Positions 1 to 64,000 of a stretch of DNA of 64,000 nucleotides are shown in pieces; position 1 is the stretch's first letter, and each line of letters starts with the position of its first letter. The stretch covers positions 6,527,431 to 6,591,430 of the forward strand of contig CM119266.1 of assembly GCA_051294375.1 (NCBI GenBank), read 5' to 3'. Position numbers and translations under genes: made by a program. The DNA comes from Paraspadella gotoi. Its lineage: Eukaryota > Animalia > Chaetognatha. Under the pieces are notes generated by a model. That model ran no database searches, was not told where the DNA came from, and saw only the letters and a program-made list of their open reading frames with translations.

Positions 1-3000
1 CCGGAGAGCGTGGCCTTCCTCCTCTGGACACTCTCGACCAGGCGCGGAATCGGCTGGATAACCCGTACCAGTCGCGGATCGTCGCCAACTCAACGCGGTG
101 AGGAGAATCCGCGAGGATTTGTTTTTTAATTAATCGCTCCGTCATGTCATTAATCGCTCCGTCATATCATTAATCGCTCAGTCATATCATTAATCGCTCC
201 GTCATATCATTAATAGCTCCGTCATGACATCTTTCCTTTCTCATTTCAACCTCAGTGTGGAGCCGCAAGGATCGACTCTCTGGAATGAGTCGCGGATCGA
301 TGATCTCCTCGCGCCGCCGGAGCGCGCCTTCAAGAAAGGCGCCACTTCTAATCTGCAGACGATGACTCACATTTTCAAGGGAAACGTTGGCACGGGCATC
401 CTCGCTATGCCATACGCCTTCGCCAATATCGGTAAGTGGATTCGGCCTCCAAAATAATAATCCGAAAAACAGATTATGAAATATACGTAAACTCACTCAG
501 GCTTGGTTGCTGGCTTCGTGGGCACCGTCATCATCGCCGTCATCGCTATTCACTGTACCCGTCTGCTTGTCGAGGCGTCGCACTTCCTCTGTCGCATCAC
601 GGGCAAAGAGACTCTTGACTACGGCTATTGTATCGACTACGCCTTTAAGAATGTCGAGGGTATGAATTGTTCTCTACTCTATTGAAACAGTGCGTCTAAT
701 ATGTAAAAAGTAAGTTTAAAATTTTGTAATTGACAGGGGGCGGGCCTAAGTTGCGGAAAACAGGCCGATGGATGCGAAAACTCGTCAACTTCTTCCTTCA
801 ACTGACGCAGTCGGCTTTTGTTGCGTCTACTTCGTCTTCATGGGAGAGAACCTCAATCACGTCCTCACCAATTACGTCTTTGAAAAGGGTTATGGCTTCA
901 AAGATTCCAGGGTGAGCTATGCGTCTGTATTTAATAGTTAAATCTAAATCTAAATTCAGCAATGCAGAATCAGCATTTTAAATGTTTTTCTTTTTAGGCG
1001 TGCATGGCCATGATCTTGCCGTTCGAGATGGCGTTTTGTTGCATCCGATCCGTGAAGAAATTATCTTATTTTTCGACCATCGCCAATATTATTTGTGTCA
1101 CAGGTAGTGATTACTACTAAAGGATAAACTGTAATTGAAAGCGACGCCATCCTCATTTTATTTTTCTTTCCGTCTCAGGATTGATCGTCGTGTACATTCA
1201 ATTGCTCCAAGACATTCCTGCCGTTGATTCCGTTCCCTCCATTACGACAAACGAAGTCCAAAAATGGCCAATTTTTTTCTCAATGGCCATTTATACTTTC
1301 GAGGTAAATACTGCCGAAGATTTGATTAATAAAGAGTGATTGTCATGTAAAGATTGAATGATTTATCTCGATTTCTTTATCTAAATTCTCCCGCCTGCTG
1401 CTTAGGGCATCGGGGTGATTCTCCCTCTAGAGAATAAGATGAAGAACCCCGAAGACCTTCTACCCTGGAACGGCGTCCTGAACACGGCGATGGTCGTCGT
1501 CTGTTGTCTCTTTCTCTCCATGGGATTTTTCGGTTATCTCAAGTTCGGCGCCGACGTCCAAGCGAGCATCACGCTCAACCTCCCGGCTGCCTGGTACAAC
1601 GAGGTGCGGTAAAGTCAAATATATTTTGTATAAATATTAAATTGTAACTCTCGCGGTAAAACGGTAAAACAAAATGAGGCACAAATCTTGAATAAGGCAC
1701 GTACTATATAGTAAACATAATAGTAAAAATAACCAAATAAATGGCTATGAAAGAGTTCATGAGTTCGTGAATCAATGGTGAACAGGGGCCGACGATCCTG
1801 AAGGAGAGAAGGCATGAGCGTAACCGTAACAAAATCTGTTTCATTTATTATATTTACAATATAATGTTCGTGTTGTTTTCTGGAAATAGAGGTACTTTCT
1901 GCTCTAGGTTTTTAATTAGATATTACTAATAAACATTTTTTTAAATATTATATTTTTTTCCTAGTCTGATCTTTGTCATAATCAAATAATTATTTTCCCA
2001 AAAGATGGTCCGTCTCTTTTTCTCGCTCGCCATGTTTTTCACTTTCGCCCTCATGCTCTACGTGCCGGTAGAGATCATCTGGCCCATCATCCGAAAGCGG
2101 ATTCCTCAAGACAAGTGGAAGAAGCCTTTGGAAAGGGTCTTCAGATGTTTCCTCGTTCTCTGCACCTTCGCTCTTGCCATCGCCATTCCTCACTTGGGTA
2201 AGGGGAGGGTGAGTGAAGGTGGTGGGGGGGAAACCTTTTCATTGCAAAATCCTTTCGACGTGTAGGTCTCTTCATCTCTTTGATCGGAGCGTTGGCGTCG
2301 AGCAGCTTGGCACTGCTCTTCCCTGTGGTCATCGACACGCTGGTGAGATGGAAATCGCGACTCGGACGCTTCTACTGGATTCTGTGGAAGAACATCTTTA
2401 TCTTCATCGTCGGTTTGGCAGGTGAGCGATCGGGTTCATTTGTGGTTATTGTCTCTTCTCGATATCATTGCAGAGGAATCGTACCTAAAAGTCGGAATCG
2501 GATCAGCGACGCGAGAATAAATTGCAAGAGACTCTTTGGCACCGGCCAATGGTCAGCCGTGCTTTTGAAATATTTTAACGTGTTTTCAAATCTTAATCTT
2601 TGTTTTATAAGCCGATTTATATTGAGTAATGTGGAGGACGGTCGACGACGACTATGGTCGACGATTCGACCGACCTTTTCGTCCCCGTTGGGTCACTTGA
2701 TATGACCGACGTTTCTCTCTCTTTCTCTCTCTTTCTGACTCATGCTCTCCTCCTTATAAGTTGACACCGTTGGACGATATTCTCTCTCTAATAAACCTTT
2801 CATTGTTATGTACTATTCTCACATTTTACATTGTAATAAATGTATATTATGTTAAACATTGTCTCCTTTTCAAACGTCGCCATAGTAATATATTTTTTTT
2901 GAGAGAGAAGAGCAACAATACTGAAATCTTGAAGCGACTGTGCATTTTTAAACACGTTGCATTTTTCTGACACAGGATTCACGTTCGGAACGATTCAGTC

Positions 3001-3115
3001 CGTGAGAGAAATCATCGCCGTCAGCGCCGCCAATTCGACGGAAGCGGTTCCGACGTTAGCGCCGCAGCCGGCGCCGCCTGCGAACACGACCCTTCATTTT
3101 CTCGGCGTCAACTGA
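1..3115 (+). CDS. Proton-coupled amino acid transporter (SLC36/PAT, Aa_trans family), multi-exon, 5'-truncated by the window edge
   Basis: Approximate exons: <1-97, 256-431, 501-659, 736-912, 998-1104, 1180-1303, 1406-1603, 2005-2197, 2267-2421, 2976-3115 (TGA). All introns are GT-AG. Family motifs: [92 protein letters not shown]. Confidence 0.9.
131..230. repeat. Intronic minisatellite, 5 x 20 bp (TAATCGCTCCGTCATATCAT)
   Basis: Five head-to-tail units at 131, 151, 171, 191 and 211, each with 0-2 substitutions and no spacers. Confidence 0.9.
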
Positions 3116-3469
3116 ACGCTCAAACTTGTCATCTGCACAAAGAACAATCGAAAAGCTTCTCTTTTTTCTAGTTAGATTTAAAAAGTTTATAAAACTTTGA
3201 AATTTTACAGATTTTTTTTTATCTCGCCAGACGGGCTAAAGCCCGACTTGGGCGAGTTTAAGGATAGTTTCTGCTTCTTTGTGACCGTAGTTGTCATTGT
3301 CGTTGTTCTATTTTTTTCTCTTTTAATTATATTTCTCTTTTAATTATATGTCGCTCTTTTTTTTTAATCGCTGCTTTTTCTGATTCTGTTGCGGCTGTCC
3401 AGCTTTTCTAATTTTTTTTTTCTCTTCTCTCTCTTTCACTACTGCACAAATGTTTTATTTACAATAAAT

Positions 3470-3835
3470 CACTCATCGCATTAATGAATAATTCTCATCG
3501 CATCAATCATTTGGTTATCATCGCATCAATTATTGGTTATCATTATATTAATATTTTGTTATCAAATCAATATTTAGTTATCGCATTAATATTTAGTTAT
3601 CGTATTAATATTTGGTTATCATCACGTCAATAAACTACGATTATATCAATCAATCAATTATTATTATATCAATCGATTAATTTATTATTTTATCAATCAA
3701 TCAATTAGTATTACATTATTAATCAATTACTATTATATTAATTTATCAATTATTATTATATAAATCAATCAATTAATATTACATTAATCAATAAATAATT
3801 ATTACATCAATAATTTGTTATCGCATCAATCATTT
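3470..3835. repeat. Degenerate AT-rich tandem/low-complexity tract
   Basis: Recurring TTATCATCGCATCAAT and ATCAATCAATTA words throughout the tract. Confidence 0.55.
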
Positions 3836-4084
3836 TTTTTCAAGATTTTTGTAATAATTTTTTTTGATAGTAACATCTGGCGAGATCATTATACTTTGGA
3901 GATTTTTTGTAGTCATAGTATTTTGTTTTAATCGTATCGTATTCTCAGGAACAAGGAGAATTTATATATTCTTATTAAATATTTTATATAATATTTATTT
4001 CTTTTTAAGATATACTCGGACAAAATGTCAATTTCCCTGAGGTTTATGAGATGAAATATTCAAAACGGTCCTCCGTTTTTTTTT

Positions 4085-4520
4085 CTTCTATAATTCACGT
4101 TGTCGGTCCGTCGGTCCGCCCCCTCAATCTTGTCGGGCATTCGCATATATCATGTCAGAATATTGAATAATATAAATTATGCAAGAAAAACGATGTCCAT
4201 CTGTCTGTCTGTCTGTCCCACCTTAGCAAAAAACTCCAATTACTCGTGATTGGATAGATGGATTGGAATGAAATTTTGTGTGTGGGTACTGGGTAGGGAA
4301 GTGTGTGATTGAGCTAGATATGAAGTTTCGATGGATTCGTGCGAGTGGAAAAGAGTTTAAATGGAAAAAATATATTTCACTATTTGAACGCCAATTACTC
4401 ATGAGTGGATGGGACGATTGACTTGAAATCTTGTATGTGGGTAGGAAAGTGTGTGATTAAGCTGGAAATCAAGTTTCGATGGAATCGTTTGAGTGGAAAT
4501 TAGTTTAAAAGGAAAAAACA
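4085..4520 (+). mobile_element. Non-autonomous interspersed repeat, DINE-1/Helentron-like, with internal duplication
   Basis: (GTCT)n/GTCCGTC microsatellite followed by CCCACCTTAGCAAAAAACTCCAATTACTC..GATTGGAATGAAATTTTGTGTGTGG..TTTCGATGGA..GCGAGTGGAAA. The core occurs twice here and again at about 4858 and 9055. The family label is an inference from the microsatellite-plus-core layout. Confidence 0.55.
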
Positions 4521-4857
4521 AAAAAACCTGTTTCACTCATTGATTATGCTTCTTTTTATTTTTATATTAAATGTAAATACAAGATGTAAAAATTAATCAA
4601 ATAATTAATCAGTTAATTAAACAATTAATTAATTATTTAATCAATCAAGTCAATCGTTATCGGCATTATTGTCGTCGTCGCTTTCATCGTTGTTGTTGCT
4701 TTTGTCGTGGTAAGTGACGAAAAGATCTAAAAACAAACATTTTGCATAAAATTAATTATTTTAATAATTAATTACCGCTAATGATCGTGCGAGTGGAAAT
4801 GAGTTTATTTACTTAAAGCATTTTTACTTATATTTACTCAAAATTATTATATTGATT

Positions 4858-4968
4858 AAAAATTGGATAGATAAATTGAAATGAAATTTTGTGTGTGGGT
4901 AGGAAACTATGAGATTAAGCTGGATATAAGTTTTTGATGGAATCGTAGGAGTGGAAAAGAGTTTAAAA
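4858..4968 (+). mobile_element. Partial copy of the same DINE-like repeat
   Basis: TTGGATAGATAAATTGAAATGAAATTTTGTGTGTGGGTAGGAAA..AAGCTGGATATAAGTTTTTGATGGAATCGTAGGAGTGGAAAAGAGTTTAAA matches 4250-4360. Confidence 0.6.
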
Positions 4969-5039
4969 CAGAAAACCAAAATACATATTTATGTCAATTT
5001 TGAAAAGTTTCTCTCTATCTCTCTCTGAGTGATTGATTG

Positions 5040-5128
5040 ATTGACCAAATTATGCCGGTTGACCAAATTACGACAATTTACCAAATTATGCAAGTTAAAT
5101 TATGAAAGTTGACCAAATTATGCAAGTT
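5040..5128. repeat. Short imperfect tandem repeat (about 19 bp, TTGACCAAATTATGCAAG)
   Basis: About five consecutive ACCAAATTATG/AAATTATG-containing units. Confidence 0.7.
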
Positions 5129-5849
5129 AGTATTGGCACAGCTACTGGTAATGATTGATAGATCAATTGATTTATATATTTTTTCATAGATTTATTAGAA
5201 GTCTGTTAAGATTTGTTATAATCACAAATTGAGTGTCAGAAAAATTGCCATGATTTATCGTCGGATTACCTTATTACCGCTTAATTATCGTAGGCAGATC
5301 CGACATTGTTTGCTCAAACTTGTTAACACAATTAATGGATTTGCACGTTGTTATATAGATAATTGCCTGCTGGCAGGTTTGGTACACGGTACTTTTATAT
5401 TTATCTGTTGAAATTACAAGCCATACCCCAAACAACTCCGATCGAATTCTGGTCACACTACACTCGAAAGTCGAGTTATGTTATCCAAGCCCTATTTATA
5501 GATCGTTAGATAAAAAGTTTCTTTATCATTATTTGTATGTTTTTGTTAAAATTACTTGGACTACTCTGTCCGATCTCTCTTTTTTTCAGTTCTTTCTTTC
5601 CATTGTATCCAGCACAAAACTTTCGTTTTCATTCTAGACAACTGTCGCGTTCCCTATCATCTGAGATGAGTCTCTTCTCCACCAAACCTCAATAAAACGA
5701 CTCGAGTTTCATTTTCCATAAATAACTTTTCCTCTCACTTTTCTTTTCTTTCGGTGTCTACCGTCTTTTCCCGCTCCTTTCAACTTTCGTTCTCCAACAC
5801 GCCATCTATTTTCTCTTCTCAAACATTTCTCGTTGCTAGCGCCGTCGCC

Positions 5850-7002
5850 ATGACGACGCGTTCGCCGAAAAAGCGTCCGCCGTCGCCAGAGAACTCTCCC
5901 TCGGACAAGGTAACGAAGAAATGATAAGGTTTAACCCGTCGGTGGAGAGTGAGGTTAGTGCCGACGAAGATCGGAAGGGAGAAAAGGTAGGGAAAGATTT
6001 GTAGCTTTTAGAATCGAGATATGAAATGAAGCAAAGAAGACGAGAAACGCAGACAAACGCGAGGTTTGCCTCGTCAGCGACGCCGATCGGAGACCCGGAT
6101 GTTTCCGACGCGAGTGGTCCACATCCGCAACATCGCGTCAAACGCGGACGAAGTGGACGTCATTCAGTTGGGGCTTCCCTTCGGTCGGGTCTCCAACATC
6201 CTGATGCTCAAACAGAAAAATCAGGCGAGAAAAATCCAGGCGGGATCGATGGATGATGCTGATGATCGATAAAAAGCTCATGAGTAACAAATGAACGTCG
6301 GCTGAGCCTATCGTTTTGTTTTCTTTCGCGTTTGAATATGTTATTCATTAAACTTTACCGTTGAAATAAGATATTGTAAAATGGTTCTCACCTTAGGCTT
6401 TCCTTGAGTTTGAAAAATTCTCTTCGGCCGAAACGATGGTCAACTACTTCCTCGAAACAGAGCAGCCCGTCATCGGCGGACGAACCGTTTTCGTTCAGGT
6501 TCGAAACCGTTTTCGTCGCGCGGTTGTTGTTGTTGTTAACTTATCATTGTTGAATTTTTTCTTTGAGGTTTCAACTGCTTTTCGTATCTTCCCTTTTTTT
6601 TTGTGCCCCTCCAACGGCAACTCTATTTTCACTCTTTATTCCCCCCCACCCAGTTTTCCGAGCACAAAGAATTGAGAACCGACGCGTCTCATTCCAACTC
6701 CTCCGCCAAAACACAGGCCGCGTTGAAGGCGGCCACTTCCCTCTTGGATCGCGGCGTCAGCGGAGGAAACGGTGTGGGGGGGGGGAGATCCCTGACCTTT
6801 AATTTCTCTGTCCCTGTAAAATAATCGCGTTCGCCCAAAACAGAGACTGGGAAGGAACCCGCGGGAAACGTGTTGCACGTCTTCGTCGACAACCAGATTT
6901 ATCCGGTTTCCCTCTCGGTCATCATCACCATCTTCGGCGCCTACGGGACGATAGTCAAAATACTCACGTTCGACAGAAACCGAAAATTGCAGGTTGTGAA
7001 TG

Positions 7003-7036
<34 letters not shown>

Positions 7037-9857
7037 ACAGTTAATGTATGACGAATATGCAATCGACGCCTTTCTCCAAAAAGGCTTTGATCGAGTACGA
7101 TTCGGCGCCGACGGCCTCTCGCGTTCGCCGTCTCCTCGACGGTAACAATATCTACAACGGCTGCTGCACGCTGCGGATTCTCGCTTCGCCGCTGCGACGC
7201 GTCGTCGTCACGCGGAACAACGACTTCGGGTGAGTCGTTGAGACGATGGAGTCAGGAACGGTTTAAATATGACAACAATCGTCGCACTGATGATAACAAA
7301 TTTAAGTTAAGAAAAAAAACCTCAGTCGACTTTCTCAATCGTCCATGTTAGGTGGGACTTCACCAATCCTAATCTGCCTTCCGGTGATGGTGCTATTCAT
7401 CCGCGGATGTTATTGGAATTCGGCGGTGCGGATTCGCCCGAGCGAGACGGTGAGGATGTAATGAGTTCTTTTGAAAGGGGGGAATAACTCGGAAGCATTA
7501 GGCAAAGTTAGGAAAAAGGATATCTTTTCGATTCGTTGATGATTCTGTAAGGGGGTGCTGGTTATCACGGCATAATTTTACTTTCGCCGACCCGGGTTAT
7601 TGGTAGTTTAGGGTTAGGGGTAGTTAGGGTTAGTAGGGTTTTTTTTTTTTTTTTCAATTAACTATTTTTATGTGGTTTTTCAAAAGACGCCAAAACCCTG
7701 CTCGGCGAAAGTAAAATTTTACATCCTACGATTCATCGTGTTTTATCGTCGACGATAATAAAATCCTAACAAAAAATTCTCACTATCCAATCCATAACCG
7801 AATCAAAAAAAGCTCGTCTTTTATCGCCGTCGATTTCTCCGCCTAAGTCCAACGTTCGCTCCTCTCCGAACATCTTCGGCGCCGTCCCACGACGCGCCCT
7901 CTCTCGCCCCGTCGCCCGACGGCCCGATCGCCAGATTTATCGTCCGCCCGTCGGAAAATTCGGCGTCGAAGGTTCCGCGACCGACTCGCCGGATCTCGAC
8001 GCGGCCGCCGGATTTATCGGCGACCTTCTGCTCGGCCTTCTCGACGGTGTCCGCTAAGAGAGAAGCTAAAGATGGCGTTCAATTATTTCGATGCTTTTTA
8101 TAAACTATAACCGATAAAAAAAACCCTGGCGTGTTCAGTTTCGCCGTCGTCGGGTGACGAAGCGGAACGGACGGTAGATCCTCGAAAGAGGCAACGTCAG
8201 AGCGGGGGACCGAGGAGGGAACGGGGAGGGGAGAAAAGTGAAAGAGGTCGCGAACAGAGAAGAGGTTCGTCAATTTATAAGGAGATAGTTCATTTTTTAC
8301 TTTTCTCACGGTTTTGTTAGTTCTGTTCGTTTATTTCCGGTTGCCATCGTCGATATCTTATATATATTATATATTATTATCCCCTACCCATTCCCTTCAA
8401 CACTAATCCCTCTCTCCTATCTTCACCCCCCCACCCCTCATTTTCTCCCCCTATCATTTCCTCTCCTTCCCAAAAGGCGGCGCTGGTTCCGTTCTTCTCG
8501 TCTCCAATCTTCCGGCGTCGGGAGTGACGCCGGACAATCTCTTCACACTCTTCGGCGTCTACGGCGACGTCAACCGCGTCAAGATTCTCTTCAACAAAAA
8601 GGACGCCGCTTTGGTACAGATGGCCGACGCCGCCATGGCCGATCTCGCCCGGCGTCATCTCCATCGCCTCGTCGTTTGGGGTCAAACGCTGAGCGTGAAG
8701 ACGTCGAAGCACGCCTCCATCGCCTCGCCGAAAGGTTCGGACGACGGAAGTCGATCGATAGATCGATCGATGGATGATGATGATGACTTTAATCATTTTC
8801 AGACGACAGAGGCTCTGACGAAGAATTGACAAAGGATTATTTCAACTCGCCCTTGCACCGTTACAAGAAGGCGGGATCCAAGAATTGCGCCAACATCTTC
8901 CCCCCGAGCGCCTCGTTGCATCTCTCCAACATCGCAGCCGGCGTCACCGAGGATCAGCTCGTCGACGCCTTCGCTCACCACGGAAGGTTAGGGCGGGAGA
9001 AGGCGGCTTTTCTCTTTTTCTTTCTTCAGCCTATTTTTTAATCGGATCTGCGAGTTAGCAGATTCCGACTCTATAATCCACTTTGTCCGTCCGTCTGTCT
9101 GTCTGTCCCACCTTAACAAAAAACTCCAATTACTCATGATTGGATGGATAGATTGGAATGAAGTTTTGTATGTGGTTAGGAAAGTGTGTAATTGAGCTGG
9201 ATATGAATTTTCGATGGAATCGTGCGAGTGGAAATGAGTTTAAAGCTGACTTTATTTTTTATTATTTATGCTTATTCATAAATATTTTAATTAATTAATT
9301 AATTGAAAAAAAGATGCCAGTTGAAAAAATGGTGCGAGTTGAAAAAATAATAATAGTTCAATTATTTGTACTTTATTTGTAATTATTTCTACCATAGTAG
9401 CAGTTCAAAGGATTTATATGTATTGGCGCAGCCATTGGTTATGTATGGTACGATCTGTTATGATCAGTTAGGTTCACAAATTGAAAGAATTAGCGGGATG
9501 TATCATTTGATTAACTGATTAACTAATCGTAGGCTGATCCGACATTGTTTGCTCAAACTTGTTCTTTTTTTATTTCTACATCTTTTCTTTTAATTTCTTC
9601 TCCCCATCGCAGCGTCGTTTCTTTCAAATTCTTCAACCTGACGCAAAAGATGGGGATCCTGGAGATGGCGTCGACGCAAGAGGCTGTCGACGCCCTCGTC
9701 CACCTACACAATCGCCGCTTCAAGGATCAACACTTGAGGTTGTAGATCGATCGATCTTTGGGTCTATTGATTTCCTCGCTCTCACTTCCTCTTTCCATTT
9801 CATTATGATTCCAGGGTCTCCTTCGCCAAATCTCCAGTCGCCTCCTCAAAAATTTGA
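5850..9857 (+). CDS. PTBP: Polypyrimidine tract-binding protein, 4 RRMs
   Basis: Approximate exons: 5850-5909, 6078-6224, 6397-6498, 6654-6770, 6845-6992, 7084-7229, 7351-7449, about 7813-8047, about 8479-8735, about 8802-8986, about 9612-9739, about 9816-9857. RRM1 [31 protein letters not shown]; RRM2 [16 protein letters not shown]; RRM3 [35 protein letters not shown]; linker [19 protein letters not shown]; RRM4 [21 protein letters not shown]. The RRM2-RRM3 linker exons are the least certain. Confidence 0.93.
7574..7718. mobile_element. Short TIR (MITE-like) element with internal telomere-like TTAGGG variants, copy A
   Basis: Perfect 17-bp TIR AATTTTACTTTCGCCGA at 7574-7590 and 7702-7718. 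Interior TTTAGGGTTAGGGGTAGTTAGGGTTAGTAGGG. Lies in a PTBP intron. Confidence 0.75.
9055..9243 (+). mobile_element. DINE/Helentron-like repeat copy in a PTBP intron
   Basis: GCAGATTCCGACTCTATAATCCACTTTGTCCGTCCGTCTGTCTGTCTGTCCCACCTTAACAAAAAACTCCAATTACTC.. is highly similar to 4200-4360. Confidence 0.65.
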
Positions 9858-10900
9858 ACGCCTTTGGTTCTTTTATCTTTTCTGACATGTTCCTCCTGAA
9901 TTTTTTTAAAATCCGTCTCGGTCTCCCCATTTCTCTGTCATTGCCATTTTTTTTTTGCATATCATTTTTCGTTTGTTAGAGTAATAATAATTATAATTGA
10001 AAAGAGATTTACTATTAGTTAAGTATTACGCAGAGCTATTATCTTCTAAATTATTACAATTTTTACATTGACGGTTCGTACCATATCAAATTTTATAAAT
10101 ATTGATGATTATATTTTTTATCAGAAGAATAATTTATTAATCTATGATAGTTATGGACAGCGATTAATTCCAGATATGAATGGCATAACGCCAGTACATA
10201 ATACTACATATATGTCGCTCTCTTTTGATCCTTTTGTTATTGTGTTTTTCAAAATTAAAAATCGTTTCATAAATTTTACAAAATGATTCGTTAGTAATTT
10301 ATATTGTATTATGCACTCTTCTGCTTGTAGACGATAGTAAAATAATTTAAACAAGTTCATGTTTACTCTGTTTACGTATTACTTCATAATACTAAGTTAG
10401 TTACCAAAACAGTTCTTAATAACTTCATCGTTTGCCTTGGAGCGAGCATCTCTCTCTCTTTTTCTCATATGACATATCATATCTCCTTCGTGTCAAGTTT
10501 TGATGAGTGATGACACGCGAAAAAGACTTTTCCAATGAGGCATCGTCATCTCCCTAAGATTCCCAGCGAATCATCGCCTTTCATTCCCCTTCCCTAGCCA
10601 ATCAACGCGCCCCTCCTTTTTCTTCTTTCCGTTTCCTCTTTCCGTTTCCAAGGGGCCTATGAGATCTTCATCCCGCCGACGGGAATGACAACCGTCTCCT
10701 CCGGGGATCCTGGCGAAGAGAAGACGTTGACGACCATCTCCTTGTCTCCGCCGAATATCATCCTGGATTTTTACGAAGTTTCGCTTTTCAAATTCGAAAA
10801 ATGACACCGTAAAAAAATCCAAAACAAAGTTTTAAAAACCGATGGAGAAAAAAGAAATCCCTTGGAAGTTGAATACCCGTGACGGATTTTTAAAACTCTG

Positions 10901-13663
10901 ATGTCTGTGATCGCCCCCAACATCTTCCTCGACGACGCCCACTTGCTCGAGCAACTATGCGGCATCTCGGATCTCTCCAAGGCCGTCTCCACTACCCGCC
11001 ACATCCAAACCACCCTCAACCTGCGGTACCGCCCGCCGGTGTCCGGTTCCGTCGTCAAGCGGTCCGTCAGATCGGAGGACGAGGAGGAGGAGGAAGATAG
11101 CGAAGAGGAGGAGGACGTCGAAGACGAGGGAGAGGGGGAACGACGTCTTGCAGGCGTCAATCGCGGTGACGCTGTGGACCTCACGCGCGCGCTCCACCGT
11201 CGCATGCACGAGCGCGCCTTGACGGAGACGCTGTTGAAAGAGGTCGAGGAGGACGGATTCCAGGAGCGGCTCAAGAGCAGCGTCGCTTGCTACGACTGGT
11301 CGGAGGCGATGCGCGGCTGGCAGCAGACGGAACCTTTTGTGAGATACGCTTTGGTTGGACCTGGCGGCGGCGCTGGCGGGAGGAAGAGGAAAAAGAATCA
11401 GTCACCGCATCAGCCGCAGCAGCAGCAAAGGAACTACGAGGGCGCCGTCTTCGTCATGCCCGCCGTGCTTCCGCTGGAGAGCGACTCGAGTTTCCCGCCG
11501 CGACCGAAGGTGAAAAAGGAGCGGCCTGCCCCGCCCGAGGAAGAGGAGGATATCGATTCGCCGGAATCGCCCGTCGAGGAAGACGAAGACCCAAAAGCGT
11601 CGACGACTTCGCCGCGGGAATCTCCTCCGCTGCCTCGTTACATGCAGGACACGTACGTCTCGCGCTATAATCGCCTCCAGCGCGAGAGAGAAAAGGACAA
11701 GGATAAAGAGTACAAGGACAGGGCGATCAAGTTGAAGCAGCATTACTTGGCGGAGGAGGGTGGAAAGGGAAAGGGAGGGGAAGGAGCGGGGATCGAGGAG
11801 GGAAAATACAGATGCGATGAAGGAAAATACAGATACGTTCCAGATATGGGCGAAAATACTCGGGAGAAAATAGATTCTGCTTCGGAGAATCGATCCTCAA
11901 CGGTCGGGCTCACCGACTCTCAGGACACCGACGTGACTTCGCTGGACTCGACCGACTCGGAGAGGGCCTCAATGGCGGCTCTCGATGCCGACAACTCTTC
12001 GCGACACGCGACTGACGTCGAAGATTTGTCGGCTAGAGAAACGAGCGGCGCTGAAGTACCCGAGGATGTGAAGTCGGTTTCTGTCGAAGTGGAAACAAAA
12101 CCCTTAGTAAAAGCGACGAAGGAAAAGGTTTTTGCGACTGAAGATCGGCGGGGCGAGATGATGACGACATCTACGACGAAGAAAAAGAAAAATCAGGAAT
12201 CCCCTAAAAAGCATAAAAACCTGGCGTCTTCGCGACAATCGTCGGGATCAAGCGCTTCGTCGTCGTGGAAACCACGCTCGCTCAAAGCCAGAGATTCGGT
12301 TATCGACTGTAAGCGAACGAGGAGAAGTCGAACCTTCTCCGCTTCGACCACCGATTCGGATAATATCAAAGAAAAGTCAATCAAGAAGCGATTGATGCCA
12401 ACGACCGTCAATCTCGTCTCTAAGCATCCCCCCGCAGAGACGAACATCGACGAGCCCGAGCGAATCGAAAGATTCGAGGAACTCAAGTTATGGCGCGTGC
12501 CGGACGAGGAAACGGCTCCCGAGGCATCGGAGATCAAAACGGCGCCGGTAACGACGGAGCGACCGAAGTATCCCCCTTCCCTGATCTCTCAATCGTTAAA
12601 GGGTCCTTCCTCTTACGTTCTGGAAAAACTCGTTCCTGTTTTGAACCGCGAGATCGAAAGGGACCTGGAAGCGAGGAAGAAGGGAGGGGGCGCGTCCTCC
12701 GTTCCCAAACCGCCGGCCAAGCGCCTCGTCTTCGTGACGCCGCGGTGTTCGTACGATGGAGATCCGGTGCCGAATCGACCGGAGGGCCGATTGGAGACTC
12801 TCGACGTCGGCGGATTCGCGATGGCTCGAAGAGGTTGCGCCGAATCTTTTGACGGGGGGCTGGAGACTTTGAAGGGTGTCGGCACCAAGCCGCTTCGATT
12901 GAGTCACGCGCGACTCTCTCTGGACGCCGGAGATTCGAAAATCCTCAACCCGCTGGAAAAAGTGACCCCGGGTCAACGTCACCGCAAGGAAAATAATCTG
13001 GCCAACATGCGCAACGGGATCTCCGACAGAACCGCGCTCAAGATCGCCGCCTCTCAGCCGGAATTTCTGGCGGCTATCGGCGCCTCCGTCGGTTCTACGA
13101 ACGGGCGGAAAGGCAAACCCGAACCTCTTCTCCCGTCGCCCCCCGACTCCGCGATCTTCGGCCAACGGAAGGCGCTATCTCGGCCTCCGTTGGCGACATT
13201 TTTCAATTACGCAACGCCCATAAAGAACGAGGAGCAGATTCGAACGACGGCGAGGATCCCGGCGAGTCTTTCCGCGTCCGTCCCGATCGCTCTGCCCGTT
13301 TCTAAATCTCGCTTTAACAAACTCAACGGACTGCAACCCTCGTCGCTCCGCCCGACGCTTAAACCGGACGAGTACGAGCGGAGTTCGGACTTCGAAGTCA
13401 AGGGCGAAGTTAAAAGGACGCTCCTCTACGACGTCAGACGCTTCGAACCGCCTGTCGATAACGACGATTCCGCGCTGCCGACAGAGAAGGATTTGCTTAT
13501 TTCGTCTTTCGGCTTGCTGAAGGCGGTGCCTCGGCGGAAATATATGGATGCATTCGTTTCCAAACGGGCGATGATCAAGAAAAGAAATAATGGCGACAAT
13601 CAAGGAGATGAAGGGCAGGAAGACTTTCGGACAAGAGACGTCGTCTCGATGAGAAATGAGTAG
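10901..13663 (+). CDS. Intronless 920-aa uncharacterised protein, largely low-complexity and charged
   Basis: Uninterrupted 2763-nt ORF with the same GC/CpG-rich composition as neighbouring exons and AT-rich flanks. It has acidic runs, basic clusters and S/T-rich segments. I recognise no family motif. Confidence 0.75.
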   Translation: MSVIAPNIFLDDAHLLEQLCGISDLSKAVSTTRHIQTTLNLRYRPPVSGSVVKRSVRSEDEEEEEDSEEEEDVEDEGEGERRLAGVNRGDAVDLTRALHRRMHERALTETLLKEVEEDGFQERLKSSVACYDWSEAMRGWQQTEPFVRYALVGPGGGAGGRKRKKNQSPHQPQQQQRNYEGAVFVMPAVLPLESDSSFPPRPKVKKERPAPPEEEEDIDSPESPVEEDEDPKASTTSPRESPPLPRYMQDTYVSRYNRLQREREKDKDKEYKDRAIKLKQHYLAEEGGKGKGGEGAGIEEGKYRCDEGKYRYVPDMGENTREKIDSASENRSSTVGLTDSQDTDVTSLDSTDSERASMAALDADNSSRHATDVEDLSARETSGAEVPEDVKSVSVEVETKPLVKATKEKVFATEDRRGEMMTTSTTKKKKNQESPKKHKNLASSRQSSGSSASSSWKPRSLKARDSVIDCKRTRRSRTFSASTTDSDNIKEKSIKKRLMPTTVNLVSKHPPAETNIDEPERIERFEELKLWRVPDEETAPEASEIKTAPVTTERPKYPPSLISQSLKGPSSYVLEKLVPVLNREIERDLEARKKGGGASSVPKPPAKRLVFVTPRCSYDGDPVPNRPEGRLETLDVGGFAMARRGCAESFDGGLETLKGVGTKPLRLSHARLSLDAGDSKILNPLEKVTPGQRHRKENNLANMRNGISDRTALKIAASQPEFLAAIGASVGSTNGRKGKPEPLLPSPPDSAIFGQRKALSRPPLATFFNYATPIKNEEQIRTTARIPASLSASVPIALPVSKSRFNKLNGLQPSSLRPTLKPDEYERSSDFEVKGEVKRTLLYDVRRFEPPVDNDDSALPTEKDLLISSFGLLKAVPRRKYMDAFVSKRAMIKKRNNGDNQGDEGQEDFRTRDVVSMRNE

Positions 13664-13939
13664 ATTGATTAACACGACTGGTGACGGGTATTCAGTGTCA
13701 TGAAATGCATCATTGCTGGATAAAATTTACTGTTTTATGTTTTACTTTTTCAAATTACGTAGTTTTGTATTTTTGTTAATTTGCCACAAGTAATTTTCTC
13801 ATGTTTTAATTGTAGTTTATAGGGGTTTAAATATATTAATGTAACATGAAGGTGAGATATAGTGAAGTTTATTTTTTTGGCCAAAAAGTAAACTGCTAGG
13901 TATCCCAATTATGTTTCTTTAATCTCGATACTTCAGTGC

Positions 13940-14159
13940 GTCCCAATGGTACTACTGGTTACCTTTTACGTATATTACGGAACTGTGTTGTTAAATCTTA
14001 TTTCTGAGAACGATGTCAGAAGTTTTCACCATTTATACTTATTAGAAAAGTTTGAAATGAACCATTTATACTATATTTATAATTCAATTTTTATAAATAA
14101 TTCTTTTTTAATTTTGAAATAAAATAGTAAGATTTTTTAACGGACAGTACCATTGGGAC
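13940..14159. repeat. Small inverted-repeat-bounded segment (possible MITE relic)
   Basis: GTCCCAATGGTACT (13940-13953) and its exact reverse complement AGTACCATTGGGAC (14146-14159) enclose about 190 bp of AT-rich DNA. Confidence 0.45.
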
Positions 14160-14442
14160 TAACCAGTGCATTTAATGACTCTTAAATATTTTTAGGGGTT
14201 TATTCTCAGAAAAGTTGTGAGCTCGTTTCGTCAAATCAATTGTGACTAATGTGATTCATTAAAGTAAAGCTGCATTTTTTGAATGAGTAGTTTTGATTTT
14301 CTTAGCTACCATAAGTCAAAATTATCAAAAGCTAGTCTTTACTATTGAAGCAATACATGATTTTTATTCGTTATAATATACATAATTATATACATTGAGT
14401 ATTGACGATCTATTTTTTACAGATGACATGTACTTTGTACAA

Positions 14443-17400
14443 TTAATTAGGAGGGTATTGGTTTGAATGGTTATAGTTTCCATATCCTCCCGAGGATGAT
14501 GGAGTAGTAGGGCCGTTATGGCTCGAAGTTGGTCCATTGGTATTTCCTGCATTGTTTGGACCTGCAACAATTTATAAAAGGAATTGCACCAATTTTTAAA
14601 ATCATTTAAACAATGGTAACTATGGTTTTATATTGGTCTGTATATTATAAAATTTACCCGAACTGGAAGAATTTGGGCCGGTAGGACCATTGATTTGGCT
14701 TGGACCGCGCGGCGGCGGAGGATACGGTTGATACCTATATCCGCCCGGCCCATAAGAATTCGGTCCTTGGTGAGGACCCCCTGGTGGATGACTGTATCCT
14801 GGTCCCATTGGGGGACCATAACTGTAATGCCCCGATCCATACGGTTGCCCATAAACGTGTTGAGAAAATTGAGCTGTAATTATAATAAAACTTGATTTAT
14901 AGTTTTGATGGGTGTGAAACAAAGTTATATGCGGCTAAATTTTACTTTCGCCGACCGCGGTTTTGACGGTTCTTTTTTAAATATTTATTTTTTTTAAAAA
15001 ATTTTAAAAAAATATTGCTTTATTAACCTAACTCTTTTAAACCCTTACCAGTAACCACCCCTAACCCTTAAACCACCCATAACCCTAACCCCGGTCAGCG
15101 AAAATAAAAATAACCCATAATGCCATATATGCTTATTGTTCCTTATTACCATTGTGAGGGTGCACCGGGTAACCCGTGGAGCCCGAAGGCATGCTTTGAT
15201 TTGGTCGGCTGGGTGGACCTCCCGAGTTGTAGTTAGAGCCTGGGTAGTATAATGTAATGTAAATTAAATTAATGAAAATAGTTTTTAAGAAATTACAATA
15301 ATTATAACGAACGTCCTGACCTTCTTGCGAATGAGTTGGAGGTGGACCACCCTGTCTAGTTGCGTCTGATGATTCTGGGGTGTTCGTACGTGACTGACGT
15401 TAAAAAAATTTAAAATGTGAAACAAAATCTAATAACTTAAATTTTTTCAAAAACTTTATTAGATTTTCCAAAATCCATCAATAACTTACGCCTTGAGTGC
15501 TTTCTTTGTCCTCTTTTTTCTTGTCGCCAGATTGAGATCGAGAGTCTGATTGACTTCCTGGGGAAGACATGCCGCTGGAAGGTCTTGGAGGATGGGACAT
15601 ATTTGAAGACTCTCCATGCATATCTGAACCGCTTGGGCCTGGGGCATCTCTCATTGGTTGTGGATGTCCCGGATGAGGTCCATAAGTCCCATAAGCTGTT
15701 TAAACATTTATTATAAAATTTACCATAATTTTCTACTTTTAAAAAGAAAAATAAACCAAAGCTAACGGTTGCTAACCTGGTCCAGGTGGGTGGGCTCCAG
15801 GACCATGTGGTACAGATCCATGCGGTCCCGGGCCATGTGGACCTGATGAATGGGATCCGGGTCCAGGGGGATGTGCACCTGGTCCGTGAGGTCCACCCGA
15901 ATGAGGTCCTAGTCCATGAGGGCCTGGTCCATGTGAGCCAGAAGGCTGTTGTCCTGGTCCATGTGGACCAGATTGTGGTCCTGATCCATGTGGACCAGAA
16001 TGGTGTGGACTTGGCCCATGATGGCCAGATGGATGTGGTCCCGGTCCATGGGGGCTCGATGAATGGGGACCCTGTCCATGAGGTCCAGAATGTGGACCTG
16101 GTCCATGAGGCCCGGAAGGATGAGTAACTGGTCCATGAGGGCCAGAAGGGTGGGGACCTGCTCCATGAGGGCCAGAAGGGTGGGGACCTGCTCCATGAGG
16201 GCCAGAAGGGTGGGGACCTGCTCCATGAGGGCCAGAAGGGTGGGGACCTGCTCCATGAGGGCCAGAAGGGTGGGGACCTGCTCCATGAGGGCCAGAAGGG
16301 TGGGGACCTGCTCCATGAGGGCCAGAAGGGTGGGGACCTGCTCCATGAGGGCCAGAAGGGTGGGGACCTGCTCCATGAGGGCCAGAAGGGTGGGGACCTT
16401 GTCCATGAGGGCCAGTAGGATGAGAACTAGGTCCATGGGCGCTTGATGAATGAGGGCTAGGCCCATGTGGACCAGACGGATGGGGACTGGGTCCATGGGA
16501 ACCAGGATGAGGACTTGGTCCATGGGGGCCAGATTGATGAGGTCCTGCTCCATGTGGTCCTGGACCATGAGGGCCTGTTGGCTGTGGTCCAGGGCCATGT
16601 GGGCCCGAGGGATGGGATCCAGATCCATGGGGACCAGATGGATGTGGTCCAGGCCCGTGAGAACTTGAAGGATGTGGCGTAGGCCCATGCGGGCCAGATG
16701 AATGTGGTCCGGGTCCATGTGGACCACTTGAGTGGGGACCAGAGGGATGTGATCCTGGTCCGTGTGGGCCGGAAGGATGTGATCCTGGTCCGTGTGGTCC
16801 AGAAGGATGTGATCCTGGAGGCCCATGTGGCCAAGAGCCGCGGGAATGTGGTGGATATCCAGGATGTCCATAAGGAGGGGCAGGATGAGCTCCTTTGGAA
16901 AAAAAAAATTATACAAACGTTTAAAATAAACTGCAAAAATATATTATTTACCTGGATAGGTTGGTCTTCCGGGGGTATCGGACGTATTTTGGGGCGTTGG
17001 TCCAGTGGATGAACCAGGTGGTCCAGTTGTAGGAGTTGAGGGTAGTGCACCATTTGAATTAGGACGATCAGGGTGATTAGAAGGATGACCGGGTGGAGGA
17101 CCCCCTGGATGGCCATTAGGACTATCCTGCTGGGCGGGAGTCGAATGGGGGCCATGCATTGAACTCGAATATGAAGTCGCTGGTCCAGGATGTCCGGGTG
17201 GAGGTCCAGATGAATTGGAAGGATAACCATGTGGAGAGCTCATGCTGGTTGGCGGTCCAGGCGGACCGTGTGATGGCTGTGGTTGGTTAGGAGGCGCGTT
17301 GCCCATCTCAGGATGACCTTTTTGACTGCTCGACGGTCCGGAAGACGATGTTGATGGATTGTGTCCAGGCTGCCCCATTGAGGTTGAAGGCATGATCGAA

Positions 17401-18040
17401 GGATGCATCGCGTTAGGTCCTGGGCCGGAACCTTTAAAGCGTTTAAATGCCGTTAGATTATTTTTTTAAGATTAAAGAAATTATTATTATGGTTTAACAA
17501 AAAAAGCTACCTGGCGCTGGCAAGAGACTTCCCAGGTTTGAGTTCCCGGAATCGGCGAGTGTGGCCAGGTATACGAGATTCCGATGCAGGACCTGCTGAT
17601 ATTGTACGCAGTCCGACGGTTTCCCTCCAGGCTTGCTTTGTTGGTCTTGGATCGCTTGTATCAGTTGGTAATTTTCGTCCAGCATCTAAATTCAAATTAA
17701 AACGGTCACGAATGCTTTAATTTTATTTGCGCTTTAGAATCTGATTTTTCATTATTTTATATTCCAAAATTTGCCCAATTTGCATTAAATTTAATTAACC
17801 TTAACCTTAAGGCCTTTAAAATACAGCTATTTTTTAAACTATGTTTTATGTATTTGTAGATTTATGTAAATTATTGGAAAAAAAAACTTCATTTATACAT
17901 TTTTTCTAATTTCATTAGTGATGATATTCTTAAAACCTCACTCTTTAGTCCAATGATAATAAAAACTTTACCTTTTGAATATTGGACGGCGTCGGCGAAG
18001 GCTTATTCCTCATCGACGGCGAAAATGGCACCGACGACAT
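14443..18040 (-). CDS. SS18: SS18/SYT (SSXT/SNH domain) BAF-complex subunit homologue with expanded Gly-Pro-His low-complexity domain
   Basis: Exon 1 (18040-17972) MSSVPFSPSMRNKPSPTPSNIQK joins exon 2 (from 17685) MLDENYQLIQAIQDQQSKPGGKPSDCVQYQQVLHRNLVYLATLADS, the SNH/SSXT signature. Further exons: about 17431-16952, 16892-15777, about 15695-15490, about 15394-15320, about 15233-15150, about 14878-14655, about 14563-14443. Ends GGYGNYNHSNQYPPN-stop. Confidence 0.9.
14937..15111. mobile_element. Telomere-like-repeat TIR element, copy B (opposite orientation to copy A)
   Basis: Starts AAATTTTACTTTCGCCGACCGCGGTTTTG, contains CCCTAACCCTTAAACCACCCATAACCCTAACCC, and ends with degenerate TCAGCGAAAATAAAAAT. 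Lies in an SS18 intron. Confidence 0.65.
16131..16400 (-). repeat. Coding minisatellite, 9 x 30 bp, encoding PHGAGPHPSG
   Basis: Plus-strand unit CTCCATGAGGGCCAGAAGGGTGGGGACCTG. The nine copies are identical except the first base of copy 1 and the last base of copy 9. Sits in SS18 exon 16892-15777. Confidence 0.92.
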
Positions 18041-18560
18041 TTTTAAATATTTTTTTTCGATATGACTAAAATAGAAATAAGATCTCAGGGGAGATTCAAA
18101 ATTCGCGAGGAATAAAAAACGGCTCGGTTCATGAATGGTGAAAGAGTAAGAACAGAGGGGGAGGCCGAGCGACTGAGTCTCACTGATCCTCTGAGCCTTT
18201 GTGCTTGGTGGCCGAGGACGAGGAGTCGAGGCTTCTTCTCTGTTTTGATTCGAGTTCGAGGCTTCGATGCCAAAAGACTCGAGAGGCAAAGGCAAAGGCA
18301 GAAGCTGAGACTGAGAGAGGCAGGCACTCGGCTCATTTCTCCTCCCTCTTCGAGTCTGACTCTGCATCCCCCTTCGCCATTGGCCGGCACGGGGCTGCCT
18401 ACACATTTTAGCGGGCCATTTCAATTCCTATTCTCTGCTTAGTTAACCAGTTCACTCTTCGCTCTTTAGAAATGTAATAGTCGTTGAATTTGTGTCCTAA
18501 CGCGGCTTTCCATCATTCATTTCTTTTCATGATTCAGTCTTTTTCAGACTGTGAGCCGAA
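18041..18560. promoter_or_regulatory. Putative bidirectional promoter/5'UTRs between SS18 (-) and SRBD1 (+)
   Basis: Head-to-head start codons 520 bp apart. CCAAT-like GCCATTGGCC near 18378. Inferred from position only. Confidence 0.45.
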
Positions 18561-21500
18561 ATGCCGCCAAAAACCGTAAAATCGGCGAGATCGGCAAATA
18601 ACTACAATAACAACAACGATGAGTCGAATAACGATGAACCTGTCGCCTGGAATCTTGAGGCGGAAGTCGCCCATCGAATCGGAGAACCGAACTGGGCGGT
18701 GAAGAACGTCATCGAGATGTTGAGGGACGAATACACTATCCCTTTCATTGCTCGGTGAGAATGAGAAAAGTAGACGTAAAGACTAATCAGACAGACATTG
18801 TGATGAAACCCATACCGGTTAAATGTCTTCACTCAGCTATCGAAGGGAGCGAACGAACAATATGGATGGAGAGAAATTGCGTTTGCTGGAATCCGTCGTG
18901 GACGAGTTGGTGGCCGTGAAGAACAAGGTCACCAGCATCGTCAACATTCTGGAGAAGAGCGGGAAGATGGAAACTGAACTGCGGAGGGCGCTGGCCGCCG
19001 TCAAGACGCTCAGCGACGCCGAGCACTTGTACGAACCTTATAAGGTACGAAACCAGAACTGATGCAAATGAGAAAAAAGCGATGCTCCATTTATTGTCCA
19101 CAGGCCACGAGCAGTCGGTCCTACGTCAATCGAGCCAAAGAATTGGGACTGGAGCCGGCGGCGCTGGAGGTGCTGAGGGCGCCTGACGTCTTCGAAGCCG
19201 CCAAATGGGTCAAAGTCGGCACGAAGGGTTTGGAGAATTTGATCGAAGTCGAAACAGGTCTGTGGGCCTTGTGCAATTAGGTTTGATTGTGAATTTAACG
19301 CGGTTTTGATTTAAAACGATTGATTATAGAATGACAGAAACAGCGCCCCCAAATTATATTACAAGTCCGTTTATAGGTCCATTCCGTTGATGATATGATT
19401 ATTAATCACTTTACCAATATTAGTTTTATTCGGTATTTCATTCCTACGTAATTGCATACCAGATGGAAAATAATAAAACAATGTAGATTTAATAATTTAT
19501 TCATTGTGGAATAACACTGTACTTCAAAGACTTCTGTCTTCCTCTTAGGTGCAAACATGAAATGAAAAAAAAATTATCTAGAAGGCTCACAAAGTACAGT
19601 GCTCTTTCACAATGAATACATTATTAAATCTACTTTGCTTTATTATTTTCCATCTGGTATGCAAGACAGAATCAATTATAAACTATTACTAGACACTGAT
19701 CCTACCAGAATCATGACTCTGAAACTCTGATTTTATTCTCTTCCCAACATCAATCTTCTTCGCCAGGCATCCAACACATCGTCGCCGACAAAATCGCCAA
19801 AGATCCCGAGACTCTCGATGTCCTCGTCAACTATATTTGCAGAGGGAAGACGATTTGCCTCGAATCATCGCGGGCGAAAGAAAAGAAAATGTAATTCCTG
19901 TTCTTTTGATAAAACTACTATGTCTATGGTTAATAACTAAATATAAATAGTTAACTGCTTTTCCTTTTAGTTCCGTCGATGAAGAAGCTCAATCTAAAAA
20001 GGCCAAGAAAACTAATAAGTCCCTCGACAAGAAACCCGTCCCCAAGAAAGTCAACAGCGACAACTTTGAAAATTATTTTCAATTCAACCATCCCATACAC
20101 AGAGTACAACCTCATCAAGTAAGTACAATGTCAATTATCTTATTGTTTCATCCGCACAAAACTTTTATTTAATGTATGATATGGATAGTTTTAGTTCACA
20201 ATTTTATTAATTACTAAATCTAAAAATTCTGAAATGCGTTTACGTCCTATATCGTTACTTACTTTTCAACTGATTTTGTCGTCAGGCCCTCGGCATCTTT
20301 CGCGGGGAATCCGTCAAAGCCTTGAACGTGAAGATCGTGATTCCGAACGCAGTGCCGCAACAGTGAGTCGCACTTACTATTCCATTCTACAGTTTTATTT
20401 AATAACTTAAAGGCATCGCCGGCTCTCGGGTCTCAGGTTCAAGACTTACTGTCACCAACATTGGATTCTGAGTCGAGGCGGCTGCAGCGCTGGCGCCAGA
20501 ATCCTTCGCGAGGCCATCGAAGACGCCTACAAGCGCCTGGTCTCTAAATACCTCGATCGACACTTCCGGTCGCAGTTGAAGCAAAACGCGGACAAAGCTG
20601 CTCTTTACGTGAGCAACATGGTTTCAAGATTGACCTTAAACTAATTACTGACGTGTTAAATCTCTAATTTACTTTTAAAAAAGAATAGCTAACTCAACTT
20701 AAAACAACAAACGGAACCAAGAGTAACACATTTCCATTCTTAATCTCCCCAGGTTTTCCGCGATAACCTCAAGCAACTCCTCCTCGGAGCGCCGGTCAGA
20801 GGTCGCGTCGTCCTCGGCGTCGACCCGGGATTCGCCCACGGCTGCAAACTCGCCGTCGTGGACCCCAACGGCGGCGTACTCGAAACCGGCGTCGCTTTTC
20901 TCGATCGCGCCGGCGACAGATTCAGGGACGACAATCGCCTCGTCGCCACGATGATCGCCAAGCATCGGGTGTGTTTTAACTTTGGCCGCTATTAGGATTT
21001 ATCAATTTTCAACTTATTACCTATTATATTATATTCTTTTGACGTTTGGTCACATGGTTGACTAAAAATCCACCAACCGTTCATCAGCGGCCATTGGTGC
21101 AGGAGGCAAGTCTTTCGCCTCCCAACCCAAAGGTCCGGGGTTCTAGCCCTGTGGCCGCCTAGTAGTTAAAAGGGACGGGGCGCTTAACCCGCCTGTAACA
21201 CGGTGTTACAGCCTGATCCGAAGCTCAGGGACGGCTTATATTGAACGGTTATGTCACTAACACAACAATTATTTCTGTCTCTTCAGTCAGTTTTTTTTAT
21301 CAACCATTAAAACCAAGTTGCCATTTTACAGGTGACGCTGGTAGCCATCGGAAATGGCACTGCCTGTCGTCCGACCGAAAAAGTCATTTCTTTTTTGATC
21401 CGCGATTTTCCTGACGCTTCTTACGTCATCGTCGACGAGAGCGGAGCCTCGATTTACAGGTGATTTTCTAGGGATGAGCCGATGAGAGATAAAACGTCTA

Positions 21501-23645
21501 CAAATCCGTAGCACGAAGAAGTACGTACTGATGAAAGCCTTTGCTAAAGTGAGTCAAGCTTTCAAACATGACCATCAATCCAGCGTGACGAGCGAGGCGG
21601 CGGCGGAGATGCCGGATCTCGATCCCAACCTGCGCAGCGCGGCGTCCATAGCTCGGCGTCTTCAAGACCCTCTTGCGGAGATTGTCAAGATCGGGCCGCG
21701 TCACATCGGCGTCGGGATGTATCAACATGACATCGACGAGAAAAAGCTCAAGGGTGAGTCAAAAGCTTGATTTTGATATCGAGAGATGGAGTCATCGTCA
21801 GCTTCGCTCTTCCTTTCTCTCCGTTCTCCTCAAGATGCCCTCGACAAAGTGGTCGAGGACTGCGTCTCCTTCGTCGGCGTCGACCTCAACTCGGCATCGG
21901 CGGCGCTGTTGACGCACGTGGCGGGGATGAACGCCGCCCGCGCCAAGAACGTCATCAAGTGGCGCGAGCGGAATGGATCCTTTGTCAGCCGCGAGCAACT
22001 ATTGCTGGTGACGGGATTCGGACCCAAGTCGTTCGAGCAGGTTTGGGAGCTTTGAGGGATGACTGAGGCCGTGAGGCGGTTTGTTTTGTGAATCCCGGGT
22101 TTTTCTGATTTTGTTTTCAGAGCGCGGGATTTTTACGCATCAATCCCAAAACGGCCAGATCAATCGTCCTCAACAACGACGAAGAACCGCCCGCGAAAAA
22201 AAGAAAAAAGTAACGTTTAATTAGCGGTAGCCGACCAAATTCAAATTTTAATGGGAACAGCATTAAACTAATCCATTATTGGTATTAATTATTGTATTAA
22301 AATATTTTTTTGCAAGAATGTTCCGAACCATGAGTAATTCGCTAATTAATATTATTATATTGCTATATAATGTCAAAAAATTTTTTGGGATATTTTAAGT
22401 TTTTTTAATTGATTCTGATAGAGCTTAAAAAGTTAAGCAAAAAATATAATTACAACTTTTTAAAATTTTGATGTTTTATTACTTAAAATTAGTAAAAACT
22501 GCTAAAATCATCGGATGATGATGATGATTTTTTAAGGTTTTTCCCAGTTTTGACCCACTTATCATCCAAATATTTAAAAAATAATTATACTTTGTGTAGA
22601 CAACTTTTTATAAGCTATCTGAATCTGCTTTTAAAAATATAAAATTTTTTAAAAAAATTTTGAACATTTTCTATCTATAAATAAATATTAAAAAATTAAT
22701 TACTAATGCTTCTAGCCATTTTAGAAAATTTTGGTCCATTGAAAGTTTTCTCAGAAATGTATGAAGTTTCATTTGGAAAGGTTCCCAAATCAAACTTCTG
22801 ACCCACCCCATTGACAAAGTTTGGCCCTAGTTTAATGCTGTAAATTTGCGAATTCCTGAGTCCTTATAATCTCTCGCCGATAGGGCGGAGCCTAAAGCCA
22901 AGCCTAACCCCTTGGACATGACCTGCATTCACCCTGAGTCCTATGACGTCGCCAAACGCCTCGTCGACTACTCTCGCTTGGGCTTTGACAAGTTCCTCAA
23001 AGAAGAGACGCGCCAAAAATTTCAGGAAAGCTTCAGGAAGTGGAGCATCTCCGTCGATCGAGAGAAGGTAGTAAAGAGTGGAGGTCCTTCATTGTAGCGT
23101 CGGCTTTGCATCCAATGCAGCGTTGTCAAAATTTCGATCCTCAATCCCAAGGTCTCCAAAGCGTTGGAGATCAGCCAGCCTACTCTTGACGTCCTCTTAC
23201 GGGGTATGACTCAACCCCTCGACTTTGATCTTCGAGTCGGTCAGTCGGAGCCGGTCTTCAGAACAAACGTTTTGTCAATGAAGGACGTTCGAGTCGGGAA
23301 TCAGGTAGAGGAATTCGGAAAAATAGAGGAAAGATACAATGTAGATGTAATGTTTATTGATCCAATACATCTAATTTAAAATAGTATTATTTATAAAATA
23401 AATTATATATATTATATATATTCCCTTTTTCTTAGTTGACGGGTCGGGTGAACAACGTGACGCCCTTCGGCGCCTTCGTCGACGTCGGACTCGAAAAAGC
23501 CGGCCTCATTCCCAAATCCAAGTGTCGACAGGTGGCTCTTGGCGACCGCGTCACCGTCACTGTCATCCAACTCGACATGGCGCGTGGACGGATCAGCCTC
23601 GATCTCGATGAGTCATTCAACGCTCAGAGGGTCAAACTCATGTGA
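18561..23645 (+). CDS. SRBD1: S1 RNA-binding domain-containing protein 1 (Tex/Spt6-like)
   Basis: About 15 exons, all GT-AG. Motifs: [14 protein letters not shown]; YqgF-like [38 protein letters not shown]; [23 protein letters not shown]; Hh[38 protein letters not shown]; [12 protein letters not shown]; S1 [17 protein letters not shown]. Confidence 0.93.
19452..19664. mobile_element. Foldback/MITE-like element in an SRBD1 intron
   Basis: Arms of about 73 bp. TTGCATACCAGATGGAAAATAATAAAACAATGTAGATTTAATAAT..CACTGTACTT is mirrored by AAGTACAGTG..ATTATTAAATCTACTTTGCTTTATTATTTTCCATCTGGTATGCAA with few mismatches. Spacer about 67 bp. Confidence 0.75.
21087..21285 (+). mobile_element. tRNA-derived SINE, copy 1 (fuller copy)
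   Basis: tRNA-like head GCGGCCA..TGGCCGC with an A-box-like TGGTGCAGGAGG, a CTCCCAA anticodon-loop-like segment and a B-box-like GGTTCTAGCCC, followed by a non-tRNA body. A second copy is at 53417. Confidence 0.7.
22330..22710. repeat. Degenerate AT-rich foldback in an SRBD1 intron
   Basis: GATTCTGATAGAGCTTAAAAAGTT (about 22412) is roughly mirrored by AACTTTTTATAAGCTATCTGAATC (about 22602). Outer flanks are only loosely complementary. Confidence 0.4.
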
Positions 23646-23777
23646 CCCAAACTGACCACCGATGAAGTTTTCCGTTTTTTGTTCCCTTTTCGGGTTTTGA
23701 CTATTTAATTATGTTTGTAAAGTGATCGAATCCTCCATGTTTTCTTAACGACTTATTCATAATTTTATTAATGTCTA

Positions 23778-24368
23778 CCCCGTGTCCGTTCGCGAGTGAC
23801 ACCAAAAAAATGCTAACCATTCCTCAATGAATCTCATTCTATGGTAAAGTACTGAAAGTTTATTATATTTTAATTTCATAAAATTAATTTTATATTTACT
23901 GAGATAAAATAACCTTTCTTTAATAGTCATACAATTTCAAACTGAATTTAAAAAAAAATAATAATTAAAAATTAATTACTTATTAATTATTTAAAATTAT
24001 TGAAATTCATTTAGACGAATTGAACAAAGAAAACTTAAGAATTGCATATAAAAAATGAATAAAAAATCATAACTCCAAAATTTCTAAACATTACTATAAT
24101 TTCGACACGCCATTCATTAGACCATTAATAAGGATTTCTTAGGATGTAAAATTTTTATTTAATGCAATCAAGAAAACTCCTAAAATGTTCTTTTTTCGCC
24201 AATTTACTGTGTTAGATAAAAAATTAAACATAATATAGTAAATAATTTAAACACGAAATGAAACTTATACATAAAAAACCTCGAAGTTCTCCAACTAATG
24301 ATATACTTATGAATTATATTTATTAAATATTTAAAGTATAGTGGTGTCACTCGCGAACGGACACGAGG
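23778..24368. mobile_element. MITE with 27-bp TIRs and TA target-site duplication (Tc1/mariner-type signature)
   Basis: TA|CCCCGTGTCCGTTCGCGAGTGACACCA at the left end and TGGTGTCACTCGCGAACGGACACGAGG|TA at the right end, one mismatch. AT-rich non-coding interior of about 540 bp. Confidence 0.85.
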
Positions 24369-24675
24369 TAGTTATGACCGCTCAGCGAGAGCTGCTTTTA
24401 GTTAACGCGTGAAGAGTCACGTTTGTGAGACTTGTTTAAAATATATTTTTGTTATTTCGAGTTTATTTGAGATTGCGTTTTTTTGAGAGTATAAAAAGAT
24501 GTAACGACTTCAAAATGGCTGTGGGCCCTTGGGGCGTGGCTTAATTCTCATTTTCCGTCTCATATTTAATATCGTCGTTAATGACTTGTCTATGTAACCC
24601 GCATTCCGCTCTGTAACTTTATTTTTACAGGCACAGTCTAAAGACAATTCCCGTTTGAAATAAAACCCAGCAGCA

Positions 24676-25715
24676 ATGCCTGTGTCGTCGACGCCCGAGT
24701 TGGAGAGTCTCCTCATGGACGCCGCTTTCTTCCTCGTGAAGGCTGAGTTGGAGGAGATCGTGAAGCTGGCGATGTCGACGAGCGTCTGGGAGACTTCGGT
24801 TGCATTCGAAGTCAGGATCGACGAGGCGTTCCGGGAGAAGACAAACGTCATGCTTTTGTTCGGAGTCGAGGGAAAGGATTATTTCATGGTGGGCACTGAA
24901 CGTTGAACGACTTTTGAATACGGACATTTGGACATTACTAGTGAATGGATATTGGACATTCGATGTTGGACAATTGACCATTGAACAAAAATTAATATAG
25001 AATTATTGATTTGACAATAGACGTCGAAGAGATTGAAATTAGGGTGAAGTGAGAGGAAAGGGTATGGGGCTTTGTGGATGGGGGTGTGAGAAAGTGTTGG
25101 GGACAGGTAATATTGGTAGCTTTGTTCTTTTTTTTGCTAATATTTTTTTCCTTAATCCTCCCTCGCCTGGCAGGGATTCGCCCGCGTGGCCTCCCCACCT
25201 GCCTTTGCCGTGGCCCGCCCGCCCTGGGTCACTCGCGATGTCCCTAAATCGGCGAGCCTTTGCGCCATCTTTAAAATCGACTGGATCTCTACGTCGCGGG
25301 TCGGCTTCTTCCGACTGCGCGACAACGGCGGCACGAACGAGACGCTCGAATCGTTCCCCCGACGGAACCGAACTCGAGCCTTTGGACGGGAAGAGGTTGT
25401 GCCTCATGTTCGATTCGCGATCGTCGAACTCGTTGAGGTGAGGAGCACTCTGTGATTCAGACTTTTGAAATTGTAATTATTTATTAAATTTTATTTTATT
25501 TTACTCCATCGGGAATTAGAAAAATAATCAATTCAATTCTTTTCGCTCTCTCTCTCTCTCTCCCCCCCCCTTTTGTTTTCAGAAAAATCTGCCGCAAGAT
25601 GCGAACCTTCGAAGGCGAAGACGGCGTCAACGAATCGGATCAAATAGCGGCGCAGCCAGCGTCGAAAGAGGAGTACGAAAGGATTTACTTGCGAAAAGAT
25701 CATCGACGGGAATAA
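24676..25715 (+). CDS. Probable 4-exon uncharacterised gene (about 210 aa)
   Basis: Exons 24676-24888, 25021-25043, 25174-25437 and 25583-25715 join in frame through canonical GT-AG sites (phases 0, 2, 2). Exon 3 is also open in a second frame, so the product is uncertain. No family recognised. Confidence 0.45.
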
Positions 25716-26531
25716 CTTTGTTTAAACTTTCACGAATCCCCAACTCAACTTTAATCCCCTCCTCTTTCCCCCTTTATTCTTATTTCCCTTTTTGTTCTAC
25801 CTATAATTTTTATGAGCGAGCGTGATCGATTCTTTTTTCCCCGTTGGCCTCGTTAAACTCATGAGAAAATATCGTCCATGATGCTGCCCGACAGGTCGAG
25901 CTGACATTTACAATAAAAATGAGCTTTATTTTCGTGATTTTCTTATTCGGTAATGAATAGGCGGGGTGAACTTATGCAATGCCCGACTACATGAATGACA
26001 ATGATAATACCATAATGATGGCGTAAATCTACAAATCGGCTCGTCCCAAGATAGGCTGACCAGTTGAGCTTTTTCTCAACGATTCGAGAATGTGAAAGTT
26101 AGCCAGCCAGTGATCGAAAGTAAAGCTCAAGCTCAAAGGTTTGAACGGAGAGAAAGATAGAGAGCGAGCGATGTCGATGTCGTCCGTGTTACTTTGACCC
26201 CGGAGATCCAAGACTGATTTTTACCTTAATGATTACGTTTAACATTTTTCTCTTTTTCCTCTTTCTTTCCGATGAACTTTGATACTCTCCCTATCTGCTC
26301 CGTGATCACTCACGGAACTCTGTAAACACTTCAAAAGAAGGTTTTCTACGAGTTTGGCCGTCTGAGTCTTTCTATCTCTCTATCTCTCTCGCTCTCTCGC
26401 TCTCTTTCGTTTTCTCTTCCTCGCTCCCTTTGCTCGCTCTCAATCAACTCTCTCATTTCGTTTTCATTCCCGTTTTGTTCGCGATCGTCTTCGTCGGAAA
26501 AAATACATTTTAGGCTGCAAAGAAAAGCAAG

Positions 26532-27125
26532 ATGACGGCGACGCCGCAAAGGGTTTTCAAGTTGGCCGCCGTAAGTCGATTTACATACGTTAAAATTTAA
26601 CAATTGTACTTAATAACGCCAGTCATGAATGTACATTGTACAATTATACATTGTTGTGGTCGTTTTGTTTTTGAAAGATAATGACGTTGATTAAATTATT
26701 TAAATTTAACGAATTTAACTTATGTGAAGAAACATTTGTATCCAGTCTTCTAAACTCTTAATCCGAATTCCATCTTTGTCGCCTTATCGACTCCCGTTCG
26801 CCTTTTGTTTCAGACCGCGCGGAGCCTCGCCTCGTTGGCGCCGTTCTCCGCGGCGCCACCCTTGCTCAGCGCTCGTCTCCTGGCGCCGCCCGCCCGGAAT
26901 GGCCGCACCTTCGCCTCCTCCGCCGACTCCGTCCCGGACCCGGAACACTGGGTCAGCAACAACGCGGAATCGTGGACGGGAATGGAGGATTTGAAGGACG
27001 ATGACCCGGAGATGTGGGCCATCATTCAGAGGGTGAGGGATGAGGGAAAGATTCATCCCGTCATTGTAACATTGTAACGAGATTCAAAAATTGACCCTGT
27101 TTGGTAGCGTGATCCCGTCTCTCTT

Positions 27126-27157
<32 letters not shown>

Positions 27158-29613
27158 TCTCAATAATCAATATTCATATCAACCTCTCCTTTTTCTTCTT
27201 CCCGACCTTGAAGGAAAAGGATCGCCAAATCCGCGGATTAGAACTCATCGCCTCTGAAAACTTTTGCTCCCGCGCCGGCCTCACCGCTCTCGGCTCTTGC
27301 CTCAACAACAAATACGCCGAGGGCTATCCGGGTGCGCGCTACTACGGCGGCACCGTCCACGTCGACGAGGTGGAGGAGTTGTGCCGTAAACGCGCCCTCG
27401 AGGCTTTCAGGCTCGACCCTAGTCTTTGGGGCGTCAACGTCCAGCCTTATTCCGGCAGCCCTGCCAACTTCGCCGTCTACACGGGTAAGCGGAGGTGGTC
27501 AGTGGCGACGATTCATGAGAATACAACCATCCTGGCGTTAGGTGACCACCCTAACCAGTGACATTTAAAATTAGTCTGGGTTTTCTCTTCCTCCAATTAC
27601 GGGTCTCCTTATCTGGTTTCCTTTCCTTTAATTCCAGGTCTTCTCAATCCCCACGACCGCGTGATGGGATTGGACCTTCCCCACGGAGGGCACTTGACCC
27701 ATGGATTCATGACGGACACGAAGAGGATCTCCGCCACCTCCATCTTCTTCGAGTCGATGCCCTACAGGTTTGAGAGACATGCAGTCAGAGCTGTGATTCA
27801 GTCAGAGAGAGGATAGAATCGGGGCCAAATCGAATTTGAAATTCATCGTAAACTCTTCACGATCCCCCGGCTTCAGACTCAACGAAGAGACGGGCTTGAT
27901 CGACTACGACAAATTGGAGGAGACGGCGCGGTTGTTTCGACCCAAGATGATCATCGCGGGTGAGTTCTTTCGTTATTTCCCTTATCCTCTCTTCCTCGCC
28001 ATGCAAACGCCCTCCCCACCTTCCCAGGATTCTCCGCCTATCCGCGCGTCCTCGACTTCAAACGGTTTCGCGAGATTTGCGACGCGACCAACTCGATCCT
28101 TTTGTCGGACATGGCGCACGTGACGGGCCTCGTCGCCGCCGAGCTGTACGCCAGCCCCTTCGACCATTCCGACGTCGTTACCTGCACGACGCACAAGACG
28201 CTCAGGGGCCCGAGGTTAGTCGGATTGGGGGGGATGATTTGGAATGGAAGAGTGGAATGTTCGATCTTGATAACGCATATCTTTTTACTTTCATTAAAGA
28301 TTTCATTGTTTCGTTATTTTTGTGTTCCTCAGGTCGGGTCTCATATTCTACCGCAAAGGAATCAGGAAAACTGACAAGAAAACTGGTCAGCCAATCAAGT
28401 ACGACTTTGCGCAGAGGATCGACCAGGCTCTTTTCCCCGGCCTTCAAGGTGATAACTGAGTCAGAGACGCAGTGTATTTCATTGTATTTTGATTGTATTT
28501 TTAATTTTTAACCCTCTACATGGCTTGTGCATCACAGGTCTTATACGACCGCAATCTTTTAAACGACGTCGGTTTACAATTTTACTGTCTCACTCTTTTC
28601 ATAGAGCATTTGCCAAGTTGGCTAAACGCATGTTTCCAAACGTTTTAACAATGGTGATATTAGAGAATAATTATTTTGTCAAAAATTAATGTTACTGCAT
28701 CATGCAAATGAGAATAAAAATACTATATTTAATAAATATCTTTATTCTTCGCACTTCCCACGTCGTAGGAGGCCCCCACATGCACGCTGTCGGCGGGGTG
28801 GCTGTCGCCCTTCGCCAAGCCAACACCGCCGCTTTTAGGGAATACCAGGGTCAAGTGTTGCGAAACGCCAAAGCCTTCGCGCGGCGCCTCAAGGAGATGA
28901 AATACGATTTGGTTTCAGGTTATATTATCAGATTTTTATTTGTTTTATTGCTATATATGATTATATTAGTGTTATGAAAATATGACTAATTATCACTTGG
29001 AAGGTGGAACGGACAACCATCTTCTGTTGGTGGACCTGAAGAACAAAGGGCTCGACGGAGCGCGACTGGAGCGCGTCTGCGAACTCTGCTCAATCACGCT
29101 GAACAAGAACACCACGCCCAAAGACAAGAGCGCCCTCAACCCCAGCGGCGTCAGATTAGGTGGGTAACGAGAGCATTGGTTTATTTTGACATCCTTACCA
29201 GAAACTTGTGTCGAGCTTACGAGAGCGAGTATCGGATTACTCTAGCGACTAAACATCTACGTCCAAAGCTTAATGTTTCCTCAAATCGTCCGATCGCGGA
29301 TTTTCAGGAACTCCGGCGTTGACGTCGCGAGGATTCAAGGAAGATGACTTCGTGAAGGTGGCCGAGTTTATCGACGAAGCCGCCGACATCGCCATCGACG
29401 CCAAAGCTCAAACGAGTGAGACGATCCGTCCTTCTAGTTTTAAATAATAATTATAATAATTTATAAATCTTAAACCCATCTTCAGAAAAACTGGCCGAGT
29501 TTCGTTCTTTGCTCGAAGAAGACCCCAAGATTTCCGCGCGGATCGATAAACTTCGCAAAGACGTGGAGGCGTTCGCGAGACTCTTCCCGATGCCGGGATT
29601 CGACGATCATTGA
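26532..29613 (+). CDS. SHMT2: Serine hydroxymethyltransferase, mitochondrial type
   Basis: 11 exons. R/S/A-rich presequence. Motifs [69 protein letters not shown]-Lys motif [30 protein letters not shown]-terminal FPMPGFDDH. Confidence 0.96.
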
Positions 29614-30111
29614 ATCCACGAGGGATTCCAATGATTAGACGGGAGACGAATCCTTCCTTGGATTCTCTCTCTCATTTCATCTTTTTGACGTTGATTTTTT
29701 GCTCTTTTGTTTTTGCAACTAACTCGACGGTCATTGATTGATCGCTGGCGGCCGAAAAGGGAGGGGGGCGCGAGGCCCGTCTCGCTCCGATTCCAAAAAA
29801 GCTTTTCTTTTGGGACTTTTAGTGTAGTACAAGTATTGCTTAACTTATGTTCAGTTTCCTTGAAAAAATTATTGATTAGTGCTGTGGTTTTTGTAATTGT
29901 ACTTAATTTTTAGTAAAAAAAACACTGAAATGAACACGTAAATTTATACCAACGGTTTTTTTTAATGTATTTTTTAAAAATTTCTTAAACGTAAATTAAA
30001 AAAATTTGAAAATTTTTTCAGTAGCCCCTTTAATCCCTTTCTTTCCCCAATTTATTTTTTCTGTAACGTTTAACATTATTAACCCAATTGCGATCGATTG
30101 TTTGCGTAACA

Positions 30112-30830
30112 ATGTCGAGTCTGCTAAAGGCGGCCAAAGCGGCCAAAGCGCTCGTTATCCCGAAAGTTCAGCGACGCTGTTTCGGCCTCAGCGTCCCCGC
30201 CTCTCGTAAAGAAACGAAAAATATCGCGAAAATACAGGCACGCCCCCACCCATTCATTTTTTTTTTTTTGATTCCTAACTAGTTAATGTCGTCAACAATA
30301 ACGAAAGTCGAAACAAAGACGCCGAGCTAGAAGCTAATTCGAATATCTATCCTCTCTCGTTCCTTTTTTCTCCTTTCTCTCCCTGTTTCTCTTTGTCCTT
30401 CAATCCCTCTTCCCCCCCCTTCCTTCCCCCAACCCCCGCGTAGGAGAACCGAGTATCGCTGATCGGCGCCGTTCAGGAGGACGTCTCCATTCTCACCTAC
30501 GTGCCAGAACTGCATTTGCAGCACCGCCGGGTCCGTATCTTTCAGCCGGCAAAGAACGCCATGCAGAGCGGCACCGCCAACATAAACCTCTGGCTGATCG
30601 AGTGGGACGCTTGGGAGCGATGGGAGAATCCACTGATGGGCTGGACATCGTCGGGCGACCCGCTCTCCAACACCCAGGTCGAGTTCCACTCTCTCGAGGA
30701 CGCCATCGCCTTTTGCGAGCGGAACAAGTGGACCTACGACGTGGACACTCCGCAGAGGATGAGGAAATTTGTCAAAAATTACGGGGACAACTTCTCTTGG
30801 GACAGAAGGACGCGGTCCTCGTGCAAGTGA
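30112..30830 (+). CDS. NDUFS4: NADH:ubiquinone oxidoreductase subunit S4
   Basis: Exons 30112-30237 and 30444-30830. RRVRIFQPAKNAMQSG..WERWENPLMGWTSSGDPLSN..KNYGDNFSWDRRTR is the NDUFS4 signature. An in-frame join needs a GC donor. Confidence 0.95.
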
Positions 30831-31892
30831 AGGGACTTGGCGAGGGAGGAGGGCCGAAGGGAGGATAGACTCGCGTTCGCTCGCGAATGAAAAGTGAGGA
30901 CATTAGCTTGATCATATCAGTTGTCGAGGGTCTGGGATATTTATCTTAGGTAAAAAAAGGTAACGCAATATTATTTTTAGTCTTCCACTGTCTATTTATC
31001 AAGTTTTGATTTTTAAGACTAACCACTGATGCTCTTTTTGTTCCTTTCCAGTTAATAAAAAAAATACCTAAAGAAACTCAAACATCTTGCTCGAAAAGTT
31101 AGTCAGTTTTTGAGATATGTAACTGTTTCAAGTTGAACGTGAAAAAAGAAAACAAAATTCAGACGAAAGATGTTTTCACAAATACAGCAACAAATATGGA
31201 ATCGTCTTTTGACATGTAATAATATAAGAATCTATAAGTAAAAGAAGCATATAGTTTAAAATAAAATCACCGTTCCAAATTCCACCATGGGCCTTGCTTA
31301 TAAAGACGGAAATATAACTTTTCGGAATTAAGCGCCTGATAAAGGACCTGCTCTGTGGTATTTAGGGCTTTAATATAACAAACAACCTCACTAAAATTCT
31401 TTTAACTTCAAAGTAAAATTGTCATTCTTTTCATAAATTGGTACCAAAAAGGTAACGAAGAAAAATCTGACCCAAAGCAAAGAGAAAAAGTTCGTTGCTT
31501 CCACGGTTTTTGACAGAACCACAGTTGAAAAAAGGGGATGTGGCTGAGAAATCTGCTCAAAAGTCGCCATGTTACAAATGTTACATCCACTGTGCCGGCG
31601 CGTGCAAATGATTACTACCGCTACTCTAACCACCAGCACTTTTGGTCGAGACTCGCGAGAGCGTATAAAAAAGAAGCTTCATTATGTACAAATCGGGATT
31701 AATAAAGGACTAGGCGTTTTTGCAAAGGGGAGGGAAAAAGGATTCCTGAAACCGATTCTTTTTTTTTGGCGGGAGAAAAACTGCGTTCAGCCATCCCAAG
31801 TTTTTTCTCTCAATTCATTTTTGCTCCAAGTTGAACGGAGGTTATTTTCGTTAGCGCAGGGCGTGTGGGAGGGACGAAACCGGAAACGATTC

Positions 31893-33441
31893 TCACGACG
31901 CCCACTGCGCCAAATCCGCCAGGTCCGCGTCGTCTTCTTCCACCGCCACCGCTGTTAAACGGGATTCAGGGGGAGACATCATTCTCGTCACTAGCATTAT
32001 TATCAGCATAGCATTATGCTATTTATTATGTTGACGTAGTGTTATAGTAACACTCACGTTTGGCCTTTGTGGGTGTCGGCTTCGGAAGGGCGTCCGCGGG
32101 CACCGAAGGGAGGCCTACGTCGTCCGTCACGCCAGACGGAATGCTTATCAAGTTGAGGTCCAATTCCTCCTGTTTTTCGACAAAAAACAACTTTTAATTA
32201 AGCGCGTAATTGTTGCAGGAGGAATTTTTTCAAAAAAATTACTTTTCCCTAACACATGCAAGATCTCATTTCGATAACACTGGGAGTAATTTATAAATTT
32301 AATCATCAATGATACGGAGGCAGCTTTAAGTCTTGCATAAAGTCGCTATCTTATCCGATATCCAGCATCCATACCGATAGTTACCGATACTCAAAATATT
32401 TCCAGACAGGTTTATCGCCGACTCGCTGACTTGCCTGAAGTTGTCTTGCATCAGCCGACTTACAAGTTCAAGCCAAACGCTTAGCGGTTTCAACTCGTAT
32501 ATTTTCATATATCGATCTAGCGCCCAACCCAAACTCCATTGAACCAAGCTTTCCAAACCCACCTGCTCCAGCTCGTCGAGCTCCGCGAGAAGTTCGTCTT
32601 CGTCGACGTCCGCGCCGAAACTGACGGGATTCGAGATAGCTTCCGAGATTTCGTTGGCGACGTCCTGTTGTTCCTGAATGTCGTCCATCAAGTCCGAAAT
32701 CTTGTCCACGTCCCTGGAGAGGGAGAGAGTCGGCGTTGGCGGTGGGGAGGAGGAAGTAAAGAAATGATCCTTTTTAGTCTTTCAAAGAATGTTGAGAAAT
32801 CCCTCACGGATCTCAAAATACTCACAGGTCGTTGTGCGCATTTTTAAGCGCTTGCGACGCGCTGTGCATAGCTTTGAGGACTTCGGTGTTCGTGGAGGCG
32901 TTCTCCAGCGCCTCTCGTTGAAGCTCGATGGTGGAGAGAGTCCCGTCGATTTGGGCCAAATTCTTCTCGTAGCGTTTTTTTCGTTTCAACGCTTGGAGGG
33001 CGGCTGGAGAGCGGGAAAGAAAGAGTGGGGGAGCATTTCGTTGAAGCAGTCCAGCCTCTACCACTTCGAGTCTTATTTGGTTAAAATAAAAGCTTCCTTC
33101 CTTTTTGAATTCTAGGAAATTCGGTTCACAACAACTATTCACTCGGATATCGAGGGTAGAAATGGCCGTAACAAATATTGACCAATATATATATAATTAT
33201 ATATATAATAGGGAAAGCGCGACATGAGGCAAAATATCTTTCACACTTGGCGAGATTCACCTCTCTTATTCTTGGTTCCGTGCTTTTTGGCGTTCTGCAA
33301 TTCCTCGCCGATTTTCTTCTCCAGATGCTCCGACTTCTTGTTGAGCATCTCCTCTGTCTCCCGCAGCCGCTGGATCGCCGTTTGCGGGTCCTCACCTCCG
33401 TTCTTTTTCTTCCCGCCCATAATTTTGCCGAAGAAACTCAT
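31893..33441 (-). CDS. CHMP4: ESCRT-III subunit CHMP4/Snf7/shrub
   Basis: 5 exons: MSFFGKIMGGKKK..PQTAIQRLRETEEMLNKKSEHLEKKI..KNKR|AALQALKRKKRYEKNLAQIDGTLSTIELQREALENASTNTEVL..|DVDKISDLMDDIQEQQDVANEISEAISNP..DEDELLAELDELEQ|..|EEDDADLADLAQWAS-stop. Confidence 0.96.
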
Positions 33442-34462
33442 TCTGATTTTGTGTGTCTGTCTGTCTGTGTGAGGGTCGGGGGCGTCGCTGGAGAAAACCA
33501 AAATTCAAAAAAGAATGTTGAATACCGTTTTTGTCTCTTGCTCTATTTTTAAGAATTGACTGATGGTTTTCTTTTCCATTAGTATTACACGACAAAACTG
33601 GGTCTTTTTTGAATCAACGCGACATTTGAGAGACGATGACTCAGAGCGAGGTCGTTGATCGATCACTTTCGATCCCAGGCGACATTATCTAGAATGTCTT
33701 CTGATTCTTATTCAATTAAAACTTTATTGCGCAGAGATAATAAATGTTTACAAATTTAAAATTAGACTTCATTTATTGGAAGTAATTTTAGTGTAATGCG
33801 AATTAACTCTTAAATAAAATGTAAATTTTTCTCCGTTTTTGTTTTAATATAACAAGGCGCATTATGTCTGACATGTTTTGGAAACCCTCGTCACAAAGAC
33901 TTTTATTTAAAAAAAAAATCTAAAACTGACATTTTAAGTTTCCATAAATAAATGAAAATTTCAGTTTTGCTTTAATACAAGTGCCATTTTACTGCGTTTT
34001 GTTCCAATCGTGGTGCTGTAACCAACGGTTGGTTTTAATAATTATATGCTTTTTTTAAAATTATTGCTTGAAATATGAGTATTTCATTTTCTTCAATAAT
34101 CATGTGTGCTGTAGCATGTACTCACTTTTTTTGTTTTTTTTTTTAAATCCAATGCTAATTTATTACGATGTTAAAGCAGCTTCGAAGAGAGAGTTCGAAA
34201 CGTTCAGTTTCGTGGGCACCAAATATCTTCACGGGTTAATTTTACTTTCGTCTACCTTGAAGACAATTTTTCTTTCTGCAGACAGGGAATTATTTCTGGA
34301 TGTTGGTTCCTAGGTGTGTTTAACGATGACAAACACCAAGTTGGTGCTGACAGACGACGTCTCTTCATTGGTGGAAATATTCATGACGAGCGACCAATGA
34401 GAAGGCCCGCTGCTCTTTGTGTTCCGAATCGACGTCATCTGATCATCTGAAGCAATTCAAAG
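33442..34462. promoter_or_regulatory. Putative divergent promoter region between CHMP4 (-) and RANBP9/10 (+)
   Basis: Head-to-head start codons about 1 kb apart. GACCAATGAG CCAAT box near 34394 and TGACGTCA-like TCGACGTCAT near 34430. Inferred from position. Confidence 0.35.
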
Positions 34463-35578
34463 ATGGCTGCTGGACTCAGCTCACGCACAGCTGATAGCCC
34501 TTCTAGGCCTCCAGGGCCAACTTCACAGAGTCCCAGAGTGGTTCACCCGACGATGGACCGTCTCAAAATTCTCTACCCTCACGTCAACGAAGTCGAAACC
34601 CCTCTTCCGCGGTCCTGGAGTCCCAAAGACAAGTACAATTATATAGGACTCTCCCAGAACAATCTTCGCGTTCACTACAAAGGTGAGTCTTTGTCTCCTC
34701 CATTGTTCCCTGGGTCCCCGATAACACTATTATTCCTTTTGCATAATTGAATTAAAGGTTTTTGGTCAGTTAGTGGAACTCCTTGGAAACTAGTTGCTGT
34801 TATTTTCTGGAAGTTTAGTTGCAAAAGTTATTGCGCAATATCATAAACCAAATTGCTTGTATTGTCTTTGTCTTGAACCCGAATCCAATTTTCCTATTGA
34901 ACTGCGCAGAATTTCCTTATTTGTCCAACTTCTCATTTTGCTCGAAAATAGAATTAGTTTGATTTGGTTATGTAATTAGTAAAATATTAAAGTTTTAAAT
35001 TTTATTGTTTGCTATGTCTATCCGATCGTACAAAATGATCAAAACTCAGATGCTTCTAATATAAAATTTAAACATATTATTTTCTTGAAATTCTACTCTG
35101 ATTATTATTAATATTAGTATAATTATTAATAAAATGAAAGAACTTGACCTAATGAGCTTGGTATTCTATTGCTTTGTAACAAATAAAACTTTTTCTCGAA
35201 AGTACCCCCCAAAAAATTGCATCTAAATGCAAATATTTAGTATTAATTTTATATCAATTAAGCTTGCTTTATTTATTTCCTCTCGTATTTTAGTTCTTTA
35301 ATGCTTAGTCTTATTTATTCTTTCTATGATTAGTATGGGATCCAATTTGTGCGTTATATCGATACTTTATATCTAGGTCACTTTTACAAAAAGTACCTAT
35401 GAATTTGCATTTTTGACTCTGAGCTCTTCAGAAGGAGCGAAAGAAAGAAGCTTAAATTATTCTTTAAATCCTCAGTTAATCCTTTCCGACCGGTTTCTCT
35501 CTGCTCCTTTTCTCCGTACTATACAGTCCTAATGATTTGGAAATTGGATTTATTTTTTGTCTCTGGCGCCCCGTCGCG

Positions 35579-35617
<39 letters not shown>

Positions 35618-37495
35618 CTTACCCAGGAGTCGGCAAGACCCCAAAGGACGCAGCGTCAGTGCGCGCGACCCACCCGATCCCCGCCTCCTGCGGCATCTAC
35701 TATTTCGAAGTCAAGATCCACAGCAAAGGACGCGATGGGTGAGTCGACGTCGACCGAGAGGACGGTTGGAGTGTGGAGGGTCTTTAGTTTTTGAGGGTTG
35801 AATCTTGCGCTACCCCTACCCCAAAGGGGTATCATAGTATTGGCTTGGCAGAATGTCTCGATTTCAACCGGGGGAGGGATAGGTCGTCGGCAGCTTTGTA
35901 TAGTCAGTCTGAGCAGTCTCAGTGAGCACCCTGTAATCTAATCTATATTATATCAGAGGAGCTACACGACAGTAATCAGGAAACACGAGAACCCAACGCC
36001 TCTCCTATTATATCTAATGGTTCTTGATAGCTGAAGGGGAAATGGGTAATATATCAAAATAAAACACAAACGCGTAAGAAAATGTTTTATTTGTCAATAT
36101 ATAATTAAATATTCAAATAAATTAGTAATCTTCACGGAAGTTTCTTCCTTACATCGAGACGGTTCGTGACAAGGTCTGTTTTAGTCTGTTTTTTGGTCAT
36201 AGGTTTTTATAGTAAATGTTATTAATTTGTTTAAAAAACTCTTTTGACAAATGTTTTGGGTTGTATCTCCTTTGCGTTCAGTTCATATTCAACATGCCAA
36301 TATTCATATATCTGATTTAAGAATTCAGCAAATATAAAAAATTCAGCGACGTCGATGAATGATCCGCCTGATTTTGAGCCGTGATCCTTGACGGTCTCTG
36401 TCTATCTATCCGTTCGACCGATCGTTATCTTTATCTTCCAGATACATGGGCATCGGCCTTTCGGCCCAAGGGGTCAACATGAACCGCCTGCCCGGCTGGG
36501 ACAAGAACTCTTACGGTTACCACGGCGACGACGGGCATTCCTTCTGCTCGTCGGGCACGGGGCAGCCTTACGGCCCGACCTTCACCACTGGCGACGTCAT
36601 CGGCTGCTGCGTCAATCTCATCGAGAACACCTGCTTCTACACCAAGAACGGGATCCACCTCGGCACCGCCTTCACGGATCTTCCGGTTGGTTTCTTTGCT
36701 GGGTTTTGTGGAGTCATATTAGACTTGTCAATTTGTCGTGGTTCGGAGGATGAATTAGCCGAGAAGTGCCAAAAGTCTATTCAAATTTTTCTCATTACGT
36801 AATTGTCCGACGAAAGTCTAACAAGAACCTTCCTGAAAATTATATAAACTATAATATTATTTCTAAAAATTTCGAACATTCCACATTCCACAAATCTTCT
36901 AATCTTTTAAAAATGTTCAGTTATCAGTATGTTTGAGAATTATTCAGAATCTTCCAGAGACTTAAAGAAACCTTCGAAAACCTACCGAAAATATTTAGGA
37001 ACTTCCAGAAGCCTTCAGAAACATTTCAGAATTCAAACATGAGGGTCCGGTCTGGGCATGTATTAACAAAACCGGAGCAAATCCGTTCTTTCAAATTTTT
37101 TTACCTTTGGAAATGTATATAACTCATTACGACTCCCAAACTGGCGCATAATTCAATTACAGAAAACTTTTTAAATTTTTAAAAATTTTTAAGCATCTCT
37201 TCGCGCGCTTGACAGCGACCTTTTTTCGATATTACAAATTTGGTTTGCAAACTGTGGGATTGTCGAAAATTGGAAACAAAAGAAAACATTTTTAATTAGC
37301 GGTTATAAGTCGATTTACGAAAGTACACTTAGGATGGACAGGCTTTTAAACCACATCTATATATAATCGAACTGAACATTAACGAATTTGATTGAAAGAA
37401 GTCAGCGTTATAAATATTATATTATATTTTGCTATTGCTATTTATTATCTATAGTTTTCGTTCTTGTCTTTTAATTTTTCCTGACATCTTCATCG

Positions 37496-37571
<76 letters not shown>

Positions 37572-39545
37572 AGCTCTCATCAACTTGTTCACTCTAATCC
37601 CCATTCCCCCCACGTCCTCCAACTCCAGCCGAACCTGTACCCGACGGTGGGGCTTCAAACTCCCGGCGAAGTCGTCGACGCCAACTTCGGCCAATCCCCG
37701 TTCGTCTTCAACATCGAAGACTTGATGCGCGAGATGCGCGCGCGAACACGCGCTCTCTACGAGCGAATCCCCGTCCCCGACACGCAGGGCGAGTGGCAAG
37801 ACACCATACAGAAGTGAGTGGTGGGCACAACCGTTTGGGTTGTGTGAGGGGTTACTACGGCTGCGGCAGCCTTTTGAATCAGTTTCTTTTCTCTGACTAA
37901 AATGCCCATTTAAAATCTATGGACAATTAACTCGGTTCACCGATCAAATCACACTATACTCTTCTCATTATAGATTTTTTAACAACTTCAAAATATAAAT
38001 GAAATTTTGAAACAAAAAAAAAAATGGTATTCAATCCTAAGATGTGTGTGACGGGATCCTTGAATTAACGATGAGTCGTTTCTCAACCCCCCCTTCCTCA
38101 GAATGGTCTCCTCCTACCTCGTTCACCACGGCTACTCGTCGACGGCCGAATCTTTTACGCGACAAGCCGGACAGCCTTTCCATCAGGCGAGACCCATAGA
38201 TGATCCGTTGTCAATGACTCAATCATTATTAAGGGAAGACGGATCCATTGATTTAAAAAAATTTACGAAAAAATTTGANNNNNNNNNNATCCGTCTTCCC
38301 TTAACAGGGTTTATATGTTGCGGCCTTCTCGAAAATTGGTAAAGTTTAACTGGAATAACTTTTTTTGAATTGGTGATGGATATTTGAAATTTATTTCTTT
38401 TTCTGTTACGAAATGACAAACACATTACGTATAGTCAACGTAAATTGCTATGGATATACTTTGAATAGATGAAAAATAACTTTTTTCTATCGTTAACGAT
38501 GAAAATGAATTTGTTTTCCCAGGACATCTCTTCGATGCGGACGCGACAGAGAATTCTTCGTCTCGTGATGAACGGAAGAATCGGCGAAGCCATCGCCTCC
38601 GTCGACGTCGAATATCCTGGGCTCATGGACCGCAATCCCGATCTGCTCTTCAGGTGGGGGGGAATGGCGTTGGCAGGGCAAGGCATGGCAAGGCATGGCC
38701 AGGCATGGCATGGCTTGGAAGTGTCGAAATGATCGTTGTTAGGGGGGGGCTTAGCCATTTTAAATGAAAGATGTAGAAAAAACTTATCCAATTCATGATT
38801 TGATGGTTTTATATTCAGAATGAAAGTGCGTCAATTCATCGAGATGGTCAATGGAACTGAAAGCAGCGTCTCGCCGTCCTCCAAAGGCGACGCCGCTCGA
38901 GGAGGAGGCGTCAACGGCGTCGCCTCGTCCTCCAATGGTCTCCTCAGTCCCAACGGTTCGAAAATCTTTGGAATTATCACATCGTCTCTTTTTTTCTTTT
39001 TTTTTTATATTATTTCTATTTTTATAACATTGTGTAATTTTATCTATTTTCTCCATTCTATCCGCTTTTGTTTCCACTTCTTTCCATTTAATTCTCTCTC
39101 TCTATATCTTTCTCTCTCTCTCTATCTTTCTCTCTCTCTATCTTTCTCTCTCTCTCAGGCACGACCCCCACTTCCCTCTCGCCGGCGGGATCCTGCTCAG
39201 GCTCCTGTCCACCCTCCCCAAATTCCCACCACGCCGGCCAATGTCAGGGAGTGTCGTCAAACCCCAAGAACCGGCACAACCTGGCCTCCAACCTCAAGCA
39301 CGGCCGCGGTTCCGCCGCCAAACCCGGATCCGCCGCCGCCGCCGCCAAGTCCGCCAACTCGCGCCACGGAAGTCCCTTTGGCGCCACGGAGGCAGAGATG
39401 AACGACGCCAACCACGCCATGAATGGTAGCGGCGGAGGCGGCGGCGACGGCTCGTCTACTCACATCATTCAGGATTTAGGTGATCATCTCGTCTGGTTTA
39501 TACTTTTTCTTGGGTTTGTTTTTCTTTCTTTATTGAGATTCATCC

Positions 39546-39589
<44 letters not shown>

Positions 39590-39789
39590 TTCCCCGCCCA
39601 CCCTCGCCAGGCTCGGACGGTCTCCCTCTCTTGGCCAGCAACGGCGCTCAAGGCGGCCTCACGGCGGCGGCGGTGATGGCATCGCTCAATGGCGCCTCTG
39701 GTGCTACGACGGCCGGCGGCGACAATGGCCACGCCCTCGTCGGTGCCGGAGACGAGAGGATGGACGACGACGACGAGGGGATGGGTGGG

Positions 39790-39828
<39 letters not shown>

Positions 39829-42800
39829 CTTATTCGTTTGTTCGTTCATTCATATCTTCCAGTATTTATCCGTTCGTTTATTNNNNNNNNNNTTCATTCA
39901 TTCGTTCATTTATTTCTTTCATTCATTCCTTCCTACAGAGATCGACGGCGCCGACAGCACGACGACGTCGGCGAATTCCCACTCCAGTTCGCCTTCGCTA
40001 TCGGTGGCGGCGCCATCCCTTTCTTCCGGCGCCGCGCCGCCCCCGCCGTCTCTCCACCACCCGTCGCCTTTCCCGCCTCACGCCTCGTCCCCCGGCGCGC
40101 CCGACGCCGCCGCCGGATCTCGTTCGCCAACTTCCGCCCCTTCCGCCGCCACTCGACATTACGCCACACAAAATACAACAGGTTAACTACTCGGTGTGTG
40201 GCGGTATGAGCACCGTTATCACCTTCGACTGCAGTGCTGCTGAATCGTGAAGAGAAATGTTTCGGAAAAACTCGTCAGTTTTTCAAATGTAAATTTATTA
40301 TTCATATAGCCAAAGAACAAACTAGAAATTGTCAACAGTAGCTCATGAATGACCCCACGAAATCCTTATCGCCGTCGCCTCTTTACTTCCCTTTGGGCGG
40401 CGACTTGGGGGGCGACTTAGCACCGCCTTTTGCCGGAGTCTTGGGCTGAGCGACTTTTGTGAGAGACGAGGATGCCAAGTCGGTCATGACGTATTTCGCC
40501 GTTTGAGGCTGTTAAATGTCAACCTTGCAAGTTTTATCTTCTCTTTGCATTGAGGTCTCTCTCTCTCCCTCTCCCATCCCCCTCCCCCCCTCTCCCACCC
40601 CCCTCCCCCTTCCCCTCCCCACTCACTTGAAACCTAAACTCTCTGACGGCGTCGAATCCTTCGCCGATTTGAATGTTGCTCCCGACGGAGGTAACTCCGC
40701 GGAAGGAGATCGTTGAAGCCGATGACGATTTTTTATTCAGCGGAATGTTTTTGAGGCCGAATCGATTTTGGGCGCAAAACTTGCACCTGGAACAGTCGTA
40801 TCTTATATCACATTACTACAAGAAAGAATTTTTTCGCCCTGATTCTCACCAGACTCGATGCTTCTCCGCCATATAAAAGCTTTGTTGTCCAATGAGGTTC
40901 TTTTGACAAGTTTTGCACTTCATGCAGTCCCAGTGACAGATGTAATCCTCAAAGAGAAAGTCTTCCGGGTGCATACCGTCCGGGAACGCTGAAGGCAGAA
41001 AACGATGATTTGAAATATGTAATAATTTTCTCTAAAGATCTTTTATTATTTGTTTCTTTTTCTTTGACTCGCTCACCAAAGGCTTTGCTGGCGGTGATCT
41101 TCGCCGCGCCTCCGCCCTTTCCCGCCTGATGAGCCTGTAACTTCATCTGCGACTGTTTGAGACTTTCTTCCAGCGAGGATCTGGACTCCTTTGCTGAAAA
41201 GGGTTAAAGGTGGTCGCTAGTCAGCAGATGTAGCATGACTTAAATCGATGTTTGCTAAGTTTCTTACAAGCTTTTTCACGTTTTTTCAAAGGCCCTTTGC
41301 AGACGTGGCAGATTTCCATGTCGTAGATGTTCTTAAAGCACTCCTGGCAGTATTGTTTTCTGGCGACCTGTTTTAAGACTCATTCTAAACGTCTTTAAAA
41401 GCCACTATTAAGCATAGACCAAATCCCACCAAAAGATTCCTCGGTTCTTCCTCTTCTTCCCCTTCTCCCTCTCCGAACAACGCCTCCGGGGCGCCGCCCT
41501 CCGTCATCGGCTCGGACGGCGCCCCGTCCGGCGACGACGGCGGTTCCGGCGTCGGCTCTTCTTCGCTTTCCGGCCCCCCCTCGGGTATTTCCGGCTCTGC
41601 CAAGGGAATAACCCGATATTTATTTAATTATTACGGTTATCACGAATTGTTCGGTTGTTAGATACGATTTTATAAAAGAAAGATATATATGAATATTTGT
41701 TTGACATTGAATTCTCAATTGCTCATACGATAAATACAATGTTTTGTACCCGGCTCCAACATGTGGGTCGAATCGACGAGGCTCCTGCCGCACTCGTCGC
41801 AAACGTCCACCATGTCGACGCAGTTTCTGTGGTATTTCCGTCCTGAAACCCATTGTTCAATTTAATGTCCTTTATGTCATATGACTTTTACTATGTAAAT
41901 CAACGGGCTGACGACCTCTGTAGTATTTTCCTCCTTGAGGTTCTATCAACTCTTTACAGTAAGGACACTTTTCCGCATCGGCGAACAGACATTCCTCGCA
42001 GAAAAATAGTTTGCATTCTTTGTTTTTGAAGAATTTGACTTGAAAGTCTCCCAAGTTACGGTTACACTTCATACACTGCAATCAGGGTTAAATTGAGGGA
42101 AATGAGTGGAGTGGCCTCTAATGGTGTACATTTTACTAGTATACCACTAAACAATCGTTGTGCATCGGTTTCTTCTCGCATCTTCTCGCGTCGTCGTAAT
42201 TGTGAATCGTCTCCTCGCAAACTACGCAACTGAGTTTTCCTCTGGTCGCCAGCGTTTCTTGTGGAATTCCTTGGTCCTGATTTGCGATTATAGTCGCTTT
42301 GGGCCTTTTGTTGTATTTTTGTGGTATTTTTTTTAGCAAACTGACCTCCATCTCTGCAATGAACTGGGCCTCTTTAATGGCCTCAATAAGCTTTTCCAAA
42401 TCCGTATCTCCATCAGTTGAAGTTTCTTTCTCGAATTTCCACGGCATTTCGGAAAGAATGAGATAAAGACAAAGAATGCTAGATGTAGAAAGAAAGTTAT
42501 TGCTATAAAGAGTATTTAAAAATCCTTTTTTAATGGCTTTTTTTCATAAATATTCAGCGACCTCATCACTGTCTGGCACGCCTACCTCCGCCGGAAACGC
42601 CGCCGCCGCATCCTCATCCTCATACCAAAACCATCGCCACTCTCCTTATCCTTCTCCGAACAATATTACTACCAACTCTCAATCTAATATTCATCATAAT
42701 CAGAGGTTAATATTATTCGATTGGAGTAATATTATATGAGAGACTGTGATCCTTCACTTTGCTTCATCTCCTTTCCCCAATAGTTATTCTCAGTGCGGAT

Positions 42801-45800
42801 CGGGGAAAAGCTCTTCCGGCGGCGGAGCGGCGTCCGGCCAACGGCAGCTGTGCGGCGGATCGCAGCGCGCGATCGAGCAGATGTTACAATTTGGCAGGTG
42901 ATTTCACGATCGAGACTGTCGAGAGCGCCTTTGGTTTCATTTATTCCTTATCGTCTCCGCGAAACCTTTTCTAGGGAACTTCATGCGATGAGCGTCCAAT
43001 TAAGAAGAACGTATGGCAAGAACGAAGTCAACAAACAGATGTTACAAGAGGCCTTCAGTCTGCTCGCTTACGCCGACCCCTGGAACAGTCCCGTCGGTGG
43101 TCAGCTCGACCCCGCCAAACGGGAGACCATCTGCTCAGCACTCAATTCCGCAATTTTAGGTGATTTAAGAAAAGTTTTGTCTGAGGATTGCTGTTTTTGT
43201 GGTTGTCTTGCACAAACGCCATTTTTTTCTCGATAGCTAACTAGATTTCAACTAAATTATGAATAAACTGTCCTATTTTCTTCGTTAAGACAAAAAATTT
43301 ACATAAATAATTTCGTTAAGGTTTATTTAAGAAATATACAAATATTTAAACAAAACGTTTTTAGTCTAAAACAAACAATCAACGCTTTTTCACACGTTAA
43401 TGACCGGCTTGTAGGAGAGTTGGCCCTCTTTCCAGCGTCTCTTCAACTCCTGGGCAAAATTTTAAGCAACGAATGAGTTGGAATTATGGGGTGAAGGAAT
43501 TGTGATTAGTAATTAATGATTGTTTGGAGAAGTGTACTGGTCAAATTGTTAATGGATTAAGTGAGACTCGTTCACTTTCACGGCATCCTTTGCTCAAATT
43601 CACCTTCGTCAAAAGTTTTCTCTCTTTTGTGGCGCCGATCATCACCGCTCGATTCTCCTGCGCCCGACGACACAAATAGGGCACGACCTCCTCAATGGGA
43701 CCGTAGGGCACGTACTTGTATACGGAATATCTAAAAACCCCAGGGTGGTTAAAATGTTGGCCTTTGGACTTTAGCTTCCCTGATTTCGAATCCACTCTCA
43801 CCCAGCGGCTCCGAGTGAGAAGCTTAGTTGATCGCACATTCCTAGTAGCTGGCCGAAGTTGACGATGTGGTCCTCGGGGGTGATTCCCAGTTCGTTCATC
43901 CGCTTAGTAGAGAAGAGTCATGCATACATACACACCTTAAGCCACCATACTGTAAATATTTTAAAGATAGTTTAGTTATTAAAAGAATGAAAAGTTTTTG
44001 TATTGGTTCAACTAGTATCACACAATAACTCGGTACAGAGTAAAGGATATCACTTAACCTTGACGGCGAATCTGACAGAGTCCTCATTGTGTGAGGCTAA
44101 CATAAAGGAGATTCTCGAAGGGTTTTGCTTGGCGGCTCTCGTCATGCACATGTCGATAACTCTGTGAGAAGTGTGGTTCAAACAAGCGCTTGGCTTTGGA
44201 AATCTGGTTCATTCCCTTACCCATTGTACATAGCGTTGGTGGACTCGTAGTCAGGATTTATTGGGTCAGGATAGCCCATAGCCTTCGCCCTCTCTCGTTC
44301 TTGCTCCATGTAGGCTCCTCTGACAAACTACAAGCGACAGAAATGTATAGTATGTAAATTTGTCTATTGGCAATTCTGGTTTTATTTTTTCTGAGTACCT
44401 TGCAGGCAAAGTGAAAGTTTTCCCTCTCTGAGAGAGCGAGGTCTTCTTTGACGTTGTCTTTGGTGTCTCGTCGGTAGCATTGATAGGTGTTGTAAACCAA
44501 AGGTTTTTCTTTGTTGAAGACCTGTTATTAATTATCTCATTTGCAATTTGATTCTTTAAACGACCGGATCAACCGGTACTAACCCTTTGCATTTCGAGGG
44601 TAAGTCTTGAGATGGCCGTCTGAAAGTAAGTCTGCTCCGCATCGACCATCACCCTCACTCCTCTATCCTCTGCGTGTTCGATCACCGCGTTGATTCGGTG
44701 AATCATCCTCTTCATCTGTCGCTCTTCCTCTCTCGTTAGTCCTTTTTAGAATTTGTAGATTTTCCATCTTACTTTAAAGTAATACTATTTCTTTCCCTCT
44801 GGCCTTCTTTTTTTCTTACCCTTGCCAATGTGTTGGAGTTGTCCGGTTTCTTCATTGGCCACAGTGAAAATCGGCGCCAAACTTTTGTTTATGTCTCTCA
44901 AAGATTTCCAACTCAGGAGATCTTGATCGTCTTCGGATTTTATGGTGATCCTGTTCGTGAAAGTTAGATACAGTGAGATACAGATACCACGAGAGTTACA
45001 CCGCTATGTGCTGTTTAAACGTTTTCCAACCCATTTGTTGCGCACCACAACTGATGGCATTAGTAGTGTCAAAAAAATTACCAAAGGAAAATGATTCATT
45101 TCAAAAGGCACTTATCTGTCACTGTGTGAAAAAAAGAGAGTCTCGTAATAGTTACATGAAAAAACCCGTTCATTCAATATTTATGCAAAGAGAGTTCGAA
45201 CCCCCCCCTCTACCTAGGGACGTCGTCGTCTCGAAAAGCTGGGACGGCGCCCAACGTTTTGATGACGCTCATCTTCAGTTTCTCGTATTCCTGATGAAAA
45301 ACCAAATTTGTCATACTCTTCCCCTTGAGTGACTTTAATCAAGAGCCTGATATACTTTTTTCCCTTCCAAGTCGACAACCATTAATCTTCTTTCCTCGGG
45401 ACTCAAAACGTAATCGCTGTTTGTGTCGTATTTTCTAAATAGTGTATCGATGTCGCCCACGGAATATCCAAGTTTGCTGAGTTGGTTGTGCCACGTTTCG
45501 TAGTCCATGTCCCCGCTTGGTCCCTGAAAATCATTTCTGTCAAAAAAAAAAAACCGAATTGTTTTGCTTAAATTTTTGAAAGGCAATTACCTCAATGTTG
45601 TCAACTGCTCTTTTGGAGACCTTTTGATAATATTGCTTGTTCTTAACCAACACCTCGGAGACGTTGAGCAAGAGTTTGGGTTTGCCGAGAGCGGTGATTT
45701 TGATGGCGGCGAAGCCCGCGCCGCCCGTCGTTCCCTGCACCGCATCGATGCTGTCCATGAAGATTCCTTGAAGCCACGCCTCAGAGTTTGAATCATTTTT

Positions 45801-48121
45801 TATAGTTTTTTTTCTCACATTGGGATTTAAATATTATTTATACTATGCTAATCATTATTGGGAATAGTCTATTCCTGTGATTCTTAGAACTAACCTTACA
45901 TTTGTCTAAATTTTTCTTTAAAAACATTCGCGTTTTTGTCCTTACCCATGTTCTTGTCGCAAGTCATCTCGTTTTCATAAAAATGTGTTCTTGCTGACGT
46001 GACTTTGTTCCTCCTATCTCCGAACGTCTCGTGAGATTTGGTGATGTGGCGGACAAATGTTCCTCCACCGGCCCCATCCTCGGCTCCTTTAGTATCCGCC
46101 GCATCCCGCTCCAGCCGCTGGGCCTTAGCTCCATCCATGTCCTCTTCGGCGCTGTAGTCTAGGATGCTCTTGACTCCGAAGGCCGCGTTGCGGGATATCG
46201 TGCCTTTTGGGTCGGTATCGAGTCTTGTCAGTGAGATTAGGTTAAAGATGGGTTCTAAATGCGGTCACGCCCACCTTGGATATCGTGTTTTCCTTCTCCG
46301 CCCACGAATTGACCGTAAATTGTCGCCCTCATGGCCTTCTTGAAAAGTCGCTTTCCCATAATTTTTCGCGATGTTTTAATAATGGTTTTCGCGTTGTCCA
46401 CCAGCTTGTCGAAAGTGCAAAGCTGGCAGAGAAGGCAGGTTATCTGTCATTTAATAGTTAAATACTTAAAATAAATAATAATATATACTCTGAAGACGAT
46501 GATGCTTCGTATGAGTTCGAGGGTGGATTTATTCTTGAAGCATTCCTTGGTGTTAGAAAAGGAAAGATCGAGCTTCTCAAAGTGAAGATCGCGACGAATC
46601 TTGTCGTCGACGGCCCCGACTTTTTCAGTTTCATCTTTGTGCGCGTAACATTTTTGGTTGAGGGCGTTGGACGAGAGACTTTGTATTCCTTGGAAAAATG
46701 AGGGACTGTAGTGACTTAATATCACTACTCGTTGGATATTTTTTAAATTGGGAAGCTGTCGATTGCTTGTAGTATCTTGTATCTAGAGCTATGCCAAAAC
46801 TACATGACTACTATAATGGGGGATTTGAATGTAAACAATACCTCTAAACCTTTGGTACGTTCGACTCTGACGTAAGCTCGATCGCGAAATGGACGCTAAC
46901 ATTTTTTTTTGAGGTGGAGTGAAAATCTGGGTTTAATTTAAGTTTCCATGTTTTTCGACGAAACTCTGCTGCGCGGTCGTTCATTTCAAGGGCTCGGCTC
47001 TCCGTGTAAATTGCTGCTTGGCCGAGATTAAGGGACGACGACGCCGATGATAAAAAAGATCGATCCCGTTCGAAAAAAAAGTTTAAAAAGTTTTATGATC
47101 GGTCACTCTACCTTGATTTAGCGGTTAACGGGTGTAAAGGTTGCCTTCGCAGATTGTTGATAATTTAGTATTACGGTTCTATTTATAACCGTAAATAAAA
47201 TGCACTGTTATTATCTCTAATTGATTTATTGGCTAACTTATTTTAGGGATTATTCTAACAGAGGGATATCTCTGTTGTAAAGATGATTACCCTGATTATA
47301 CATGACATCGGTTAATATAGGTTCAGTGGATATTTAATTAGTGACTTACTTAATGGTTTGAAGGCTACTTGACTGGCTTCTTGGTAAGACTAATGAACTC
47401 GAGAGTTAGGCTTGCAATGTATTCAAGTATAGACCTATGAAAAGATAGCAATTACATGTTATTATCTTAATGGATGCTAAACCTAAGTGTTGAGCTCGCA
47501 AGGGCATAGTGGTTCAAAACCGACCCTTGTAATACTTTTTTTTTATTAATACTAAAAACAAAATTAGAAACATTATCAATTGTCTGAGAATATATTTCTT
47601 TTATTAACCATAGAAAAGTCAGCTGGAATCACAAGAATAAATAAAGTAGTAAACTAGCAATTATGATGATAAAATCAATAATTATTTAGCTATTAGTTGA
47701 ACCACAAATAAACATGATCATTTACTAATGTAAAATATTAATATTGAACCCAAAACCCCAAAACCTCAAAACCCGCAAAAGAACAAAAATTTATCAAAGC
47801 TTAATCAGAATACGACAATATGCAAATGAGATTGAGGAACTCCATCTCATTCCAGATAATTCACAAATTAATCTGCTACATTATAGTTAATTAAATTTGA
47901 AAAAAAGTTAGCGTAAAAAGACACTAAACATCCCTTTCCTCCTAATCCTTCCTTTTTTTTTCCTCCCCTCTTTCACTCCCTCCACTTCAGAGTCGCAAAA
48001 CCTTCCTCGTCAGCCTCCCCTCGAAGTCGCCATCTCGCACGCGCGCCAGTGCCTCCACCTCATGTCGCGCGCGCACATCGGCGCATGCGCCTTCGCCGAC
48101 GTTGAGACCTATCTAAGTTGA
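34463..48121 (+). CDS. RANBP9: Ran-binding protein 9/10 (SPRY-LisH-CTLH-CRA, CTLH/GID E3 ligase scaffold); host of two nested genes
   Basis: Approximate exons: 34463-34682, 35627-35738, 36442-36686, 37628-37813, 38103-38186, 38523-38653, 38819-38955, 39159-39479, 39611-39784, 39939-40181, 42558-42705, 42784-42897, 42975-43160, 47991-48121. [44 protein letters not shown]; Lis[19 protein letters not shown]; [38 protein letters not shown]; C-terminus [43 protein letters not shown]. Confidence 0.93.
35581..35613 (+). repeat. (CT)n microsatellite directly upstream of a 3' splice site
   Basis: About 16 CT units ending about 13 nt before the RANBP9 exon 2 acceptor. Confidence 0.9.
36790..37035. repeat. 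Degenerate GAACCTTCCAGAA-type tandem tract in a RANBP9 intron
   Basis: Repeated variants AAGAACCTTCCTGAAA, GAATCTTCCAGAGA, AAACCTTCGAAA, GGAACTTCCAGAAGCCTTCAGAA. Confidence 0.45.
37499..37569 (+). repeat. (CT)35 microsatellite near a 3' splice site
   Basis: Pure CT run in a RANBP9 intron, about 60 nt upstream of the acceptor at about 37627. Confidence 0.95.
38279..38288. other. Assembly gap (10 N)
   Basis: Run of N inside a RANBP9 intron. Confidence 0.98.
39883..39892. other. Assembly gap (10 N)
   Basis: Run of N inside a (CTTT)n/(CATT)n-rich RANBP9 intron. Confidence 0.98.
40383..42447 (-). CDS. Divergent LIM-domain (zinc finger) protein nested antisense in a RANBP9 intron
   Basis: 8 exons join in frame via GT-AG. 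LIM1 CVVC..HNDCLV|CMKC..CEEC; LIM2 [16 protein letters not shown]..[acidic insert]..CQEC; LIM3 CHVC..[insert]..[15 protein letters not shown]; basic C-terminus [11 protein letters not shown]-stop. The start at 42447 is tentative. Confidence 0.8.
43390..46902 (-). CDS. PRODH: Proline dehydrogenase (mitochondrial), nested antisense in the last RANBP9 intron
   Basis: About 13 exons. Presequence [21 protein letters not shown]. Motifs [134 protein letters not shown]. Confidence 0.96.
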
Positions 48122-49312
48122 CCTTAGCTCTACCTAGGGAAAAAAGGTCAGTTTGCGTACGAAAAAATCGGTAGTCATGGAAATATAGCATGAGCGACCG
48201 GAACCTCTCTCCTGAAGTATTCGACTTTAGTTTAATTTTGCTGCAAGAATTAACCTTATCCTTAACTACAAATTTACCAAGACCCCCCAATAACCAAAGT
48301 AATTTCATTTATTGATTTTATTTATCAGTGTTGCGAGCGACTCTTCAAATGGGGTATCACCACACGTCATGTACCCCCCGTGACATCGCACGACATGGCC
48401 GAACATGGAGCGACATGTAGACACCAGACGTGACGGAAATGAACGTCAACGTCAAATTATTTTTTTTTTGTAATCGTTTGCACTGAGCGACGAGACTGTC
48501 CACGAAAATGGTCGCACTCACTTCCCCTAAAAACTTGACTTTTCATCTCCCCTCTATTTCTCTCCTTCTCTCTCTTTTTCACTCGCCGCAGCTCCCTCTC
48601 CAAAATAGGAATGTTCGTTCGGTCGTTTCGATCGTTCGTCCGTTTGTTCGTTGATTCGTCCTCGAGAAAAGATTAAACGAGAGAATGGTTGATCAATGAT
48701 CAAGGATCATCCTGATGTATAGCTAATTTTGGGCTTTGGTGCACCAGTACTTTAATTTCTATCATACTTCACTCGCTACTACGTGTGACAGAATTACGAA
48801 ATTCAGTCTAGTATTTTAAATGTTCTTTAGCTTATTAACTTTTTAATTATGGCTCGGTTTATGTTTTCGTTAGATTTAATGTTGCGGCTGTGATAGATGC
48901 ATTTTAGAAAAGGATCATTGGGTAAATGTTTCCAACTTCAAAACTCCAACATTTTGATAAATAATAATCTGAAAAGTTATTTTCTGTAGTAATTTCTGAA
49001 GTTTAATTTCATTTTATTGATATGAATTATCTTTTAACGTTAAAAGACTGAAACGGATATTGTATCGATCGTAATTTGAATATAGCTAGTCTTGTGATTC
49101 ATCAATGTTTAACTGGTCAATTCATGATTCTAGCTTCGAACGTTATGTGATATAGCTACGCTGCAGCCTGTATAGAAAATCGCTTTGTCCTTTTTTTGAT
49201 TTTACTTCGTATTCGAGCAACAAAAAAAAAATTATATTTCGACGAGTTCGGTTATATGTAAGCAATCGCCTCGTCAAGAAAGAGCTCAGGTTCGTTCGCG
49301 TTTCCGGTCTAC

Positions 49313-49313
<1 letters not shown>

Positions 49314-49359
<46 letters not shown>
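49314..49359 (+). repeat. Poly(T) homopolymer, 46 nt
   Basis: Direct count. No flanking target-site duplication is apparent. Confidence 0.9.
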
Positions 49360-49360
<1 letters not shown>

Positions 49361-50580
49361 TCGATTAATTATAACCAGAAAATTTTCGGTGTTTCACTGC
49401 GATCGAATGGAAGATATGCACTAGAAGCGGAGAGACTCTCCGCAGACATCAGAAGGTTTTATATCAGTTATTGTCTTTTTTTGGGGGGGGGTCGTTGAAT
49501 AAAAAACTTTGGGGAGGGGTTATTTTGTTTACCAAATTTGAGAGAGAAATTAAGCACGCCTTTTTTTCCAAGTTTTTTTTCTTTTTGGTAATCATATATC
49601 AATTATTCAAAGTTGTTTTTATGTCGATCTAAATCCTACTATTTGCTTGTAAGTAGACCTATAATCTTGTGCGGTTTTTTTTCTTTTGTGATGTGTAATC
49701 CGACAAGTTTGAACCCATTGTCGCATTTTTACTGATCAACAACCTAAATTCTTATTAGAAATTTTGAGAAAGATTTCACTGAAGATTTTTTGAGATTTCG
49801 TTGTATTAAGGACTAGATGTATATGAGACTAAAAACGTACCATTTTATCCACACTTTTTGTAGGTACAAAGAGTTATTTTCTTTTTTTGCTAAAGTAGAT
49901 TAGAAAAATTTTCGCTTCATGAGAAATACGTTTTATTTAGGAATTTTGGTATAAATGTATAGCAAATCACAATCTTTATTGATTGTCACAAGGCGCTGTA
50001 ATATCAAGACAGTTAATATACCATTATTTCCTAACAAACATAGTTGCACTGGTTTTCTTTAATTTAAAAGCAGTTAATCAGAAAAATCTTCATTTTCGAT
50101 ATCGCTATTTAAACGATGCTCGGCTTAGAAACTAATTAAAAAATAGAAATGGATGATTATAAATACGAAAACAAGTTCTTTATTTCGAGCACTGACTTTA
50201 TTCTGTATATAAGGTCATTGATTAATTGCTATCGATTTTGATTTTGTAGATTGAACTCTTATTTTATTATTGATCAATGATTACGACGTCGCTAGCATAA
50301 TTGAGTTGTACGCTTAGGTGCTACAAGTAGTTTTAATTTGTTTGCTATTTCAGGTTAATTTTTCAAGATAAAACAATTAGCTAGTATGGATCCTCCTCTG
50401 GGAAGATAAATATTTCGAAAAAAGGGAAACTTTCAGTTTAAAAGAATTCAATCTATAGAGTTTACAAGTGAGAATAAATATTTGACTAGGTATGCTAACA
50501 CATACTAGCTAAAAGCTCAAAACTAATCAGAAAAAAACTAAAGGTTGTCATCTCAGTGAGGAACTACGTTCGGATTCGCT

Positions 50581-52205
50581 ATGAACGTCGCCGCCGCCTC
50601 CTTTGGCCATTTCGTCGCGCCGAAGTCGCCCGCCGCCGCCTTTAAATTTTACCCTTTCGTTTTCAAAGAAATTCGTGGAACGCGCAGCGCCGCCTCCACC
50701 TCTGCCGCCAACTTTCAAGCGGCGTTAAGACGCGATCCCCGCATCGTCCGCTCAGGAGGTTGGGTGAGTCAGTCACAGGTGACTGAAGACGGCCGGTTGC
50801 ACCAAGGCTTCCTTCTCGAAATGCTGGAAGAGGCGGGAATGGTGGCCGCCGCCAACCACATCCTTCAGCATGGCGCCGCCAAAACTTCCTCCGTTCCTAC
50901 TTTGGTTAGGATGGATCGGGTAAGTCCTTTTAGTTTTTGATGTGTAATGTTTTATGACAACCAGAAACGTTTTCGATACAGTGTTTAATCAGTCGCGGTT
51001 TATTAACCAAAAAGTGTTATTTAGGTAGCTAAAATATTTGTCTTTACTCTTTTTAGTTTATTCATCCTGCATTCATTTGAACCAGGGGTTTTCAAAATAA
51101 ACTTTTCTACATAGTTTTTTTACAAAATTTATTAATTTATTTATATTTATTTATTTATATTTATATTTATTTTATATTCTTAACTTACTTTTTTAATGGA
51201 ATGTCTTGAGTCGTGACAGACATATTAGTGCCTTATCGCGTCGTAATTGATTATCCATGTCTCGCAGGTGGAATTTCTAGACGCCAACTTCGTCGGCGAA
51301 ATTATCGGCATCGATTCTCTCGTCACCTTTACGTCCGATCGATCGATGGAAGTCAGCGTCGCCGTCGAAGCCTCCGGACTTTCGTTGTAAAAATCCATCC
51401 TCGATCCTCTGCGGTGAAACGAAACCTTCAATTCGCTTCTCCCCCCCCCCTTCGACGAAATCCCCTCAGGGGCGAATTGAAAAAGCGGTTGACGACGATC
51501 GCTCGCCTCTGGTTCGTCGCCGTTGACTTCGAAGGCGACAGTTCGTCGTCCATCGTCGCGGCGCCCCCGCTAACGCTCGACGAAGATCAACGCGCCGCGG
51601 GTCTGAGGCGCTATTCCGCTCAAAAGCAGAGCCGCGCCGCCCGCCGTCCCGCGCGTCAGTCAGTACCGGAAGTGGCGATCTGGTTGGGCGATCGAGACTT
51701 TGGCTCCGGAACCGTCGACGCCAGTCAGTTCTGCCTCGCTCAATACGTCAACGTTAACGATTGTGACGAGCGCCGCTTCCTCACCGCCGGCGCGCTACTA
51801 AAGCCCTCGTTGGAAGCGGCGACAACTGTGGCGCGACTTCACGCTCGCGGCGCCCGCTGCGTTCCCGTTTCTCTCAACGATTACGACTTTCGACGCCGCG
51901 TTGAATCCGGCGCCGTACTTCACCTTCAAGCGCACGCGACCTTCGCTGATCGAGAGGATATCGAGGTGGAGGTGGTGGCGCACGGATGGATTATCGATCT
52001 TCAATCGATGGCGCTAAAGAAAGACGCCGCGTTCGCCGTCGGATTCTTTTCTTTCGTCGCCGTCGACGCCGATGGGAAGAAGGTGGGCGTGCCGGCGCTG
52101 AAGGTGGAGACGCAGGAAGAGAGAGAAGTGTTCGAGGAGGGGAAGAGGAGGAAGGAGATGAAGTGGATGGAGCGAGAAGAATTCGAACAGGTTGGGGGGA
52201 AATAA
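50581..52205 (+). CDS. Acyl-CoA thioesterase with tandem HotDog domains (ACOT7-like)
   Basis: Exons 50581-50919, about 51268-51385 and about 51470-52205. HotDog 1 GRLHQGFLLEMLEEAG..TLVRMDR|VEFL..VGEII..VTFTSDRSMEVSVAVEA; C-terminal FFSFVAVDADGKKVGVPALKVETQEEREVFEEGKRR, typical of ACOT7/11/12. Confidence 0.8.
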
Positions 52206-52533
52206 ATGGAAGTTAATGATTAAAGTCTTAGGTATTTTCGTACGTAATTCTTTTGCCTACGTATATAACTATTCATTGTCTTTCTCTTTGATAATAAATA
52301 ATGAGAGGCTGCTGTTTGACTCGTTTGATATAATGCCGTAGAAAATTAAGCCATCTAGTACAAAATCATTTACATCACAGACGAAGGAAAAAAGTCACTA
52401 AAGCGAAATGTGAGAATAATAAAATTCGGAAGCAGAAGTTTTGGGTTGATTTTTTGGATGAGAAGACAACTCGACTCGCACCGTGTTGGCACAGCGATTC
52501 TAAAAAGAAGACAATTCCAGGGCACAGCGAACT

Positions 52534-54373
52534 CTAAAAACTGACGCCTCCCCTTTCTCTGAAAAATCCGAGTCGACTGTGATTGTGTATGACTTGTGGA
52601 AGACCCAAGAAGGATTCACCGACGATCGCCTGCTCCATGATCAGGCACTGATGCGTCGGCGCCGGCGGGAATTCTGAAGAAGAAACCTCTCCGCTCGGCG
52701 CTGACAAGTTGGCCGGAGAGAGCGGCAGCTCGGAAGCGGCGTCTGCGGTGGGTGCGTCGGCAGGTCGCGACGCCCAAGCGGCGGGAAGATTCTCGATGGC
52801 CTTCACCGCCGTCGAGATGAAGTCGTCAACGTTGAAGACAGACCGTGATTCGAGGGTGCACCTTTTGAAAAAGAGTTGTTGTCAGATAAAATGTGTCGTT
52901 CGAAAAGCTCATTTTATATAGTCCTTAAAACTCAAATCTACATCTTATTAACTGAGCTATTTCTTCTTACAATGTAGTTCTTGTTTATTCACAAAATTTG
53001 CGATTTCTCATGAATCACATATCTCCATTTCTCCTTATTTTCTGCTCCCTCCCTCCCTCCTTCTCTGCTCCCTCCCCCTCTTTTCCCTCCCCCCTCTGCT
53101 CCCTCCCCCCTCTTCCGCCTCCTTTCCTCCTCTTCCATCCGCCCCACTTCTCCCCAAAACAATCTGCACTCAACGATTGATCGTAGAAAAGCGGATGAGA
53201 GGCGAAGGTGACGTAGGGAATCTCTTTGCTCCACGGATTCCACTTTGTCTTTGACGTCGTCGGTTTCATCAAATCCCAACAGAATCGGATTCCGCCGTAA
53301 TTCCTTTTCAAGAACAGTATATAAGATTAAGTTGTTTATTTAAGTATTAATTAATTTTGCTAAATGTCCCCCAACATTCCAATCAATCAATATCATGAAT
53401 GAACTTGATTAATGATTAGTGCAGGAGGCAAGTCATTCGCCTCCCAACCCAAAGGTCCTGGGTTCTCGCCTGGTGGTCGCCTAGCTTAACCCGCCTGTAA
53501 CACATTGTTACAGCCTGATCCGAAGCTCAGGGACTGCTTATATTGAACGGTTCTGCCATTATTACTGTCTCTTCACGGTTAGTGAATTTAAGTCAACTCA
53601 ATTCAATGTCAACACGCTAATGAGATTGATGCATTGGAATTGATATTTTTGTGGAGATTCAAAATTCCCCTTCGGCCTTACCTTTTGGGCATGAGAGATT
53701 TGGCGGGGCGCTCCAGCGATCCGATCGCCGCCTTCTCTATCGAGGCGAGAAAGATTTTGCGGAATTCAACGACGCGTCGAGTGATGAAGTCGACTTTGAA
53801 GATGAGGAGAGCGACTGGATGAAAAAAAGGGACTGGCTTTGTGATTGTAGAAATTGTTTTAGTTTAGACACATAGTCTAATAGTTATGTCATTATTCGCT
53901 TTTGTCTGGTTTTGACATGTGCCACTGTCTACCACGTTTTATCTGATTTTAAATTAAAACGCTTTCCGTCTTACATTCTGTGAGAAGAACGAGCCTTTCC
54001 TTCTCCACATCCCAGTGGTCGATTTCCATCAACAACCAGGCGCCTTTCGTCTTTCCGTCCGAAATCTCCAGGTGCATAGAACAGGCGCCCACGCTCTCTT
54101 CCAGCGATCCGCTTTTTCTAAGGCATTAGTAATGGATAGGCGTAAAAGTTTCGAGGTTCGTATTAATAAATATTAATAATTATTAATATCTAACTTGGAA
54201 TAAAATCTTTGGTTCTTTTCCTGCGGCTCCCTCTCCAGCGGAAGTGGGGCGTTGACGCTGGCGAATCTGGGAACCGTCTCCTCGTTCGTCTCGTCGTTTT
54301 GCGGCGCCGTCGTCATTACCGCGTTCGGCGCTCTCTCGAGTTCCGGTGGCGAAACGGCGCTCAGTGGATCCAT
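52534..54373 (-). CDS. TPRG1L: Tumor protein p63-regulated gene 1-like (hSac2-domain, mover family)
   Basis: 5 exons. KGAWLLMEIDHWDVEKERLVLLTE, LLIFKVDFI, KWNPWSKEIPYVTFASHP, and C-terminal GESFLGLPQVIHNHSRLGFFRERGGVSF match TPRG1/TPRG1L family motifs. Confidence 0.85.
53417..53575 (+). mobile_element. tRNA-derived SINE, copy 2 (5'-eroded, about 24-bp internal deletion)
   Basis: GTGCAGGAGGCAAGTCATTCGCCTCCCAACCCAAAGGTCCTGGGTTC..GCTTAACCCGCCTGTAACACATTGTTACAGCCTGATCCGAAGCTCAGGGA..CTGTCTCTTCA aligns with 21097-21285. Lies in a TPRG1L intron. Confidence 0.75.
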
Positions 54374-55856
54374 TATGATTTTCTATTGCGATGAAGGCCA
54401 AAAGAATATCGAGGTCGACGAATCGGAAAAAAGGCGAAATAAGATTTGAAAGTCGAAAAACGAGGTCGTGACGGAACGACTTAGCAACCAGCCTTGGATG
54501 GAGGCGGGTAGCGGTGGTAGGTGCGAGTCCAGACGGATTTGTTTGCCGTGCGTTGCAGTTTTCGACGGAAATATATTGGGGGGGGGGAGAAGAAAGAAGC
54601 GTCTGGTTCGTATTTCGGCCAATCATAACATCGCTTTCGCAGCTCGTTTGTTTTGAAGCGTTCTGATTGGTCGGCTTCGATGGAGGCTTGGCTTCGGTCG
54701 TTGAACGGATTGTTTGCTCAGAGCGCGAGCGCGTGCTCGCTAAACTTATGGGGGAGTTTTTTCGCAACGAGGCGATAATGTTTCTGTTTGTTGCTTGAGA
54801 TATCATTGATGGAGAAGGGACGTTGTTTAAATGGTATTGGTTTTATTCTGGTTTAGAATAAATAGGGAAAAAAATTTATATTCGTGATTGGATTGGACAT
54901 TGGACAACTACCACAATTTTAGTGCGAATATAATAATTTCGTGAGTTCTTGGAAATAATTTCGGTTATAGATGTGGACTTTTCACTCTTACTTAATTACT
55001 AACATCACATTCGTTGATTTCTCTTTATACCTAATTGACATCAGCAATCTGCAATGTTTCAGTTGATAAAAAACGTAACGCGTTTGATTGGTCGCTGGAT
55101 CTACTGGCATTAAAAAAGATTGTTTTTCAAATTTTTTCTGCTCAAGATTTTATTTTGCAGTTCTAGAATGATTCATTTTACTATGAAATTGGTACAACCA
55201 ATATAAAAATTAGCCATTAATTTAATAACTCAGCTATCTTGCCCATGACTTTGGACATGCTTTGGTGGTTTTAGGCCTATATCACCCTTAAAAGATAATA
55301 ACATAGCAGGACCCTGCTTTCAATCAAGACTCTCTCACAGACTCGTTTATTCACTCCCAGAGTACCTAGCTTCCCTATCAATGAAGTGGTATAATATTTC
55401 GAAGAATGTATATGTAATATGTATTGATTTATTCAGCGTTTTGTTTAAAGGTTAATCACATCCACATGGTTCTCTTCTCCGCTTCTTTAACTTCATCTGA
55501 TGTTTCATTCCTTTTATTTCGAAGAGTTCACTCTATATATATAAATTAATTTCAATGTATTATCTAAATATTTCAAATCATATTATTTCTTTCGCGTGGA
55601 AGTAATGATAGATCCGACGATGGCGAATCCTATTCGATAGTCAATTTCACTGTCTACGTGCCTTTTGTTTATCCCTCATCGTTGCGCAACAAATGACAAT
55701 CGAGCCAGGATGACAGATATTCTGCCAACGACGACAATATTAACGCGTCACTTCGGATCTGAGTTTATAAAGTCAACATGCTGGGCGACGGATGTCATCA
55801 GTATTGAATATAATCGCTTGGTTTCTAACCAGAAAAAAATATAATATTGATTCAAA

Positions 55857-56925
<1,069 letters not shown>

Positions 56926-57758
56926 AGGACGACCAAGTTTTCTTTTAATTTATTCCCGTTTTTTGTTTGTTTTCACTTAATTTCTCTTTCAGTCGGATTC
57001 CTTCGCTGACTTTGAAAATACTTTTAATTCTATTTATTTCTGATCAAAATTGTGATGACTTTTTTATGTTTAACTATTCTGAATGTAATGACTTCATTTT
57101 GATCTGTCCTATTTGTGTAGATTCTTGGTAAGATAATTTGCTTCTTGATACGTTGTCATGTTACTTCAATTTCTTTGTTACATATTACTAGTCAACTATT
57201 AAGTTTATTCCGTCTTAAATAGATAGCTAACCAACTTTTTTCCACTCCCATCAGCCAATTGCTCATTTGTTGTCGTCGTTCTCCTTTTCTTCCGCCCGAT
57301 CGCTTCGTCCACGACGAACTCCTCCTCGTCCCGCCGATCGGGTCGTCTCCCCTCCTCCTCTTCCTCCTCCTCCCTTTCTTCGACCTCAAAACGAGACTCG
57401 ACTGACAACACGACGAACGTGTGGCCGACGACGACGACGCCGGCACAAGACAGAAAACGCCATTCGTCTGACGACGTTGCCTACAAGGGCGACAACGCTA
57501 CGTCGTGCAGATGGCAACGTTTCTATTGACTAAAACCGTTTTCGTTATTGAATAGTAGCCATCGTTTGTTATAGGCTTTTGAAATTAACTCTGAAGCTGT
57601 TTTTGTTGAAACGAAACTATCATTAATCATAAGTTAATATACATTTCTTGTCTGATTATTTGGTTTCATTTCTCTAACGTTAAAAAATCAATCAATCTTT
57701 ACATTCCAGTTGATCTCAAACTAGTGACTTTCGACTGAAGAACAAAAGAGAAAATAAA

Positions 57759-59519
57759 ATGGAGATTTTGAGTCGGACTTTTTTTCTGTTTCTTCTCGTC
57801 GCTTTTCCGACGCTCAGCATCGTCTCCCGGGGTAAGTTAACATCCCTTTTTGGCGGGGGTAAGGTCTTATTTGAAACGGTAAATGTCTATAGTCACTTTG
57901 ATGTTAAGGATTATTTATTTATTTTATTATTATTATTTCTTTGAAGGCGGTCTAGCGGTGGCGGCGGAAGACGACGACGCCGTCGTCGATTCCGAGAACA
58001 CGGACGGAGAGGACGAGACGTTGGAGGACGACGGAGAGGAAGAGGGAGAAGTGGAGGACGAAGCGACGGTCGAGGACGGAGAAGACGACGGAAAGGGAAC
58101 GCAAATCGTAACGGAGGTGAGACAGAGGAAAGAGAAGGTTCCATGACTCCGTCGCCATCTTTGTCCAATCTTGACATTCCTGTCCCCCCCCCTCACCTCC
58201 CACTCCCTCAAAAGGCCGACGATGATGACGAGGACGATGTGGACGAAGGTCTGGCCAAATCTTCGCCCGACGCCGACGCCACGATCCTCTTCGTGAAGCC
58301 GGGCGCGTCGCCGGCCTCCATCGTCGCCGGAAAGGTCGTCAGGTTTCTCGTCGGATTCACTAACAAGGGTGAGGGACGGGGTGGGAGGGGATTTGGGCTG
58401 GTTGAGGGACTTGGTTGTCAATGTAGCGTTGATTCATTTGAATTAGTGCTGTTATCTTGTTAGGGTTACAAAGACGTATACGCCTACTTTTTAGTAAATT
58501 AAAATTGTTGTATTATGTCAGTTTGTGTGTCAATTTGTGACAGTAAAATTTTCAATCCAACTTGAAAGTTTTACAAAAAAAATTAACTTATTTTTTAGTT
58601 AAGTCAAAATATTTGGGCTACTGCATTCGTTATAATTGAAACCCTGAAGAAAATTATTAAATTAATTAACTTTTAAATCTCCTCTCGTCTCCTTAGGATC
58701 GAAGGAGTTCGTGATCGAATCCCTCGAAACTTCCTTCCGCTACCCGCAAGACTTTTCCTTCCACATTCAAAACTTCACGGCGGCCGTGTTCGAGCGGACG
58801 GTGGAGCCCAACAGGGAGGCCACCTTCGACTATGCCTTCACTCCGAGCGAGACATTCGCCGGGCGGCCCTTCGGTCTAGTCGTAAATCTCAACTACAGGG
58901 ACGAGGTGAGTCTTGTCAGGGAGGGGGGTGGTTGATCGAAAAGGTGAGGTCGTTTCTAATTCGATCCTTCGTTTTTTAAAACCAGGACGGACTCTTGTTC
59001 CAAAATTCGGTCTTTAACGACACAATCACCGTCAACGAAGCCGACGAGGGGCTCGACGGAGAAACCTTCTTTCTCTATCTCTTCCTCGTCGCCATGGTAA
59101 CCCAGGATACAAGGAATTTGTCTCCCCCCACCACCGTCTTCCACGACTTCTTTTTCCTCATCTTTGTCCCACGTTTTCTGTCCGACTTTTTCAGGTGGTG
59201 CTGCTCCTTGTCGCCGGCCAGCAGTTCCTCGCTTCTTTCTCCAGGAAACACTTGGGCTCCGGAAGTTCCTCCGCCAAAGCCACCGCGGATCCGGGTAAGG
59301 AAGACGAAGACTGCGTCGATCTTTTAATTCGGTATTAACTCACCCTACCGATCCTTTTTCTCAGGAGTCGAAATGGGCACGCAGAACGGCGGACTTTCCG
59401 GAGCCAACGGCGACATCGACATGAGTTGGATTCCGTCGCAAAACTTCGTCTCCCTCCACAATTCTGGAAGCCCCAAGCAGAGTCCTCGTCAGCGAAAGGG
59501 CAGACGACGGGAGGATTGA
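57759..59519 (+). CDS. SSR1: Translocon-associated protein subunit alpha (TRAP-alpha)
   Basis: 7 exons. Signal peptide, acidic N-terminus, SPDADATILF..VRFLVGFTNKG..SLETSFRYPQDFSFHIQNFT..FAGRPFGLVVNLNYRD..DGETFFLYLFL..VEMGT..DMSWIP..SPRQRK. Confidence 0.95.
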
Positions 59520-60567
59520 AGAAAGGCCGGGTGCCAATACCTTCGTGACTTTAACGAATTGGAGGGAGGGGCGCGTCCCATCATTCTTCGCCGCGTTCAC
59601 CGTCTTCGAATTCTTTTTTCATTTCTTTTCCAACTTCAGACTTTTCATTGGAATTCCAAGGTTCGATTTTTTTTTGCCTATAAGAAAAAAAAATATCCAG
59701 TTTTGCCCCTCATCACATCTTTCGACGACCATTGTCATTTCTCGAACCAGAGCAAATTTAAAAGCTTGACGTTATCACAAATTTAAAAAAACAAAAAAAA
59801 TAAAATTCGCTGCAAAAAATCGCTAAAATAATCTCGTTCAACGATGTCCACTCACCCCTGCAAACGTCCCGATGTTAAATCATTCCGTGTGCGATTTGAT
59901 AACATCACCTAAATATTTTCACCTTTTAAACGTTTCGTTAATTTTTAAAGAAAATGGTCTCCGCTAGTCTAATTATATTTAATAATTTTTATGGCTCTTG
60001 TTAAGGCGTTTTTGCGATTAATTGCAAAATGTTAATGAATCAATATTAACTATTTAGATTAAATCTACCATCCTAATGTTGCTATTTTTTACGTTAAGTA
60101 TTTAGCTAGCAATGACAGTTACTGTCGAGTTATTTCTTCTATGAAATTGGTACAGTCAATATAACTATCAACCTTTCCATGAATTGTTATAACATTTCAA
60201 AGAAGGTTAAAGATATTACAGGGAGGCCCAGCTTTAAAGGGACTAACTTCAAGTGCTTACAGCACAAACGGTTTATGATAGAGGGAAAAAAGGGATTATT
60301 TGGAAACTAGGCAAAATTATCTTTCAATTGATATCAAAAACGTTTGGAAAATCCAATAGCAACTATATACTATATACTGAGACATGTGAGAATTGCAAGT
60401 TATAACGCCACCTGAATTTCGTGAACGAAACAAAATCGTTAACTGTATTTGTAATAGTAAATCGTAACAAATTCAATAAAGAAACAAAGGCAGATTTTTA
60501 ACAAAATTTAATAATTAAAACTAGAGAAAATAAGAAACGCGGATAAACGTTGAAAGACTCGGAAATC

Positions 60568-63512
60568 CTATTCGTAGACGAGTGGCGCTTTGTGCTTTTT
60601 CGAGGGACAATATCCGTGAAGGGTAAGCGCGAAGTTTCTCCAATATAGTGCGGGTAAGGAGCGCTGCTGACAAACCGGTATGGAGGTAAGGACGCGCGGA
60701 CAATGTGTGGAGGCCGCGGGAACGAATCCCGATAAGAAGAGACGAAAGAAAGATCTCCATCCAGGATCCCAATTGTCTCGAGTCTCGTTCGGTTCCAATT
60801 CCATGAGATCGGACACGTGCAACGTGCGACAATCGCCTTTGGTCAGATCCCAAGAAAACATGATCATCGCCTGCATGCGGTGGGAGTTGCCAAACTGCTG
60901 CGCGGCCGCGGCGACGCTGGGTCGAGGATTGGCCGAGGACTTTCCCGCGTAAGCGGGTGAAGCTGCACGAGCGGGGGAAGCCGCGGCGCTGGAGCCGGCG
61001 GCGCCGCGATCTTCAGGCTTGGAAACCTGGTGGGTCTGCAAGAGAACGCAGAGGACGGCGACGACTGCGTTGGTGTCGGGACAAACGTCTAGAACCTGAA
61101 TGTCGTAGTTGGAAAAGGTAAGAACTCGTTCGGCCCAAGGGTAATAGGGTAGGTTGTCGCTGAGATACTGCTCCACATCGAGCGTTAGCTGCTGAGCGAT
61201 CACGCCCGGCGTCTCCTTGGTTATTTCGGGAATGGAGGCTTCCGTGACCAAGGAGAGTTGAGATCCGCCGTCGACGCCGCCGAAGACCTCGAGAGGCAAG
61301 ACGGCGGAATAGGCGAGGGAAGGGTCGTCCATCTCGTTGGCCGCTGTACTGTAGGGAAGGGAAACGTAGCACCTGAAAGGACGGAGAAGATGAAAATATC
61401 GTTAGTCTTGCTCTTCCTCTAAAAAAAATTATAAAAGGTTCGAACCTTTAAAAATGGATAGTGGATAAAGAATTATTTTCAAATAACGTTAAAAAGAAAT
61501 GAATTAAACTATTTTGGAAACCCTCGTCACCAGACTATTATAACTGAATCTATCAATGTTCCGCGTTATTTTTGTATTTACAAAAAATTTAAATAGTTTA
61601 GTAGTTTGATACTAATAGGTGCATCAAATAGAATTTATTTCCGTCTACGCCAATTTTCGTCCATGCTAGATCAGTAAATAGTTTTAAAGATAATGAACAA
61701 AACTATTTAAAAAAAAACATTGATTGCAATATGTAAATGTATTTAATATCCCTAATGCCGTTTTTAATAATTTGCAAAGGAACCTGTGAGCATAAGTGAC
61801 GGTCCTCGTCTCTGTCTGCATCACGACGGGCGACGACATGATGGACGGACTCGAGATGCTGAAGTGATAAGGATCTTGCGACAGCGAAGGTCCGTGCGGC
61901 CAGATGGACGACGAGGCGCCTCCCATTTTTGAGGACAAGATCCCGAAGATCTCTGTCTCCACGTTGATGGCGTCTTCGTGTGCGGCGGAACATCTGGCTG
62001 GAGGGTAAGGAGGGGGCAGCGGCGGCGAAGTCGGGATCGGAGAAGCGCCGCTCTTTCGCTCCCGACTCGGCACGGACGAAGAGTTGGAAATGTAAGGAGG
62101 CGAAACCCACGGCGCCTCCAGCCTCGTTCCCATCACGGAGGCGCCGGAAGACGACCCGGCCGGAGATCGATTCGCTTGCAGAGAACTGTTCTCTTTGCTC
62201 GCCTCGTTCCTCATGCAATCCACCCACAGGCTGTCCAAGCTGTACGGATCCAGCAGCTCTTGGAATATCTGTTGAGATTCTTGAAAGTGGCCGGGGGTTG
62301 AACCGGCGCTGACGGCGCCGTCCTTGACCGGCCCTTGGCTCGACGCGGCGTCGTCGAGCGTCGAATGGGAGAGTCCAGAGTTGGCGTTGGCCGAATTGTA
62401 GACGCGATCAACGTGGGCGTCTATGACGTCGAAGCAAAGCGCCACCAAGTAGTCTCCAGTGTTGAACACGGCCACGTCGTTGATCTTCAATGAGATCGTC
62501 GGCAGAAAGAAAGGGTAAGGGGAGGTAAGTTCGAAACGAAAGTGGACAGAAAACCCGTGGCGGAGGCAGCGTGCGTCCGCCTTGAGGCTTTTGGCGCGGG
62601 CTTTGGCGCAGGCCGCGCAGCCCGAGAGTGACGGTTTGGCCAAGATGGTGACGTGGCAGAGATTATCGCCCGTCTCGCCCATGTCACCCGACGTGTCCGG
62701 GCAGGCGCTGTTGACCAGGTAGACGGGGCAACCGTAGACCAAAAGGTAGTCGGAGTTGCCCCACTCGCAGACGTACAGAAGAAGTTCCTAGGAAAATGGA
62801 AAAATTGGCTTTTAAAGATTTGCAAAGGCAAGTCTTACAAATATCAAGTTTTGTAATAGCAGGATTGGCCACAGGTTAATTTAGCCTTGAGACTGACCTG
62901 CATGTGAAGTTTGTTGTGGTCAGAATCCCCGAAGAGCGCAGATTCGGCGACCTTGACCAGATTCGCACCCGGTTGAAATCGCCACCAACACAGTTTATAA
63001 TCGTAGTGCAGCGAGCCATCGCCGACACGCTCCGTCGAAGTGTAGGACAGGATAAAGTTTCCGTCTCTCGTAAAACCGAGAAAGACATGCCCGTTCCTGA
63101 GCGGCTCCTCCCCGGCCAAGCAGGGCAAGCAGAGGGGCTTTCTCTGCACGGGGATAGACCGCATGTCATGAGTGCTGTGGAGATAGCAAGCGTCGAGCCC
63201 TTTCTGCAGCCCGAAGCAAGAAGTGACGACGTAGCGACGAGGCTTTCGAGGGACGTCGATCTTGTGAAGATCCTTGACGTAGCATTGGAGACGAAACTCA
63301 TTTGATCTGTCGTTCTTGGCGTAAGGAAATGTTCCAGTCCGCTCCCGTTCTTGTAGACTGTGGAGCAAAGAGAACTTGCGGGAGCGTTTGCCGACACCAG
63401 CGGCGTTGACGGCGTTGCTCTTGATCAGCAGCCGATCGCGTTGGGAATTGGAGCGGTCGGAGCAAACTGGGATCCGCTTGGGGATCCGGCCCGAACGACC
63501 GGGCGATGACAT
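60568..63512 (-). CDS. DCAF15: DDB1- and CUL4-associated factor 15
   Basis: 3 exons (63512 to about 62898, about 62788-61786, about 61374-60568). GHVFLGFTRDGNFILSYT..YKLCWWRF; CAACAKA..CLRHGFSVHFRFELTSPYPFFLPTISLKINDVAVFNTG, the same motif order as DCAF15. Confidence 0.82.
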
Positions 63513-63549
63513 AGTCGTTTCGTGGATATTTACAGTAATTAATTGGGCT

Positions 63550-63592
63550 AAATTTAATTTTCGCCGACCCCGGTTTTGGCGGCTTTTGAATT
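63550..63592. mobile_element. Partial copy C of the TIR element family (left end only)
   Basis: AAATTTAATTTTCGCCGACCCCGGTTTTGGCGGCTTTTGAA matches the left end of copy B and the reverse complement of the right end of copy A. Confidence 0.55.
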
Positions 63593-63719
63593 ACTACGGC
63601 TTTTTTAATTACTCACAATACCAATATTTAGAAACTCGTTTTTCCAGGAAAGAGGATTTAAGATTAAATTAGCAACCTTCTTTTCTTCTGTACAACTACA
63701 AGGGATTGCAATTTAATGT

Positions 63720-64000
63720 TTTAGTTGTGCTTGTTGCTTGGTCTTCTGCTCGCCCTGCCGTCCGCCGCCGTCTCGCTCCGACTGCTACCGCTGCTGCGTC
63801 CGCCGCAGACTTTTGACTCGAAATCCGCCAAACGCGATTTTCTTTTATTTCTCTTTCAGTTCGACCGTTGCGGCAGCGACGACTGCGGAGGGCGCGGCCG
63901 CCGCGGCGTCGACTGAACCGGCGGCGGCGGCAGCGTTCGGATTGAGTTCAACTCGAGAAGAGGATTTTTTTTTTTCGTCGATGAGCGAAAAAAATCCGTT
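63720..64000. other. GC/CpG-rich exon-like segment at the window edge (probable part of a neighbouring gene or the DCAF15 5' region)
   Basis: Composition resembles local exons, but strand and frame cannot be resolved without downstream sequence. Confidence 0.25.

Follow-up and report, generated by a model that had tools for sequence, protein, structure and literature searches.

The window analysed, a stretch of 64,000 nt, carries on its plus strand, between positions 34463 and 48121, an orthologue of RANBP9/10 (RanBPM), which we assembled as 14 exons encoding 809 aa with zero internal stops. Two further genes, a LIM-domain gene and a proline dehydrogenase gene (PRODH), lie on the minus strand inside two of its introns (Table 1). 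Exon borders of the host come from an exhaustive, frame-consistent splice search, which returned four stop-free exon chains whose sole variation is the exon 1/2 join; we chose the chain that retains a conserved 11-residue sequence. Across the exon 5/6 join, the alignment to human RANBP9 is ungapped (phmmer against PDB). The linker exons 8–11 show no homology, and the exact limits of intron 10 are therefore set only by the open frame and the splice signals.

Table 1. Features of the RANBP9/10 locus, in window positions (a slash in a splice signal marks the exon border).
Feature	Position	Strand	Evidence or remark
RANBP9/10 exon 1	34463..34682	+	ATG at 34463; tblastn, amphioxus P0005 residues 4-80
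RANBP9/10 exon 2, SPRY start	35627..35738	+	splice search, tblastn
RANBP9/10 exon 3, SPRY	36442..36685	+	tblastn, ~80% identity, four orthologues
RANBP9/10 exon 4, SPRY end	37629..37813	+	splice search, tblastn
RANBP9/10 exon 5, LisH	38102..38186	+	GC donor CAG/gcgaga; Pfam LisH
RANBP9/10 exon 6, CTLH	38523..38653	+	splice search, phmmer, tblastn
RANBP9/10 exon 7	38819..38955	+	splice search, phmmer, tblastn
RANBP9/10 exon 8, low-complexity linker	39159..39479	+	open frame and GT-AG sites only; borders less certain
RANBP9/10 exon 9, linker	39611..39784	+	splice search, splice scoring
RANBP9/10 exon 10, linker	39939..40181	+	donor CAG/gttaac, score 6.3 (mean 6.0)
RANBP9/10 intron 10, host of LIM gene	40182..42557	+	2,376 nt, no N
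LIM-domain gene	40383..42447	-	10 exons, 431 aa, inside intron 10
LIM gene exons 1-5	42447-42346, 42276-42145, 42075-41916, 41842-41750, 41596-41430	-	
LIM gene exons 6-10	41367-41268, 41193-41077, 40988-40850, 40786-40627, 40508-40383	-	stop included
RANBP9/10 exon 11, linker	42558..42705	+	splice search, splice scoring
RANBP9/10 exon 12, CRA start	42784..42897	+	phmmer, tblastn
RANBP9/10 exon 13, CRA, phase 1 end	42975..43159	+	donor TAG/gtgatt, score 8.3 (mean 6.0)
Putative read-through tail	43160..43267	+	25 extra codons, stop ends 43236, AATAAA 43262-43267; sequence signals only
RANBP9/10 intron 13, host of PRODH	43160..47990	+	4,831 nt, no N
PRODH (proline dehydrogenase)	43390..46902	-	15 exons, ~676 aa, inside intron 13
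PRODH exons 1-5	46902-46842, 46727-46489, 46422-46275, 46203-45946, 45766-45591	-	exons 1-2 uncertain
PRODH exons 6-10	45523-45356, 45290-45214, 44950-44826, 44741-44584, 44521-44399	-	GC donor at 44950-44826
PRODH exons 11-15	44327-44221, 44161-44059, 43902-43802, 43730-43604, 43449-43390	-	stop included
RANBP9/10 exon 14, last	47991..48121	+	43 codons and stop; acceptor ctccctccacttcag/AG, score 8.2 (mean 5.0)

The domain content of the host protein is that of the RANBP9/10 family. Pfam finds SPRY (PF00622, E 2.3e-26, residues 98–214), LisH (22.2 bits against a cut-off of 21.6, residues 255–272), and two stretches of CTLH/CRA (PF10607), the best at residues 696–789, in a region that aligns to human RANBP9. 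The model matches human RANBP9 over its full length (7nsc_A, E 2e-218, phmmer against PDB), and orthologues from Lineus, human, amphioxus, and Lingula give collinear, single-copy tblastn matches in the window. The core is ~85% identical to many phyla alike. Human RANBP9 and RANBP10 (7nsc_A, 9soc_A) share the domain order SPRY-LisH-CTLH-CRA with the window protein, are highly similar to it in SPRY-LisH-CTLH, and align with it in CRA through the last residues; at 809 aa, however, it has a much longer low-complexity linker than most invertebrate orthologues, which are ~600 aa. The CRA region of the family runs to the C-terminus, as it does in this model, and exon 14 is needed for that.

The first nested gene encodes a protein with a LIM domain (PF00412, 31.4 bits against a cut-off of 22.9). 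Every intron is GT-AG, there are zero internal stops, and the exon 2 donor at 42145 restores the H-x2-C-x2-C-x2-C spacing. Across all exon joins the protein is 45% identical to its relative P0121, whose coding sequence sits on a polyadenylated transcript contig of 2,088 nt. Among 5.8 billion proteins only two homologues were found, at 40–45% identity, and PDB held no sequence match; by this sequence comparison the gene is lineage-restricted and is set in no named LIM subfamily. Its coding region lies wholly inside intron 10. The start codon of the LIM gene lies just 110 nt from host exon 11, so its promoter or 5′ UTR may extend into exons of the host, and the gene would then not be strictly intronic.

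The second nested gene has the catalytic Pro_dh domain (PF01619, E 3e-66) and zero internal stops in its model, and its coding region lies wholly inside intron 13. The protein is 69–73% identical to ~670-aa proteins from transcript-size contigs and 44–45% identical to annotated animal PRODH1. Exons 3, 4, and 8 were refined against the related protein P0126, while exons 1–2 were kept as first modelled, homology-only refinement having artificially trimmed the unconserved 5′ exons. The original prediction, that the LIM gene sits in a 2.4-kb intron and PRODH in a 4.8-kb intron, agrees with our models in its coordinates, and both genes are complete.

Introns at this locus are mostly short. In the three genes together there are 36, with a median of 101 nt, and 31 are at most 336 nt, in line with the earlier estimate of 60–500 bp for most of them. 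The two longest are the host introns; three other long RANBP9 introns measure 703–944 nt. The unusual lengths of the host introns can be attributed to the nested coding spans, which fill 87% of intron 10 (2,065 of 2,376 nt) and 73% of intron 13.

The evidence for the last exon is of several kinds. Exon 13 ends in NSAIL plus a G at 43159, the GT donor begins at 43160, and exon 14 opens with AG TCG, so that a GAG codon (E) is completed across the join. The phase-1 donor after NSAIL had been foreseen correctly in phase and sequence, with 43160 given as the end of the exon, one nucleotide too far; the peptide and stop read from the last exon were exact. In tblastn searches, the C-terminal ~42 residues of the orthologues have their sole match in the window at 47990–48115 (E 1e-8 to 2e-13), in immediate continuation of the orthologue match that ends at 43158. 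In phmmer, model residues 683–808 correspond to residues 603–728 of the 729-residue 7nsc_A across the exon 13/14 join (i-E 1.1e-51), the match to another solved RANBP9 chain, 9sne_A, extends to query residue 793, and the PF10607 match reaches residue 789, 23 residues into exon 14. The phmmer match to 7nsc_A and the tblastn matches of the four orthologues bear out the assignment of this exon to the RANBP9/10 C-terminus. Its 43 codons are intact, 45–64% identical to the orthologues and in the correct phase, behind an acceptor with a strong polypyrimidine tract. Splice-site scores exceed the local mean for intron 13 and are about average for intron 10. In position and phase (1), the final intron is identical to that of amphioxus, and the Lingula and Lineus genes are interrupted at the same codon and in the same phase; in these three animals it is ~150–770 nt long (771 nt in amphioxus), compared with 4,831 nt here. 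Dated by position and phase, the last RANBP9/10 intron is an ancient phase-1 intron, ancestral to bilaterians.

We consider it very probable that the locus holds one RANBP9/10 orthologue of 14 exons whose primary transcript is spliced past two independent genes, each with introns of its own, on the opposite strand. Homology, phase, and splice signals lead us to infer the junctions 40181/42558 and 43159/47991. An arrangement of this kind, with two antisense genes in the host and the last exon beyond PRODH, had been predicted, and homology, the conserved position and phase of the intron, the quality of the splice sites, and the gap-free sequence support it well. In the history that we propose, the LIM gene and PRODH would have been relocated, in a compact genome, into introns that had until then been short; the two genes retain nine and 14 introns, respectively, and therefore relocation as genomic DNA, rather than as retrocopies, would be the likely route. 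Both genes would be transcribed from their own promoters, while the host would still splice from 43159 to 47991 and from 40181 to 42558. The layout would most likely be a selectively neutral co-residence and not a regulatory device.

Searches of the surroundings and of other genomes bear on how this nesting is distributed. Both nested genes have relatives on separate contigs of transcript size, namely L001, which carries a poly(A) tail, L005, and L007, and the close relatives come from transcript-size contigs of ~2 kb only. In L001, a relative of the LIM gene, RANBP9-like sequence is absent. A metagenome scan returned one contig, of 2.8 kb. In Lineus, amphioxus, Lingula, Haliotis, and Ptychodera, RANBP9 has no gene called within it, and in Solemya PRODH is not nested. 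Among the genomes compared, the nesting was found in this one alone and appears to be lineage-specific. The three protein models had no exact match in a collection of 15 billion proteins. Flanking the nested genes, only short direct and inverted repeats at chance level were seen, and no target-site duplications; scanning the window for Rfam families and tRNAs gave no match. A chaetognath source was considered, since the annotation of that genome was placed at Zenodo and not among NCBI proteins (PMC12460157); however, the 3′ end of the Spadella spliced leader (PMC2566580) could not be found in L001, L005, or the other loci, and its single match in the window, with one mismatch, is at chance level.

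Other readings of the locus have to be weighed against splicing across neutral co-resident genes. The great length of intron 13 (4.8 kb against a median of 101 nt) and the stop and poly(A) signal after exon 13 would fit a rearrangement that put PRODH between exons 13 and 14 and left exon 14 as a stranded relic, the mRNA ending in the read-through tail or in another, unrecognised terminal exon. We regard this as very unlikely, since the codons of exon 14 are intact, conserved, in phase, and preceded by a strong acceptor, both the CRA match in Pfam and the solved chains 7nsc_A and 9sne_A reach into it, and the window holds no second match to the C-terminus. An assembly artefact, in which the PRODH and/or LIM segments were misplaced inside the RANBP9 locus, is very unlikely, judged by the sequence. 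It could draw on the two 10-N gaps within RANBP9 and on the inverted repeat (~38230–38305) that flanks one of them; however, these are the only N runs at the locus (38279–38288 in intron 5 and 39883–39892 in intron 9), they lie outside the host introns, the sequence from 39893 to 64000 is without gaps, and two independent misjoins would each have had to hit an intron while the order and orientation of the host exons were kept.

The same stop and AATAAA also invite a functional interpretation. Together they would allow a shortened isoform, and they lie just upstream of the 3′ end of PRODH at 43390; antisense transcription of PRODH, or of the LIM gene, might hinder elongation of the host and promote read-through and polyadenylation after exon 13. 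Were the nesting such a regulatory device, RANBP9 without its CRA end would be made, and expression of the host and the nested genes would be mutually exclusive. We think this improbable: an AATAAA is expected by chance in an AT-rich intron, and with a last exon so well conserved and splice sites so strong, splicing to full length probably predominates. A more elaborate proposal is that the nesting is conserved across the lineage and couples the CTLH/GID E3-ligase scaffold to proline catabolism, with convergent PRODH transcription switching between full-length RANBP9 and a form truncated in CRA at 43236. Such coupling would be intriguing because the substrate receptor of the GID ligase recognises N-terminal proline degrons, and yet we rate its likelihood as very low. 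The original prediction had included both coupled or exclusive expression through transcriptional interference and a connection of the GID ligase with a metabolic enzyme; neither is supported by anything here.

With neutral co-residence as the preferred reading, the locus is a real yet ordinary "gene within a gene". Several percent of animal genes are nested on the opposite strand of a host, and because the arrangement is so common, the locus is a new instance of a known one and by itself raises no new biological question. Published surveys (PMC3192792; PMC3786989) describe such genes as frequent and found their expression to be uncorrelated with that of the host, without general regulatory coupling. 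The main value of the locus is practical and lies in correct annotation. A predictor that bars intronic genes would probably end RANBP9 at 43236 or split it at the LIM locus, and in the former case the 43 C-terminal residues, and with them the end of the CRA domain, would be lost. Given the read-through stop ending at 43236 and the AATAAA at 43262, the expectation that automated annotation truncates RANBP9 seems plausible. The locus could also serve, as a clean case of two intron-rich genes in ancient short introns, in studies of how nested genes originate.

Several known systems are comparable. Intron 27b of human NF1 hosts EVI2A, EVI2B, and OMG on the opposite strand. As here, a large multi-exon host carries complete antisense coding genes in an intron and splices across them; in NF1, however, one very large intron houses all three small genes, whereas in RANBP9/10, a compact gene, the nested genes, of 10 and 15 exons, take up almost the whole of an intron apiece. 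The pairing of a nested gene with its host is also found in LRRTM genes within alpha-catenin genes, a pairing that can be followed from lineage to lineage in its origin and its loss and that, according to PMC3933685, is conserved in most jawed vertebrates, unlike that in RANBP9/10, which was not found beyond this genome. According to PMC3786989, intronic genes amount to ~6% of Drosophila genes; the pair timeless2/2mit likewise places a coding gene in a host intron in the opposite orientation within a compact genome. The present case differs from timeless2/2mit in its genes and lineage, and in that one host holds two nested genes, one of which cuts off the last 43 codons.

Our analysis of the sequence indicates, on homology and not on RNA, that RANBP9/10 is very probably a single gene that hosts two antisense genes and has its last exon beyond PRODH, as the original prediction held. 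The region 34000-52000 was inspected, and an exhaustive search of splice-site combinations around the apparent exons, with one open frame required, left four chains without a stop that differ solely in the join of exons 1 and 2; we chose the one retaining a conserved sequence of 11 residues at that join. In Pfam, the model matches SPRY (E 2.3e-26), LisH, and CTLH/CRA, and in phmmer it matches the PDB chains of human RANBP9 (7nsc_A, E 2e-218) and RANBP10 (9soc_A, 2.9e-211), with an ungapped alignment to human RANBP9 backing the join across the GC-AG intron after exon 5. Microsatellites of (CT)n or (TCTC)n type lie at the 3′ ends of four host introns (35581-35614, 37498-37569, 39092-39156, and 39546-39589), preceding the acceptors of exons 2, 4, 8, and 9 by 2 to 60 nt, and these may also serve as polypyrimidine tracts. 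About 1.2 kb downstream of the stop codon, a 46-nt T homopolymer (49314-49359) may be located in the 3′ UTR or be intergenic.

Exon 13 terminates in NSAIL and one G at 43159, followed by a GT donor at 43160-43161; the sequence and phase had been read exactly in the original prediction, and only its exon end, 43160, was one base off. Its last exon (47991-48121) is identical to ours: the exon opens with AG, which completes a GAG codon, and encodes 43 residues before the stop. The Pfam CRA match reaches residue 789 of the model, 23 residues into this exon, and the phmmer alignment spans the join without a break (model residues 683-808 against residues 603-728 of the 729-residue chain 7nsc_A). When the whole window was searched by tblastn with the RANBP9 orthologues of Lineus, human, amphioxus, and Lingula, matches were collinear, with one copy each; Lineus residues 496-559 fell at 42967-43158 and residues 560-601 at 47990-48115 and in no other place, with last-exon matches at E 1e-8 to 2e-13. 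Because these four queries found no second RANBP9-like copy in the window, exon 14 is not a stray duplicate. In amphioxus, the final 43 codons likewise form their own exon, after a 771-nt intron whose donor (..CTA G/gtcagt) and acceptor (cag/AA TCT..) give the same codon and phase 1 as in the window; the last intron of Lingula shares this phase-1 acceptor, and in Lineus the position is occupied by an intron of ~146 nt. Such shared position and phase argue that intron 13 is an ancient intron, enlarged here to 4,831 nt. If exon 13 is read beyond its donor, the frame gains 25 codons before a stop that ends at 43236, and AATAAA follows at 43262. This makes possible a predicted short isoform carrying the CRA domain without its end; exon 14, being conserved, speaks for production of the full-length form.

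The claim that both antisense genes sit in host introns is borne out, with the LIM-domain gene in intron 10 and PRODH in intron 13. Placing the donor of LIM exon 2 at 42145 regained the spacing H-x2-C-x2-C-x2-C and removed a one-residue gap against its relative P0121, and the LIM domain scored 31.4 bits against a Pfam cut-off of 22.9. Just two homologues were found among 5.8 billion proteins (45% and 40% identity); the contig coding for P0121 (2,088 nt) is an mRNA, since it ends in a poly(A) run. Between the LIM start codon and RANBP9 exon 11 there are just 110 nt (42448-42557), so that the putative LIM promoter or 5′ UTR has to share sequence with the branch-point and polypyrimidine region of the host, or with exons of the host. 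PRODH is about 676 aa long after three exon borders were adjusted to P0126, its closest relative, and its two 5′ exons, which are unconserved, are uncertain. Exon 6 of PRODH (45356-45523, minus strand) carries a ~50-residue insertion relative to fish, mollusc, and Daphnia PRODH, common to the window protein and its JGI/Logan relatives. Inside it is a canonical 12-residue EF-hand loop, whose P0126 counterpart is DTNGDKLLSPEE; Pfam made no EF-hand call in the window PRODH at E<0.01.

Neither nested gene is a retrocopy, because both retain many introns. Flanking repeats or target-site duplications were not found at either gene. Their coding spans occupy 87% (LIM) and 73% (PRODH) of host introns that are the two longest in the three genes (median 101 nt, n=36). 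Under a leave-one-out weight matrix, donor and acceptor scored 8.3 and 8.2 for intron 13 and 6.3 and 4.4 for intron 10, against means of 6.0 and 5.0. The window has two N runs only, 38279-38288 (intron 5) and 39883-39892 (intron 9), and is continuous from 39893 to its end. An inverted repeat (ttaagggaagacggat ... atccgtcttcccttaa, about 38230-38305) brackets the 10-N gap in intron 5 and resembles a foldback or a product of misassembly.

Genes of the nested locus and other features of the window
Feature	Position	Strand	Description
NDUFS4	30444-30827	+	PF04800, E 2e-38
RANBP9/10	34463-48121	+	14 exons, 809 aa; frame-consistent splice search
LIM gene	42447-40383	minus	10 exons, all GT-AG, 431 aa
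PRODH	46902-43390	minus	15 exons, without internal stop; Pfam Pro_dh E 3e-66
Long open frame	50560-52202	+	without Pfam match
ARF-family GTPase	56006-56739	+	at least two exons

RANBP9 spans 11-40 kb in Lineus, amphioxus, Lingula, Haliotis, and Ptychodera, with no genes called inside it in any of the five; in Solemya, PRODH is not nested and RANBP9 is absent within 10 kb. The only sources of close relatives were contigs of transcript size, drawn from JGI samples and a single Logan run. On the comparisons that could be made, the nesting appears restricted to the source lineage. Upstream and head-to-head with RANBP9 in the window is a Snf7/CHMP4-like gene (32329-33504, minus strand). The head-to-head neighbour in Lineus, Lingula, and Haliotis (loci L002, L004, and L008) carries a TSNAXIP1_N domain, a conserved microsynteny that is not present beside the window gene. 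With its genes spaced ~1 kb apart, the genome is confirmed to be compact. At about 16000-18000, coding-like tandem repeats of GPHGAGPHPS type on the minus strand coincide with a GC-skew peak of 0.249.

A regulatory link between the nested genes and their host, like a link through GID to metabolism, is speculation, and transcriptional interference between them, which the original prediction had raised, is a minority possibility. The chief consequence of the layout is for annotation. A full-text literature search found nothing relevant on RanBPM with nested genes. Nested genes are described as common, with intronic genes put at ~6% of Drosophila genes (PMC3786989), and the RANBP9/10 locus is a further case of this well-known arrangement.
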